Assembly: GCA_026770705.1 (NCBI GenBank)
Contig: JANJGN010000021.1
Location: 98,890,001-98,954,000 of the forward strand
From: Isurus oxyrinchus
Taxonomy: Eukaryota
Length of the DNA stretch: 64,000 nt
Direction: 5' to 3'
A program made the position numbers and the translations under genes. The notes under the pieces are model-generated. The model had not been told where the DNA came from, ran no database searches, and worked only from the letters and a program-made list of their open reading frames with translations. Below, piece after piece: positions 1 to 64,000 of the stretch (positions are counted from its first letter, which is position 1; each line of letters starts with the position of its first letter).

Positions 1-119
1 TAGATGTATTTTGACAAATTGCGTGGAGGTGCCTTGTTCCTAAAGTGGCGAGAGAGATCATTTAAACAGTGGATTGTTAAAGGATCATTGTGTTTAAAGG
101 GAACTGAAGTAATACTCAC

Positions 120-215
120 ATCCAGTTCGGAAATCTTCCTCTCCTGCTGCTGTTTTAATTCACTGATATCTTTCTTTTCATTCTCCATGGAATCCAAGGA
201 TGATTCCAGCTGGTC
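120..215 (-). CDS. 96-nt phase 0-0 coiled-coil exon of a TRIM (RBCC/B30.2-type) gene; the gene continues left of the window
   Basis: ttttag acceptor at 216-217 and GTGAGT donor at 119. Translates DQLESSLDSMENEKKDISELKQQQERKISELD. The 96-nt size, phase and heptad pattern match the coiled-coil exon that follows the RING/B-box exon in vertebrate TRIM genes. Confidence 0.75.
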
Positions 216-460
216 CTAAAAATGGAATCAGACCTCACCATGATCCATTGTAATGTTTGCTGTTATATCACACACTGTGGGGACTGGTGTTCAGGCTTTT
301 GCCAGAAACTGGTTTTTATGTTCTGTATTAACTTACTTATCTGGGTCATGTAGCTCATTGGAAACTTTTGCAAACAGTTCCGATGGGAATTCCAAGGCTT
401 GAAACAAATTCCATATAAATATTTAAAATAATTGTCATAATTTAACATATTACCTATAAT

Positions 461-810
461 TTTTTTCATTCTTTCACAGGATGTGGGCATTGCTGGCAAG
501 GTGAGTCTTTGTTGCCCATCCCTAATTGCCCTCGACTGACTGGCTTGCTCGGCTATTCCAGAGGGCAGTTATTATTCAACCACATTGCTGTGAAGTGAGA
601 GTCACATATAGGCCAGGATGGCAGATTTCCCTCCTAAAGGGCAATAGTGAACCAGATAGGCTTTTAACAACAATCGATGACAGTTTGATGGTCACCATCA
701 CTGAGACCAGCAGTATATTCCAGATTTTATTAACTGAATTCAAATTCCACCAGCTGCCGTGGTGGGATTTGAACTCATGTCCCCCAGAAGATTAACCTGG
801 GTCTCTGGAA
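461..810 (-). mobile_element. tRNA-derived SINE, HE1-like (elasmobranch)
   Basis: The minus strand has a B-box-like GTTCAAATCCCACCACGGCAGCTGGTGGAATTTGAA and a 3' tail (GGGATGGGCAA...CCCACATCC...GAATGAAAAAAA) shared with the LINE ending at 27612. Family name is from recall. Confidence 0.7.
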
Positions 811-1197
811 CTGCACACAGTACTCCAGCTGTGGCCTCACCAAGGTTCTATACAACTCCAATATGACCTCCCTATTTTGTAATCTACGCCTCGATTGATA
901 AAGGCAAGTGTCCCATATGCCTTTTTCACCACCCCACTAACATACCCCTCTGCCTTCAGAGATCTATGGACACACAGGCCAAGGTCCCTTTGTTCCTTGG
1001 AACTTCCTAGTGCCATGCCGTACATTGAATACTTCCTTGTCAAATTACTCCTTCCAAAGTGTATCTCCTCACGCTTTCCAAGGTTAAATTCCATTTGCCA
1101 CTTAACTGTCCATTTGACCATCCTGTCTATATCTTCTTGTAGTCCAAGACACTCAACCTCACTGTTAACCACCCAGCCAATCTTTGTGTCGTCCGCC
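811..1197 (-). mobile_element. CR1-clade LINE ORF2 fragment (RT C-terminal part)
   Basis: ORF 837..1199 ADDTKIG...LQEDIDR...KWQMEFN...K...IHFG...RDLG is typical of CR1 reverse transcriptase. Confidence 0.85.
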
Positions 1198-1297
1198 ATG
1201 TAATTTTGTTCTATTCTTTATTGGAATGAGGATGTTTTTGGAAAGGTCAACTTTTGTTGCCCATTGAAATTTAGTGATATTTTATTGGGACTAAACT

Positions 1298-1760
1298 TGG
1301 GAATGGCAGGTTGTCTTATGAGGAAATGTTGGGCAGGTTAGGCTTATATCCGCTGGAGTCTAGAAAAGTATGAGTCAACTTGATCGAAACATATAAGACC
1401 CTGAGGGGCCTTGACAGGGTGGATATGGAGAGAATATTTCCTCTCGTGGGAGAATCTAGAACCAGGAGTCACTGTTTTTAAAAATAAGGGGTTGCCCACT
1501 TAAGACAGATGAGCAGAAATTATTTCACCAGGATGGTGGTGAGATCTTGGTTCTCTCTTCCTCAAAAGGCAGTGGAAGCAGAGTCTTTGAATATTTTTAA
1601 GGCAGAGGTAGAGAGATTCTTAATTATCAAGGAGGGTGAAAGGTTATCGGGAGTAGGTAGGAATGTGGGGTTGAGGTTACAATCGGATCAGCTATGACCT
1701 TATTGAATGGTGGAGCAGGCTCAAGAGGCTGAGTGGCCTACACCTGCTTCTAATTCATAT
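1298..1760 (+). mobile_element. CR1 LINE 3' end fragment
   Basis: Degenerate LSYEE...R...FF..R.V..W..LP..AVEA..L..FK region followed by the 3'UTR AATGGTGGAGCAGGCTC...GGCCTAC..CTGC. Confidence 0.8.
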
Positions 1761-2524
1761 GATCCAAGGTTAATCTAAACAGTGGCCTGGCACATCTTGA
1801 TGTCAAACCTTCAGAGGTTATCAAATTCTCTGCAAATCACTGCAAATCCTTTCTCAGAAAAATGTTCACCTGCCTTTCTTTGTTCACTACCTGAAGTCTC
1901 AAATTTCAATGTAAAGTTTTTGAAGGGTTTTTTGACATTGGTCAAAATAACAATTAAATTTAACAATTGCGCCTTTAAATGCTTTCATGAGTGGGTTTAG
2001 TTTGAAAGCCTCAGCCTTTCGCGAGAGACTGAGCTTGCAGTTGATTGTTGTGCCCTGACTTTTGACTTTGCTTGCTGAATACAGGTTGTGTGGCCTGAGT
2101 GAGGACAGTGATCCCAATTTTAAAGCGTTGCATGAAAACCATCCAAGCTGGTCGGCAGCTGGAATATTCGACTGTAAATTTCACTCATTTGCGTTCAGTG
2201 GATTTTTTTTTCTCAAAAAGTTTTGAAGAATAGCTGGAGGACAAATTTCAAAAGCTTTCAGGTGAAGATTGTATTCAGTCTCTGTTAAACAGAACGTGAG
2301 CGAGTGAGATTCTTGAGGGTAGGATGTAAATTGTTGCTGCCCACAGGCCGAGTTTTTCCCTGGGATTACCGGGCATGTTGTAAGCACCTGTACTTGAATA
2401 TGATTCCAATATATTTATATTTATCTTCAATATTACAATGATTCTCACATATTTGTATTCAAATATTGTTGCGAAAATGATCCCATATCATTAATTAATT
2501 CAGAGATTGCAATGAAAATGATTT

Positions 2525-2812
2525 TTAAAAAAAATTCATTCACGAGATGTGGGTTTCGCTGGCTGGGCCAGCAATTATTACCCATCCCTAATTGCCCTTG
2601 AGAAGGTGCTGCTGAGCTGCCTTCTTGAACCGCTGCAGTCCGTGTGGTGTAGGTGCACCCACAGCGCTGTTAGGGAGGGAGTTCCAGGATTTTGACCCAG
2701 CGAGAGTGAAGGAACAGCGATATATTTCCAAGTCAGGATGGTGAGTGGCTTGGAGGGGAACTTCCAGGTGGCAATGTTCCCATCTATCTGCTGCCCTTGT
2801 CCTTCTAGACCA
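2525..2812 (-). mobile_element. 3' fragment of the LINE family at 25394-27612
   Basis: Reverse complement of the 3' end at 27330-27612 (TGACTTGGAAATAT...GGCAGCTCA...CCTTCTCAAGGGCAATTAGGGATGGG). Confidence 0.8.
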
Positions 2813-3207
2813 TGCTAGTCCAGCCTTTTCACTCAGGGGCAGGGTGGGGGGGGAGGGTGGGGGGACATTTCAATTTTTTTTCTCATTCAAGGAGCTGATG
2901 AGCAAATTTCAGAACATTACGGTTTGGCACAACATTAAAAATGAATTTCAACAAAATGTTGAAGTATGAGGAAAAGAAACAGCTTGCTGAGCCAGGATAA
3001 AACCATATCAGAGCAATAAATTGATCATTTTGGGAAAAATTAGTGATTAATAAAGATGATTTTTGACTGTGAGAGAGTCAAATTGTGTTTGACGAGCTCA
3101 CTCTGAGTCTCAGGGTGCTTATTCACTCACCCTCTGTAAACTCACTGCGTGAATTGGTACAAGAGTGTTGATGCGTGGGGGTGTGTACGAACCTGAGAGG
3201 TGGAGTG

Positions 3208-5790
3208 AACCACACTCTCTCGCATGCACACACTATCTCGCATGCACACACACAATCTCTCACATGCACACACACTCTCTTGCATGCACACTCACTCTCT
3301 CGCATGCACACACACTATCTCGCATGCACACACACTATTTCACATGCACACATTCTCTCTCGCATGCACACACTCTCTTGCATACACACACTCTCTCGCA
3401 TGCACACACTCTCTCTCGCATGCACACACAGTCTCTTGCATGCATACACACTCTCTTGCATGCACACACACTCTCTCGCACATGCACACACACTGTCTTG
3501 CACATACACGCAAATACTCTCGCGCACACACTTTCTCGCACAAGCACTCTCTGGGGCACGCACTCCCTGGGCACGCACTCTCTGCGGCATTCACTCTCTT
3601 GCACACACACACACTCACTCTCTCACACATGCACTGACTTACTCTCTCGCACATGCACTGACTCACTCTCTCACACATGCACTGACTCACTCTCTCACAC
3701 ATGCATGCACTCACTCTCTCGCACATTCACACACTCACTCTCTCTCACATGCACACAATCTGTCGCACATGCGCTCACTCACTCTCTCACACATGCACAC
3801 ACTCTGTCACACATGCACACAAACACTCTTGCGCACACACTTTCTCGCGCATGCACTCTCTGGGGAACGCACTCCCTGGGTACGCACTCTCTGCGGCACT
3901 CACTCTCTCGCACATGCACGCACTCACTCGCTCACACATGCACACACTCACTCTCTCACACGTGCACGCACTCACTCTCTCACACATGCACTCACTCACT
4001 TGCTCGCACATGCACGCACTCACTCTCTCATACATGCATGCACTCACTCTCTCACAATGCACACACTCTCACACATGCACACACTCTATCACAAACACTC
4101 TTGCGGACAAACTTTCTCGAGCACGCATTCTCTGGGGCACGCACTCCCTGGGTACGCACTCTCTGCGGCACTCACTCTCTCCCACATGCACACACTCACT
4201 CTCTCGCACAGACACACACTCTCTCGCACAGACACACACTCACTCTCTTGCACAGACACACACCCACTCTCTCGCACATGCACTCACTCACTCTCTCGCA
4301 CATTCACTCACTCACTCTCTCGCACATGCATGCACTCACTCTCTCACACATGCACACACTCACTCGCTAACACATGCATGCACTCACTCTCTTGCACATT
4401 CACTCACTCACTCTCTCGCACATGCATACACTCACTCGCTAACACATGCATGCACTCACTCTGTCGTACATGCACACACTCACTCTCTTGCACATGCACA
4501 CACTCACTATCTCACACATGCACACACTCACTCTCTCGCACAGGCACTGACTTACTCTCTCACACATGCACACACTCACTCTCTCGCACAGGCACTGACT
4601 TACTCTCTCGCACATGCACACACTCACTCTCTCGCACAGGCACTGACTTACTCTCTCGCACATGCATGCACTCACTCTCTCGCACATGCACTCACTCACT
4701 CTCTCGCACATGCACACACTCACTCTCTCTCAAATGCACACATTCTGTCACACATGCACACTCACTCTCTCACGCATGCACACAAACACTCTTGCGCACA
4801 CACTTTCTCGCGCTCGCATTCTCTGGGGAACGCACTCCCTGGGTACGCACGCTCTGCAGCACTCACTCTCTCGCACATACACGCACTCACTCGCTCACAC
4901 ATGCACACACTCACCCTCTTGCACATGCATGCATTCACTCGCTCGCATATGCACTCACACACTCTCTCATACATGCACGCACTCACGCTCTCACACATGC
5001 ACTCACTCACTCGCTCGCACATGCACGCACTCACTCTCTCATACATGCATGCACTCACTCTCTCACAATGCACACACTCTCACACATGCACACACTCTCA
5101 CACATGCACACTCTCTGTCACAAACACTCTTGCGGACAAACTTTCTCGAGCACGCATTCTCTGGGGCACGCATTCCCTGGGTATGCACTCTCTGCGGCAC
5201 TCACTCTCTCCCACATGCATGCACTCACTCTCTCACACATGCACACACTCACTCTCTCGCACATACACACACACACTCTCTCGCACAGACACACACTCAT
5301 TCTCTTGCACAGACACACACCCACTCTCTCGCACATGCACTCTCACTCTCTCACACATGCACACACTCACTCTTTCACACATACACACATTCACTCTCTC
5401 GCACAGACACACAATCACTCTCTTGCACAGACGCACACCCACTCTCTCGCACATGCACTCACTCACTCTCTCGCACATGCATGCACTCACTTGCACATGC
5501 ACACATTCACTCTCTCGCACATGCATGCACTCACTAACACATGCATTCACTCACTCTGTCGTACATGCACTCATTCACTCTCTCGTACATGCACTCTCTC
5601 ACAGACACACACTCACTCTCTCGCACATGCACACACTCACTCTCTTGCACATGCACACACTCACTCTCTCCCACATGCATGCACTCACTCTCTCACACAT
5701 GCACACACTCACTCTCTTGCACATGCACACACTCACTCTCTCCCACATGCATACACTCACTTTCTAACACATGCACACACTCACTTGCCC
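3208..5790. repeat. Compound CA/CT-rich minisatellite (core ~CACATGCACACACTCACTCTCTCG) with embedded higher-order units
   Basis: Visible directly. It produces the His/Thr/Ser/Leu low-complexity ORFs in all frames. Confidence 0.95.
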
Positions 5791-5964
5791 CACCTGCAGC
5801 CACTCTTCCCCCCTCAACCTGCAGCCAATCTCTTCTCCCCCTACAGCTGCCACTCTGTCCCCCTACACCAGTCCCTCTCTCTCCCCGCTTTGTAGTTGCA
5901 TTCCCCCGCTCAGTAGTCATGCTGCCCTGCTTGATAGTCACTCTCACCCCCCTGCTCAATAGTC

Positions 5965-6190
5965 ATTCTTGTGTAGTTAGAGTCTGGAATGCACTGTCTG
6001 GAAGTGTGGTGGAGGCAGTTACAATTGAGGTGTTCAAGAGGGCATTGGATGATTATTTAAATAGAAACAATGTGCAGGATGATGGGGAAAAGGCGGAAGA
6101 TTGGCAGTAAGTTAAACTGTTCAGAGAGTCAGTGCAGACACAATGGGCTGAATATCCTCCTTCCACACCGTGACAATTCTGTGATTCTTT
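5965..6190 (+). mobile_element. CR1 3' end fragment
   Basis: VVRVWNALSGSVVEA..I..FKR.LD.YL motif followed by the 3' tail. Confidence 0.75.
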
Positions 6191-6339
6191 AAATATAAGG
6201 TCAAACCACTGACACCAAGAGAACAAACTCTTTAACTAGCCCAACATTGAACTAGAGCTAAAATTTATCAATGTAACTTAATGGATTTAGGAACTTTATC
6301 TAGATGCAAACAATAGAATTATAGCGCTTACAACACAAG

Positions 6340-7512
6340 GTCAGTCAGTGTGTGATTATCAGAATTACAGCACCATTATCACAGGGACAGTCACTGTGTG
6401 ATTATCAGAATTACAGCACCGATATCAAGGGACAGTGACTGTGTGATTATCAGAATTACAGCACCATTATCACAGGGACAGTGACTGTGTGATTATCAGA
6501 ATTACAGCACCGATATCACAGGGACAGTCACTGTGTGATTATCAGAATTACAGCACCGATATCACAGGGACAGTGACTGTGTGATTATCAGAATTACAGC
6601 ACTGATATCGCAGGAACAGTCACTGTGTGATTATCAGAATTACAGCACTGATATCAAGGGACAGTCACTGTGTGAGTATTAGAATTACAGCACTGATATC
6701 GCAGGGACAGTCACTGTGTGATTATCAGAATTACAGCACCGATATCACAGGGACAGTCACTGTGTGATTATCAGAATTACAGCACTGATATCGCAGGAAC
6801 AGTCACTGTGTGATTATCAGAATTACAGCACTGATATCAAGGGACAGTCACTGTGTGATTATTAGAATTACAGCACTGATATCGCAGGGACAGTCACTGT
6901 GTGATTATCAGAATTACAGCACCGATATCACAGGGACAGTCACTGTGTGATTATCAGAATTACAGCACCGATATCACAGGGACAGTCACTGTGTGATTAT
7001 CAGAATTACAGGACCAATATCACAGGGACAGTCACTGTGTGATTATCAGAATTACAGGACCAATATCACAGGGACAGTCACTGTGTGATTATCAGAATTA
7101 CAGGACCAATATCACAGGGACAGTCACTGTGTGATTATCAGAATTACAGCACCATTATCACAGGGACAGTCACTGTGTGATTATCAGAATTACAGCACTG
7201 ATATCACAGGGACAGTGATTGTGTGATTATTAGAATTACAGCACTGATATCACAGGGACAATCACTGTGTGATTATCAGAATTACAGGACCGATATCACA
7301 GGGCAGTCACTGTGTGATTATCAGAATTACAGCACCGATATCACAGGGACAGTCACTGTGTGATTATCAGAATTACAGCACCATTATCACAGGGACAGTC
7401 ACTGTGTGATTATCAGAATTACAGCACCATTATCACAGGAACAATCACTGTGTGATTATCAGAATTACAGCACTGATATCACAGGAACAATCACTGTGTG
7501 ATTATCAGAATT
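6340..7512. repeat. 46-bp minisatellite, ~25 copies (CACAGGGACAGTCACTGTGTGATTATCAGAATTACAGCACCGATAT)
   Basis: Head-to-tail near-identical units with no unique spacers. Confidence 0.95.
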
Positions 7513-7932
7513 CCTCTGCCTCATTGATTTGGGCCAGGTCATTGTCTATGTCACTCAAGGCCACATAAAACCAAGGGTTCACTGAAGATCTCAGCATCCC
7601 CTTTGCAAGTTAGTTGTGAACTGTGAGCGTGTTTGACAACTTTAACATTGCTAACTTTGCACTTTCAACTTTAAATGTCCAAAGGGGAATAATTGACCAT
7701 TTCCTTCTCAAATACTCAATCAGACTTGTTGACTCATTCAGACGTTGAGAATTGTCCTTGGTTGTTATGTTTCAATCCTTGCTTATAACGCGATGTTATG
7801 CAGTAAGGGTGAGTCCCATGTCTTTGAACTGTGTGTTCCATTGCACCTCAGAAAAGATTGGAATAAAAATTGTTATAAGTTGCACATTAATCGTACTAAC
7901 CCATGTGTGTTGGTCAACCTCATTTGTCTGAA

Positions 7933-8265
7933 CTTTCTTTCGTGGGATGTGGGGTCGCTGATGAGGCCAGCATTTGTTGCCCATCCCTAATTGTCCTTGA
8001 ACTGAGTGGCTTGCTGGGCCATTTTAGAGGGCAGTTGAGAGTCAGCCATATTGCTGTGGGTCTGGAGTCAGACCAGGTAAGGACAGCAGATTTCCTTCCC
8101 TAAAGGGATTTCGTGAGACAGATGGGTTTTGACAACAATTGATCATAGTTTCATGGTCACCATTTCTGAGACTAGCTTTTTATATTCCAGATTTTTTTAT
8201 TAATTGGAATTCAATTCCATCAGCTGCCGTGGTGAGATTTGAACTTGCGTCCCAGACATTACCAC
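7933..8265 (-). mobile_element. HE1-like SINE
   Basis: Collinear with the copy at 461-810. Confidence 0.75.
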
Positions 8266-8474
8266 CAAGCCACCATTAGCCCTACCTCCCAGCTGGATTC
8301 AGCTTGTGTTTGGACAGCTTTCTTGATTCGTTTGTTACCCTGACACATGTTTGCCCATTGGACCAGATTTTCATTTACTTAAGACCCATTCACGTGTACA
8401 GAGTTAAAATCTGGTGCATTATTATAGTATCTGGGAAGTTGCCCTTTTAACCCAGACACATTTCAGACTCATCA

Positions 8475-8950
8475 TAGTAGCACTATCATTCCTGGATCAC
8501 AAGGTTCAGGGTTCAAGTCCCACTCCAGAGGTTGAGCGCAAATATTAAGGCTGACACCCCAGTGAAGTGCTGAGGGAGTGTTGCACTGTCAGCGGTGCCA
8601 TCTTTCAGAGGTGAGATGTAAAGCTGAGGGCCGGGGGGCAGGGCTCATGGAGCGGGCACTGAGTCCTCCAGCTTGAGTCAATATCAAATATCAAATGGCA
8701 CAATCTTGAAGAAGTGCAGGGGAATTATCCCTGGTGTTCTGGCCAAAATGCAATTAACAGTACACAAAAAGACCAGATTATCTGGTCACAATCATACTGT
8801 CATTTGTGGGAGATGGCGAGGCACAAATTGGTTATTGTGTTTCATAGAGGATAACAGTGACTGCACTTCAAAAGTTCTCCATTGACTGAAGAGCACTTTG
8901 AGACGTCTGGTTATTTTGAAAGGCGCTATGTAAATGCAAGTCTTTCTTTT
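8475..8950 (+). mobile_element. DeuSINE-like (SacSINE1/AmnSINE1-type) SINE
   Basis: GGTTCAAGTCCCACTCCAGAG head, GCTGAGGGAGTG..GCACTGTC...GTGCC.TCTTTCAG core, and L2-type tail GGCGCTAT.TAAATGCAAGTCTTTCTTT. Confidence 0.65.
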
Positions 8951-9084
8951 GCATTTTTTTTATGATAAAGGAGGAATGGGATCACAGCCTGCAGTGCTTG
9001 CTCCATTAGCCCCTCACCTCGGGCCCTCACCACAATCTGTAAATTAGTGATGTTGTAATGTACCATGGTTACCAGGGAGACCCG

Positions 9085-9525
9085 ATAAGAACATAAACAG
9101 GAGCTGGAGTAGTCCATACGCCCCATCACACCTACTCCACCATTCAATATTGTCATGGCTGAATTTTGGCTTCAACGCACTAACCCCCCACCCCCGCTTC
9201 CATGTCCCTTGATTCCTTGACAGACCAACAATCTGTCTATCGCAGCCTTGACTGTGATGATGAAGCATCCACAACCCTCTGCGTAGAGCATTCCGAAGCT
9301 TTATTATTCTTTGAGTGAAGAAATTCCTCCTCACCTCAGTCCTAAATGATCGACCCCCTTATCCTGAACTTTTGCCCCATGTGTTCTAGATTGCGGGGCG
9401 GAAGGGGGAGGGGGGGGGTGGGAAGGAAGCTCTCAGTGTCTGCTCTGTCAAGTCCCTTTAAAACCTTGGATGTGTCGTAGAGACCACCTTCTCATTCTAC
9501 TAAACTCCAGAGGCCCAACTTACAA
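9085..9525 (-). mobile_element. CR1 3' fragment
   Basis: The minus ORF starts RRNFFTQRII.L.NAL, and a CR1 3'UTR is present. Confidence 0.75.
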
Positions 9526-9659
9526 TATGGTAGGGGTGGAGGGAGAAGATTACAGATTCCATCAGACATACCCAGCCCCCTTGTAGACTTGCTGGTTGTA
9601 TAAGATCGCTTCCTGAGCCCTTGGTGAACAAAATGCTGGTGTGCCACATAGGGATGATT

Positions 9660-9985
9660 ATTTCTTTCTCTCATGGGATGTGGCAGCCAACATTTGCTAA
9701 CTGCCCTTGAAATGAGTGACTTGATAGGCCATTTCAGAGGGCAGTTAAGAGTTAACCACAATCTTATGGGACTGGAGTCACATGTAGGACAGGCCAAGTA
9801 AGGGTAGCAGATTTCCTTCCCCAAGGGGCATTAGTGAACCAGATGGGTTTTTATGATAATTGATGATAGTTTCATGGTCACCATCACTGATATTAGCTTT
9901 ATAGTTCCTGATTTATTAATTAAATTTAAATTCCACCAGTTACCATAGAGGGTTTTGAACCCACGTCCCCAGGATTACTATTTTA
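9660..9985 (-). mobile_element. HE1-like SINE
   Basis: Collinear with 461-810 and 7933-8265. Confidence 0.75.
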
Positions 9986-10059
9986 GTGGCATTACCACCC
10001 TGCTGCCATCTCCCCAACAGATGTTGACACACTCTGGCAATATCTGCAGGGTTAATGGC

Positions 10060-11290
10060 AGTATTGAGTGGCCCCAGTGGACACAATGTTGAGGGGTCAT
10101 TGCTCTCCACTGTTCATTCACGCCAAATTAAGGTAGAGGCTTGATAAAATTCAGTCTGAGTGCTTCCCTGTGACCATCCCACTGACTACAGGGCAAATAG
10201 AAGCCGGAGTCATCACCCAGCCTCGGGGGCGTAAACAATAACATTATTCTTTTCTGGGCCTGTCGTTGTTTACAAGGCCCAATGGTAACAGGTAACTCCG
10301 AACGACGTCTCAATCAGCTCAAGTGAGTTTGCCGGGAAACCACTTAACCAATCGTTCATCCATTAGCCAACGAGGTAATGTGCCCTTAACCGAGCCACTC
10401 AGCTCTTGCCAATGGCTCAGACAAATGCTGCCCATCACCATCTTAGAAGCTGCAGATAGAGTGGCCTCTCGATTAGATATGATTAAATAATCCCAGCTTG
10501 TGTGGAGGTCCTGGACTATCTCATTAAACAGGAGATCCTCAGACTCTTCACCGATCAGCTCTAAATTACCCTCATTTATCTTTCTTAGTTGCTTCTTCGA
10601 CGGTCTGGTTATAGCCTCTCCTGATGCCGATACTGGTTTTCCTGGATCCCATTCTGTTAAATGCTGCTCCTGCCACAGCTCCAACACCATCCCAACCCCC
10701 CTCACCCATCACCACACCTTCCTCCCCCCACTACCACCCAATTTCTGAGGGATCTGTGTGACTGGGTATGTGTGATCCGATCTTCATCCCATTCCTCATT
10801 CCATTGTCCATATGCTCTGAGTTAATCGAGTGCCAGATCAGTTAGTATTAGGCGGGTCCCCCTATCCAACCCTGCGCGAGGGTTCCATTTACTCAGCCGA
10901 CAATAACTGGGATGGTCTCAGATCTTCTATTTGTCTTGCTGAGCAGCCTGGCCCGCCAGGCTGAGACATAACCTGTCTGAAAGCAAAGGCCTGTCACAAC
11001 TAGATTGCACGGCCTGATGTTGTTAATGTAGATCAACACATCTGGAGTGACAATGACAATGGGGGTGGGTGGTGAGACTTTAATAGGGCCACGTTCAGGT
11101 TACAATAACATTCCACTCCTTATAGTCAACGGAGACAGGGGCCAATGGAAGGGGGGTCTGGTGGGAGGGAGGCAGGGCCTGGGGCCTGAGTGTGCTGGGG
11201 TTCAATATCACCGTGGTTATGTTATTCAACTAGTAATCTAATCTCATAGCCTGGCATAACCTTCAGTCTGCCATCACCGACAACCCTGTT
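10060..11290 (-). mobile_element. Possible decayed retroviral/LTR-element env-like relic
   Basis: Non-repetitive, coding-like minus-strand pieces in shifting frames: a G/A-rich hydrophobic peptide (DGVGAVAGAAFNRM), a heptad-like stretch (QLRKINEGNLELIGEE) and C..W.....G.LP.WL. No LTRs or pol were recognised. Confidence 0.25.
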
Positions 11291-11294
11291 TCAA

Positions 11295-11910
11295 TGATGA
11301 TTACAGGAGAACATGCCAGGAGCAGCACCTAAACATGAGGTATCAACCTGGTGAAACCACAACACTGGGCTACTTGCATGCCAAACAGTGAAAGTGGCAA
11401 CAGACAGGGCAAAGCGATCCCACAACCAAAAAACCAGAGCCAAGCTCTGCAGTTCGGGCACATGCAGTTGTGAGTGGTGCTGGACAATTAAATTGATTGG
11501 CACCCCATCCACCACCTTTAATATTCACTCCCTCCACCACCAGCGCACATTGGCAGCAGTGGGCACCATCTACAAGATGCACTGCAGGAATGCACCAAAC
11601 TCCTTCCACAGCTCCTTCCAAACCCACAACCACTACCATCTAGAAGGACAAGGGCAGCAGGTAGATGGGAACACCACCACCTGGAAGTTCCCCTCCAAGC
11701 CGCTCACTATCCTGACTTGGAAATATATCACTATTCCTTCACTGTCGCTGGGTCAAAATCCTGGAACTCCCTCCCTAACTGCACTGTGGGTGTACCTACA
11801 GCACAGGGACTGCAGCATTTCAAGAAGGCAGCTCACCACCATCTTCTCAAGGGTAACTAGGATGGGCAATAAATGCTGGCCCAGCCATCCCATGAATGAA
11901 CAAAAAAGAG
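11295..11910 (+). mobile_element. Internally deleted copy of the LINE family at 25394-27612
   Basis: Matches ~25800-25960 joined directly to the 27200-27612 3' end. Confidence 0.8.
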
Positions 11911-12563
11911 AACCGGGGTTATATAATGCCTCACCATAACTTCCTTGTTTGTGTCCTCTACAGGACTATTTATAGGGGCCAGGATCCCACCAGCTTTTTT
12001 TGAAAAAAACAGCTTCCTCTTGCTCTGCCATCTTCAAAGATTTGTTGGCATGCAACCCATATCTCTCTGTTCGCACCCCCACTGCAAAATTGCACTGTTT
12101 AGTTTGTATTGCCTTCCCAAACGCTCCCTCTGCCTTGTAGAATACTTCACTTCACACCTCTCGAAGCTAAGGCAGTCGATCAGCCGTGCCCCCGACCACA
12201 GCCTCCTACCGCAGCTCCACCTCACCCTGAGCCCAGTGCGAGCCGAGAGTGTCGGCGCAAGATGTAGAGCTCACAATCTGGCTGCTCCTGATACCCTCTC
12301 CTGATCCTTTTACCATGGGTTTCTGAGAAAGGGGTACATGGTGCAGGGTGTATGCTGGGTCGTCAATCTGATATCACCCGATGCACCCCTACTCCTTGAG
12401 CCATGCTGCATTTAACACCCCAATATCTCAGACTCATTTCGAGTTCGGGGTCACAGGGCCCAGACCAGGACTGTGGCTGGGAGCACTGCACCCTGTTCAG
12501 CTCAAACAGTGGGCACCATGGCTCTCTCTGCTGGTTAGCTGTGCCCACAACCTCTCCGCATCC

Positions 12564-12574
12564 GTTTCATTTTC
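12564..12574 (-). promoter_or_regulatory. ISRE-like element GAAAATGAAAC; ETS core GGAAGTG nearby (~12694-12700)
   Basis: Matches GAAANNGAAA and lies in unique, relatively CpG-containing sequence upstream of the TRIM exon. Motif evidence only. Confidence 0.35.
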
Positions 12575-12904
12575 ACATGGAATTAGTGCCCATGTGATGA
12601 AGAGACCCAGCCTGCTCTCACCCACCGTGAGCAGATCCTCCACTTTACTGGGTCGTAGACAGCTGCTCTCACTGCCGCAGGACTCTGCACCTTCACTTCC
12701 TGCCTCGAAATTTATTGATCAGGAGCCCGTCAACTTAGCTGGGATGTAAGTGCAGGAATTTGTGTCCCCTTGTGCCCATACTACTATTTCGGTGATTGCA
12801 TCACACCGAGAGTAACTGAATGATATCAATTAAACAGCCCAGGATTCCAGCCACTGTGAGGGTCAGTCCCTAACCATCGGGGAGGGAAGGATCAGGAATG
12901 ATAC

Positions 12905-13750
12905 AGAGTGAGGGAGCGTTGCACTGTCGGAAGGTCAGTACTGAGGGAGTGCTGCACTGTCAGAGGGTCAGTACTGAGGGAGTGCTGCACGGTCGGAAGG
13001 TCAGTACTGAGGGAATGCTGCACTGTCAGAGGGTCAGTGCTGAGGGAATGCTGCATTGTCAGAGGGTCAGTGCTGAGGGAGTGCTGTATTGTCAGAGGGT
13101 CAGTACTGAGGGAGTGCTGTACTGTCAGAGGGTCAGTACTGATGGAGTGCTGTACTGTCAGAGGTCAGTACTGAGGGAGTGCTGTACTGTCAGAGGGTCA
13201 GTACTGATGGAGTGCTGTACTGTCAGAGGGTCAGCACTGAGGAAGTGCTGCACTGTCAGACGATCAGTGCTAAGGGAGTGTTGTACTGTCAGAGGGTCAG
13301 TACTGAAGGAGTGCTGTACTGTCAGAGGTCAGTACTGAAGGAGTGCTGTACTGTCAGAGGGTCAGTACTGATGGAGTGCTGTACTGTCAGAGGGTCAGCA
13401 CTGAGGAAGTGCTGCACTGTCAGATGGTCAGTGCTAAGGGAGTGCTGTACTGTCAGAGGGTCAGTACTGAAGGAGTGCTGTACTGTCAGAGGGTCAGTAC
13501 TGAGGGAGTGCTGTACTGTCAGAGGGTCAGTACTGAGGGAGTGCTGCACTGTCAGAGGGTCAGCACTGAGGGAGTGCTGCACTGTCAGAGGGTCAGTGCT
13601 AAGGGAGTGCTGTACTGTCAGAGGGTCAGTACTGAGGGAGTGCTGCACTGTCAGAGGGTGAGTACTAAGGGAATGCTGCACTGTCAGAGGGTGAGTACTG
13701 AGGGAGTGCTGCTCTGTCAGAGGATGAGTACTGAGGGAATGCTACACTGT
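12905..13750 (+). repeat. 30-bp minisatellite (GAGGGTCAGTACTGAGGGAGTGCTGCACTGTCA-like) expanded inside a DeuSINE-like element
   Basis: The unit equals the SINE core seen at 8565-8592. The array is followed by the rest of the SINE body at ~13790-14030. Confidence 0.85.
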
Positions 13751-14089
13751 TGGATGGACCGTGTTGTGAATATGCAGCTTAGCTGCATCCAGTCTATGTA
13801 AAAGATCCACGACACTTTTGGAAGAGCAGCCTGTGTGCTCCCCTGATTTCCTGGTGAATATTTCCCCTTGACCATCACCCAGAAATAAAATAGATACTCA
13901 GGTCTTTATCATATTGCTGTTTGTGGAATCTTGCTGTGCACAAATTGGCTACCTTGTTTCTGACAGCACCTCAAAAGGCACTGGCTGGCTGTAAACACGT
14001 TGGGATGTCCCAGGACTGAAAGCTGTACTTGCAGTTCTCTGAAATATATGAGAGGTGCACACAAACCACAGGCTATTAAATGTCACTGA

Positions 14090-14419
14090 ATTGATTCGCA
14101 ACAATCATTTTATTCTGCTTCAACAGCCCACACCTGGAGTCTGTAGAATGGAAACATTTCTGATCTCACAGAATCACATAATACAGCCCCACAAGCATGG
14201 GGATTGTACACAGTCTGCTAAATACACCAGGTATTGTTCCCTCTGTATCCCATTCAAAGGAGGGGGGATGGAGATGGACAATAGCACTCTCCCTATTTTA
14301 GGCTTTCAGCATTAGCTTCAAGCTAATGGGCAGTTAGAGCATAGTTAGCCACAGAGTAAAGCTTCCAGTTCTCGCTGAGGAAGTGGAGTTGAATGCAGGC
14401 TCCACAGAGTCTTCAGAGC
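14090..14419 (-). other. Candidate distal terminal (3'UTR) exon of gene A
   Basis: Polypyrimidine tract plus CAG acceptor (ccctctctgtcttgtcag) at 14420, and AATAAA on the minus strand at 14109-14114. Confidence 0.35.
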
Positions 14420-15111
14420 CTGACAAGACAGAGAGGGTGAATTTCAACGTTTCAGCATGGTCTGAATTGGAGCCCAGATCCCAGAGGTGAAGAGTCAGTC
14501 TTGAGCATGCTGTATATCACACTTGTACCGACCCATCAATTGATCCCCAGCAGCTGAACACACACAGCAGCCCCTCAGTCAGGTGTATGAATGCCTTAAG
14601 TAAAGGTCATAGCAGTGACCCTCTACCTGCACTCGCTCCAGCCTGACCGGTGAGACCCTTCCCCATGTTAAACCCTCACAGAGCTAACTCAGCATATGGC
14701 AATAGGGCCTTTGTAATCCCACAGGATGACCTGCTTTCGCTACATGCTTTAACATCAAGGAATTAAAAACCATCACACAGGACGTTTCAAAATAAAGATT
14801 CAAAATATCTATCATTTCCAGTTAAAATAAATCCAGGGATTGAGAGAGTTTGCAAATGCCGCAGAGGTGATTAACCTTCTGTTGAACCGACCTGAAGCAA
14901 ACCTTTTTCACCGAGTATTTCCAGGATTTTTCTGTTTCCATTTCAGATATCCAGCACCTACAATAAATTGTTTCTATATTGATTACACTACTGTCCATGC
15001 TTGTTAACAGTAGTCTATGAATTAAAGAGTTTGTATATCGCTGAGAATAGAGACAGGCCGTCACAGCTTCTCACCCTGCACTTTCCCTTTCGATCTGGTA
15101 ATCTTGCAAGT

Positions 15112-15147
15112 CTGTCCTGATGAGTGCAAGTCGAAAAGCTTAGACAG
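15112..15147 (+). ncRNA. Minimal type I hammerhead ribozyme motif (Penelope-like element relic)
   Basis: CTGTC-CTGATGA-GTGCAAGTC-GAAA-AGCT-TA-GACAG: stem I CTGTC/GACAG, intact CUGAUGA and GAAA cores, palindromic AAGCTT stem III. Confidence 0.7.
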
Positions 15148-16123
15148 CTTGTCTCTTTTCTCAGCAATAATCAAGCTCTGTTCTACTCAGCGACTAATGG
15201 TTTGCATATCCCTCCATGGTGAATTATTCTGGTGTTGCCCACTGGCGGGTGCTCTGATTGGTGAAATCTGCGCCACCCGATTGGATGAATGGTTGTCCCA
15301 GTATCCAGGGGCTACCGGTCACATTTTGAATGAAATGTACAGTGCGGCGCGGCTCTCCCCTCCCCTAGCCTGCCAGGGGTTTCTATTATAGTTTATGGTG
15401 TCGGAACACAACAGCTCCCTCACTATCCAAGCTCGGCATCTCGCATTCTTACCGTGGGGGCAAGGCACTGCCAGCTGCCCAGTGACATTCTCTGTCCTGT
15501 CAACATGCTTAGGCCCAACCCTCCACGGCACTGGTCGGACATTTTGTTTCATTTCTTGGGAGAGGCTTGGAATTAGACTGAGGACAGGCTCTAACCTATC
15601 TCCTATAAGCAATGAATGGTGCTCCAGAGCGTTTGAATGGGATTTTGGGATCCCTGGGGTTCAAAGGTGAAGGTGCTGATCGGTAAGTCAGGGTTCAAAG
15701 GGCAAGACACTGCACAGGACCCAGGGTTCAAAGGTCAAGGGCAGTGTGTGGAACCCAAGTTCAGAATGGAAGTTGACAAAACATTGAAAAGTCAGTTAGA
15801 AAAAACAAAATGAGGCAATGCAAATCGGCAAAAGGTCCATCTCCGAGCAGTTATTATGTTAGAGGCAACGGTGAAGCTGTTCAGTCATTCGTCAGTAGAA
15901 CAGAGAGAGAGAGTCTCCATCTGGGCAGTTGGTGAGACTCTTGGATTGGTTGAGAGATTAAAGTTTGCCTGGGAAGGAGAAACAGGAGGAGGTTAGAGTT
16001 GGAACATTGCCGCTCGATAACCTGTCATTTGCTTTTATTTGATGAACAAGACGTGAGACCGGGATTCCCATCTTTACTCACCTGTGCTTATACCTTATCC
16101 TCCATCTTAACTGCTCTGGGTCC

Positions 16124-16203
16124 CTAGATCACTCTTCCCATAATTGCCAGCAAGAGGCCGAGGACTGGGCCAGAATGAATGGTCTCACTCACCCCTTCGA
16201 CAC
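16124..16203 (-). CDS. Candidate last coding exon of MHC class I-like gene A (short hydrophobic C-terminus, stop at 16124-16126)
   Basis: Acceptor tgttctttccctggtgtgcag. In phase 1 it reads (G)VEGVSETIHSGPVLGLLLAIMGRVI*. Donor CAG|GTGAGT at 16082/16081 and AATAAA at 16034-16039. No better TM exon was found downstream of alpha3. Confidence 0.5.
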
Positions 16204-17189
16204 CTGCACACCAGGGAAAGAACACACAGGACGTTAAGGGGCGGGGACAGTGAAAGACAAGGAGCTGACTGCCCAAGCCCACTTCAACGCCCACTAACTA
16301 ACGGCTCTGATAATGGGGGCACTCCCCCACAACCCCAACAAACCCCCCACCCCCAAACCCAGCCCCCTCCCCACCACCACCCCCCACCACCCTACCAAAC
16401 AGCAATGGCCCAACTGTGAAACCACTCACCTTTCGACTTCTGCATCAATGGGTTTTGACAGGCAGCCAACAGCCCCCATTCCACACCCTGCCTGACATTT
16501 CCTTTCCATTGGCTTTGAGCGGGTGGAGCGCAGGCTCCCTATTCACTCGCCACTTCCTGAGTGACTGCACAACGTCAGGATCCTCCCCAGAGAGCTCGAG
16601 AGTGGCCCATCTTGGATTGCCCACCAGTTCCCAGTGGGCGCCAACTTCAAGCGGAGTAATCCCGTGGGCTTGCTGTAGGAAATGGGGTTCTGCTGAATAC
16701 CCGGTTAACGACTGTGTGACCCTTGCTACCATCCCAGATCCTCGACATATCCACACCATGAGACACCATGAGCAGAATTTTCACCAAACCAACTTGTTCA
16801 CCTTGGGCTGCCGGGGTGGGGGTTGGCGGGATTGAAGGGGTGGCAGCGGGTTAGATTGTGAGAGAAGAGTGCTTTGCCATTGCTGTTTAACTCAGCCAGG
16901 TTTCCTCACTCATCATGGTATGTGACCCGCAGCCATTAATGGTAGGGGTCAGAGGCTCAGAATGGTTGTGTCTGCGTTTGGTCCTGGGGCCTCAGCACAA
17001 GCACAAGGAAGGAAACATGACTCGGGAAGGCTGCTCCCCTTGGCTCTCACACTCTTCCAGAGCTCCTACTTTACAATATAATGGCTGGGAGAGAAGGATT
17101 GTGTCAACAGCCGGGACAAAGGGGCCAGCGTCTCAGAATAAGCATGGTGGAAGTGGCAGGAGTGTGGCCTCTGGAGTCAGTGTCTTATC

Positions 17190-18190
17190 AAGTACATTTC
17201 TGACTGGCAGGATGTGACAAGTGGAGTCCTGCAGGGTACATGCCGGTGCCTCAACTTTTTTACAATTTATATCAACCACTTCAATGAAGGCAGTGAATGC
17301 ATGGTAGCTAAATTTGCAGATGACACAAAGATAGGCAAGGAAGTATGTTATGAAGAGGACATATGGAGTTTTCGGATGGATATGTGTAGGTTGAGTGAGA
17401 GGGCAAAAATTTGGCAGATGGAGTTTAATGTGAGAAAACGTGAAGTTGTTCACTTTGGCAGGAAAAATAAGAAAAGCAGGGTATTACTTAGACGGAGAAT
17501 GACTGCATAATTCTGAGGTGCAGAGGGATCTAGGTGTTCTAGTGCATGCTAGAACAAAAAGGTGGCATGCAGGTACAGCAAGTAATTAAGAAGGCTAATG
17601 GAAGGCTATCTTTTATTACAAAAGAATTGACCATAAAAATGAGGATGGTATGCTTCAGTTACACAGGACATTGTTGAGACCACATCTCAAATACTGGGTG
17701 TGATTTTGGTCTCCATATTTAAGGAAGGATGTAAATGTGTTAGAAGTGGATTAGAGAAAGTTTACCAGATTGATACCTGGAATGAGTGGGTTGAATTATG
17801 AGGAACGGTTAGACAGACTGAGGGGTGACTTGGTTGAAGTATACAAGACCATGAATGGTTTTGACAAGGTGATCATTGGAAGGATGTTTTCTTTAGTGGG
17901 TGAGTCCAAAACTAGGGGGCGCTGTTTTAAAATTAGCGGTTGCCCTTTTAGGTCAAACATTAGGAGAATTATTTTTCTCTCAGTGGATTTGTGTGACTTT
18001 GAAACTCTCTGCCTTAGAAGGTGATGGAGGCAGGATCACTAAATATTATTAAGGCAGAGGTAGGTGGATTCTTGTTAGGCAAGGGAATCAAAGGTTATCG
18101 AGCTCAATGGGAATGTGGAATTCGAAATGCAAACAGAATGGCGGAGCAGGCTCAAGGGGCCATATGTTCTATTTCAGCTTCTATTTTGTA
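17190..18190 (+). mobile_element. CR1 LINE 3' ~1 kb, degenerate
   Basis: TSGVLQG...IYIN...KFADDTKIG...WQMEFNV.K.EV.HFG, then EERL..LRGDLVEVYK. Confidence 0.9.
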
Positions 18191-18507
18191 TGATAAGGTG
18201 TGTTAATGTCAATTACATTGCTGAGGTTAAGAGAAAAGGTGATGGGTATTAATTGTCCTCAAGCACATATAAATAAGGGATCCTTCCACAACTGGTGGGC
18301 ACTTTGGAGGCTGGAGTGCATCGCCAAGCCCAGTGACATCATGTTAATTTGATTTTGTTAGTTTCTGTTGAAGTTTTCATTTTTGTTACAGTGCCCCACC
18401 AGGAGCCATCACCCCTGTCATTAGTTTTGTTTATTGATCATTTGTTTTATTTTAAAAGAACATATAAATGGGAGGAGAAGAGTGAGACTAAACAAGTCAA
18501 TAAACTC

Positions 18508-19166
18508 AAAACAAAAACAGAATTACCTAGAAAAACTCAGCAGGTCTGGCAGCATCGGTGGAGAATAATAAAGTTGACGTTTCGAATCCTCATGACCCTT
18601 CAACAGAACTGAGTAAAATAAGGGAGGGGTAAAATATAAGCTGGTTTAAGGTGGTGGGGGGGGGGGGGGGGTGGTGTGGGGGTGGGGGAGAGAAGTGGGT
18701 GGGGGAGGTTGGTTGTAGGGACAAGCAAGCAGTGATAGGAGCAGATAATCAAAAGATGTCACAGACAAAAGAACAAAGAAGTGTTGAAGGTGTTGAAGAA
18801 TGTACTAATATCACCACCTTCAACACCTCTTTGTTCTTTTGTCTGTGACATCTTTTGATTATCTGCTCCTATCACTGCTTGCTTGTCCCTACAACCACCC
18901 CCCCAACTTCTCTCCCCCCACCCAACACCCGCACCACGCCTCCCCCCCACCACCCTGCACGCCCCCCCCCCCCCCCCCCCCCACCCACAACCTTAAACCA
19001 GCTTATATTTCACCCCTCTCTTAATTTTACTCAGTTCTGTTGAAGGGTCATGAGGACTTGAAACGTCAACTTTATTATTCTCCACCGATGCTGCCAGACC
19101 TGCTGAGTTTTTCCAGGTAATTCTGTTTTTGTTTTGGATTTCCAGCATCTGCAGTTTTTTGTTTTT
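18508..19166. mobile_element. Palindromic Penelope-like element: two inverted ~300-bp arms with a 14-bp TSD
   Basis: 18508-~18795 is the reverse complement of ~18812-19136. Flanking direct repeat AAGTCAATAAACTC at 18494-18507 and 19167-19180. Hammerhead-like motifs at 18572-18610 (-) and 19033-19071 (+). Confidence 0.8.
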
Positions 19167-19999
19167 AAGTCAATAAACTCTCTCAATAAAGAAAAACTCT
19201 GTGTCTTGGTTTCTGCTTCACCAACTGGCTTGGATCCTGTTAACACCTCAAACCTGGAGACAGTGCCGCAAAAGAGTTCAATGACCTTACGGGAATAGTA
19301 AAGCTGTGAGGCCCGCCAATTTCAGGTGTCACCCAGCACACCCTGACCTCCCCAACATTCTCCCTCACAGCAAATTCATCATCCTCAAGTGTGTGTCCAA
19401 CGTCCTTTTAAAATTATGTAATCATCTTCCACCGCCTTTTCAAGCATAGCATTTGAAATCCCAGAATCTCTTCTCCTCTCTGGATCATTGACCAATGATT
19501 GTAAATCTATAACTTCTAGTTCTTGACCTGTCACCAGAGGAAATAGGTTTTCTCCATCCACTCTAAGACCTTTCCTCATCTGGAAAATCTCGACGGTGTC
19601 ATTGTATGCGTCGGCCTGTGAAGCCTCAAGAAATCCCCCCAAAAATGGGGTCAGTTTTTACACTGAGTGTGAAAGTAAACAGCAGGCATAGGTATGTGTG
19701 GCTGCCATCTTTGTTGTGGACATAGGGGTTTGCTCTATGTGAGCATGTCTTAAACTCCCACGCACCTTCGCAACACAGTCTGGGTCACCTATTTGATCCC
19801 TTGCATCCAATTATAAGGTACCAGTAAATAAAACATGCATTTGTGGGGTGAAAAATTGAGGCTGACTACTAATGTGAGTATAGCATGTTGTGGCTGAAAA
19901 GGGTGGGTCAAGTATTTGTCAAAGTATGATTTTTAAAGTGGAAGAAATGAAGTCACCTTAGTCACCAGGTCGACTTATATGCTGCGATCTATGGTAGCT

Positions 20000-21200
20000 C
20001 TTAACCTTCGTTGTTCCAAGGAAAGCAGTCCTAACATTTCAAACTTCTTTTCATAACTGAAGTCCCTCTTCCTTCATAAACCTCCTCATGTAGCTTTCTA
20101 AGGCCTTTACATCTTTCCTAAAGTGTGGCACCCAGAGTTGTCCACAATGCCCACCTGAGGCTGAACCATTGGTTTATGAAGTTCTATATGCAATGCCTCG
20201 ATTTTATATTCTGTGCCTCTACTTATAAATGGAGGTAACCCATCTGCTTTTATAACCACATTATCAACATAAGAGCCTAATAAATAGGAGCAGGACTGGA
20301 CCACATGTCCCATCCAGCCTGCTCCGCCATCCAATACAATTATGGTTGACCTTGGGCTTCAGCTCCATTTTCCCAACCAGTCCCCATATCCCTTCGTATC
20401 CTGAGAGACTAAAAATCTGTCTATCTCACCCTTAAATGTGTTCAACGATGGGGCATCCACAAGCTTCTGGGGTAGAGAATTTTAAACATTCACAACCCTT
20501 TGCATGAAGAAATTTCACCTCATCTCAGTCCTAAATGATCCGCCCCTTATCTTGGGACAGTTTAACTTGTAGTGCCACTTTTTTAAAAGGTTTGAGTACA
20601 TGGACACCAGACTTTCACTTTTCAAAATGGTGCCATTTAAGTATACTATTTTTTTCTATTTTAGTCCTCCAAAAGTGCATTGTTTTACACTTCTCCACGT
20701 TAAACTCCATTTGCCACGTTTCTACTCTTTTCACCATCCCGTCTCTGTCACCCTGAAGCCTATAACTAGCCTCATCACCATCCACTGCTTTGCTAAGTTT
20801 TTGAGCATCTGCAAAGTTTATAATGCTGCTCCCTACTCTTGAGACTGGTTTGTTGATATAACAAGCGAAAAGATCAATGGACCCAAAACCGGCCCATGTG
20901 GAAATCCACTGCAAACCACCTCTCAGACTGAAGCACCTCCACCACCCACACTTTGCTTCCTGTCGCTGAGCCAATTTTGCATGCATGCTGCTTACTTTCC
21001 CCTTACTTCCACGGGCTTCCTTTTTTTCCAAAGCCTCCCATATGGCACTTCGTTGAATGCCTTCTGAAAGTCCATTTGTACATCAACTGATCCACTACCT
21101 CAATCAAACTTCTCTTCCAACCTCCAGGAATTCAATTGAGTTAATCACAAATAATTCCCCTTTATCGAACCTGTGCTGGCTTTTCTTAAGTGACCCATGT
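20000..21200 (-). mobile_element. Nested CR1 fragments
   Basis: The minus ORF contains INFAD..KL...LQGD.D.MV...WQMEFNVEKCK.MHF. A second CR1 3' end is inserted at ~20270-20550. Confidence 0.8.
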
Positions 21201-21711
21201 CTTTAAAGTTGAACAATTGAACTCCCCAGGCTGGTGAGTGATAGTTGGACCCCCGACCTTGCCATGATTGACATGTTTATAGTTTAATTCCAGTTACTGT
21301 CCAATTTGATGCTGGTCAACCTGTATAGTTTAACCTCCCCTCATACTTCCATTTGTTTCACCAAACTCTCTTTCCCTCAAGTTTCTCTCTATTTCAGTTT
21401 CCATTGGCAATGAGAGTCGGTAACCAGAGCACACAGATTTAATCTAAGCAGTAAAAGAGCCAGAGGAGAGATGAGGACATTTTGTTTTGATACAGTGAGC
21501 TGTTGTGACCAGCACTGCCAAAACAGGCAGAGGATGCAGTAATAAATGTTAAGAAGGAATTAGATGTATTTTTAGGGGATGAATTTCCAAGGCAGTGGGG
21601 CAGTGAACTTGGAGGAAACGTGCCTGACTGGATTGCTCTCCCAAAGACCTGTCACAGGCACGATGGACCAAATAGCCGCCTTTGGCGCTTTATCATTCTG
21701 TGCTGACTTAC

Positions 21712-21984
21712 CCGACTGCACTGTCAGTGTCTTGGGCAGGCTGCTATGTTGAACTTTACAGAAGTAGCTCTTTGGGTTATTGTCCTCAATGTCTATGAGG
21801 ATCTCCATTCTGTATGTTGCATTGTAGTTTGGCAGAACGGTCACTGTAAGGGCATCCAATACAGGCTCTCCATTCCGCAGCCAGGTGGCATTGATAGCAC
21901 GGGGATAGAAGGCAGTGACAAGACAAAGGAGAGATGTGGAGCCATCAGTGGACGTCTTACTGAAAACCAGCACCTCAGGGGCAA
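21712..21984 (-). CDS. Gene A exon 4: MHC class I alpha3 (C1-set Ig) domain
   Basis: ttcttcag acceptor, G|GTAAGT donor, 273 nt, phase 1-1. (V)APEVLVF...LLCLVTAFYPRAINATWLRNG...LPNYNATY...YFCKVQHSSL. Confidence 0.93.
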
Positions 21985-22044
21985 CTGAAGAAAAAGGAAG
22001 AAGTAAAGACACTATCTCTAGAAACTTAATTTGACATTCATCCA

Positions 22045-22910
22045 ACAGAACACACTCAGAATCTGAATCCAGGTCACACTCAGAATCTGAATCCAGGCCA
22101 CACTCAGAATCTGAATCCAGGCCACACTCAGAATCTGAATCCAGATCACACTCAGAGTCTGAATCCAGGTCACACTCAGAATCTGACTCCAGATAATGCT
22201 CTGAATCCAGATCCAGATCACACTCAGAATCTGAATCCAGATCATTCTCAGAATAAGAATCTAGATCACGCTCAGAATCTAGATCCATATCACACTCAGA
22301 GAATCTAGATCCAGATCATTCTCAGAATAAGAAAGTAAATCGCACTCAGAATCTGGATCCATATCACTCAGAGAATTTAGATCCAGATCATACTCATCAC
22401 CCAGATCCAGATCACACTCAGAATCAGAATCCACATCATTCTCAGAATAAGAATCTAGATCACAGTCAGAATCCAGATCCACTTCACACTCAGAGAATCT
22501 AGACCCAGATCATACTCATCACCCAGATCTAGATCACATTGAGAATCTGGATCCATGTCACACTCAGAATCTGGAACCATATCACATTGAGAATTCAGGC
22601 CTAGGTCACACCCAGAATCTAGATCCAGATCATGCTCGTCACTGAGATCCAGATCACATTGCGAATTTGGATCCAGATCACATCGATAAACGGAATCCAG
22701 AACACACTCAGAATCTAGATCCAGCTCAAACTCATCACCCAGATTCAGATCACAATGAGAATTTGGTTCCAGATCACACTGAGAATCTGGATCCAGGACA
22801 CACTCAGAATCAAAATCCAGATCACACTCAGAATCCAGATCCACATCACACTTAGAACCCAAATCCAGATTACACTCAGAATCCGGATCCAGATCACATT
22901 GAGAATCCAA
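22045..22910. repeat. 24-bp minisatellite (CCAGATCACACTCAGAATCTGGAT) filling intron 3 of gene A
   Basis: Direct tandem units, which give the DLDSDSEC-type ORFs. Confidence 0.92.
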
Positions 22911-22928
22911 TTGTACAGTACAACTTGC

Positions 22929-23204
22929 CTTTTCTTTCCAGGGCTGCTTTACCAGCTTGAAGATTTGACTGAAGATTTCGGACACAGTTGGTGTTCAGTT
23001 TCTGGACCAAAGCGATATTTTGGTTGAGGATGCTTTCAAATTCTTTATTCAGTAAAGCTAATAAACCTATTCCACTGCAACGCACGGTGGTTATTTCACA
23101 TTGAATCACTCCATAAATATTTTTCATCTTTACAAGGCCGTTCTTGTTGGCATTCTTGTCGTTTTCTGGCACACAGCTCCAGATCCCCAGTACGTATGTG
23201 ATAT
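22929..23204 (-). CDS. Gene A exon 3: divergent MHC class I alpha2 domain
   Basis: tttgcag acceptor, 276 nt, phase 1-1, open. (H)ITYVLGIWSC...IQCEITTVRC...ILNQNIALVQKLNTNCVRNLQSNLQAGKAALERK, with C101/C164-equivalent cysteines. Donor is AAG|GCAAGT. Confidence 0.85.
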
Positions 23205-23599
23205 CTGCAAATGATCAACAGGTAAACCAGGCATTAATGGAAGAACTCTCCATGCACCTCTCTGTTAGGTCGAGCCCCCTTGAGCACCTGTAATGCCTGA
23301 CTGAGTAAATGTATGGTGTACGTTAATGTAAATATAAGTGTGACAATGTACAGAGTGGGAGGTCCTGATGAGGGGCTGTGGTCCGTGAGTGCCCTCTTTC
23401 TCTAGTTTCTCTTCTGTTTCCCCACCTGCTCTCCCTGAGCTCATCTTGTCCATGAGACCCACCTGCACCTTCACTTGCTGCTTATGTTGTTTGGCATGCA
23501 AGTAGTCCTGTGTTATTGCTTCACTAGGTTGACACCTCATTTTTAGGCAAGCCTGATGCTGCTCCTGGCATGCTGTGCTGCACTCTTCTTCGAACCATT

Positions 23600-24325
23600 G
23601 ACACCATCACTCTTCCTGGCAATAGTTTGAGGCTAAGCCAGAATGTTCGCAACCTTGGTGCAATATTTGACCTGGAGATGAGCTTCCAATCAGATATCCT
23701 TGCATCATTAAGTCTGTCTATTTCCACCTCTGTAAGATTGCCCTGTCTCAGCTCATCTGCTTCTAGAGCCCACATCCTTGTTACCTCTAGCCTTGACTAT
23801 TTCAATGCTCTCCTACATTCTACCCTCCATAACATTGAGGTCATTAAAGACTCTGCTGCCAACGTCCTAACTCATACCAAGCACTGACCCCCTTTCACCC
23901 CTGTGCTCGCTGATCTACATTGGCTCCTGGTCAAGCAATGTCTTGATTTTAAAATTCTCATCCTTGTTTTTAAATCCCTCCATGGCCTTGCCCATTCCTC
24001 TCTCTATAATCTCCTCCAATCCACAACCCTCTGAGATAGATATCTGCATTCTATTCATTATGGTCTTTTGAGCATCCTGAACTTCAATTGCTCCACTATT
24101 GGTGGTTGTGCTTTAGTCCTCAAGCTCTGGAATCCCCTCCCCAACTTTCCGCACCTCTCTACCTCACTTCCCTCCTTTAGGATTCTTCTTAAAAACTACC
24201 TCTTTGATTAGACTTTGGACATCCATCCTAATATCTTATATGGCTTGCTGTCAAATTTTATTCGATGAGGACCATGGGACATTTTACCATTCTAAAGGCC
24301 CTATGTACATGCAAGTTGCTCTTGT
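23600..24325 (+). mobile_element. L2-clade LINE 3' fragment
   Basis: RNLG..FD...LVTS.LDY.NALL...TPVL..LHWL motifs and a tail ending ATGCAAGTTG. Confidence 0.75.
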
Positions 24326-24467
24326 CCTCCTTTTCCCCTTTTTAATTCTGTAACTGGAGAGGTGAGGAAGCTGTCCTCAATGTCTCCAGTGGGAAGCCTT
24401 TGACTTAATGGTGTCAACACAGTTCTATTTTAACCTATAGGGACAGGAAAGATCAAGTGAATCTCAC

Positions 24468-24716
24468 GAAAGCTGTTGAGGAATGGACTAAGGCTGCTGA
24501 CGAGAATCATGTGAAGAGCGTTTGCGGTCCTGGTCTGCTCCTGCCAGTAGTCATCTGCAAAACTGTCAGCCATCCACTGCTGCCTGGGCTCAGCCTTTCT
24601 CAGGGAGCTGTCGTAGTACTGTGTCGGTAGGTCATCCAACATTCCGACCACCGAGAATTCCGGCACGCCAGGGAGGTCCTTGTAGTAGATGAAGAGTTGC
24701 TGAAAGGTGTGGAAGT
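24468..24716 (-). CDS. Gene A exon 2: MHC class I alpha1 domain
   Basis: ttccctcag acceptor, C|GTGAGA donor, 249 nt, phase 1-1. (D)FHTFQQLFIYYKDLPGVPEFSVVGMLDD....YYDS...AEPRQQWM...DYWQEQTR. Confidence 0.9.
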
Positions 24717-24824
24717 CTGAGGGAAAGTCACAGAGAAGAAGCGTGAGCAAGGGGCTGACACAAAACCCTAGATCAGAACGCCAACTCCCTTTGTCTCCTC
24801 GCCTTCAGGAGACGGGCAGGACAT

Positions 24825-25320
24825 AAACACATGAGCAATAGGAACAGGAAGAGACCAAATGGCCTGTTGAGCCTGCTCCACCACCCAATACAATCTTGGC
24901 TAATCCTTGGCCTCATCCCCACCTTCCTGCACACTCCCCATAACCCTTGATTTCCCGAGAAATCAGAAATCTGTTTATCCCAGCCTTAAATGTATTCAAC
25001 AATGGAGCATGCATACCCTCTGGGATAGAGAACTCTAAAGAGTCATAACTTTTTGAGTGAAGAAATTTCTCCTCAGATCAGCCCTAAATGATCATCCCCT
25101 TATCCTGAGACTGTCATCCTGTGTTTTAGACTCCCCATCTGGGGAAACAGCCTCTCAGCATCAACCCTGTCAAATCCCTTCAGAATTTGCATGTTTCATC
25201 TCTCATTCTTCTAAACTCCAGAGATATCAGCCAAATTTACTCAGCCTCTCATCATAGCCCAGCCCTCTCTTCCTGGGGACCAAACAGGTAAACATTTACT
25301 CTGCCAATGCAAGTATGTTT
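24825..25320 (-). mobile_element. CR1 3' fragment
   Basis: Same family as 9085-9525 and 20270-20550. Confidence 0.75.
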
Positions 25321-25393
25321 TTTATTGAGATCAAAACAGCTCTCAAGATTCCAGGTGTGCTCTCAGCAAAGCCCTCTCCAAATGTAGCAAGAG

Positions 25394-27612
25394 TGCGGCA
25401 GGTGGTGAGGGAACCAACAAGAGGGAAAAGCATATCTGAACTCACCTTCACCAACATGCCTACCACAGATGCATCTTTTCATGACAGTATTGCTCACAGT
25501 GACTAACACAGAGTCCTTGTGGAGGCGAAATCCCATCTTCACATTGAGGATACCCTCCATCATGTTGTGTGGCACTACCATCGGGCGAAATGGGATAGAT
25601 TTCAAACAGATCTAACAACTCAAGATTGGGCACCCATGAGGCACTGTGGGCCATCAGCAGCAGCAGGATTGCACTCGAACAACATCTGTAACCTCATTGC
25701 CCAGCATATCCCTTGCTCTACAATTATCACCAAGCCAGGGGATCAGCCCTGGATCAATGAAAAGTGCAGGAGGGCATGCCAGAACCAGGCATACCTAAAA
25801 ATGAGGTGTCAACCTGGTGAAGCTATAACACAGGACTACTTGTGTGCCAAACAGCATAAGCAGCAAGTGATAGACAGAGCTCAGCTATTCTGCAACCAAC
25901 AGATCAGATCTAAGTTCTGCAGTCCTGCCACATCAAGTCATGAATGCTGGTGGACAATTAAACAACTCACTGGAGGAGGCGGCTCCACAAATATCCCCAT
26001 CCTCAATGATGGAGGAGCCCAGCACATCAGTGCAAAAGATAAGGCTGAAGCATTTGCTACAATCTTCAGCCAGAAGATTGAACCATCTCAGCCTCTTCCG
26101 GAGGTCCCTAGCATCACAGATGCCAGTCTTCAACCATTTCAATTCACTCCATGTGATATCAAGAAATGGCTGAAGGCACTGGATACTGCACAGGCTATGG
26201 GCCCTGACAAGATTCCGGCAATAGTACTGAAGACTTGTGCTCCAGAATTTGCTGTGCCCCTAGCCAAGCTGTTTCAGTACAGCTACAACACTGGCATCTA
26301 CCCGGTGATGTGGAAAATTGCTCAGCTATGTCCTGTACACAAAAAGCAGGACAAACTCAGCCCGGCCAATTACTGTCCCATCAGTCTACTCTCCATCATC
26401 AGAAAAGTGATGGAAGGGGTCAACAGTGCTATCAAGTAGCACTTGCTTAGCGATAACCTGCTCATTCATGCCCAGTTTGGGTTCCACCAAGGCCTCTCAG
26501 CTCTTGACCTCATTGTAGCCTTGGTTCAAACATGGGCAAAAGAGCTGAACTCCCGAAGTGAGGTGAGAGTGACTGCCCTTGACGTCGAGGCAGCATTTGA
26601 CCGAGTGTAGCACCAAGGAGCCCGAGCAAAACTGGAGTCAATGGGAATCAGGGGGGAAACTCTTTACGGAGTTGGAGTCATACCTCCTTGTTGGAGGTCA
26701 ATCATCTCAGTTCCAGGACATGACTGCAGGAATTCCTCAGGGCTGTGTCCTTGGCCCAACCATTTTCGGCTAAAACAGTCCATGTCCAAATGCAGCAAGG
26801 CCTGGACAATATCCAGGTTTGGGCTGACAAGTGGCAAGTAACATTCGCACCACACATGTGCCAGGCAATGACCATCTCCAACAAGAGAGAATCTAACCAT
26901 CACCTCCTTGACATTCAATGGTATTACTCTCACTGAATCCCCCACTATCAACATCCTGGGGGTTACCATTGAACAGAAACAGAATTGGACTGGCCATATA
27001 AATATTGTGGCTATAAGAGCAGAGCAAGTCAGAGGCTAAGAATCCTGCAGCAAGTAACTCACCTCCTGACTCCCCAAAGCCTGTCCTCCATCTACAAGGC
27101 ACAAGTAAGGAGTGTGATGGAACACTCCCCAATTGCCTCGATGAGTGCAGCTCCCACAACATTCAAGAAGCTTGACACCATCCAGGACAAAGCAGCCTGG
27201 TTGATTGGCACCCCATCCACAAACATTCACTCCCTCCACTATTGATGCACAGTAGCAGCAGTGTGTACCATTTACAAGATGCACTGCAGGAATTCACCAA
27301 GGCTCCTTCGACATCCACGACCATTACCAACTAGAAGGACAAGGACAGCAGATAGATGGGAACACCATCACCTAGAAGTTCCCCTCCAAGTCACTCACCA
27401 TCCTGACTTGGAAATATATTACTGTTCCTTCACTGTCGCTGGGACAGAATCCTGGAACTCCCTCCTTAACAGCACTGTGGGTGTACCTACACCACATGGA
27501 CTGCAGGGGCTCAAGAAGGCAGCTCACCACCACTTTCTCAAGGACAACTAGAGATGGGCAATAAATGCTGGCCCAACCAACGACGTCCTCATCTCACGAA
27601 TGAATTAAAAAA
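25394..27612 (+). mobile_element. 5'-truncated, degenerate CR1-group LINE (HER1-like; shares its 3' tail with the HE1-like SINE)
   Basis: ORF 25519..26439 contains AMGPDKIP..VLK.CA...PL..LFQ.S...G.YP..WKIA...PVHKK...PANY.PISLLS (N-terminal RT). It has in-frame stops, a deletion over the YADD region near 26770, and an A-tail at ~27607-27613. Confidence 0.9.
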
Positions 27613-28271
27613 AGGACTCCTTTATTCTTGTGCCCCAATCACCTTGCAGTCAGAAGCCTGGCATGGTTCCCGATCCAACTATTACCCAGGAGAGGACTAG
27701 TTGAAGTGCGGACCAGGGAAGCTGAGGGCAGGATGGGGCTGGGCTCTGATGCCCCCTGACAGTGGAACAGTGGGCACAGCAGCCTCTCCAGACCATTGAG
27801 GCAGCTTGGCCCAGGACAAACTTGAGCACAAGGCTTGCAGGCAGCTACAGAAATGCACAGGGGAACTAGGCAGCCACAGTGAGGCTCCAGGCATGTCTGA
27901 ATTGAAAGAGCTAAAACTGGAGGGGAGACAGGAATTGGACTGGACGTTGCCTTCAAGCCAAAGGGTGCTGGGGGTGGTTGGGGGTGGGGTCGGGGGGGGG
28001 AGAGTTTGGCAGTGGTGCGAATGTGGGGTGGGATGGGGTGGCAGGAACTGGTGGGGAAATTGCCTAACCTAGACCCAAGACCTGAAAGATGCCAAACTGG
28101 AACTGAGCTGGGCAGAGGAAGTTTGGTTTTCTCACTTCCCCATCGGCGGTCATAGCAATCTACAGCGGGCCAAAATTTGATCATCACCTGATGAAGGAGC
28201 TGAGCTGAGCACAGCAACTTCATTTAACATCTTGAAGTAATGGGGAAGGCAGAATGTAACATGCCCAAGAA

Positions 28272-28548
28272 CAGCTGCTACTGTGTGTCGGTGGTGGAGG
28301 GAGGGAATGTTTGTGGATGTGGTGCCAATCAAATGGGCAACTTTGTCCTGGATGGTATCAAGCTTCTTGAATGTTATGGGAGCTGCACTCATCCAGGCAA
28401 GTGGGGAGTATTCCATCACACTCCTTACTTGTGCCTTGTAGATGGTGGACAGGCTTTGAGGAGTCAGGAGGTGAGTTACTTGCTGCAGGATTCCTAGCCT
28501 CTGATCTGCTCTGCTCTTACAGCCACAGTATTTATATGGCCAGTCCAA
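28272..28548 (-). mobile_element. Inverted copy of LINE segment 26985-27262
   Basis: Reverse complement aligns to 26985-27262 (DWPYKYCG.KSRA.QRL.ILQQVTHLL in both ORFs). Confidence 0.85.
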
Positions 28549-29090
28549 GCACTCCCTCAGCACTGTCCCTCTGACAGTACACCACTCCCTCAGTTATGAC
28601 CCTCTTATAATGCAGCACTGCCTCAGTACTGACCCTCTGGCAGTGCAAAACTCCCTCAGTACTGACCCTCTGAGAATGCAGCACTCCTTCATTTATGACC
28701 CTCTTACAGTGCAGCACTCCCTCAATACTGACCCTCTGACTGTGCACCACTCCCTCGGTACTGACCCTCTGACAGTGCAGCACTCCCTCACCGCTGAACC
28801 TCTGACAGTGCAGCACTCCCTCGGTACTGACCCTCTGACAGTGCAGCACTCCTTCACCGCTGACCCTCACAGTGCAGCACTCCCTCAGCACAGACCCTCT
28901 TACAGTACAGCACTCCCTCAGTACTGACCCTCTAACCGTGTACCACTCCCTCGGTACTGACCCTCTGACAGTGCAGCATTCCCTCAGCGCTGACCCTCTG
29001 ACAGTGCAGCAATTCCTCAGACTGGCCCTCTGACAGTGCAGCACTTCCTCAGTACTGACCCTCTGACAGTGCAGCACTGCCTCAGCACTG
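28549..29090 (-). repeat. 30-bp SINE-derived minisatellite in intron 1 of gene A
   Basis: Reverse complement of the unit at 12905-13750. Confidence 0.9.
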
Positions 29091-29169
29091 ACTGGCACCC
29101 TGGGATCAGTGCCCATACTCGGCACCACCTCACTGCCATTCAGTTCTCCCCAGCAACTCCTACCCTTAC

Positions 29170-29227
29170 CTGCTTGGACGCCGATTGCAGTGCATAGGGA
29201 CAGCAGGGTGAATCTCAGCCCCGTCAT
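29170..29227 (-). CDS. Gene A exon 1: signal peptide
   Basis: MTGLRFTLLSLCTAIGVQA followed by G|GTAAGG (phase 1), joining alpha1 as VQA-DFHT. In-frame upstream ATGs are possible (MPGMEDWNRH). Confidence 0.85.
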
Positions 29228-29525
29228 GTGTCTGTTCCAATCCTCCATCCCGGGCATCAGGAGGAGCACGAGTCCTGGGAGTGACAAGCAGGGCAGCAGT
29301 GCCTGGAGCTGATTAACACTGCACTCTGGCGCGGGACCCTACAGGTGTCGCCTTTTGGGTCTCTCACTCAGCCCCAGTGTGTCTGACAGTCCGAGCAAGA
29401 CGCTTGGCTCCGCAAGTGCCACCCACCCACCCAGTCCAACAGGGGATTAAGTCCGGTGTGCACCAGCCCAGGGGAAGGACAGCTCAGAATGAACTCCCAA
29501 CGTGCGAGAACTCACACTCTGCTCA

Positions 29526-29569
29526 GAAATATCCCCAGTTCTCTGACTTCCCCAATGGAAGTTACGTCA
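29526..29569 (-). promoter_or_regulatory. Candidate gene A promoter motifs: CRE/X2-like TGACGTAA, inverted CCAAT (Y-like ATTGG), kB-like GGGGATATTTC
   Basis: Clustered within 44 bp, ~300 bp upstream of the ATG. Confidence 0.4.
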
Positions 29570-30060
29570 GTCCCGAGTATGTCAACAGGAGGAACATCTG
29601 GGCCACTCTTCTGAACAGTGCCAAGGGCAGCTGCTTCCTGAAATGTTTTGCAAAAACGCCGAAGGCAGGTTGCAGCGCGTCCTTTGCAGTGGAAAGATCA
29701 GAATGGCTCAGCTTTTCCCAAGTTATGATGCCCAGAGCCTCCCTCCCCCCGGTCACCACACCCGGCACTTGGCAGGGTGCACAGCGCCAGGCTGAAGCAC
29801 CCTACGGCTCTGGCTCTTTCACATCTTTTTTACCCTCCCAATCTTTTTCCACTGCGCCACACCACAATACATATATTTTTAAAGGCTTACAAAGAACCAA
29901 TTCAGGAAATGCTAATAGCTGCATTTCTATTGTTGCGCTAAAAAGCCAATCGTTATTCTGCACCTTACAGTTTTTAAAATTATTGTAATAAAAAGCATCA
30001 TCATGCTCTCAGTAAACCTGTTGGAGTGGTACTGCTTGCACCGCGGTTAGACTTCCACAG

Positions 30061-30192
30061 CTCTGATGAAGAGTCATACAGACTCGAACCGTTAACTCTG
30101 TCTGCCTCTCCACAGTTGCTGTCAGACCTGCTGAGTTTTTCCAACTATTTGTGTTTTTGTTTCAGATTTCCAGCACCGGCAGTATTTTGATT
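30061..30192 (+). mobile_element. Short Penelope-like terminal-repeat insertion with hammerhead motif and 14-bp TSD
   Basis: CTGATGA-A-GAGTC-ATACA-GACTC-GAAC-CGTT-AACT. Direct repeat TTAGACTTCCACAG at 30047-30060 and 30193-30206. Confidence 0.7.
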
Positions 30193-31689
30193 TTAGACTT
30201 CCACAGTCTTTGGTTACAGGGAATGGATTTTATTGTTGAGATAGATTGATGTTTCTAATGTAGCTGAGATGATCAGTCTGAATGCGCTATTTATTTGAAA
30301 CCTTTTTTTTCATCACCATTGGAATCAATACTTGGGAACATTGTTCTAATTCTAAACGTCTTGAACTATGACTTCACTGACAAAATTATAAATAATGGTC
30401 AAGAAATGTGGTAATTCTGAGTTAGGTCGATTTTGATTTCTCTCTATTTCTATCGAACATAACTTCATGCAAGTATTATCTTTATTGCACAGGCAAACTG
30501 TGTATTCTAGCAGAGGCGGCCGGTAATATGCCAAGTACTTGGTTCAGAAATGCAGCTTTCAATAGTTTTACAACAGCCATTTATATATATATAAGGCTTC
30601 TCGGGTAAAGCAATTTGTGGCCTGTCTGTTAGTCAGCAGGAAATTGTTCAAATATTAACAAACACCTTACCACAAATATTAACACTCACCTCACCATGCT
30701 GCTCACTCCAATACCCCTCACTCTTACACCCCTCACTCACCCATCCCTCACTGCTCGACGCCTCACTCCTCCACCTCGCCTCCACCCTTCACTTCTCCAA
30801 CTCTCACTCCTCATCCCCTCACTCCTTCACCCCCATTGCTGTCCCATCACTTCTCCCCCTCACTCCTCCACCCCTTACTCCTCATCCACTCACTCCTCCC
30901 GCCCTCACTCCTGTCCCCACTCCTCTAACCCTCACTCTTCCACCCCTCAGCTTCTAACTGAAGTGTCCCCACTATTGTACCTTCACCCTTGTAAACTGTA
31001 CTCTTCATTCTTGTAGCCCTCACTTAGAAACACCTCACTCCTGTACCACTTTCCTACCCCCTCCTCACTCCTGCATCCCTCACTCCAGTGCCCTATCATC
31101 CTCTGCCAGTTCTGTTGTTTTCACCCTTGTACTCCACCCCACCCTTTCTCACTTGTCTACCTCCCAATCCTGCACCCCGAGATCCTTTGCCTCTGATTGC
31201 TTATTCCCACATCCTTCAATGCTGTTCCTCACACTCACGCAGTCCTCCCTCCTCTCCCTTCACTTTTACTTCTCAATCCTTTACCCTTTCATGTTACCAC
31301 CCCTCACTCCCATATGCCCTCACTCAGCAAAACAATGGTTCCTGCACCCTTCACTCCTTTATCCCATATTTCCGGATCTCTCAATGCTGCTTCCTTCACT
31401 CCGCAACACTCATATAAGAATCCCTCACTCTGGCACGCCTCAATTCCTTACCCCTCACTCCACTACTCTTCTTCCTTTGGCCTTAACTCCTCTACCCTGT
31501 GTCCCTTGCCCCTTAGCTCTGATTTACGGATCCCTCAATCCTTTATTCTTCACACCTGCATCCATCATTCCTCTACCCTGAACTATTCACTCCCATACTG
31601 TTAGGCCCATCACTACAGTGTTCCTCACTCATGGTCCCCTGACTCACACCCCCTCAATTTTGTACCCCACATTTCTAAAGACTGGGATG

Positions 31690-34240
31690 GGAGGAGGGGA
31701 CTGAGCTGATGAGCAGTGTGTTGGGGCGGGGACTGGGAAGTGTATGGGGGTTAATGCGGAGTGCAGAGGCACAGTAGGGTGTTCAGAGTGGGGAGAGTGG
31801 CAGTAGGGTTTGCAGAGTAGGGAAAAGGGTGGGGTTGGGAAATGGGGAGGGGGAAATGGGTGGGTGCAGAGTGGGAAGGGGCAGTGGGGTGGAGAGTGGG
31901 AGCTGCAGTTGGGTAAGTGGCAGTGGATGGTGGTGCATTGTAGAGGGAAGGCAGTGCGGGTGGAGCATGGTGGAATGCAGAGTTGGGGGGGGGTGCATTG
32001 GGGGGAATGCACTGAGCAGCTGACTCTACCCCAAGCTGCTGCTTCCTCTCCTCCATCCAGCCTCAGACAGGCAGGAAACCTGGACAGAGAGAAAAGGGGC
32101 AAAGCAACATGGTGAGGGGCAGTGGGGGAATGCAGTATGAAGAGGTGACAGTGGCAGGGGTGGGGAAGATGCAGTGTGGAGAGGGGGCAGTGATTGGGGG
32201 GGGTTGCAGTGTGGAGAGGGGGCAGTGATAGGGGCGATGCAGTTGGAGAAGGGGCAGTGATGTGGTGATGCAGTGCGGAGAGGGGGCAGTGATGGGGTGT
32301 GATGCAGTTGGAGAAGGGGCAGTGATGGGGGGATCCAGTGCGGAGAGGGGGCAGTGATGCGGTGATGCAGTGCAGAGAGGGAGCAGTGATGGGGGGGTGA
32401 TGCAATTGGAGAGGGGGCAGTGATGGGGGCATGCAGTGCAAAGAGGGGGCAGTGATGGGGGAATGCAGTGCGGAGAGGGGGCAGTGATACGGTGATGCAG
32501 TGCGGAGAGGGGGCAGTGATGCGGTGATGCAGTGCAGAGAGGGAGCAGTGATGGGGGGGTGATGCAATTGGAGAGGGGGCAGTGATGGGGGTGATGCAGT
32601 TGGAGAGGGGGCAGTGATGGGGGCATGCAGTGCAAAGAGGGGGCAGTGATGGGGGGAATGCAGTTGGAGAGGGGCCAGTGATGGGGGTGGAATGCAGTGC
32701 GGAGAGGGGGCAGCGATGGGGGGGGGTGGTTGCAGAGTGGATAGGGGGCATTGTTGGGGATGTTGCAGAGTGGGGAGGCAGCAGTGCAAAGAGGGTTTAG
32801 GAGTTGGGGAGGGGTCAGTGGGTGATGCAGAGTGCGGAGAGGGTGGGGTTGCAGAGTGGGCGGAGCAGTGGGAGAGTGCAGACTGGGGGGGGCAGTGGGG
32901 AGAAATGCAGTGTGGAGGGAGGGCAGGATCAGAGTGCAGGGAGGGCAGTGGGAGGGGTTCAGAGTGGGGGAAGGGCATTGGGGGGCTTCAGAGAGTGAGG
33001 GGAGGGCAGTTGAGGGTGTTGAGTGAGGGGAGGGCAGTTGGGGGGGTTCAGAGTAGGGGGAGGGCAATTGGGGAGGTTTGAAGTGGGGGGAGGGCAATGG
33101 GTGGGGGGTTCAGAGTGGGGGGTGGGCAGTGGGGGGGGGGGGTTCAGAGTGGGGGGGGGTTCAGTGGGGGGAGGGCAGTGGGGGCGAGTTCAGGGTGGGG
33201 GGACGGCTGTGGGGTTTTCAGAGTGAGGGGAGGGCATTTGAGGGGGTTCAGAATGGGGGGGGGGTAATGGGGAGGGGTTCCGAGTGGGGGGCGGGCAGTG
33301 GGGGGTGTTTCAGAGTGTGGGGGGGTTCAGAGTTGGGGGAGGGCAGTGGGGGGGGGGGGGAGGGCTTCAGGGTGGGGGAAGGGCAATGGGGAGATTCAGA
33401 ATAGGGGGAGGGCAGTGGCGGGGGTTCAGGGTGGTGGGGTTCAGAGTGAGGGGAGGGCAATGGGGGGTTCTGAGTGGGGGTGGGTTCAGCATGGGGGGAT
33501 GGCAGTGGGTGGGTTCAGAGTGAGGGGAGGGCAGTTGAGGGGGTTCAGACTGGGGGGAGGGCAATGGGGGGGGGGGTGTTCCGAATGGGGGGCAGGCAGT
33601 GGGGGGTTCAGAATAGGGGAGGTTCAGTGTGGGGGTTCAGGGTGGGGAGAGGGCATTGGGGGGGTTCAGAATAGGGGGAGGGCAGTGGGGGGGGGGTTCA
33701 GGGTGGGGGGAGGGCAGTGGGGGAGTTCCAAGTTGGGTGAGGGGTTCAGAATGGGGGGGCAGTGGGGGGATTCAGAGTAGGGGGAGGGCAGTGGGGGGTG
33801 GGGTTCAGGGTTGTGGGAAATGGGGGTTTCAGAGTGAGGGGAAGGCAGTGGGGGGGATTCAGAGTAGGGGAGGGCAGTGGGGGTGGTTCAGAGTGGGGGG
33901 AGTGCAGTAGGGGGGTTCAGGGTGGGGGGAGGGCAGTGGGGGGGGTTCAGAGTGAAGGGAGGGCAGTTGGAGGGGTTCAAAGTGGGGGTAGGTCAGTGGG
34001 GGGGGTTCAAAGTGAGGGTAGGGCATTGGGGGGGGGTTCAAGGTGGGGGTAGGGCAGTGGGGGGGGTTCAAAGTGAGGGTAGGGCAGTGGGGGGTTCAAA
34101 GTGGGGTTAGGGCAGTGGGGGGGTTCAAAGTGGGGGAGGGTAGTGGGGGGGAGGTTCAGAGTGGGGGTGGGCAGTGCGGGGGGGTAAAGCGGGGGGAGGG
34201 CAGTGGTTAGGGGGGGGCGATTCAGAGTGGGGGGAGGGCA
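31690..34240. repeat. G-rich degenerate minisatellites (GGGGGCAGTGATGGGG..ATGCAGTG.GGAGA; GGGGTTCAGAGTGGGGGGAGGGCAGT)
   Basis: Visible directly. Flanked by C-rich low-complexity tracts at ~30690-31660 and ~34700-35170. Confidence 0.9.
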
Positions 34241-36639
34241 GTCATCAGTCACTTTTCACCAAACAGTAAAAAGCAGAGGCCCTTCAGCCCATTCCATTAT
34301 TCAATTTGACAATGGCTGGTCTGAATCTTCTCTCTATCTGCCCATCTTCATTCTGTATCTCTTCAGAGCCTTTCCCAAGAAAAAAATCCCACTCAGTTTT
34401 ATAATTTTCAAGTGACTCCTCAGCTGCTTCTGGATGAGAAAGGTTCATAATTCCACCATCATTTGAGCAATGCCCTGCTTCCTAACATCACCCTCAAGTG
34501 GCCTAACGTTTTGTGATTCAGTCCATCGACCCGAACTCTCTCTCTCTCTGCTCCTCCCCACTGTTCCCAGCTTTTCACTATTGGGAAAATATTCCGATCT
34601 TCCTCAGGTGAGCCCACACTCTCTCTCACCTCGAGCCTACGATTTGTTCAATCCAATCTCAGAAGGTTGGTCACTTTAAACTCATGACCATCATTTACTG
34701 TTCCCCTGCACCCTCCCCATTTCCCCTCACACCCATATCCCCAATGGCCCCTCTCCATACCACATTCTCCAACCCCACTGTCCCTTCCCCACGCTACACT
34801 TCCCACCCATATCCCCTACCCTGACTGACCCCTCCCCACTATGCACTTCCCCCTTATCCCTTCCCCACCCTCACTGTCCCCACTCCACTCTGCATCTCCC
34901 CCATATCCACTCCCCAACTCTGCACCACCCTCTCTTGACTTCCCAGCCTCCATTCAACAGCCCCATTGGGCACCCCCCTCCATTCCCCTCCCCCACTGCC
35001 TTCTCCCCAGTTCGCACCCCCTTTTATCCCCGCCCTCATCCCTACCTCTGACTCTCCCCTCCCCACTGTGCAACACTCCAATATTCCCTCCCACCCACAC
35101 TGACCATCCCCCTCCCCCCCGCACTCCCCCCTCACTCGCCCCTCCTATCTCCCTCCCAGCCCCCATGTACCCACAATTCCTTCCAATTCACTTCAATCGC
35201 AACAGAATTTTTGATGGTTTTCCCACAGACCAGATTCCCAGTCCAGGCAGAGAGGGAGCTCCCGGAAATACCCAGGAATAACGCAGGATCTGGCTGACGA
35301 GAACCCTCTCACACGCCCAGTTCAGTTCGTTTTCAATATCTCTTTATTTGGTTGCACGTCATTACAAAACAAAGTGAGAAGAACAGTAAAAGACAACAGA
35401 AATCCTGAGTTATAAAAAGGAACTGTATAGGGTTGGGATAAAACAGGAAAATTATGCGCGAGATTCCTGAAGATGTTAGCTTTCCCCACCCTAGCGTTAA
35501 GCACTCTCCCTAAGCATTGACACCCCTCTACCACGATGAGCATTTACCCCTCCAAACATTAACCCCCTCTGAACATTCATCTCCTCTGAAGATTAACCCC
35601 TTCTGAATGTTAACCCCCATGTCAAGCATTAACCACCCTCTGCGAGCATTAACCCCCAACGAGTATTATCCCTTTGGACAATTCACCCTCGGGAGCATCA
35701 ACCCTCTCCGAGCATTTACCACCCAGCCCCCTTTGAGCATTAAAACCCTTTTTTAGGATTAAACCACCAAAGCATTAATCTGCTCTCCAAGTGTCAATCT
35801 GCTCCTTGAGTGTTAACCTGTCCCGCACATTAAGCGCACCCACATTAAGCGTCCCCACCACCAGAATTAGCATATTCTAGATTAACAGTACATATTTACT
35901 CATTGCTGCCAGGAGTTCATGTTGCTGAACTAGTGGATGCACAGTCCCCATCATGAGGTCTGTCAGCACCGATATCCCACCATGTGTTAGATATTCCAGT
36001 GTTAACATGATGCCTGAGGCTCGACCAATTGATGATCTGAATTTGTGGGGGATGTTACAGAGCCTCAGTTAGACCCAGCCCAGAGTTCGCCATGTCGCCC
36101 TGCCGGTGCTTAGAGCCTTGTTTCCGTCACTCTCACTGCATGGAGATGATACCCACCTGACAAACACCCTGGAGTGAGCCAGCCAGGAGGTCAGGCGATC
36201 AATTCAGCCAATGAGGCACAAATACAGAGGTCATGCGGTCATCACTGGCCAATGAAATTACTGCAAGGAATCACTGATCCACTGGGTCATAAGTGGCTCA
36301 AAGCATTGAGCAGGTCATGTGGTCACTGCTGTCCAATCAGATCACTCAGACGAATCAGATCCACCCCCTATTGGATGAGTCAGGTGATCAGATATGGCCC
36401 AGTGAGAATGCTAAGCAGAAGCAAATTGTAAAACTGTGGATCATCACACAGTGCCAGAGTAGAGATCAGTCCGATAGCTGAAGGTGTCCATCTAAACAGA
36501 TCTGTGTCCATGGTGAATGGTTAAAAATCTGGAGTTAAAAGTCTAATAATAACCATGAAACCATTGTTGATTGTTGTAAAAATCCATCTCGTTCAAATCA
36601 GCAAGAGACTAAAATTAGAGATAGAAAAAGGCAGGATTG

Positions 36640-36718
36640 TGTCACAGTGGTGACGTGATGTCACAGTGGTGACGTGATGTCACAGTGGTGAAGTGATATC
36701 ACAGTGGTGAAGTGATAT
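36640..36718. repeat. 19-bp tandem repeat x4 (GTCACAGTGGTGACGTGAT)
   Basis: Visible directly, immediately inside the intron after the gene B stop exon. Confidence 0.85.
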
Positions 36719-36741
36719 TACCTCCTTTCCACCTTCGCCTG

Positions 36742-36905
36742 TTACTTGGTTGAACCCTGGTCTGATTGTTGAAACAGTGGTTGTTGTATACTCTCGGTAA
36801 TTGTATTTGAACTGGGAGCGTCTGCTGGAATTGAAACCAAGGTATCTCCACTGCCTTTTATCTTGTCAACTGGGGAAGATTGCAATGGCTGCTTGCTGTC
36901 AGAAC
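36742..36905 (-). CDS. Gene B cytoplasmic exon 2 with stop
   Basis: ttctgattgttag acceptor. (S)SDSKQPLQSSPVDKIKGSGDTLVSIPADAPSSNTITESIQQPLFQQSDQGSTK*. Donor GAG|GTAATA 20 nt after the stop; AATAAA at 35343-35348. Confidence 0.65.
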
Positions 36906-38015
36906 CTAACAATCAGAAAATAACAAAACGTCAGCAAATAAACCCAAACAGAGCATCATGTACAGAAGGCCATCTCATTCTGCTTGGGTTAACCCAGGAT
37001 AGCGCACAGACTGACGATGTTGAACAGATCACTGTCTCTTCATGTCAATGCGACCAGCACCACGTCATTGTGACCTCTGCCATGTCATGTGACTGATGCC
37101 ATGTCATGTGACCTGTAGCATCATTGTGACTAGTGCCATGACCATGTGATTTGTGCACTGGAATGTGACTAGTGCTGTGTCACGTGACCTGCGCCATGTG
37201 AATCAGGGGGTCAATCTGACCAACTTCACAATTGGGAATCAGGGTCAGGGGCCAGTCTCCCTGCTGTGGCTGCACTTTCCCCAGTCGCCCACCCTCTGAT
37301 AACTCAACTGCTGGCAATCAGGAAATCCAACGCCATAAACTGCAAGCCTTTCATGAAAAGATCAGGACCGGAAATCTCCTCTACCTTCTCCTGGTAGTGA
37401 TTTCAGGATAAAGCCCGTCGACATGGAAAAACCAGGTATTCACCGAGTGGTGGGGAGCAGAGGGATGCTCTCTATAAGATACTCTCAGTATATACACTGA
37501 CTACAATGTTAGTCTAATCACGTTCAACAGACAGCACACGGGCAATGGCTCCACTCACCTCGGAACCCCCTCCCCTCTTATTGTTCATCTGACAACTGCC
37601 CTCACCACCTCTCATTTGTCATTCCCCTGCATTTTCTCAACTCCCCCCGCTCCCCTCCCCTTAACACATATACACTCACGCTTCCCTCACCACCACCTCA
37701 CTATCTCTCATCTTCCCCCACCTCCCCTTCACAGCCCTCCAACTCTCACCCTCCCCTCCCCGTCTCTCATCTGTCCCCACCTCCCCTTCTCCCCTCTCCA
37801 ACTCTCACCCTACATGCCCCGCGTACCTCCTCTTGCCTTCCTTTTCCTCTTCTCCTCCTTCCCCTGCCTTCCTTGTTCCCCATTTCCCCCCGATTCAACA
37901 GTCAGGATGAGAAATTTGGATTGACCCCATGATCGTTCTCGGGGAGGGCTGTCACTCCCTGAATATCCCACGCTAAAATTTAATCCATTAATCTCGGTAT
38001 TCCCAATTTACTTAC

Positions 38016-38045
38016 TTTCTGCCACAGAGCCATCACTTTCAGAAG
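38016..38045 (-). CDS. Gene B 30-nt cytoplasmic micro-exon
   Basis: tttttattctgcag|CTTCTGAAAGTGATGGCTCTGTGGCAGAAA|GTAAGT, giving (A)SESDGSVAE in phase 1-1. Confidence 0.75.
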
Positions 38046-38284
38046 CTGCAGAATAAAAACACAAAGCTTCAGTCATTGAGAAATCAGTGGGAATATATTA
38101 TAATCACGGACAGTTTTTACAAACAGTTCCATCATCTGTGTGGTCAGGAAAACAACCGGGTGCAAATCCTCAGGGATTATTTCCATCAAACTCTGTACTT
38201 TCAGGGATTGGGGCAGGAAAAGGAGGGGTTGTGTGGTGGTGGTGGTGGTGGTGGGTGGGGGGGGGGGGGGCGGGCGGGGGCAGT

Positions 38285-38930
38285 GCCCAGTGCTGAGGGA
38301 GTGCTGCACTGTCAGAGGGTCAGTACTGAGAGAGTGCTGTCATGTCAGAGCATGAGTATTGGGGGACTGCTGCACTGTTGGAGGACCAGTATTGAGGGAG
38401 TGTTGCACTGCTGCAGGGATGTTATTGAGGGAGTGTTGTACCGTTTTAGTATCACTACTGCAGGAATGCTGCAGTGTTGGAGGGCAGGTGATGAGGCATT
38501 GCTGCAATGTCAGATGCGTAGCATTGAAGGTGTGCTGCACAGTCAGAGGAGCAGCAGTGAGGGAGTGCTGCACTGGCGGAGAGTTAGCAGGGAGGGTGCT
38601 GCGCTGAGTGAGTGGCAGCACCTAGGGAGTGCTGCACTGTCAGAGATGCAGCCTTTTGGGTGAGCCATTAGACTGAGATCCAGTCTGTCCTGTTAAGTCA
38701 ATGTAAAAGATCCCGTGGTCTCCTGTGAGGAACACCAGGCAATGTTTCCTGGGTATCCTGGGTAGTATTCAACCTAAACCACCTGCAATACAACAGGTTA
38801 TTTGGCCACTTGTAGACGGCAGTGTGTAGGATCTTGCTGTGCACCAACCGGCTACTATGTTTCCTACATTACGACATTATCACATTCCCGAGCTTTTTCA
38901 GGGTGCTATATAAATGTGAGTCTTTCTTTT
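38285..38930 (+). mobile_element. DeuSINE-like element with an old, degenerate internal 30-mer expansion
   Basis: About 11 decayed GAGGGAGTGCTGCACTG units followed by SINE body and tail (GCTATATAAATGTGAGTCTTTCTTT). Confidence 0.7.
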
Positions 38931-39009
38931 TCATAATAGTCCGATGTGCTAATTGTAGAGTGTCGAGTGGTGACTGTGAGGGAGCCATCAGTGAATAATG
39001 AAATCTTAC

Positions 39010-39144
39010 CAACACCAAAACACCAGCCGAATTTCTCCTTTACTTCCTGTTGCAGCTTCCAGCAGAAAAAGCCAGCAACAACGAGTACAATAAATAGCAC
39101 CAACAGAGCCACAGCGATAATCACTCCAGATGCTCCACCTTTAA
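39010..39144 (-). CDS. Gene B transmembrane exon
   Basis: 135 nt, phase 1-1. (V)KGGASGVIIAVALLVLFIVLVVAGFFCWKLQQEVKEKFGWCFGV, with G|GTAAGA donor. Confidence 0.88.
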
Positions 39145-39207
39145 CTGAATTAATAACATGGTTAGTCTCAGCTCCCAACCCCCAGATTCCAACTCAAGAA
39201 TATCCCA

Positions 39208-39525
39208 TCGGAGAGATTAAAATTTGAGCCCGTGTCCTGCTTTCTATCCTTAATGTCACTTATTGGCACATTCCTTAGATAATATCACCACCTTCAACAC
39301 CTCTTTGTCCTTTTGTCTATGACATCTTTTGGTTATCTCCACCTATCACTGGCCCTCTATCCTGCTCTACTTGTCCCACCGCCCGTTAAACCAGCTTATA
39401 TTTCACCTCCTTTCTATTTTTCCTTAGTTCTGTTGAAGAGTCATATGGACTCGAAACGTTAACTGTGTTCCTCTCCGCAGATGCTGCCAGACCTGCTGAG
39501 TTTTTCCAGGTATTTTTGTTTTTGT
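39208..39525 (+). mobile_element. Penelope-like terminal-repeat insertion with hammerhead motif (39426-39464) and 14-bp TSD
   Basis: Homologous to the arm at 18812-19136. Direct repeat TCAAGAATATCCCA at 39194-39207 and 39526-39539. Confidence 0.75.
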
Positions 39526-40969
39526 TCAAGAATATCCCAACCCAGTGTAATCGGGAATACTTGTTCTCCAGTGTTCCCCAGAGCTTTCCTCACTGCCTTT
39601 AGGAGTGGGGAAAGAGGGATAACTGGCCTTAAGTCTCGCTCCCAGTATCGAATCATGGAATCATTACAGGGCAGAAGGCCATTTGGCACATCGAGGCCCT
39701 GCTGGCTCTGCTAAGCAGCAATTCACCTGCTGCCACTCCCCACATCCCTGCACATTCCCCCCTCCAGACATTCAAAAATATGTAGAAAACAACTTATGAC
39801 ACAGAAAGAGGCCATTCTGCCCATCATGTCTGTGCTGGGTGATAAGCGAGCCACCCAGCCTAAACCCATTGTCCATTTTTAGCCCATAGCCCTGGAGTTT
39901 ATGGGGCTTCAGGTGCAAACCTTTTGAGGGTTTCTGCCTCTGCTACCGCTTCAGGTAGTTCCACACCCCTACCGCCCTCTGGGTGAAATTTTCTTTCCTC
40001 ATTTACCCCCCCCCCACCCCACTAATCCTTCTAGCGATCACGTTCAATCTATGCCTCTAGTACTGACCTCTCTGCTGAGGGAAACAGGCCCCTCCCATCC
40101 ACTCTATCCAGGGCTCCCCTCAATCAAGTCTCCACTCAGCGATAGTGGGGACCATGTGCAGTAGCCCAGGGCATACCAGGTTGCTTTGAGGCAGCTGAAG
40201 TCTGCACGGTGGGGAGGAATGGTGGGAAGGGGGATGCTGATGTTGAAGGGTCTGCACCTTAATGGGAAGGGCCGAAAGTGCAGGGAGTTAGAGGAAGAGG
40301 CAGAGCACAGCAGAGGATAAATATATCTGCAGTTCGCATAGCAACATGGGCAGACTCTGCAGAGAATTTTCACTCGAAGCAGACAGGAACCTTCAGAAAA
40401 AGTGAATGATTAAAATGTCTTCCATCTTTCTCCCAGCGCAGACAAGGATCCCTCCACCGTGAACTCAGTACAACCCGGGAATGTTACGACCATCCCTTAT
40501 CCTGGAAATTTCCTACTCCTCAGTCCCCTGTTTATATCCAATCCTTCCGCCAGGTTATTCCTGTTGCTTGCTCCATGTTCTTCTCGTTTTATATTCCGGG
40601 CTATTCCTATTCCTTCTTCTTCATGAGGTCTCTGCCTGAGGACGGTTCTGATCCACGAGCGACATGATCTTCACCTCGGGTAGCGCAAGGAGGGTGGTCC
40701 CGAATCCAGTCTAGCCGGAATACCGGTGGCACCGATCTGATCCACGGCAGCCATTCAGCCCTCCCAAAGCGTCTGAGTTGCTATGGCAACACACATTTTT
40801 ACATGCATGCTGTAGCCCAAAGCTATGGATAGGGACAGCGGATGCAACAATTTCTCTCTATTGCATGGTTGACCGGGAATCTCTCCCGCTCTTGCTGCCT
40901 GCCATTGGGGTGTGCTGGAAGGATTTACAAGTTGATATTTAACCTGCTCAGCCATGTTATGAACATACC

Positions 40970-41508
40970 TTCACAGAATCACAGTGCAGAAGAGGCCCTT
41001 TGGCCCATCGAGTCTGCACCAACACATGAGAAACACCTGACCTACCTACCTAATCCCATTTACCAGCACTTGGCCCATAGCCTTGAATGTTATGATGTGC
41101 CAAGTACTCAACCAGGTACTTTTTAAAGGATGTGAGGCAACCCGATCCACCACCCTCCCAGGCAGCGCATTCCAGACCGTCACCACCCTCTGGGTTAAAA
41201 AAGTTTCACCTCACATCCCCCCTAAACCTCCTGCCCCTCACCTTGAGCTTATGTCCCTTTGGGATTAGCCCTTCAACTAAGGGGAACAGCTGCTCCCTAT
41301 CCACCCTGTCCAAGCCCCTCATAATCGTGTACACCTCGATCAGGTCACCCCTCAGTCTTCTCTGCTCCAACGAAAACAACCCAAGTCTTTCCAACCCCTC
41401 TTCATAACTTAAATGCTTCATCGCAGGCAACATCCTGGTGAATCTCCTCTGCACCCCCTCCAGTGCAATCACATCCTTCCTATAATGTGGTGACCAGAAC
41501 TGCACCAT
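40970..41508 (-). mobile_element. Relatively young CR1 3' end
   Basis: VQFWSPHYRKDVIALEGVQRRFTRMLP....LSYEE.LERLGLFSLEQRRLRGDLIEVY. Confidence 0.92.
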
Positions 41509-42078
41509 CAGGTCCTGGATATTTAAAAGATTTAAAAGATTATCAGGTCCTGGATTGGGACTTGAACCCAGAGCTTCTAACTCAGAGGCAGTAATGCTAC
41601 CCACTGCTCCACAATACCTCAATGCTCCCATTCCTTACCCCAGATTATTTCCATTCCTTATTCCAGGTGATCCAGATTCCTCACCCCGTTAAATTCCCAC
41701 TCCTTTCCCCGGGCTTCACCCCATTCCTTACCCAACATTATTCCCATTCGGTCCCAATTATTCCCATTTCTCATCCCAAGTCATTCCCATGCCTTTTCCC
41801 AGGTTATTCCCATTCTTTATGCCAGGTTATTCGTATTCCTTATAAGGAGGAGGAAGAAGGAATGGGAATAGCCCGGGATATTAAGTGGGAAGAACATGGA
41901 GCAAGCAACAGGAATAACCTGGTGGAAGGATTGGATATAAACTGGGGGTAGAGGAGGTTATGCCCATTCCCCCCCCGCCCCGGTCAGGTTATTCCCATTC
42001 TTTATCCTGGTTTATTCCCATTTCTGACCCCAGCGTGTTCTCGTTTCTATGGCAGGTTATCTATTCCCGTTCACTTAC

Positions 42079-42353
42079 CCCAGGGTCTCTCCATTGCTCC
42101 AGAAAGCTGCTGTGTAGGACGCGACAGACATGGTTGCGGCTATCTCCGGGTTTAGTCTGGAAGTGCACCCTGATTTGGTAGGTGCCGTCATGGTTGGGTC
42201 GAATGCCGGTGCTTTGGGATTTGAAGAGGGGCTCTCCGTCTGTATACCAGATTACGTTGATGGATTGCGGGTAAAAACCAGTGACCAGGCAGTGGAGATT
42301 GAGATTCTGGCCATCCAAGCTCTTTGTGTCATAGACAATCAACTCTGGGACAA
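42079..42353 (-). CDS. Gene B alpha3 (C1-set Ig) exon, 275 nt (1-nt deletion near the 3' end)
   Basis: (V)VPELIVY...LHCLVTGFYPQSINVIW...G...IRPNHDGTYQI...VCRVLHSS. Restoring one base gives SSLSGAMERPW plus a phase 1 junction. Confidence 0.88.
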
Positions 42354-42784
42354 CTGAAGAGAGAGAGAGAGAGAAAGGAGGACAGGTTCACTCTGACTGT
42401 ACACGGCAGTGGAACCCTTCGACTGGATTAGTCACAGATGGAAAGGGACGTGGTAAGTGACTATGAAATGAAGAGGATGGTCTCACAGATCAGTCTGTGT
42501 GACAGCCTCCCTCACGCGCTGTGCTCTCGGTGAATCAGTGAATTCACCATCGGAGCCTCCTGCCGTCCTCAGCTGCAGCCTCTCCCTGCTGAGGCCCTGG
42601 CCGCAGTTTACTGGGTTCAAACCTGACCGGCTTCGGGACAGCTCTGGGGATTTCCGGTAAAACAACACTCCCCCTCGAAGATGCGGCACAGCCAGGTTCA
42701 AACTGGAATAACAGGAAAGGTGGAACCAGGATTCAGAGGAAGTGTGTGTGTGTGTGTGTGGGCAGGGTGTGGGGGCGGTCACGA

Positions 42785-45052
42785 GGACAGAGTGGGAGGG
42801 GCTGGGGAGGGGTCACCAGGGAGTGGGTGGGAGGGGCTGGGGAGGGGTCACCGGGGAGATAGCGGGAGGGGCTGGGGAGGGGTCACCGGGGAGAGAGCGG
42901 GAGGGGTCACCGGGGAGAGAGCGGGAGGGGTCACCGGGGAGAGAGCAGGAGGGGCTGAGGGGTGGGGTCACCGGGGAGAAAGCGGGAGGGGCTGGAGAGG
43001 GATCACTGGGGGGAGAGCGGGAGGGGCTGGGGAGTTCACCGGGGAGAGAGTGGGAGGGGCTGGGGCAGGGTCACCTGGGAGAGAGCAGGAGGGACTGAGG
43101 TGGTCACCGGGGAGATAGTGGGGGGTGGGTCACCAGGGAGAGTAGGGGGTGGGTCACCGGGGAGAGAGTGGGGGGTGGGTACTGGGGAGAGAGTGGGGGG
43201 TGGGTCACCGGGGAGAGATTGGGAGGGAGGGTCACCGGGGAGAGATTGGGAGGGAGGGTCACCGGGGAGAGATTGGGAGGGAGGGTCACCGGGGAGAGAT
43301 TGGGAGGGAGGGTCACCGGGGAGAGATTGGGAGGGAGGGTCACCGGGGAGAGATTGGGAGGGAGGGAGGGGGTCACCGGGGGAGATTGGGAGGGAGGGAG
43401 GGGGTCTCCGGGGAGAGATTGGGAGGGAGGGAGGGGGTCTCCGGGGAGAGAGTGGGAGGGAGGGGGGGTCGAGAGTGGGAGGGGCTGGGGTGGTCACCGG
43501 GGAGAGAGCGGGAGGGGGCTTGGGGTGGTCTCCGGGGAGAAAGCGGGAGGGGGGGGGTCACCGGGGAGAGAGTGGGGGGGGGTGGTTCACTGGGGAGAGA
43601 GTGGGAGGGGCTGGCAGGGATGCGTCACTGGGGAGAGAATGAGGTGTTCATTGGGAAAGAGACTGTGGTGGTCACTGGGGAGAGCGCGGGAGGGGTCACC
43701 GGGGAGAGAGCAGGAGGGGCTGAGGGGTGGGGTCACCGGGGAGAAAGCGGGGAGGGGCTGGAGAGGGATCACTGGGGGGAGAGCGGGAGGGGCTGGGGAG
43801 TTCACCGGGGAGAGAGTGGGAGGGGCTGGGGCAGGGTCACCGGGGAGAGAGCAGGAGGGACTGAGGTGGTCACCGGGGAGATAGTGGGGGGTGGGTCACC
43901 AGGAAGAGTAGGGGGTGGGTCACCGGGGAGAGAGTGGGGGGGTGGGTCACCGGGGAGAGATTGGGAGGGAGGAGGGGGTCACCGGGGAGAGATTGGGAGG
44001 GAGGGAGGGGGTCACCGGGGAGAGATTGGGAGGGAGGGAGGGAGGGGGTCACCGGGGAGGAGATTGGGGAGGGAGGGAGGGGAGGGGGGTCACCGGGGAG
44101 AGATTGGGAGGGAGGGAGGGAGGGGGTCACCGGGGGAGAGATTGGGAGGGGAGGGAGGGGGTCACCGGGGAGAGATTGGGAGGGAGGGAGGGGGTCACCG
44201 GGGAGAGATTGGGAGGGAGGGAGGGGGGGGTCACCGGGGAGAGATTGGGAGGGAGGGAGGGGGTCACCGGGGAGAGATTGGGAGGGAGGGAGGGGGTCAC
44301 CGGGGGAGAGATTGGGAGGGAGGGAGGGGGGTCACCGGGGGAGAGATTGGGAGGGAGGGAGGGGGTCACCGGGGAGAGATTGGGAGGGGAGGGAGGGGGT
44401 CTCCGGGGAGAGATTGGGAGGGAGGGAGGGGGTCTCCGGGGACAGAGTGGGAGGGAGGGGGGTCGAGAGTGGGAGGGGCTGGGTGGTCACCGGGAGAGAG
44501 TGGGAGGGGCTTGGGGTGTCTCCAGGGAGAAAGCGGGAGGGGGGGTCACCGGGGAGAGAGTGGGGGGGTGGTTCACTGGGGAGAGAGTGGGAGGGGCTGG
44601 CCAGGGATGCGTCACTGGGGAGAGAATGAGGTGTGTTCATTGGAAAGAGACTGTGGTGGTCACTGGGGAGAGAGTGGGGGTGTCACTGGGGAGAGAGTGG
44701 GGGTGTCACTGGGGAGAGAGTGGGGGTGTCACTGGGGGAGAGAGTGGGGGTGTCACTTGGGGAGAGAGTGGGGGTGTCACTGGGGAGAGAGTGGGGTGTC
44801 ACTGGGGAGAGAGTGGGGGTGTCACTGGGGAGAGAGTGGGGGTGTCACTGGGGAGAGAGTGGGGGTGTCACTGGGGAGAGAGTGGGGGGTGTCACTGGGG
44901 AGAGAGTGGGGGTGTCACTGGGGAGAGAGTGGGGGTGTCACTGGGGAGAGAGTGGGGGTGTCACTGGGGAGAGAGTGGGGGTGTCACTGGGGAGAGAGTG
45001 GGGGTGTCACTGGGGAGAGAGTGGGGGTGTCACTGGGGAGAGAGTGGGGGGT
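42785..45052. repeat. G-rich minisatellites (GGGTCACCGGGGAGAGATTGGGAGGGA; GGGGGTGTCACTGGGGAGAGAGT) filling the gene B alpha2-alpha3 intron
   Basis: Visible directly, with an internal ~0.8-1 kb duplication (about 42900-43680 vs 43680-44670). Confidence 0.95.
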
Positions 45053-45109
45053 GCCATTGGCCAGTGGTTTGATGGATGCTTGTGACAGGAGGTTTGGAGT
45101 CAGACCTAC

Positions 45110-45385
45110 CTTTGCGATTCAGTGTATTAGCTCCATAACCAAGGTACGTGTTTAACCAATCAACACACATTTTCTTTGTGTACTGTTTCTTGTATATGTT
45201 GTCAGCCTTGTTACTGTTCCACTTGTTCTGGCTGCTCTCAGCGTAAGGGGAGACAGCGAACCAGGTGGCATGCTCCAGGTCGAAGCTGATCAGCTCGCGC
45301 CCATTAAAGGCGTATTGCCGAACTCCGCTCACAGTCCCGTCATCACTCACCTCGCAGCCTGAAGTGTACTGCAGGAAGTTCAGAC
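45110..45385 (-). CDS. Gene B alpha2 exon
   Basis: 276 nt, phase 1-1. (G)LNFLQYTSGCEVSDDG...QYAFNGRELISFD....TW...KWN...KQY....CVDWLNTYLGYG. Confidence 0.93.
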
Positions 45386-45467
45386 CTAAAGAAAGGTCAA
45401 AAACATCAATAATCAGCAGCCAGTCACACCCAATTTCACCAACATGCCCCAAAATCTGGGTGACAAT

Positions 45468-48400
45468 CTAACACGAGGGTGTGTTCACCGTTACACACTC
45501 CCTGTGAACCCGGGTCACTCTCTAACCTGAGAGCGTGTTCACCATTACACACTCCCTGTGAATCCAGGTCACTCTACAGCACAATGGCGTGTTCACCATT
45601 ACACACCCACTGTGAACCCAGGTCACTCTCTAACACGAGGATGAGTTCACCGTTACACACCCACTGTGAACCTGGGTCACTATCTAACATGAGGGTGTGT
45701 TCACCATTACACACTACCTGTCAACTCGGTTCATTCTCTAACATGAGGGTGTGTTTCACCATTACACACTCCCTGTGAACCTAGGTCATTCCCTAAAACA
45801 AGAGCTTGTTCAGCATTACACACCCACTGTGAACCTGGGGTCAATCTCTAACACGATGGTGTGTTTCACCGTTACAGACTCCCCGTGAACCTCGGTCAGT
45901 CTCTAACATGAGGGGCATGTTTACCATTACACACTCCCTGTGAACCTGGTTAACACTAACACGAGGGTGTGTTCACCATTACACACCCACAGTGAACCCG
46001 GGGCCATGCTCAAACACGAGGGTGTGTTCACGATTACACACTCCCTGTGTACCTGGCTCACACTCTAATGCAAGGGTGTCTTCACCGTTACACACCCAGT
46101 GTGAACCCAGGTCACTCTCTAACATGAGGGTGTCTTCACCATCACACACCAGTGTGAACCAAGGTCACTCTCTAACACGAGGGTGTGTTCACCATTACAC
46201 ACTCCCTGTGAACCCGGGTCACTCTCTAACACAAGGGTTTGTTCACCTTTACACACTCCCTGAAAACTCGGTTCACCCTCCAACACGAGGGTGTATTCAC
46301 CTTTATCCACTCCATGTGAGCCTGGGTAACACAAACACAGGGTGTGTTCACCATTACACACCCACTGAGAACGTGGGTCACACTCTAACACAAGGGTCTG
46401 TTCACCATTACACACTCCCTGTGAAGCTGGGTCACTAACACGAGGGTGTGTTCACCATTACACATTCCCTGTGAAACCCGGGTCACTCTCTAACATGAGG
46501 GTGTGTCACCATTACACACCCACTGTGAACCCGGGTCACTCTCTAACACGAGGGTGTGTTCACCATTACACACCCACTGTGAACCTGGGTCAATCTCTAA
46601 CACGAGGGTGTGTTCACCGTTACAGACTCCCCGTGAACCTCGGTCAGTCTCTAACACGAGGGCGTGTTTACCATTACACACTCCCTGTGAACCTGGTTAA
46701 CACTAACACGAGGGTGTGTTCACTGTTACACACCCACAGTGAACCCGGGCCATGCTCAAACACGAGGGTGTGTTCACGATTACACACTCCCTGTGTACCT
46801 GGCTCACACTCTAATGCAAGGATGTCTTCACCGTTACACACCCAGTGTGAACCCAGGTCAGTCTCTAACACGAGGGCGTGTTCACCATTACACACTCCCT
46901 GTGATCTCGGGTCACCCTCTAACACGAGGGTGTATTCACCTTTACCCACGCCATGTGAGCCTGGGTAACACAAACATGAGGGTGTGTTCACCATTACACA
47001 CCCACTGTGAACCTGGGTCACACTCTAACACGAGGGTCTGTTCACCATTACACTCTCCCTGTGAACCCGGGGTCAGTCTCTAATACTTGGGTGTGTTCAT
47101 CATTACACACTCCCTATGAACTCAGGTCACTCTCTAACATGAGGGTGTTAACCATTACACACTCCCTGTGAACCTGGGTCTTTCTCTACCACGAGTAACA
47201 CACCTACTGTGAACCTGAGTCACTCTCTAACACGAGGGCGTGTTCACCATTACACACCCATTGTGAACCCAGGTCACTCTCTAATACGAGGATGTGTTCA
47301 CCCTTACACATCCACTGTGAACCCGCGTCACTCTCTGAGGGCGAGCATGTGTTCCCCATTGCACACTCCCTGTGAACCCAGTGTCACTCCTCTATCACGA
47401 GGGTGTGTTCAACATTACACACTTCCTGTGAGCCTGGGTCACTCTCTAACATGAGCGTGTGTTCACCATTACACACTCCCTGTGAACCAGGATCACACTC
47501 TAACATGAGGGTGCGTTTACCATTACACACTTGCTGTGAACCTGGGTCATTCTCTACCACAAGTAACACACCCACAGTGAATCCGGGTCACTCTCTAACA
47601 TGAGGGCGTGTTCACCCCTACATACTCCCTGTTAGCCTGAGTCATTGTCTAACACGACGGCGTGTTCACCCTTACACACCCACTGTGAATCCATGTCACT
47701 CTGACACGAGGGTGTGTTCCCCATTACACACTCCCTGTGAACCCAGGTCACTCTCTAACACAAGTGTGTGTTCACCCTTACACACCCACTGTGAACCCAG
47801 GTCACTCTCTGACACGAGGGTGTCTTCCCCAATACACACTCCCTGTGAACTCGGGTCACTCTCTAACACGAGAAAATGCTCACAGTCACACACACCCACT
47901 GTGAACCTGGGTCACCCTCTAACACGAGGCTGTGTTCACCATTACACACCCCGAGTGAATCCGGCTCACTTTCTAACATGAGGGTGTGTTCACCCTTACA
48001 CACCCACTGTGAACCCGGGTTAATCACTAACATGAGGGTGTGTTCACCATTACACACGCCTTGTGAACCTCAGACACACTCTAACATGAGGGTGTGTTCA
48101 CCCTCACACACTCTCGGTGAAGCCGGGTCACACTCCAGCATGAGGGTGTCTTCACCATTATACAGTCCCCTGTGAACCTGTGTAACACGAAGATGAGGGT
48201 GTGTTCACCAATACACATTCACTGTGAACCTGGGTCAGTCTCTAAATCGAGGGTTTGTTCACCACTACACACTCCATGTGAACCTGGGTCATTCTCTAAC
48301 ATGAGAAAATGTTCACCGTTACTCACCCACTGTGAACCTGGGTAAAACGAACTTGAGGGTGCCTTCACCAACACACACTAGTGTGAACCTGGGTTACTCT

Positions 48401-51400
48401 CTAACACGAGGGCCTGTTCACCGTTACACACTCCCTGTAAACATGGGTCACACTGTAACATGAGGGCTTGTCACCCTTACACACTCCCTGTCAACTCGGT
48501 TCACCCTCCAACACGAGGGTGTGTTCACCTCTACCCACACCATGTGAGACTGGGTAACACAAACACAAGGGTGTTCACCATTACACACTCACTGTGAGCC
48601 CGGGTCACTCTCTAACATGAGTGTGTGTTCACTATTACACACTCCCTGTGAACCCGGGTCGCTGTCTAACATGAGCGTGTGTTCACCATTACACACTCAC
48701 TGTGAACCTGGGTCACTCTCTAACATGAGGGCGTCTTCACCGTTACTCACCCACTATGTACCTGGGTAAACACGAACATGAGGGTCTGTTCACTATTACA
48801 CACTCACTGTGAGCCTGGGTCACTCTCTAACATGAGGGTGTGTTCATCATTACACACTCCTTGTGAGCCTGGGTCACTCCCTAACACGAGAGCGTGTTCA
48901 CCTTTACACACACCCTGTGAAACCAGGTCACTCTCTAAAACAAGGGTGTCTTCACCATCACACACCTAGTGTGAACCTGGGTTACTCTCTAACACGAGGG
49001 CGTGTTCACCGTTACACACTCCCTACGAACCCGGGTCACACTGTAACACGAGCGCTTGTCACAGTTACAAACTCAGTTCACCCACCAACACGAGGGTGTG
49101 TTCACCTTTACCCAGACCATGTGAGAATGGGTCACCCTCTAACATGAGTGTGTGTTCCCCATTACACACTCCCTGTGAACCCGGGTCACTCTCTAACACG
49201 AGGGTGTGTTCACCATCACACACTCCCTGAGAACACAAGAAAGTGTTCACCCTTACACACCCACTGTGAACCCAAGTCACTCTCTGACACGAGGGTGTGT
49301 TCCCCATTACACACTCCCTGTGAACCTGGGTCACTCTCTAACACGAGAAAATGTTCACAGTTACACACCCACTGTGAACCCAGGTCACCCTCTAACACGA
49401 GGGTGTGCTCACCATTACACACCCCGAGTGAATCCGGCTCACTGTCTAACATGAGGGTGTGTTCACCCTTACACACCCACTGTGAACCCGGGTTCATCAC
49501 TAACATGAGGGTGTGTTCACTGTTACACATGCCTTGTGAACCTCGGTCACACTCTAACATGAGGGTGTGTTCACCCTTACACACCCACTGTGAACCCGGG
49601 TTAATCACTAACATGAGGGTGTGTTCACTGTTACACACTCCCAGTGAACCCGGGTCACTCTCTAGCATGAGGGTGTCTTCACCATTATACACTCCCTGTG
49701 AACCTGGGTCACCTCTAACACAAGGGCGTGTTCACCGTTACACATCCACTGTGAACCCGGGTCACTCTCTAACACGAGGGCGTATTCACCATTACAGACC
49801 CACTGTGAACCTGTGTAACACGAAGATGAGGGTGTGTTCACCATTACACATTCACTGTAAGCCTGGATCACTCTCTAACACGACGGCGTGTTCACTGTTA
49901 GACACACCCTGTGAAACCGGGTCACTCTCTAACACTTGAGTGTCTTCACCGTCATACACTTAGTGTGAACCGGGGTCACTCTCTAACACGAGGGTGTTCA
50001 CCGTAACACACTCCATGTGAACTCGGTTCACCCTCCAACACGAGGGCTTGTTCACCGTTACACACTCCATGTGAGCCCGGGTCACTCTCTAACATGAGCG
50101 TGTGTTCACCATTACACACTCCCTTGAACCCGGGTCACACTCTAACACGAGGGTGCGTTTACCATTACACACTTGCTGAGAACCTGGGTCATTCTCTACC
50201 ACGAGTAACACACCCACTGTGAACCTGAGTCACTCTCGAACACGAGGGCGTGTTCATCGTTACACACGCACTGTGAACCCGCGTCACTCTCTGACACGAG
50301 GGTGTGTTCCCCATTACACACTCCCTATGAACTCAGGACACTCTCTAACAGGAGGGTGTTCACCATTAGACACTCCCTGTGAACCTGGGTCTTTCTCTAA
50401 ATGAGGGTGTGTTCAGTGTTACACACCCAGTGTGAACCTAGGTAACATGAACACGAGGTGAGTTCACCATTACACACTCCCTGTGAGCCCAGGTCACTCT
50501 CTAACACAAGTGTGTGTTCACCCTTACACACCCACTGTGAACCCAGGTCACTCTCTGACACGAGGGTGTGTTCCCCATTACACAGCCCGAGTGAATCCGG
50601 CTCACTCTCTAACATGAGGGTGTGTTCACCGTTACATACGCCTTGTGAACCTCGGTCACACTCTAACATGAGGGTGTGTTCACCCTTACACACTCTCGGT
50701 GAACCCGGGTCACTATCTAGCATGAGGGTGTCTTCACCATTATACACTCCCTGTGAACCTGGGTCACCTCTAACACAAGGCCGTGTTCTCCGTTACACAC
50801 CCACTGTGAACCCAGGTCCCTCTCTAACACGAGGGCGTGTTCACCATTACAGACCCACTGTGAACCTGTGTAACACGAAGATGAGGGTGTGTTCACCATT
50901 ACACATTCATTGTGAGCCTGGGTCACTCTCTAACACGACGGCGTGTTCACCGTTAGACACACCCTGTGAAACCGGGTCACTCTCTAACACTTGGGTGTCT
51001 TCACCGTCATACACTTAGTGTGAACCGGGGTCACTCTCTAACACGAGGGTGTGTTCACCATTACACAGGTCCCTGTGAACTCGGTTCACCCTCCAACACG
51101 AGGTCTTGTTCACCATTACACACTCCACGTGTGCCTGGGTAACACGAACACTAGGGTGAGTTCACCATTACACACTCCCTGTGAGTCCGGGTCACTCTCT
51201 AACATGAGCGTGTGTTCACCATTACACACTCCCTGTGAACCTGGGTCATACTGTAACACGAGGATGCGTTTACCATTACACACTTGCTGTGAACCTGGGT
51301 CATTCTCTACCACGAGTAACACACCTACTGTGAACCCAGATCACTCTCTAATACGAGGACGTGTTCATCGTTACACACGCACTGTGAACCCAGGTCACTC

Positions 51401-52325
51401 TCTAATACAAGGATGTGTTCACCATTAAACACTCACTGTGAACCTGCGTCACTCTCTGACACGAGAGTGTGTCCCCCATTACACACTCCATGTGAGCCCG
51501 GATCACTCTCTAATACTTGGGTGTGTTCATCATTACACACTCCCTATGAACTCAGGACACTCTCTAACAGGAGGGTGTTCACCATTAAACACTCCCTGTG
51601 AACCCGCGTCACTCTCTGACACGAGAGTGTGTTCCCCATTACACACTCCCTATGAATCCGGGTCACTTTCTAATATTTGGGTGTGTTCATCATTACACAC
51701 TCCCTATGAACTAAGGTCACTCTCTAACAGGAGGGTGTTCACCATTAAACACTCCCTGTGAACCTGGGTCTTTCTCTAACATGAGGGTGTGTTCAGTGTT
51801 ACACACCCAGTGTGTACCTAGGTAACATGAACACGAAGTGAATTCACGATTACACACTCCCTGTGAGCCCGGGTCACTCTCTAACATGAGAGTGTGTTCC
51901 CCATTACACACTCCCTGTGAACCCAGGTCACTCTCTATCACGAGGGTGTGTTCACCATTACACACTCCCTGTGAACCCAGGTCACTCTCTATCACGAGGG
52001 TGTGTTCACCATTACACACTCCCTGTGAGCCCGGGTCACTCTCTAACATGAGAGTGTGTTCACCATTACACACCCACTATGAACCCGGGTCACTCTCTAA
52101 CACAAGTGTATGTTCACCCTTACACACCCACTGTGAACCCAGGTCACTCTCTGACACGAGGGCGTGTTCACCATTACACGCTCCCTGTGAACTCGGGTCA
52201 CGCTCTGATGCAAGGGTCTGTTCACCCTTACACACCCACTGTGAACCCGGTTCAATCTCTGACTCGAGGGTGTGTTCACCATGACACACTCCCTGTGAAC
52301 GTGGGTCACACTAACACGAGCGTGC
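45468..52325. repeat. 54-bp minisatellite, ~125 copies (AACACGAGGGTGTGTTCACCATTACACACTCCCTGTGAACCCGGGTCACTCTCT)
   Basis: Occupies almost the whole alpha1-alpha2 intron and gives the NTRVCSPLHTPCEPGSLS ORFs. Confidence 0.97.
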
Positions 52326-52331
52326 ACTAAC

Positions 52332-52596
52332 CATTCTTGTCGCTGTGTGTTCGCTGTGTTGCTATCTTTACATTGGCGAGGGACAGCTTCTCCCGATCGA
52401 CCAATCTCTGTGTCTCTTGATCCCAATACTCCTGCTGCAGTGATGAGTTCATCCACGGTTGCCGTGGGACGTCTTTCTTGCTGTGGCTGTCATAGTAGGT
52501 TATCTGCACACCGTCGAGAACACCAACATGAATGAACTCAGGGAGGTCCCCACTGTTAAGCATTGTGGGTATAGTAATACCTGAGGGAGTGCGACT
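52332..52596 (-). CDS. Gene B alpha1 exon, 265 nt (1-nt insertion)
   Basis: tttggcag|AGTCGCACTCCCTCAGGTATTAC gives SHSLRYYYT. The frame then shifts to TMLNSGDLPEFIHVGVLDGVQITYYDS...PRQPWM...EYWDQETQR. Donor G|GTTAGT. Confidence 0.9.
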
Positions 52597-52809
52597 CTGC
52601 CAAAGGCAAAAAAACATAGCGGATTCAGAATGGGAGCTTCACACATGATGGCTCTACCACTTACCTGTACCCCTGCCCCTCCTCCTGGCTAGGTCATTCC
52701 AAACAAGGGCAGGTAATTCCCATCTGAATGGGAGAGTTTACAAATCAATGCTGAAATAATTAAACCAAATGAAATGCAACTAAAGAAACGACCATGAGAG
52801 GTTCCAAAA

Positions 52810-55800
52810 AGGGGAGGGAAGGTGGGAGAGAAAGGGAGAGGAGGGGGGAGAGAGAGAGAGAAAGGGGGAGGAGGGCAAAGGGAGAAAGGGGAATGGGGGG
52901 GAGGGAGCGATAGGGGGAGGGAGGGGGAGAGAGAGAAAGGGGGAGGGAGGGGTCGGGGCAGAGGGAGAGAGAAAGGGGGGGGGGAGGGGGAGAGGGAGGG
53001 GGAGGGGGAGAAAGAGGGAGAGAGGGAGGGGAAAAATAGGAAGAAAGGGGGAGCGGGAGATTGAGGGAGAAAGGGGGAGGGAGAGAAAGAGGCAGGGGGA
53101 GGGGAGAGGGGGGAGAAAGAGGGAGGGGAGGGGGTGGGAGAGAAAGAGGGAAGGGAGAAAGAGGGAGGGGGAGAAAAGAGGGAGGAGGCGGGAGGGGGAG
53201 AAATAGGGAGAAGGGGGAGCAGGAGGTTGACGGAGAAAGGGGGAGGGAGAGAAAGAGGGAGAAGGGGGAGGGGAGAAGGGAGAGGGGAGAAAGGAGAAAG
53301 GGGGAGGGGAAGGGGGAGGGGGAGAAATGGGGAGGCGGAGGGCGTTAATGGGGAGGGGGAGTGGGAAAAGGTGGGGAGGGGGAAAGGGGGGGAAGGGGGA
53401 GGGGAGGGGGGAAAGGGGAGGGGGAGAAAGGGGAGGAGGATGGGGAGGGGGAGATGGAGGGGGGAGAGGCAGGGGAGGAAGGGGAAGTAGTAGGGGCAGA
53501 AAGGGGGAGGGGGAGAAAGGGGGAGGCGAGGGGAAAAAGGGGTGGGGTAGGGGAGGGTGAGGGTGAGACCGAGGGAGGGGGAGAAAGAGAAAGGGGGAGA
53601 GGGAGGGGGCAAAAGAGGGAGGTTGAGTGGGAGAAAGAGGGAGGGGGGAGAAAGGGGGAGGGGGTGGGGGATGTCGAGAAAGAGGGAGGGAGAGGGGGAG
53701 GGGGAGAAAGAGGGAAGGGGGCAGGAGTGGGAGGGGGATGGGGAGAAAGAGGGAGGAGTAGGAGGAGAAAGGGGAGGGGGAGAAAGAGGGAGGGGGAGGG
53801 GCTGGGAGAGAAAGAGGGAGGGGAGAAAGAGGGAGGGGGAGAAAAGAGGGAGGGGGCGGGAGGGGGAGAAATAGGGAGCAGAAGGTTGAGGGAGAAAGGG
53901 GNNNNNNNNNNNNNNNNNNNNNNNNNNNNNNNNNNNNNNNNNNNNNNNNNNNNNNNNNNNNNNNNNNNNNNNNNNNNNNNNNNNNNNNNNNNNNNNNNNN
54001 NNNNNNNNNNNNNNNNNNNNNNNNNNNNNNNNNNGGGAGGGTAGAAAGAGGGAGGAGTAGGGGGAGAAAGAGGGAGGAGTAGGGGGAGAAAGTGGGAGGG
54101 GGTGAAGGGGGGAAGGGGAGAGAGGGGAAAGAGGGAGAGGGAGGGGAGGGGGAGGGGGAGAAAGAGGGAGGGAGGGTGAGGGGTAAGGGGAGAAAGAGGG
54201 AGGATAGAAAGAGGGAGGGGAGGGGGAGAAAGAGGGAGGGTGATGGGGCGGGGGAGGCGGAGAAAGACTCAGGGGAGGGGGAGAAAGAGGGAGGTGTAGG
54301 AGATGACAGAGGGAGGTGGAGTGGGAGAAAGAGGGCAGGGGAGGGGAGACAGAGGGAGGGGATGGGGAGACAGAGGGAGGGAAGAGGGAGAAAGATGGAG
54401 GGGAGGTGAAAAAAAGGGAGGTGAAAAAAGAGGGAGGGGGTAGGGAGGGGAGAATGAGGGACGGAGGGGGAGACGGGGGAGGGGCAGATGAGGGAGGGTG
54501 AGGGAAGACAGAGAGAAGGGGAGGGGGAGAAAGAGGGAGGGGGAGGGGACAGGGAGAAAGTGGGGAGGAGAGGGGAGAATGAGGGACAGGAGGAGGAGAC
54601 GGGGGGAGGGGAAGACAGAGGGAAAGGGAGACAGAGGGAGGGGGAGCTGGAGGCAGAGGGAGGGGAGGTGGAGAAAGAGGAAGGGGAGAAAGAGGGAGGG
54701 GAGGGGGAGAAAGAGGGAGGGGAGGGGGAGACAGAGGGAGGGGAGGGGGAGACAGAGGGAGGGAAAGGGGATGGGGAGAAAGGGGGGAGGGGGAGGGGGA
54801 GAAAGAGGGAGGGGGAGGGGGAGAAAGAGGGAGGGGGAGGGGGAGAAAGAGGGAGGGGGAGGGGGAGAAAGAGGGAGGGGTGGGGGAGGGGGAGAAAGAG
54901 GGAGGGGTGGGGGAGGGGAGGGGGAGGGGGAGAAAGAGGGAGGGGGAGGGGAGAAAGAGGGAGGAGTAGGGGGAGAAAGAGGGAGGAGTAGGGGGAGAAA
55001 GTGGGAGGGGGTGAAGGGGGGAAGGGGAGAGGGGGGAAAGAGGGAGAGGGAAGGGGAGGGGGAGAAAGAGGGAGGGAGGGTGAGGGGTAAGGGGAGAAAG
55101 AGGGAGGGTAGAAAGAGGGAGGGGAGGGGGAGAAAGAGGGAGGGTGATGGGGCGGGGGAGGCGGAGAAAGACTCAGGGGAGGGGGAGAAAGAGGGAGGTG
55201 TAGGAGATGACAGAGGGAGGTGGAGTGGGAGAAAGAGGGCAGGGGAGGGGAGACAGAGGGAGGGGATGGGGAGACAGAGGGAGGGAAGAGGGAGAAAGAT
55301 GGAGGGGAGGTGAAAAAAAAGGGAGGTGAAAAAAGAGGGAGGGGGTAGGGAGGGGAGAATGAGGGACGGAGGGGGAGACGGGGGAGGGGCAGATGAGGGA
55401 GGGTGAGGGAAGACAGAGAGAAGGGGAGGGGGAGAAAGAGGGAGGGGGAGGGGACAGGGAGAAAGTGGGGAGGAGAGGGGAGAATGAGGGACAGGAGGAG
55501 GAGACGGGGGAGGGGAAGACAGAGGGAAAGGGAGACAGAGGGAGGGGGAGCTGGAGGCAGAGGGAGGGGAGGTGGAGAAAGAGGAAGGGGAGAAAGAGGG
55601 AGGGGAGGGGGAGAAAGAGGGAGGGGAGGGGGAGACAGAGGGAGGGGAGGGGGAGACAGAGGGAGGGGAGGGGGATGGGGAGAAAGGGGGGAGGGGGAGG
55701 GGGAGAAAGAGGGAGGGGGAGGGGGAGAAAGAGGGAGGGGTGGGGGAGAAAGAGGGAGGGGTGGGGGAGGGGGAGAAAGAGGGAGGGGTGGGGGAGGGGA

Positions 55801-58800
55801 GGGGGGAGGGGGAGAAAGAGGGAGGGGGAGGGGAGAAAGAGGGAGGAGTAGGGGGAGAAAGAGGGAGGAGTAGGGGGAGAAAGTGGGAGGGGGTGAAGGG
55901 GGGAAGGGGGGAGAGGGAAGGGGAGGGGGAGAAAGAGGGAGGGAGGGTGAGGGGTAAGGGGAGAAAGAGGGAGGGTAGAAAGAGGGAGGGGAGGGGGAGA
56001 AAGAGGGAGGGTGATGGGGCGGGGGAGGCAGAGAAAGACTCAGGGGAGGGGGAGAAAGAGGGAGGTGTAGGAGATGACAGAGGGAGGTGGAGTGGGAGAA
56101 AGAGGGCAGGGGAGGGGAGACAGAGGGAGGGGATGGGGAGACAGAGGGAGGGAAGAGGGAGAAAGATGGAGGGGAGGTGAAAAAAAAGGGAGGTGAAAAA
56201 AGAGGGAGGGGGTAGGGAGGGGAGAATGAGGGACGGAGGGGGAGACGGGGGAGGGTGAGGGAAGACAGAGAGAAGGGGAGGGGGAGAAAGAGGGAGGGGG
56301 AGGGGACAGGGAGAAAGTGGGGAGGAGAGGGGAGAATGAGGGACAGGAGGAGGAGACAGGGGGAGGGGAAGACAGAGGGAAAGGGAGACAGAGGGAAGGG
56401 GAGCTGGAGGTGGAGAAAGAGGAAGGGGAGGTGGAGAAAGAGGAAGGGGAGAAAGAGGGAGGGGAGGGGGAGAAAGANNNNNNNNNNNNNNNNNNNNNNN
56501 NNNNNNNNNNNNNNNNNNNNNNNNNNNNNNNNNNNNNNNNNNNNNNNNNNNNNNNNNNNNNNNNNNNNNNNNNNNNNNNNNNNNNNNNNNNNNNNNNNNN
56601 NNNNNNNNNNNNNNNNNNNNNNNNNNNNNNNNNNNNNNNNNNNNNNNNNNNNNNNNNNNNNNNNNNNNNNNNNNNNNNNNNNNNNNNNNNNNNNNNNNNN
56701 NNNNNNNNNNNNNNNNNGGAGGGGAAGAGGGGGGAGGGGGACGCAGGGAGGGGGAGACAGAGGGAGAGGAAAGGGGGAGGGGGAGAAAGAGGGAGGGGGG
56801 AGGGGGAGAAAGAGATGAAAAAAAGTGAGGGTAGAAAGAGGGAGGAGGTGGGGAGGGTGAGAAAGAGGGAGGGGGAGGGGTAGAAAAAGGAGGAGGGGAG
56901 GGCAGACAGGGGAGGGGGAGACAGGAGGATGGTGAGATGGGGGAAGGGGAGACAGAGGGAGGAGGAAGGGGAGAAAGAGAGAGGGGAGGAGTAGAAATAG
57001 GGAGGGGAGGGGGAGAAAGAGGGAGAGGGAGAGAGAGGGATAGAGAGGGGGAGAAAGTGGTAAGGGAAGAAGAGGAGTGGGATGGGGGAAGATGGAGAGG
57101 GAGGGGGTGAAAGAGGGAGAGGGAGGGGGAGAAAGCAGGAGAAGGAGGGAGGGGAGGGGGAGAAAGAGGGAGGGGAGCAGTAGAAATAGGGAGGGGAGGG
57201 GGAGAAAGAGAGAGGGGAGCAGTAGAAATAGGGAGGGGAGGGGGAGAAAGAGGGAGAGGGAGAGAGAGGGATAGAGAGGGGGAGAAAGTGGTAAGGGAAG
57301 AAAGAGGGAGTGGGATGGGGGAAGATGGAGAGGGAGGGGGTGAAAGAGGGAGAGGGAGGGGGAGAAAGCAGGAGAAGGAGGGAGGGGAGGGGGAGAAAGC
57401 AGGAGAAGGAGGGAGGGGAGGGGGAGAAAGAGGGAGGGGAGCAGTAGAAATAGGATAGGGAGGGGAGGGGGAGAAAGAGGGGAGAGGGAGAGAGAGGGAT
57501 AGGGAGGGGGAGAAAGTGGTAAGGGAAGAAAGAGGGAGTGGGATGGGGGAAGATGGAGAGGGAGGGGGAGAAAGAGGGAGGGGGGAGGGGGAGAAAGCAG
57601 GGAGAAAGAGGGAGGGGGAGGGGGAGAAAGAGGGAGGGGGAGGGGAGAAAGAGGGAGGGGGAGGGGGAGAAAGAGGGAGGGGGAGGGGGAGAAAGAGGGA
57701 GGGGAGGGGGAGAAAGAGGGAGGGGAGGGGGAGAAAGAGGGAGGGGGAGGGGGAGAAAGAGGGAGGGGAGGGGGAGAAAGAGGGAGGGGGAGGGGGAGAA
57801 AGAGGGGAGGGGGAGGGGGAGAAAGAGGGGAGGGGAGGGGGAGAAAGANNNNNNNNNNNNNNNNNNNNNNNNNNNNNNNNNNNNNNNNNNNNNNNNNNNN
57901 NNNNNNNNNNNNNNNNNNNNNNNNNNNNNNNNNNNNNNNNNNNNNNNNNNNNNNNNNNNNNNNNNNNNNNNNNNNNNNNNNNNNNNNNNNNNNNNNNNNN
58001 NNNNNNNNNNAGGGGGAGAAAGAGGGAGGGGGAGGGAGTGAAAGAGGGAGGGGGAGGGAGTGAAAGAGGGAGGGGGGAGGGAGTGAAAGAGGGAGGGGGA
58101 GGGAGTGAAAGAGGGTGGGGGAGGAGGAGAAAGAGAGGTGGGGGAGGGGGAGAAAGATGTAGAGGGAGGGGGAGAAAGGGGAGGCACAGTGAGGGGATGA
58201 AAGAGAAAGGGAGAGGGAGGGGAAGAAAGAGGGAGGGGAAGAAAGAGGGAAGGACAGGGAGGAAGAGAAAGAGGGAAGGAAAGAGGGAGGGAAATGGAGG
58301 AAGAGAAAGTGTGAGGGGTGGGGGAGAGAAAGTAAGAGGTGGAAGGAGGGAGAGAAAGAGGGAGAAAGTTGAAGTGGTAGGCATGGGGAGAAAGAGGGAG
58401 GGGGAGTGAGGGGAAGAAGAGAGAGGGAGGGAGAAGGAGGGAGAGGGAGGGAGGGGGAGAAAGAAGAGGGAGGTGGAGGGAGGAGAGAGATGGAGGGACA
58501 GGGAAGGGGGAGTGGGAGGGTGAGGAGGGGGAGAGGGAGAAGGGGAGAAGGTGGAGTGTGAGGGGGGGAGCAGGGCGCGAGGGAGGGGGGAGCAGGGCGC
58601 GAGGGAGGGGGGAGCAGGGCGCGAGGGAGGGGGGGAGCAGGGCGCGAGGGAGGGGGGAGCAGGGCGCGAGGGAGGGGGGAGCAGGGCGCGAGGGAGGGGG
58701 GAGCAGGGCGCGAGGGGAGGGGGGAGCAGGGCGCGAGGGAGGGGGGAGCAGGGCGCGAGGGAGGGGGGAGCAGGGCGCGAGGGAGGGGGGAGCAGGGCGC

Positions 58801-60345
58801 GAGGGAGGGGGGAGCAGGGCGCGAGGGAGGGGGGAGCAGGGCGCGAGGGAGGGGGGGAGCAGGGCGCGAGGGAGGGGGGAGCAGGGCGCGAGGGAGGGGG
58901 GAGCAGGGCGCGAGGGAGGGGGGAGCAGGGCGCGAGGGAGGGAGGGGGGAGAAGGGCGCGAGGGAGGGGGGAGAAGGGCGCGAGGGAGGGGGGAGAAGGG
59001 CGCGAGGGAGGGGGGAGAAGGGCGCGAGGGAGGGGGGAGAAGGGCGCGAGGGAGGGGGGAGAAGGGCGCGAGGGAGGGGGGAGAAGGGCGCGAGGGAGGG
59101 GGGAGAAGGGCGCGAGGGAGGGGGGAGAAGGGCGAGAGGGAGGGGGGAGAAGGGCGAGAGGGAGGGGGGAGAAGGGCGAGAGGGAGGGGGGGAGAAGGGC
59201 GAGAGGGAGGGGGGAGAAGGGCGAGAGGGAGGGGGGAGAAGGGCGAGAGGGAGGGGGGAGAAGGGCGAGAGGGAGGGGGGAGAAGGGCGAGAGGGAGGGG
59301 GAGAAGGGCGAGAGGGAGGGGGGGAGAAGGGCGAGAGGGAGGGGGGAGAAGGGCGAGAGGGGAGGGGGGAGAAGGGCGAGAGGGAGGGGGAGAAGGGCGA
59401 GAGAGGGAGGGGGAGAAGGGCGAGAGGGAGGGGGGAGAAGGGCGAGAGGGAGGGGGGAGAAGGGCGAGAGGGAGGGGGGAGAAGGGCGAGAGGGAGGGGG
59501 GGAGAAGGGCGAGAGGGAGGGGGGGAGAACGGCGAGAGGGAGGGGGGGAGAAGGGCGAGAGGGAGGGGGGGGAGAAGGGCGAGAGGGAGGGGGGGAGAAG
59601 GGCGAGAGGGAGGGGGCAGAAGGGCGAGAGGGAGGGGGCAGAAGGGCGAGAGGGAGGGGGCAGAAGGGCGAGAGGGAGGGGGGAGAAGGGCGAGAGGGAG
59701 GGGGGAGAAGGGCGAGAGGGAGGGGGGAGAAGGGCGAGAGGGAGGGGGGAGAAGGGCGAGAGGGAGGGGGAGAAAAAGGGAGGGGGAGAAGACAGAGGGG
59801 AAGGGAGAGGGTATAGGGGGGAGGGAAATGGCATCGGGGGTGTTGTGGGATAGAGGGGGGAGGGGTTAGAAGTGGTGGGGGAGGGGATAGCAGTGGTGGG
59901 GGTAGAGGGGGAGGGAGAAGGGATGGAGGGGGGTGGAGGGGGATGGGATAGAGGGGGAGAGAGTAGAAGAGGGGAGATTAGAGGGGGAGTGGAGATTAGA
60001 GGGGGAGGGGAGGAAACGGGAGGGGAGAGAGGGTGAGGGGAGGGTAGAAGAGGGGCAGTTTGAAAGGGGGTGAGAGGAGAGGAAGAGTGAGGGGGCAAGG
60101 GGGAGAAAGGGGGAAAATGGGAGATGGCAGGAAGGGGAGAGAGGGGGAGGAGATATGGTGAGGAGGGAGGGAGAGGCAGGAGGGAGTGGGGAAGGGGAGA
60201 GAGGGTGAAAGGGAGAGAAGGGGAGGGAAAGGAGCAAGGGGGTGGCGGAAGGTGATTGGGAGTGGAGGTAGGATGAGGGGGTAGGGGTCAGGAGGGGGGT
60301 TAGGGGTCAGGAGGGGGGTTAGGGGTCGGAGAGGGGAGAAGGAGA
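52810..60345. repeat. ~7.5-kb polypurine (GA-rich) tract with assembly gaps at 53902-54034, 56478-56717 and 57849-58010; includes a 22-bp array at 58560-59770
   Basis: Visible directly. Confidence 0.97.
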
Positions 60346-60784
60346 AATGGCCAGAGGAATGGAAGTGCCTACAGAGAGGCAATCGCCCTGTTAAAGACAA
60401 TTGTTAGTTAAACAGGTGATGGACATTGATTATCCCATTTAAATGGAATAAAGAGATACAGCTGGAACACTTTGTAAGGAAGCTGCTTGGAAATCAGCAG
60501 CACTGAGGAGCTGTTTGAAAATAAACCAGCTTGAACCAAAGGACAAGTGAGAGCAAGTGGAGACAAAATAGGAGGAAAAAGAGAGTGGTAGAATGGAGGA
60601 GGGGAGAGGGTCTGAGGGAATTATAGAGTAGGGGAGTGGCGGAGAGTGGAGGGGGCAGGTGAGAGAGTGGATAAAAGCTGGAGGAAGATGAGGCGGAGTT
60701 GGGAGTGGAAAGAGAGATGGAGGGGAGAATAAGAGGTCTTGATAAAATGGGATGGGATGGGATGGGATGGGATGGGAAAAGGAG

Positions 60785-61470
60785 GAGAGCTTTACTCTGT
60801 ATCCGACCCTGTGCTATACCTGTCCTGGGACTATTTGATGGGATAGTGTAGGGGGAGCTTTACTCTATATCTAACTCCGTGCTGTACCTGTCCTGGGAGT
60901 GTTTGATGGGGACAGTGTAGAGGGAGTTTTACTCAGTATCTAACCCGTGCTGTACCTGTCGTGGGATTGTTTGATGGGGACAGTGTAGAAGGAGTTTTAC
61001 TCAGTATCTAACCTGTGCTGTACCTGTCCTGGGATTGTTTGATGGGGACAGTGTAGAGGGAGCTTTACTCTTTATCTAACCCTGTGCTGTACATGCCCTG
61101 GGAGTGTTTGATGGGGACAGTGTAGAGGGAGCTTTACTCTTTATCTAACCCCGCGCTGTACCTGCCCTGGGAGTGTTTGATGGGGACAGTGTAGAGGGAG
61201 CTTTACTCTGTATCTAACCCCATGCTGTACCTGTCCTGGGATTGTTTGATGGGGACAGTGTAGAGGAAGCTTTACTCTATATCTAACCCCGCGCTGTACC
61301 TGCCCTGGGAGTGTTTGATGGGGACAGTGTAGAGCGAGCTTTACTCTGTACCTAACCCTGTGCTGTACCTGTCCTGGGATTGTTTAATGGGGACAGTGTA
61401 GAGGGAGCTTTACTCTGTATCTAACTCCACGCTGTACCTGCCCTGGGAGTGTTTGATGGAGACAGTATAG
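60785..61470. repeat. ~69-bp minisatellite, ~10 copies (GGGAGCTTTACTCTGTATCTAACCCCGTGCTGTACCTGCCCTGGGAGTGTTTGATGGGGACAGTGTAGA)
   Basis: Direct tandem units. Confidence 0.93.
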
Positions 61471-61664
61471 ATCAGTTGTCCAACCCGCAGTCTGCGGGCC
61501 GGATGCCAGAGTGTTTCACGGGGTAGTGTAGAGGCAGCTTTACTCTCTCTGTAACCCTTGCTCCTCTGCCCTGACAGCACTTGTACCCTGTATCCTTTTG
61601 AGGTGAATGCTGAATGAAGTGGCATGAAACCATGAACACTTTCATGAAGTGAAAAACACTACAG

Positions 61665-62130
61665 CAACAACAACCTGCATTTGTATGGCACCCTAAAAAT
61701 AGTAAAATGTCTCACAGTGCTACACAGGTATGTTATCAGTCAAAATTTGAAACCAAGCCACATAAGGTATTGGGGCAGGTGTCGAATAACTTGGTCAATG
61801 GGGTAGGGCTTTACATAACATCTTAAAGGAAGAGAGAGAAGTGGAGAGATTAAGGCAGGGATTACAGAGCTTACAGCCTGGACAACCAAAGGCACGGCCA
61901 CCAATGATGGAGGAATTAATATCAGGGATGTTCAAGAGACCAGAATTGGAGGAGCGCAGACATTTCAGAGGGCTGTGAGTTTGGAGATTAGAGATAGGGA
62001 GGACCGAGGCCATGGAGAGATTTGGAAACAAGGATCTGAACTTATTTGAGGAGTGGCTTGACTGGGAGACAATGCAGGGGTGACTGGGGAATGGAGTGCA
62101 AGTTAGGATACGGGCAGCAGAGTATTAGAT
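61665..62130 (-). mobile_element. L2 LINE 3' fragment
   Basis: Reverse complement resembles 23900-24325 (LRSS...LL.IP......GGRAF). Confidence 0.7.
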
Positions 62131-62604
62131 CATCTCCAGTTGATGTAGCGTGGGATGTGTGTGTGTGCGTGCGCCGGAATGTGGCAGAAGCAACTGATCA
62201 GGTAGACTCAATATTCATCACAAGAATGTCCATGAGCTTCTTACACATCGTTGTTGGTGAAAATAGAGGGGGCACCTGGAGAGGGGTCCAAGGAGATTAT
62301 GGAGAAGGGAAGTTAAAGGTTATCTTTGCTCCAGGATCATTCAGAAATGTCATGAATAGTTTTGACTTTGAGACCAGAGGATATTTTCCCACTGCTTTAG
62401 GAATACAGGAACAGGAGGCAGTCAATGGCCTACCATTGCCCCATCATCCTTGAAACCCCTTGCCTTAGAAATATCTTTCCATCTAAAGATGGGATATTGT
62501 CGCTGAAACGTCACTTCCAGGCATGGCTCACTAAGACCCAGGGCAGAAACTCGTCACCTTGATAGGCATCACCTGCGAATCGAGGACCAGCCGCAGCAGA
62601 GGAC

Positions 62605-62995
62605 TAGTAACCCTCTCACCGCTGAGGCAGAAGGTTGTGGGTTCATGACCCATTCCAGAGGTTAGAGCGTATAAACTGAGCAAGTGCTGCACTGTTGGTG
62701 GGGCCATTACTGGGGGAAGGCTGCACTGTCAGAAGTTGGTTCTGAGGGGCATTCCTTCAAATGTGACATTTAACCCAGGCCCCTTCTGCCCTCTGAGGTG
62801 GACTTAAAAGATCCAGGGGTAGTATTTCAAAGGTGAACAGGGGCCTTATATCCTTTGACCTTAGTTAATGTTGATCACTGGACCAGCAATACAGACTGTC
62901 TGGTTATTATAAAAGTGCTGTCCATGGGATCTTGCTGTGCATGAATTAGCTGCCGTGATTCCCAGTTTTCAACAGTGTCTACACTTCACTAATTA
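62605..62995 (+). mobile_element. DeuSINE-like SINE, degenerate
   Basis: GAAGGTTGTGGGTTCA...CCAGAG head and GGGATCTTGCTGTGC core, as at 8475-8950. Confidence 0.6.
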
Positions 62996-63004
62996 TATTC
63001 AAAC

Positions 63005-63590
63005 AAAAGCCATTGGTGAGACCGCACCTGGAGTACTGTGCACAGTTTTGGTCCCCTTACTTGAGGAAGGATGTAGTTGCACTGGAGGTGGTTCAGCGGA
63101 GGCTCACTAGATTGATTCCAGAGATGCAGGGCTTGTCTTATGAGGAGAGATTGAGCAGTTTAGGCCTATAGTCGCTAGAGTTTAGAAGGATGAGAGGAGA
63201 TCTAATTGAGGTATATAAGATGTTAAAAGGGATAGACAAAGTATACATGGAGCAGATGTTTCCCCTTGTGGGGTATTCTAGAACGAGAGGCCATAGTTTT
63301 AGGCTAAGGGGCAGTAGATTTAAATCAGAGATGAGGAGGAATTACTTTTCTCAAAGGGTCGTGAATCTGTGGAATTCACTACCCCAGAGTGCAGTGGATG
63401 CCGGGATGCTGAATAGATTTGAGGAGGAGATAGATAAATTTTTAATTAGTAACGGGTTGAAAGGTTATGGGGAGAGGGCAGCAAATTGGAGTTGAGGCCG
63501 AAATGAGATCAGACATGGTCGTATTGAATGGCGGGGCAGGCTCGAGGGACTGAATTGCCTACTCCTGCTCCTAGTTCTTAAGTTATGTCC
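63005..63590 (+). mobile_element. CR1 3' end
   Basis: LVRPHLEYCAQFWSP...MRGDLIEVYKML...RRNYFSQRVVNLWNSLPQ followed by the 3'UTR. Confidence 0.92.
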
Positions 63591-64000
63591 TTATTACCTC
63601 ATTGGCTGTGAAGGACTGTGGGGTTCCATGTTATCTACAGCATTGCCTATAATGGCCCCACACCTACCCGAGCCACTCACTTACTCCTTACATGTTTCCA
63701 CATACTTTTACCATTTGCCTCTAGATAACCCGAACTTTTTCTCTTCCTTAAGCTCTCAGTATAATCTTTCTGTTCCTTTCTTACTCACACTCTTTATCAG
63801 AACCTTCCACATTCCCACCTGTCCCTGTATCTGTGTTAACCACTTCCTCGAGTTTTTATACTGTGTCATGTCCCACATCTGGACATCAGTTACCTGGCTG
63901 CATAAGTGAAATTATTGCTCTTTTGGGGAATATTTCAGTCTTGTGTTGTACTAAACACTTCTTTTCAATACCTCCCACTGTTTCTCTGTATCTCCATCCA

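Follow-up and report, generated by a model that had tools for sequence, protein, structure and literature searches.

A CD1-like MHC class I protein of sharks and rays, UFA, ends in a candidate GPI-addition signal

Results

Structure and identity of gene A

The window, by which we mean the whole 64,000-nucleotide stretch of DNA analysed here (G000:C21:98890001-98954000), belongs to the 4.98 Gb genome of Isurus oxyrinchus and lies where MHC class I-like genes are clustered. One of these, gene A, has five coding exons, all of them open; it lies on the minus strand, as do all features given below by their window positions. The leader exon (29170..29257; residues 1-29) ends in a GT donor, shares 27 of 29 residues with white shark XP_041069088.1 and encodes a hydrophobic core, kept in orthologues, which judged by eye is that of a signal peptide. 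The alpha1 exon (24468..24716) has AG and GT ends and 8GM8 as its best PDB match (E 5.6e-22). The alpha2 exon (22929..23204), delimited by its splice ends, is 90% identical to the white shark protein, and the alpha3 exon (21712..21984), an Ig C1 domain covered by RNA contigs, ends at 21712 with a GT donor. Behind an AG acceptor the tail exon (16082..16203) continues the frame for 26 codons to a TAG stop at 16126-16124 (16124..16126), encoding a polar spacer and a hydrophobic tip and adding 42 nt of 3'UTR. Junctions upstream of alpha3 are based on splice sites and homology, and read contigs cover the gene from alpha3 onward.

By sequence comparison gene A is shark UFA, a nonclassical MHC class I lineage already named and crystallised. 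Its top PDB match is 8GM8 (E 1.9e-88; runner-up 8.8e-33), entitled 'Crystal structure of shark nonclassical MHC CLASS I, UFA'; an AlphaFold model from a 7-row alignment (mean pLDDT 49.6) was used solely to obtain PDB titles. With nurse shark UFA as the query, the best alpha1, alpha2 and alpha3 matches in the genome are the exons of gene A, its closest relative for each of these extracellular domains, with 53% identity across the ectodomain. Each domain gave one strong match in the set of scored candidates, which marks UFA as single or low copy in this genome. An alpha3 tree of 29 rows, rooted at the midpoint only, places gene A and all 13 UFA-like database rows together (support 95/97), in a clade separate from UDA, UGA and the other paralogues. 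The 321-residue protein shares 95% identity with its white shark counterpart and 87% with basking shark XP_078392849.1. UDA lies directly upstream of gene A and multicopy class Ib genes (putative UEA) lie nearby, and the UFA lineage likewise adjoins UDA and a multicopy class Ib cluster. The lineage is named in PMC10751288 and PMC12562908, and the supplement of the former labels the matching nurse shark and stingray sequences UFA.

In the white shark orthologue aligned to 6A2B, the classical alpha2 peptide-terminus anchors are replaced by L, E, F, K and N, and gene A has the same residues. The classical anchors are T143, K146, W147, Y159 and Y171, and judged on this set gene A would not be a classical MHC class Ia gene. 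Its match to chicken CD1 (E 1.6e-21) is weaker than those to MR1 and classical chains (Xenopus class I, 5.7e-29), a ranking by similarity scores. No UFA-type alpha2 domain was found outside elasmobranchs among 116 scorable representatives (best local score 73 vs 204), a null that covers those representatives and is not proof of absence elsewhere. The earlier note on this DNA had guessed at a CD1-like molecule, which matches the UFA identity. In the accessible part of PMC10751288 UFA is called CD1-like from unpublished data, and CD1-UFA orthology is described as hard to assess; a 2025 review (PMC12562908, likewise in the part available) cites a personal communication for lipid binding by UFA and UGA.

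Several smaller features of gene A were also seen. The alpha2-alpha3 intron begins at 22928 with GC, not GT, and the protein model of white shark points to an identical join. UFA alpha3 exons are without the terminal Trp (21712-21720) with which alpha3 closes in most of the class I and II paralogues observed in the genome and the supplement alignment. A second Cys pair in alpha2, spaced seven residues, is kept by most orthologues and lost in Heptranchias and one Hypanus copy; it possibly forms a hairpin disulfide. Tandem repeats of 24-nt and 33-nt units lie in UFA introns (22046-22907 and 28548-29092), and the rest of the window is filled by several much larger low-complexity arrays.

Neighbouring and related loci

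The upstream gene, gene B, spans 36724-52640 on the minus strand and was labelled UDA by eye from the PMC10751288 supplement sequences. Its TM exon (39010..39144), encoding a 21-residue helix followed by basic residues, served as an internal control; the end of its alpha3 exon differs from that of the catshark orthologue by a short gap. Scyliorhinus torazame keeps the UDA-UFA order, RefSeq fusing both genes as XP_072329338.1. On the same contig, G000:C21:98541000-98553200 holds one further class I-like gene, present singly; its TM exon is normal, and in the alpha3 tree the gene sits on a long branch outside every named lineage. We rejected G000:C21:111483742-111483981, on this MHC-bearing contig, as beta2-microglobulin; it is an Ig heavy constant-like domain whose PDB matches include IgM and an entry named UrIg2. 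An alpha3 exon of the multicopy class Ib family lies on another contig (G000:C16:53774976-53775188), contrary to PMC10751288, which in its accessible text assigns every class I gene of elasmobranchs to the MHC; either translocation or misassembly may be responsible.

Transcripts splice alpha3 to the tail exon

The tail exon matches the genome at one place only. Each of the runs X1, X5, X7 and X8 (4 of 4, from studies P1-P4 and two organisms) has a contig in which 21712 is spliced to 16203, the junction that the earlier note had proposed looking for, and 16082 to 15968, both joints being GT-AG. Further alignment of runs X2 and X7 showed the 3'UTR joint together with a loose end reading like the alpha3 terminus, which makes X2 a fifth run; X17 and X13 do not cover the tail exon. 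We take gene A to be transcribed because these spliced joints are seen, no source run being on record as RNA, and the contigs inform on splicing, not on expression level or tissue. The tail is the transcribed end of gene A. No change at the TAG is listed in any of the five covering runs (four studies). The sole listed difference in the tail exon is 16142 A>T, silent in an Ile codon, and X5, X7 and X8 have one additional difference in the tail-exon piece whose position the output does not give.

The tail exon, the stop, its 42-nt distance to a donor and an AATAAA 85 nt past the stop all lie where the earlier note had placed them. Two of its readings gave way to the transcripts. The donor at 16081, regarded there as an alternative, is used by 5 of 5 covering runs, and the AATAAA at 16039-16034, cited there, is rejected as a polyA site because it lies inside a 113-nt 3'UTR intron (15969..16081) removed in all five. 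Contigs extend through a non-coding last exon of about 1.9 kb (14085..15968, 3' end approximate) to 14081-14140, beside an AATAAA at 14114-14109 (14109..14114) that is the likely signal. The stop-to-junction distance tolerated by nonsense-mediated decay is usually 50-55 nt; the 42 nt between stop and donor fall within it, and the spliced form is present.

A scan for a full TM exon downstream of alpha3 found none in 21.7 kb of the window and 10 kb beyond (best 19-residue hydropathy 2.07), and with the same relaxed acceptor the real TM exons of two paralogues scored 3.39 and 2.49. Stricter scans missed even the real UDA TM exon, which leaves the relaxed-acceptor scan as the valid one. Neither of the outcomes that the earlier note had named as refuting its reading occurred: transcripts join alpha3 here and to no different TM exon, and orthologues, as shown below, have no open TM exon in its place.

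The tail is conserved in sharks, skate and rays

The UFA-like proteins number 38, of which one is the crystal construct, 32 have the tail and 5 do not. Those with the tail represent 14 species in 13 genera of sharks, skate and rays (Carcharodon, Cetorhinus, Mustelus, Scyliorhinus, Heterodontus, Chiloscyllium (two species), Heptranchias, Pristiophorus, Leucoraja, Narcine, Mobula, Hemitrygon and Hypanus), 15 of the 32 being near-identical skate sequences, mostly from Logan assemblies. The tail-less models are P0004 and P0011, whose species have other, tailed models; two Narcine bancroftii RefSeq isoforms, X2 and X3 (P0012 and P0019), isoform X1 being tailed; and a model from Mobula hypostoma truncated inside alpha3. 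None of the five has a TM segment plus cytoplasmic tail, and Narcine isoforms X2 and X3, which end without the hydrophobic tip, may be soluble forms.

Comparison of the stop across orthologues, suggested in the earlier note, places it at the same position in 14 other species, with no read-through to a cytoplasmic tail. Among 15 representative tails the stop falls 15 residues past the pivot in 13 and 13 residues past it in two lamniforms, with Pro at the pivot in 14 of 15; lamniform tips (two database proteins and gene A) are two residues shorter than those of other species. Gene A and white shark have Arg third from the end of the tip, and Heterodontus has Glu second from the end. Because the stop stands in the same place in sharks, skate and rays, it predates the shark-ray split, and the same tail-less end in 14 other species is therefore no private mutation. 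Sharks and rays parted roughly 270-300 million years ago. Its place, its size (122 nt vs 135 nt for the UDA TM exon) and the leftover exon downstream suggest that the tail exon originated when an early stop cut short an ordinary TM exon.

The tail fits the layout of a GPI-addition signal

A GPI signal, as described in the accessible parts of PMC7125958 and PMC2571997, has a small residue at both omega and omega+2, then a spacer spanning omega+3 to omega+9 and a hydrophobic stretch from omega+10, with 20-30 residues in total. The end of gene A fits these published rules, in agreement with the GPI-signal layout read by the earlier note. Gly299 (16193..16195), the predicted omega residue and the only strict candidate by our rule, and Ser301 at omega+2 precede a 7-residue spacer, and Val309 begins the tip at omega+10, so that 22 residues would be removed; this is exactly the spacer and hydrophobic layout of PMC2571997. 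The tip consists of 13 hydrophobic residues, V309-I321 (16127..16165), with nothing after it.

Our GPI rule is author-devised and was written after seeing the tails. The hydrophobic segment is 11-15 residues long in 16 of 16 UFA tails (reaching 15 in several species), is followed by 0-4 residues and has a mean hydropathy of 2.0-3.2. A strict omega triple (Gly-x-Gly/Ser type) is present in all 16, a count to be read against its chance occurrence in 31% of ectodomain windows and against the relatedness of the orthologue tails. In every one of the 15 database tails at least one strict triple precedes the pivot by 9-12 residues, and across orthologues none of the omega columns is invariant. Two alkaline phosphatase ends of this genome, which we take to be GPI-anchored from their family, have 13 and 17 hydrophobic residues with a triple. 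The five TM controls (MHC genes), scored from the start of their own exon, all show a helix of 20-24 residues followed by 2-5 K/R. Within 148 new class I-like representatives, 116 could be scored, and these comprise 74 with TM plus tail, 39 others, 1 with a hydrophobic end without a triple and 2 that are GPI-like. Both of these have ray UFA tails, and none of the 114 non-UFA class I sequences passes the rule.

Other properties of the tail bear on this assignment. The hydrophobic end is given as 'about 20' residues in PMC7125958, and at 11-15 residues UFA tips are shorter. Only about 5 residues link the last alpha3 strand to Gly299 vs an expected unstructured linker of about 11, and the model has pLDDT under 50 there. 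Unprocessed GPI-type tails are normally degraded by ERAD, according to the accessible text of PMC7125958, so that a conserved, transcribed gene would be a poor fit unless the tail is used. GPI anchoring has an elasmobranch precedent in Torpedo AChE-H (PMC3045457, available in part).

Alternative explanations for the tail

We consider it probable, at about 75%, that the UFA tip is a GPI-addition signal and that this CD1-like molecule is held at the cell surface by a glycolipid anchor. The tip could instead stay uncleaved as a minimal membrane anchor without a tail, possibly keeping UFA in the ER/Golgi as an intracellular lipid handler. Such an anchor would suit an exon that sits at the place of a TM exon, resembles one in size, is followed by a further non-coding exon and is probably a TM-exon descendant, as well as the tips of up to 15 hydrophobic residues in several species. 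The 13 residues found here are, however, short for a bilayer, the basic stop-transfer cluster is absent, Heterodontus even having Glu near the very end, and the small-residue triple at GPI spacing recurs in all the database tails; we judge this outcome quite unlikely. We hold it unlikely, too, that UFA is for the most part secreted as a soluble class I protein that binds lipids, like ZAG or mouse Q10, its tip being too weak or cut without a lasting anchor. Truncated secreted class I molecules do exist (Q10 and iguana Amcr-UA; PMC2483932, seen in part), Narcine isoforms X2 and X3 end without the tip, and the tip is short and Gly-rich. Q10-type tails are polar in that source, whereas UFA tips are hydrophobic and of fixed length in 16 of 16 tails, which would be needless in a purely secreted protein.

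A further possibility is that a TM exon is decaying here, its TAG being a nonsense mutation private to this genome or a product of misassembly, or that the gene has its real TM exon elsewhere. A short run of open-looking codons between the TAG and the donor would be in keeping with this, but 14 other species stop at the same position, contigs from two organisms splice to the tail exon, no other TM exon emerged from the scan and all five coding exons are open. The transcript contigs and the orthologue stops refute a private stop or assembly error, and we give this set of explanations next to no weight.

Discussion

Were the tip a GPI-addition signal, the leader of UFA would be removed, the ER GPI transamidase would then cleave after Gly299, and the last 22 residues would be exchanged for GPI, displaying UFA on the outer leaflet of the cell surface. 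Without a tyrosine motif or any other in the cytoplasm, it would escape the lysosomal sorting of CD1b or CD1d. It would acquire lipids along the secretory route, or by exchange at the surface and in recycling endosomes as proposed for CD1a. It might also be shed by GPI-cleaving enzymes. CD1 proteins are transmembrane, and CD1b-d use tyrosine-based lysosomal routing (PMC2193123, accessible part); UFA has neither a membrane span nor a cytoplasmic tail, and the CD1 combination of TM segment and cytoplasmic tail (with a tyrosine motif in CD1b-d) is absent from gene A. The earlier note had called a CD1-like molecule without an endosomal sorting tail unusual. UFA indeed has no cytoplasmic tail, but the missing motif is not unique to it, CD1a also being without an endosomal targeting motif (PMC2193123). 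The lipid-binding groove of CD1 is likewise reported for UFA (PMC12562908, from personal communication). The other CD1-like shark lineage, UGA (PDB 9CH4), with lipid binding reported as for UFA, lies on the same MHC-bearing contig about 0.45 Mb away, and the likely UGA copy here has a normal 20-residue TM segment followed by a basic cluster, unlike UFA.

EPCR is another lipid-binding class I-like protein comparable to UFA. ULBP1-3/RAE-1 and MICA*008 are GPI-anchored class I-like proteins, ULBP and MICA being NKG2D ligands, and Qa-2 binds peptides. Mouse Qa-2 and MILL1/MILL2 are GPI-anchored class I-like proteins as well (PMC2483932 and PMC6193965, in the parts available), and MILL does not present peptide (PMC6193965). 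Qa-2 and MILL share with UFA the class I fold, a retained alpha3 domain and a C-terminal GPI signal (predicted in UFA) in place of the TM segment and tail. On the evidence here Qa-2, MILL, ULBP and MICA are not UFA orthologues, and the mammalian anchors were shown with enzymes, whereas that of UFA is predicted from sequence.

The UFA gene and the mammalian precedents for GPI-linked class I molecules were already known. The crystal construct of nurse shark UFA (8GM8) stops at alpha3, at 265 aa, without the tail region. The accessible text of PMC10751288 and PMC12562908 gives no account of how UFA is anchored in the membrane, the supplement sequences being alpha1-alpha3. Our literature search, which the primary UFA structure paper lay beyond, returned no paper giving UFA or any shark class I protein a GPI anchor; the group that solved 8GM8 may already know of the tail.

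We propose tentatively, at somewhat less than an even chance, that since the shark-ray ancestor lipid presentation has been split between a transmembrane CD1-like UGA and a GPI-anchored, sheddable UFA. UFA would then be the first natural lipid-presenting MHC-like protein with a GPI link. As a GPI-linked class I lineage it would be the first from outside the mammals and by far the most ancient. If the GPI reading is true, the switch of class I molecules from TM to GPI anchoring is not a recent mammalian quirk. UFA has been put forward as a sign that lipid presentation of the CD1 type dates back to the first jawed vertebrates, and in mammals the lipids that CD1 samples depend on its cytoplasmic tail. 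Tail-less since sharks and rays split, UFA would load and travel differently and could be shed, and together with the TM-anchored UGA it would form an ancient division of labour.

What the first reader, a model, noticed from the sequence alone, without database searches (positions are those of the whole stretch)
16124..29227. CD1-like, probably non-peptide-binding MHC class I gene in a cartilaginous-fish locus
Seen: leader, alpha1 (249 nt), alpha2 (276 nt) and alpha3 (273 nt) splice in phase 1 with no stops, so the ectodomain is intact. By manual alignment to HLA numbering, only Y59 of the peptide-anchoring set is kept. Y7 is Q, there is no R/Y84, and T143, K146, W147, Y159, W167 and Y171 are all replaced. 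Both helices are hydrophobic (ANALHMILVSSLSPFL; GLLALLNKEFESIL). Established: CD1 grooves are hydrophobic, and human CD1a alpha2 ends VLNQN...C...LLDAGKAHLQRQVKP; here it reads ILNQN...C...NLQAGKAALERKVAP. Inference: a lipid or small-hydrophobic-ligand presenting class I molecule in a lineage where true CD1 is not classically recognised. It may belong to an already named shark nonclassical lineage, which I cannot check.
Basis: partly seen in the sequence, partly recalled or inferred. Interest (0 to 1): 0.85.

Follow-up and report, generated by a model that had tools for sequence, protein, structure and literature searches.

The report
Shark UFA, a lipid-type MHC-I
This is an intact, transcribed shark copy of UFA, a nonclassical MHC class I gene that specialists have already named and crystallised and describe as CD1-like (lipid-binding).

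Summary
A five-exon MHC class I gene lies on the minus strand: leader, alpha1 249 nt, alpha2 276 nt, alpha3 273 nt and a short tail exon. All junctions are phase 1 and there are no stops.

RNA-type contigs from the same species splice alpha1-alpha2-alpha3 exactly at the predicted junctions with no mismatches. One junction uses a GC-AG intron. A DNA run lacks these joints.

Each exon's best solved-structure match is PDB 8GM8, "shark nonclassical MHC class I, UFA". The alpha2 exon matches nothing else in the PDB. Per-domain trees place the gene with white shark and basking shark, inside a one-gene-per-species shark clade that holds nurse-shark UFA. Rays form the sister clade.

Published texts call UFA CD1-like and lipid-binding, as unpublished data or personal communication.

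By sequence, UFA is no closer to CD1 than to ordinary class I. The likeness is in groove chemistry, not shown orthology.

Two smaller points may be new:
- Every family member ends in a GPI-signal-like hydrophobic tail with no cytoplasmic domain.
- Alpha2 shows 9 replacement to 1 silent change against white shark.

The scan held no earlier UFA finding on other DNA.

The parts
29170..29257 (-). Exon 1, coding part: signal peptide MPGMEDWNRHMTGLRFTLLSLCTAIGVQA plus the first base of the next codon. In-frame ATGs at 29257, 29248 and 29227. Donor gtaagg follows 29170.
   Evidence: White shark P0006 starts at the ATG equivalent to 29257 and basking shark P0001 at the second ATG. The RNA contig overlaps by 3 nt (CAG) at the alpha1 5' end, which fits the end of this exon.
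24468..24716 (-). alpha1 exon, 249 nt, phase 1.
   Evidence: Pfam MHC_I 1.2e-7. 8GM8 5.7e-22. RNA contigs cover it with 0 mismatches.
22929..23204 (-). alpha2 exon, 276 nt, phase 1. It has four cysteines: the canonical pair plus a family-specific pair.
   Evidence: 8GM8 is its only PDB hit, at 8.4e-17. Only 5 hits below E 1e-3 among 1.84 billion representatives. RNA joints fall exactly at both ends.
22927..22928 (-). Non-canonical GC splice donor of intron 3 (AAAG|GCAAGT).
   Evidence: Sequence. The joint 22929|21984 skips 944 nt with ends CT..GC on the plus strand, in three RNA-type runs of two species.
21712..21984 (-). alpha3 exon, 273 nt, phase 1: an Ig C1-set domain.
   Evidence: C1-set 1.7e-14. 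8GM8 1.1e-35.
16124..16203 (-). Last coding exon, (G)VEGVSETIHSGPVLGLLLAIMGRVI plus TAG. The short hydrophobic C-terminus has no cytoplasmic residues and looks like a GPI-attachment signal.
   Evidence: It is identical to the C-terminus of white shark P0006 and the same tail type occurs in nearly all 23 aligned relatives. All isoforms share it. The 2-nt (GT) overlap of the RNA contig at the alpha3 3' end fits the start of this exon.
14109..16123 (-). Probable 3' UTR of about 2 kb, ending after AATAAA at 14114-14109. This part is inferred, not shown.
   Evidence: The RNA contigs carry 1954 and 1982 nt beyond alpha3. The AATAAA was read.
22046..22907 (.). 24-nt minisatellite, about 36 copies, that fills intron 3.

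Best explanation
This is the UFA gene of a lamnid shark closely related to the white shark. UFA is a single-copy, MHC-linked nonclassical class I (class Ib) lineage of sharks and rays.

Shown here:
- The gene is intact and is spliced into mRNA.
- It is orthologous to nurse-shark UFA, whose crystal structure is PDB 8GM8.
- It has lost the residues that clamp peptide ends in classical class I.
- Its two groove helices are markedly more hydrophobic than those of the ordinary class I gene next to it.

Inferred:
- The heavy chain pairs with beta-2-microglobulin through its C1-set alpha3 domain.
- It holds a lipid or other hydrophobic ligand in a closed, greasy groove.
- It displays that ligand at the cell surface to T cells, possibly innate-like ones.
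- It sits in the membrane by a GPI anchor rather than a transmembrane helix. It would then lack the tyrosine-based endosomal sorting tail that most CD1 isoforms use, so loading would occur in the secretory pathway or at the surface.

It works like CD1, but it is not demonstrably a CD1 orthologue.
For: - Exon structure and open frame.
- Exact spliced contigs with 0 mismatches in two RNA-type runs of the same organism, and in a white shark run. The joints are absent from the DNA run.
- 8GM8 is the best hit for alpha1 (5.7e-22), alpha2 (8.4e-17, the only hit) and alpha3 (1.1e-35).
- The entry titles name UFA (8GM8) and UGA (9CH4).
- 25 relatives occur in sharks and rays, one per shark species. 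The nearest is white shark XP_041069088.1, at 97.6, 90.1 and 97.8 % identity in alpha1, alpha2 and alpha3.
- Per-domain trees give window + Carcharodon + Cetorhinus inside a shark clade that holds nurse-shark UFA, with SH-aLRT support of 98 for alpha1 and 97 for alpha2. The alpha3 tree does not resolve that shark clade.
- Helix hydropathy is 0.05 and -0.06, against -0.98 and -1.16 in the neighbouring class I gene. The alpha1 helix has 2 charged residues against 9.
- Literature on CD1-likeness and lipid binding: PMC10751288 and PMC12562908.
- The tail is conserved across the family and across isoforms.
Against: - Lipid binding, beta-2-microglobulin pairing, surface display, T-cell recognition and GPI anchoring were not tested here. 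The lipid claim rests on a solved orthologue that is only 43-68 % identical, and on statements cited as unpublished data or personal communication.
- By sequence the family is not nearer to CD1 than to classical class I, MR1 or ZAG. The alpha2 exon finds no CD1 anywhere.
- By fold, everything class I-like ties at Z of about 19 below UFA.
- The AlphaFold model, made from the white shark orthologue, is only of middling confidence (pLDDT 70.6). I could not measure groove volume.
- The alpha2 domain shows 9 replacement to 1 silent difference against white shark. This could mean relaxed constraint on this lineage rather than adaptation.
Confidence: 0.8

Rival explanations
1. It binds a hydrophobic ligand but is not an antigen-presenting molecule. 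The lipid would be a structural filler or cargo. The protein would act as a ligand for NK-type or other innate receptors, or in lipid handling, as EPCR, ZAG or the GPI-anchored stress ligands of mammals do.
For: - The GPI-like tail resembles those of mammalian stress ligands and of Qa-2 rather than CD1 (the comparison is from general knowledge).
- ZAG ranks high in the profile search.
- No T-cell data are cited in the accessible literature.
- Most of the fast alpha2 changes lie outside the predicted helices.
Against: - The alpha3 domain is a well conserved C1-set domain like that of beta-2-microglobulin-bound presenters.
- The groove helices and the disulfide are conserved from sharks to rays.
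- Specialists who hold the structure and the mass spectra compare it to CD1d.
Confidence: 0.14
2. It is a true orthologue of tetrapod CD1. [quoted passage not shown] The alternative is an independent lineage that converged on lipid binding.
For: - This reading is suggested in PMC10751288 and PMC12562908.
- 5 of 23 family members touch Pfam MHC_I_3, the CD1 family, with best E 1.6e-5.
- NCBI's pipeline named two ray members CD1d-like and CD1c-like.
Against: - The window's own exons give no MHC_I_3 hit at E<=10.
- The alpha2 exon finds no CD1 in the PDB or among 1.84 billion representatives.
- In the family profile search, chicken CD1-1 (4.8e-31) and CD1c (6.5e-31) rank below MR1, ZAG, classical class I of several vertebrate classes and HLA-A2, and level with shark UAA.
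- The tail architecture differs from CD1.
- The cited authors themselves call orthology 'challenging to assess'.
Confidence: 0.2
3. It is a peptide-binding nonclassical class I gene, or a recently decaying copy of one.
For: - pN/pS in alpha2 against white shark is 2.5 and cannot be told from neutrality (P = 0.33 under omega = 1).
- Nurse shark and many ray members keep Y7.
Against: - The frame is open in about 20 species that span the shark-ray split, and the gene tree follows the species tree.
- It is transcribed and correctly spliced.
- alpha1 and alpha3 have pN/pS of 0.24 and 0.32.
- Positions 84, 143, 146, 147, 159, 167 and 171 are all non-canonical.
- The orthologue's deposited structure is filed as nonclassical UFA.
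Confidence: 0.03

Closest known systems
Nurse shark (Ginglymostoma cirratum) UFA, PDB 8GM8 (released 2024-11-27); lineage named in Verissimo et al. 2023, PMC10751288
   Same: - Best hit of all three ectodomain exons.
- Same domain lengths and the same four alpha2 cysteines.
- Same GMLDDL, YWQEQ, AGKxALERKV and FYPRxINATW motifs.
- Same shark clade in the alpha1 and alpha2 trees.
   Different: - Identity is only 50 % in alpha1, 43 % in alpha2 and 68 % in alpha3.
- Position 7 is Q here and Y in nurse shark.
- The PDB construct stops before the tail, so it says nothing on the anchor.
White shark XP_041069088.1 and basking shark orthologues, auto-named 'MHC class I-related gene protein-like'
   Same: - Same five-exon product.
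- White shark has the identical tail, and basking shark the same tail with three changes.
- 97.6, 90.1 and 97.8 % identity for white shark and 88.9, 82.4 and 90.0 % for basking shark.
   Different: There are 9 amino-acid changes in alpha2 against white shark, 7 of them derived on this species' branch. None of these records is annotated as UFA.
Shark UGA, PDB 9CH4 (released 2026-03-18)
   Same: It is the second CD1-like single-copy class Ib lineage. It is the second-best PDB match to alpha1 (3.1e-11) and to the family profile (3.9e-51).
   Different: The alpha2 exon does not detect it at all. Identity to the model is about 28 %. It is a separate lineage.
CD1 (tetrapod lipid-presenting class I-like molecules)
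   Same: - Hydrophobic groove.
- Loss of the peptide-end anchors.
- Reported lipid ligands.
- A beta-2-microglobulin-type alpha3 domain.
   Different: - No specific sequence affinity.
- UFA is MHC-linked in elasmobranchs.
- The C-terminus is a short hydrophobic GPI-like signal. From general knowledge, CD1 has a transmembrane helix plus a cytoplasmic sorting tail.
Chicken YF1*7.1 and mouse Qa-2
   Same: YF1 is an MHC-type class I molecule that presents lipids or lipopeptides and ties for the next-best fold match (Z 19.6). Qa-2 is, from general knowledge, a GPI-anchored class Ib molecule.
   Different: Both derive recently from classical class I of their own lineages and keep most anchor residues. 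UFA is an old, separate lineage shared by sharks and rays.

Membership tests
UFA (elasmobranch nonclassical class I lineage) | Closest similarity in alpha1, alpha2 and alpha3 to the reference nurse-shark UFA rather than to UGA, UAA or other class I | tested here: met
   8GM8 is the top hit for all three exons and the only hit for alpha2. The family profile scores 8GM8 at 1.6e-124 against 3.9e-51 for UGA.
UFA (elasmobranch nonclassical class I lineage) | Falls inside the clade that holds reference UFA, with the gene tree following the species tree (orthology) | tested here: met
   In the per-domain trees the window groups with Carcharodon, then with Cetorhinus in the alpha1 and alpha2 trees. 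Those two trees put it within a 10-row shark clade that includes P0013 (identified with the 8GM8 sequence by its 265-aa length and source name), with support 98 for alpha1 and 97 for alpha2. The alpha3 tree does not resolve that shark clade or the Cetorhinus grouping. Rays form a separate supported clade in the alpha2 and alpha3 trees only (97). Other shark lineages (UBA, UDA, UEA, UGA) were not in the tree, because no tool gave me their sequences.
UFA (elasmobranch nonclassical class I lineage) | Family sequence signature: extra cysteine pair in alpha2, GMLDDL, FYPRAINATW and a short hydrophobic C-terminus | tested here: met
   All are present in the window's exons. They are invariant or nearly invariant in the 23-sequence alignment.
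UFA (elasmobranch nonclassical class I lineage) | Single or low copy, and mapped in the MHC class Ib cluster with UDA and UEA | tested here: inconclusive
   There is one copy in the window, with an ordinary-type class I gene 13-23 kb upstream on the same strand. Unchecked scan notes report a class Ib cluster just beyond the window.
UFA (elasmobranch nonclassical class I lineage) | Binds lipids in a hydrophobic groove | not testable with these tools
   Only indirect evidence: hydrophobic helices and literature statements on the orthologue.
CD1 | Detectable homology of alpha1-alpha2 to the CD1 family (Pfam MHC_I_3) above other class I families | tested here: not met
   No MHC_I_3 hit for the window's exons at E<=10. 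5 of 23 relatives hit it weakly, against 22 for MHC_I. CD1 ranks below MR1, ZAG and classical class I in the profile search. The alpha2 exon finds no CD1.
CD1 | Type I transmembrane anchor with a cytoplasmic tail (a tyrosine sorting motif in most isoforms) | tested here: not met
   The product ends ...SGPVLGLLLAIMGRVI* with no residues after the hydrophobic run. The same holds in all relatives and isoforms seen.
CD1 | Hydrophobic, lipid-binding groove | not testable with these tools
   Consistent, but not measured.
Classical peptide-presenting MHC class I | Conserved peptide-terminus anchors Y7, Y59, Y/R84, T143, K146, W147, Y159 and Y171 | tested here: not met
   Only Y59 is kept. The others are Q, S, N, F, E, K and N under ungapped alignment anchored on the conserved Cys and YW.

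The most novel reading that the evidence does not exclude
UFA is a GPI-anchored lipid-presenting class I molecule. Every shark and ray member, including this one, ends in a 13-16-residue hydrophobic tail preceded by small residues, with no cytoplasmic domain. It would therefore have no cytoplasmic tail for CD1-style endosomal sorting and would sample lipids by another route. In addition, its alpha2 domain has undergone a burst of amino-acid replacement on this lamnid's branch: 7 derived changes, and pN/pS of 2.5 against about 0.3 in alpha1 and alpha3. That would point to species-specific adaptation of ligand or receptor contacts. I found neither point in the accessible literature, but the primary UFA paper, if one exists, was not in the library.
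Probability: 0.45. Interest if true: 0.45.

Novelty: new member of a known kind. Interest (0 to 1): 0.3.

Why it matters
[quoted passage not shown] This locus adds a verified, expressed lamnid orthologue with exact exon coordinates, including an uncommon GC-AG intron.

Comparison of about 20 species shows which features are constant: the four alpha2 cysteines, the hydrophobic helices and the GPI-like tail. It also shows which vary: position 7 and the alpha2 sheet and loops.

The likely GPI anchor is a concrete mechanistic difference from CD1 that experimenters can test. For the scan, the result shows that a reader working from raw sequence reached the specialists' conclusion. The lineage itself is already named and crystallised, so the discovery value is modest.

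Tried and rejected
- **Joined protein.** The fold was made on the white shark orthologue P0006 instead, so no structure of this species' protein was predicted.
- **The look-up of encoding contigs.** I obtained no orthologous shark DNA, no synteny and no proper codon-model dN/dS. The N/S counts come from the white shark RNA contig laid on the window. One of its 10 alpha2 differences was not listed, and I took it as silent because the proteins differ at only 9 sites.
- **CD1 affinity by sequence.** Pfam on the exons, PDB at E<=10, 1.84 billion representatives and a family profile against the PDB gave no specific link.
- **CD1 affinity by fold.** In Foldseek and VIA-align, UFA stands out at Z 23.6. 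UGA, YF1, TL, FcRn, HLA and chicken CD1-1 all tie at Z 18.9-19.8, so the fold cannot discriminate.
I could not verify it. The AGKxxLERK part is common to the class I family (alignments).
- **Primary UFA paper.** Searches by PDB codes and by names found none. PMC8454915 is not held.
- **Gene B as UGA.** My guess that the neighbouring gene was UGA was wrong. Its best matches are ordinary class I.
- **Pseudogene or processed copy.** Rejected, because the introns are present in DNA and are removed only in the RNA-type contigs.


Full report
**What is in the sequence**

The finding lies on the minus strand. Reading 21500-24900, 28900-29700 and 15900-16500 and translating each exon by reference gives a five-exon gene.

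- Exon 1 ends at 29170 (donor gtaagg) and encodes MPGMEDWNRHMTGLRFTLLSLCTAIGVQA. In-frame ATGs lie at 29257, 29248 and 29227.
- alpha1 is 24716-24468, 249 nt.
- alpha2 is 23204-22929, 276 nt.
- alpha3 is 21984-21712, 273 nt.
- The last coding exon is 16203-16124, (G)VEGVSETIHSGPVLGLLLAIMGRVI followed by TAG.

All junctions are phase 1 and there are no stops. Intron 3 has a GC donor in the strong context AAAG|GCAAGT, and no GT donor nearby keeps the frame. Pfam sees MHC_I in alpha1 (1.2e-7), C1-set in alpha3 (1.7e-14) and nothing in alpha2.

Every search was made exon by exon by reference, and the joined-protein steps were left out.

**It is expressed and spliced as predicted**

The one run search found DNA runs holding 96-97 % of the sampled words of 21700-24720. 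It also found two small RNA-type runs of the same organism holding 27-28 %. That share is about the exonic fraction of the stretch, 798 of 3021 bases.

When laid on 21650-24760, each of those two runs gives one contig, of 3123 and 3149 nt. Each contig covers alpha3, alpha2 and alpha1 with 0 mismatches. Each jumps exactly 22929|21984 (944 nt skipped, GC..AG on the gene's strand) and 24468|23204 (1263 nt skipped, GT..AG). The DNA run shows neither joint, so this is splicing and not a processed copy.

The contig pieces overrun alpha1 by 3 nt (CAG) and alpha3 by 2 nt (GT). Those are the last bases of the leader exon and the first bases of the tail exon, so the two outer junctions are supported indirectly.

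The contigs carry about 1950-1980 nt beyond alpha3. An AATAAA sits at 14114-14109. This suggests an unspliced 3' UTR of about 2 kb, but that is inferred.

**What it is**

Each exon's best match among solved structures is 8gm8_A: alpha1 5.7e-22, alpha2 8.4e-17 and alpha3 1.1e-35. For alpha2 it is the only match at E<=10. Foldseek returns the entry title 'Crystal structure of shark nonclassical MHC CLASS I, UFA' (released 2024-11-27). It titles 9CH4, the second-best alpha1 match, 'shark nonclassical MHC CLASS I, UGA'.

Searching the alpha2 exon against 1.84 billion representative proteins gives only five hits below E 1e-3. Three are full-length elasmobranch class I proteins, and none is a CD1.

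A full-length search from the basking shark hit gives 25 relatives:
- Sharks: Carcharodon, Cetorhinus, Mustelus, Pristiophorus, Heterodontus, Chiloscyllium, Scyliorhinus, Heptranchias and Ginglymostoma. The Ginglymostoma hit is a 265-aa 'MHC class I protein', which by its length and source name I take to be the 8GM8 sequence.
- Rays: Pristis, Hemitrygon, Amblyraja, Mobula and Narcine.

There is one gene per shark species and several per ray species. The nearest relative is white shark XP_041069088.1, at 97.6, 90.1 and 97.8 % identity in alpha1, alpha2 and alpha3.

The differences carried by the second organism's RNA contig reproduce that white shark protein residue for residue. So the second organism is the white shark, and the window comes from a very close lamnid relative, which I cannot name.

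All three per-domain trees put the window with Carcharodon. The alpha1 and alpha2 trees add Cetorhinus next and place the group inside a shark clade that contains nurse-shark UFA, with SH-aLRT of 98 and 97. The alpha3 tree resolves neither. Rays form a separate supported clade in the alpha2 and alpha3 trees (97). This is orthology to UFA.

**What is known about UFA**

Verissimo et al. [quoted passage not shown] They map it in the class Ib cluster with UDA and UEA.

[quoted passage not shown] I found no primary paper in the library.

I anchored on the conserved YW motif, on Cys101 and Cys164, and on the exon ends.

The helices are hydrophobic. Mean Kyte-Doolittle hydropathy is 0.05 for alpha1 and -0.06 for alpha2. 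In the ordinary class I gene that lies in the same window the values are -0.98 and -1.16. The alpha1 helix has 2 charged residues against 9. The alpha2 helix is similarly greasy across the whole family.

Position 7 is not a family trait: nurse shark and most rays keep Y7.

**Is it CD1?**

It works like CD1 according to the literature, but membership fails where I could test it.
- The exons give no hit to Pfam's CD1 family at E<=10. Only 5 of 23 relatives touch that family weakly, against 22 for MHC_I.
- A family profile ranks UFA, UGA, then classical class I of several vertebrates, MR1, ZAG and HLA-A2. Chicken CD1-1 and CD1c come lower, level with shark UAA.
- By fold, UFA stands at Z 23.6. 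UGA, YF1, TL, FcRn, HLA and chicken CD1-1 all tie at about 19. The model is of the white shark orthologue and has pLDDT 70.6.

Its AGKxxLERK part is shared with class I in general.

**The tail**

I confirm the sequence basis.

The product stops right after a 13-15-residue hydrophobic run, preceded by small residues (G-V-S ... S-G-P). This tail is identical in white shark. The same architecture ends 20 of the 23 aligned relatives; the nurse-shark PDB construct stops before it, and two records (Scyliorhinus, partial, and one Narcine isoform) end differently. It also ends every extra NCBI isoform I pulled, including Narcine isoform X1; those isoforms differ elsewhere in the chain and keep the same tail.

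A run that short, with no cytoplasmic residues, is too short for a normal transmembrane helix and fits a GPI-attachment signal. This is inference. I had no GPI predictor and no experiment, and I found no paper mentioning it. If true, UFA lacks the cytoplasmic sorting tail that most CD1 isoforms use.

**Uneven evolution**

Against white shark, the exons differ as follows:

| Domain | Replacement : silent | pN/pS |
|---|---|---|
| alpha1 | 2 : 2 | 0.24 |
| alpha2 | 9 : 1 | 2.48 |
| alpha3 | 2 : 2 | 0.32 |

- With basking shark as outgroup, 7 of the 9 alpha2 replacements are derived on the window's branch (branch 0.091 against 0.018).
- Eight of them lie in the sheet and loops, at alpha2 residues 4, 12, 13, 15, 21, 29, 32 and 40. 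One lies on the helix, just after Cys164.
- Nine of ten being replacements is unlikely if alpha2 evolved at omega = 0.3 (P = 0.015). It is compatible with neutrality (P = 0.33). The contrast with alpha1 plus alpha3 is not significant (Fisher P = 0.12).
- The sequence itself is not an assembly error. RNA contigs filed under a different sample and study match it exactly.

**Verdict**

The gene is a new species' copy of a known, named and crystallised lineage, not a new kind.

The scan held no earlier UFA note. Unchecked notes report another hydrophobic-groove class I gene 333 kb upstream, and a class Ib cluster just past the window's end. Both would fit the published class Ib cluster.

Noticed in passing
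window 42103-52617, minus strand: A second class I gene ('gene B') lies upstream of the UFA gene on the same strand. Its alpha1 is at about 52545-52408 (ORF 52327-52617), alpha2 in ORF 45030-45452, and alpha3 at about 42348-42103. Its best PDB matches are ordinary class I: lizard 7CPO at 2.8e-22 for alpha2 and shark UAA 6LUP at 1.3e-12 for alpha1. It matches neither UFA nor UGA best, so it is probably a UDA- or UEA-type class Ib gene. I did not check leader or tail exons, intactness or expression.
   Followed up: partly
window 43000-52300: The introns of gene B are filled with long tandem repeats that read as endless ORFs on both strands, for example GEIGREG... and CSPLHTPCEPGSLSNTRV... units. 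The GC skew is strong in 42-46 kb and 52-60 kb.
   Followed up: no
window 22046-22907 and 28548-29092: Intron 3 of the UFA gene is almost wholly a 24-nt minisatellite of about 36 copies, which reads as DSECDLD repeats. Intron 1 holds a 33-nt repeat of 16.6 copies.
   Followed up: partly
window 25363-25605, minus strand (inside intron 1): This ORF (MKSIPFRPMVVPHNMMEGILNVKMGFRLHKDS...) matches the alternative N-terminus of white shark 'isoform X1' (P0028). That isoform has no signal peptide. It looks like a repeat-derived first exon or an annotation artefact.
   Followed up: partly
window 17200-18000, 20600-21030, 25500-27250 and 28150-28560: Reverse-transcriptase-like and other repeat-element ORF fragments fill introns 1 and 4. 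Parts of intron 2 (23420-24040) have very high depth in all runs, that is, a high-copy repeat.
   Followed up: no
window 53902-54034, 56478-56717 and 57849-58010: Three runs of N.
   Followed up: no
same genome, 333 kb before the window and 1 kb beyond its end (scan notes s1-864211 and s1-870904): Unchecked first-reader notes report another hydrophobic-groove class I gene with extra cysteines, which could be UGA. They also report an alternating-orientation cluster of nonclassical class I genes, which could be the UEA cluster.
   Followed up: no
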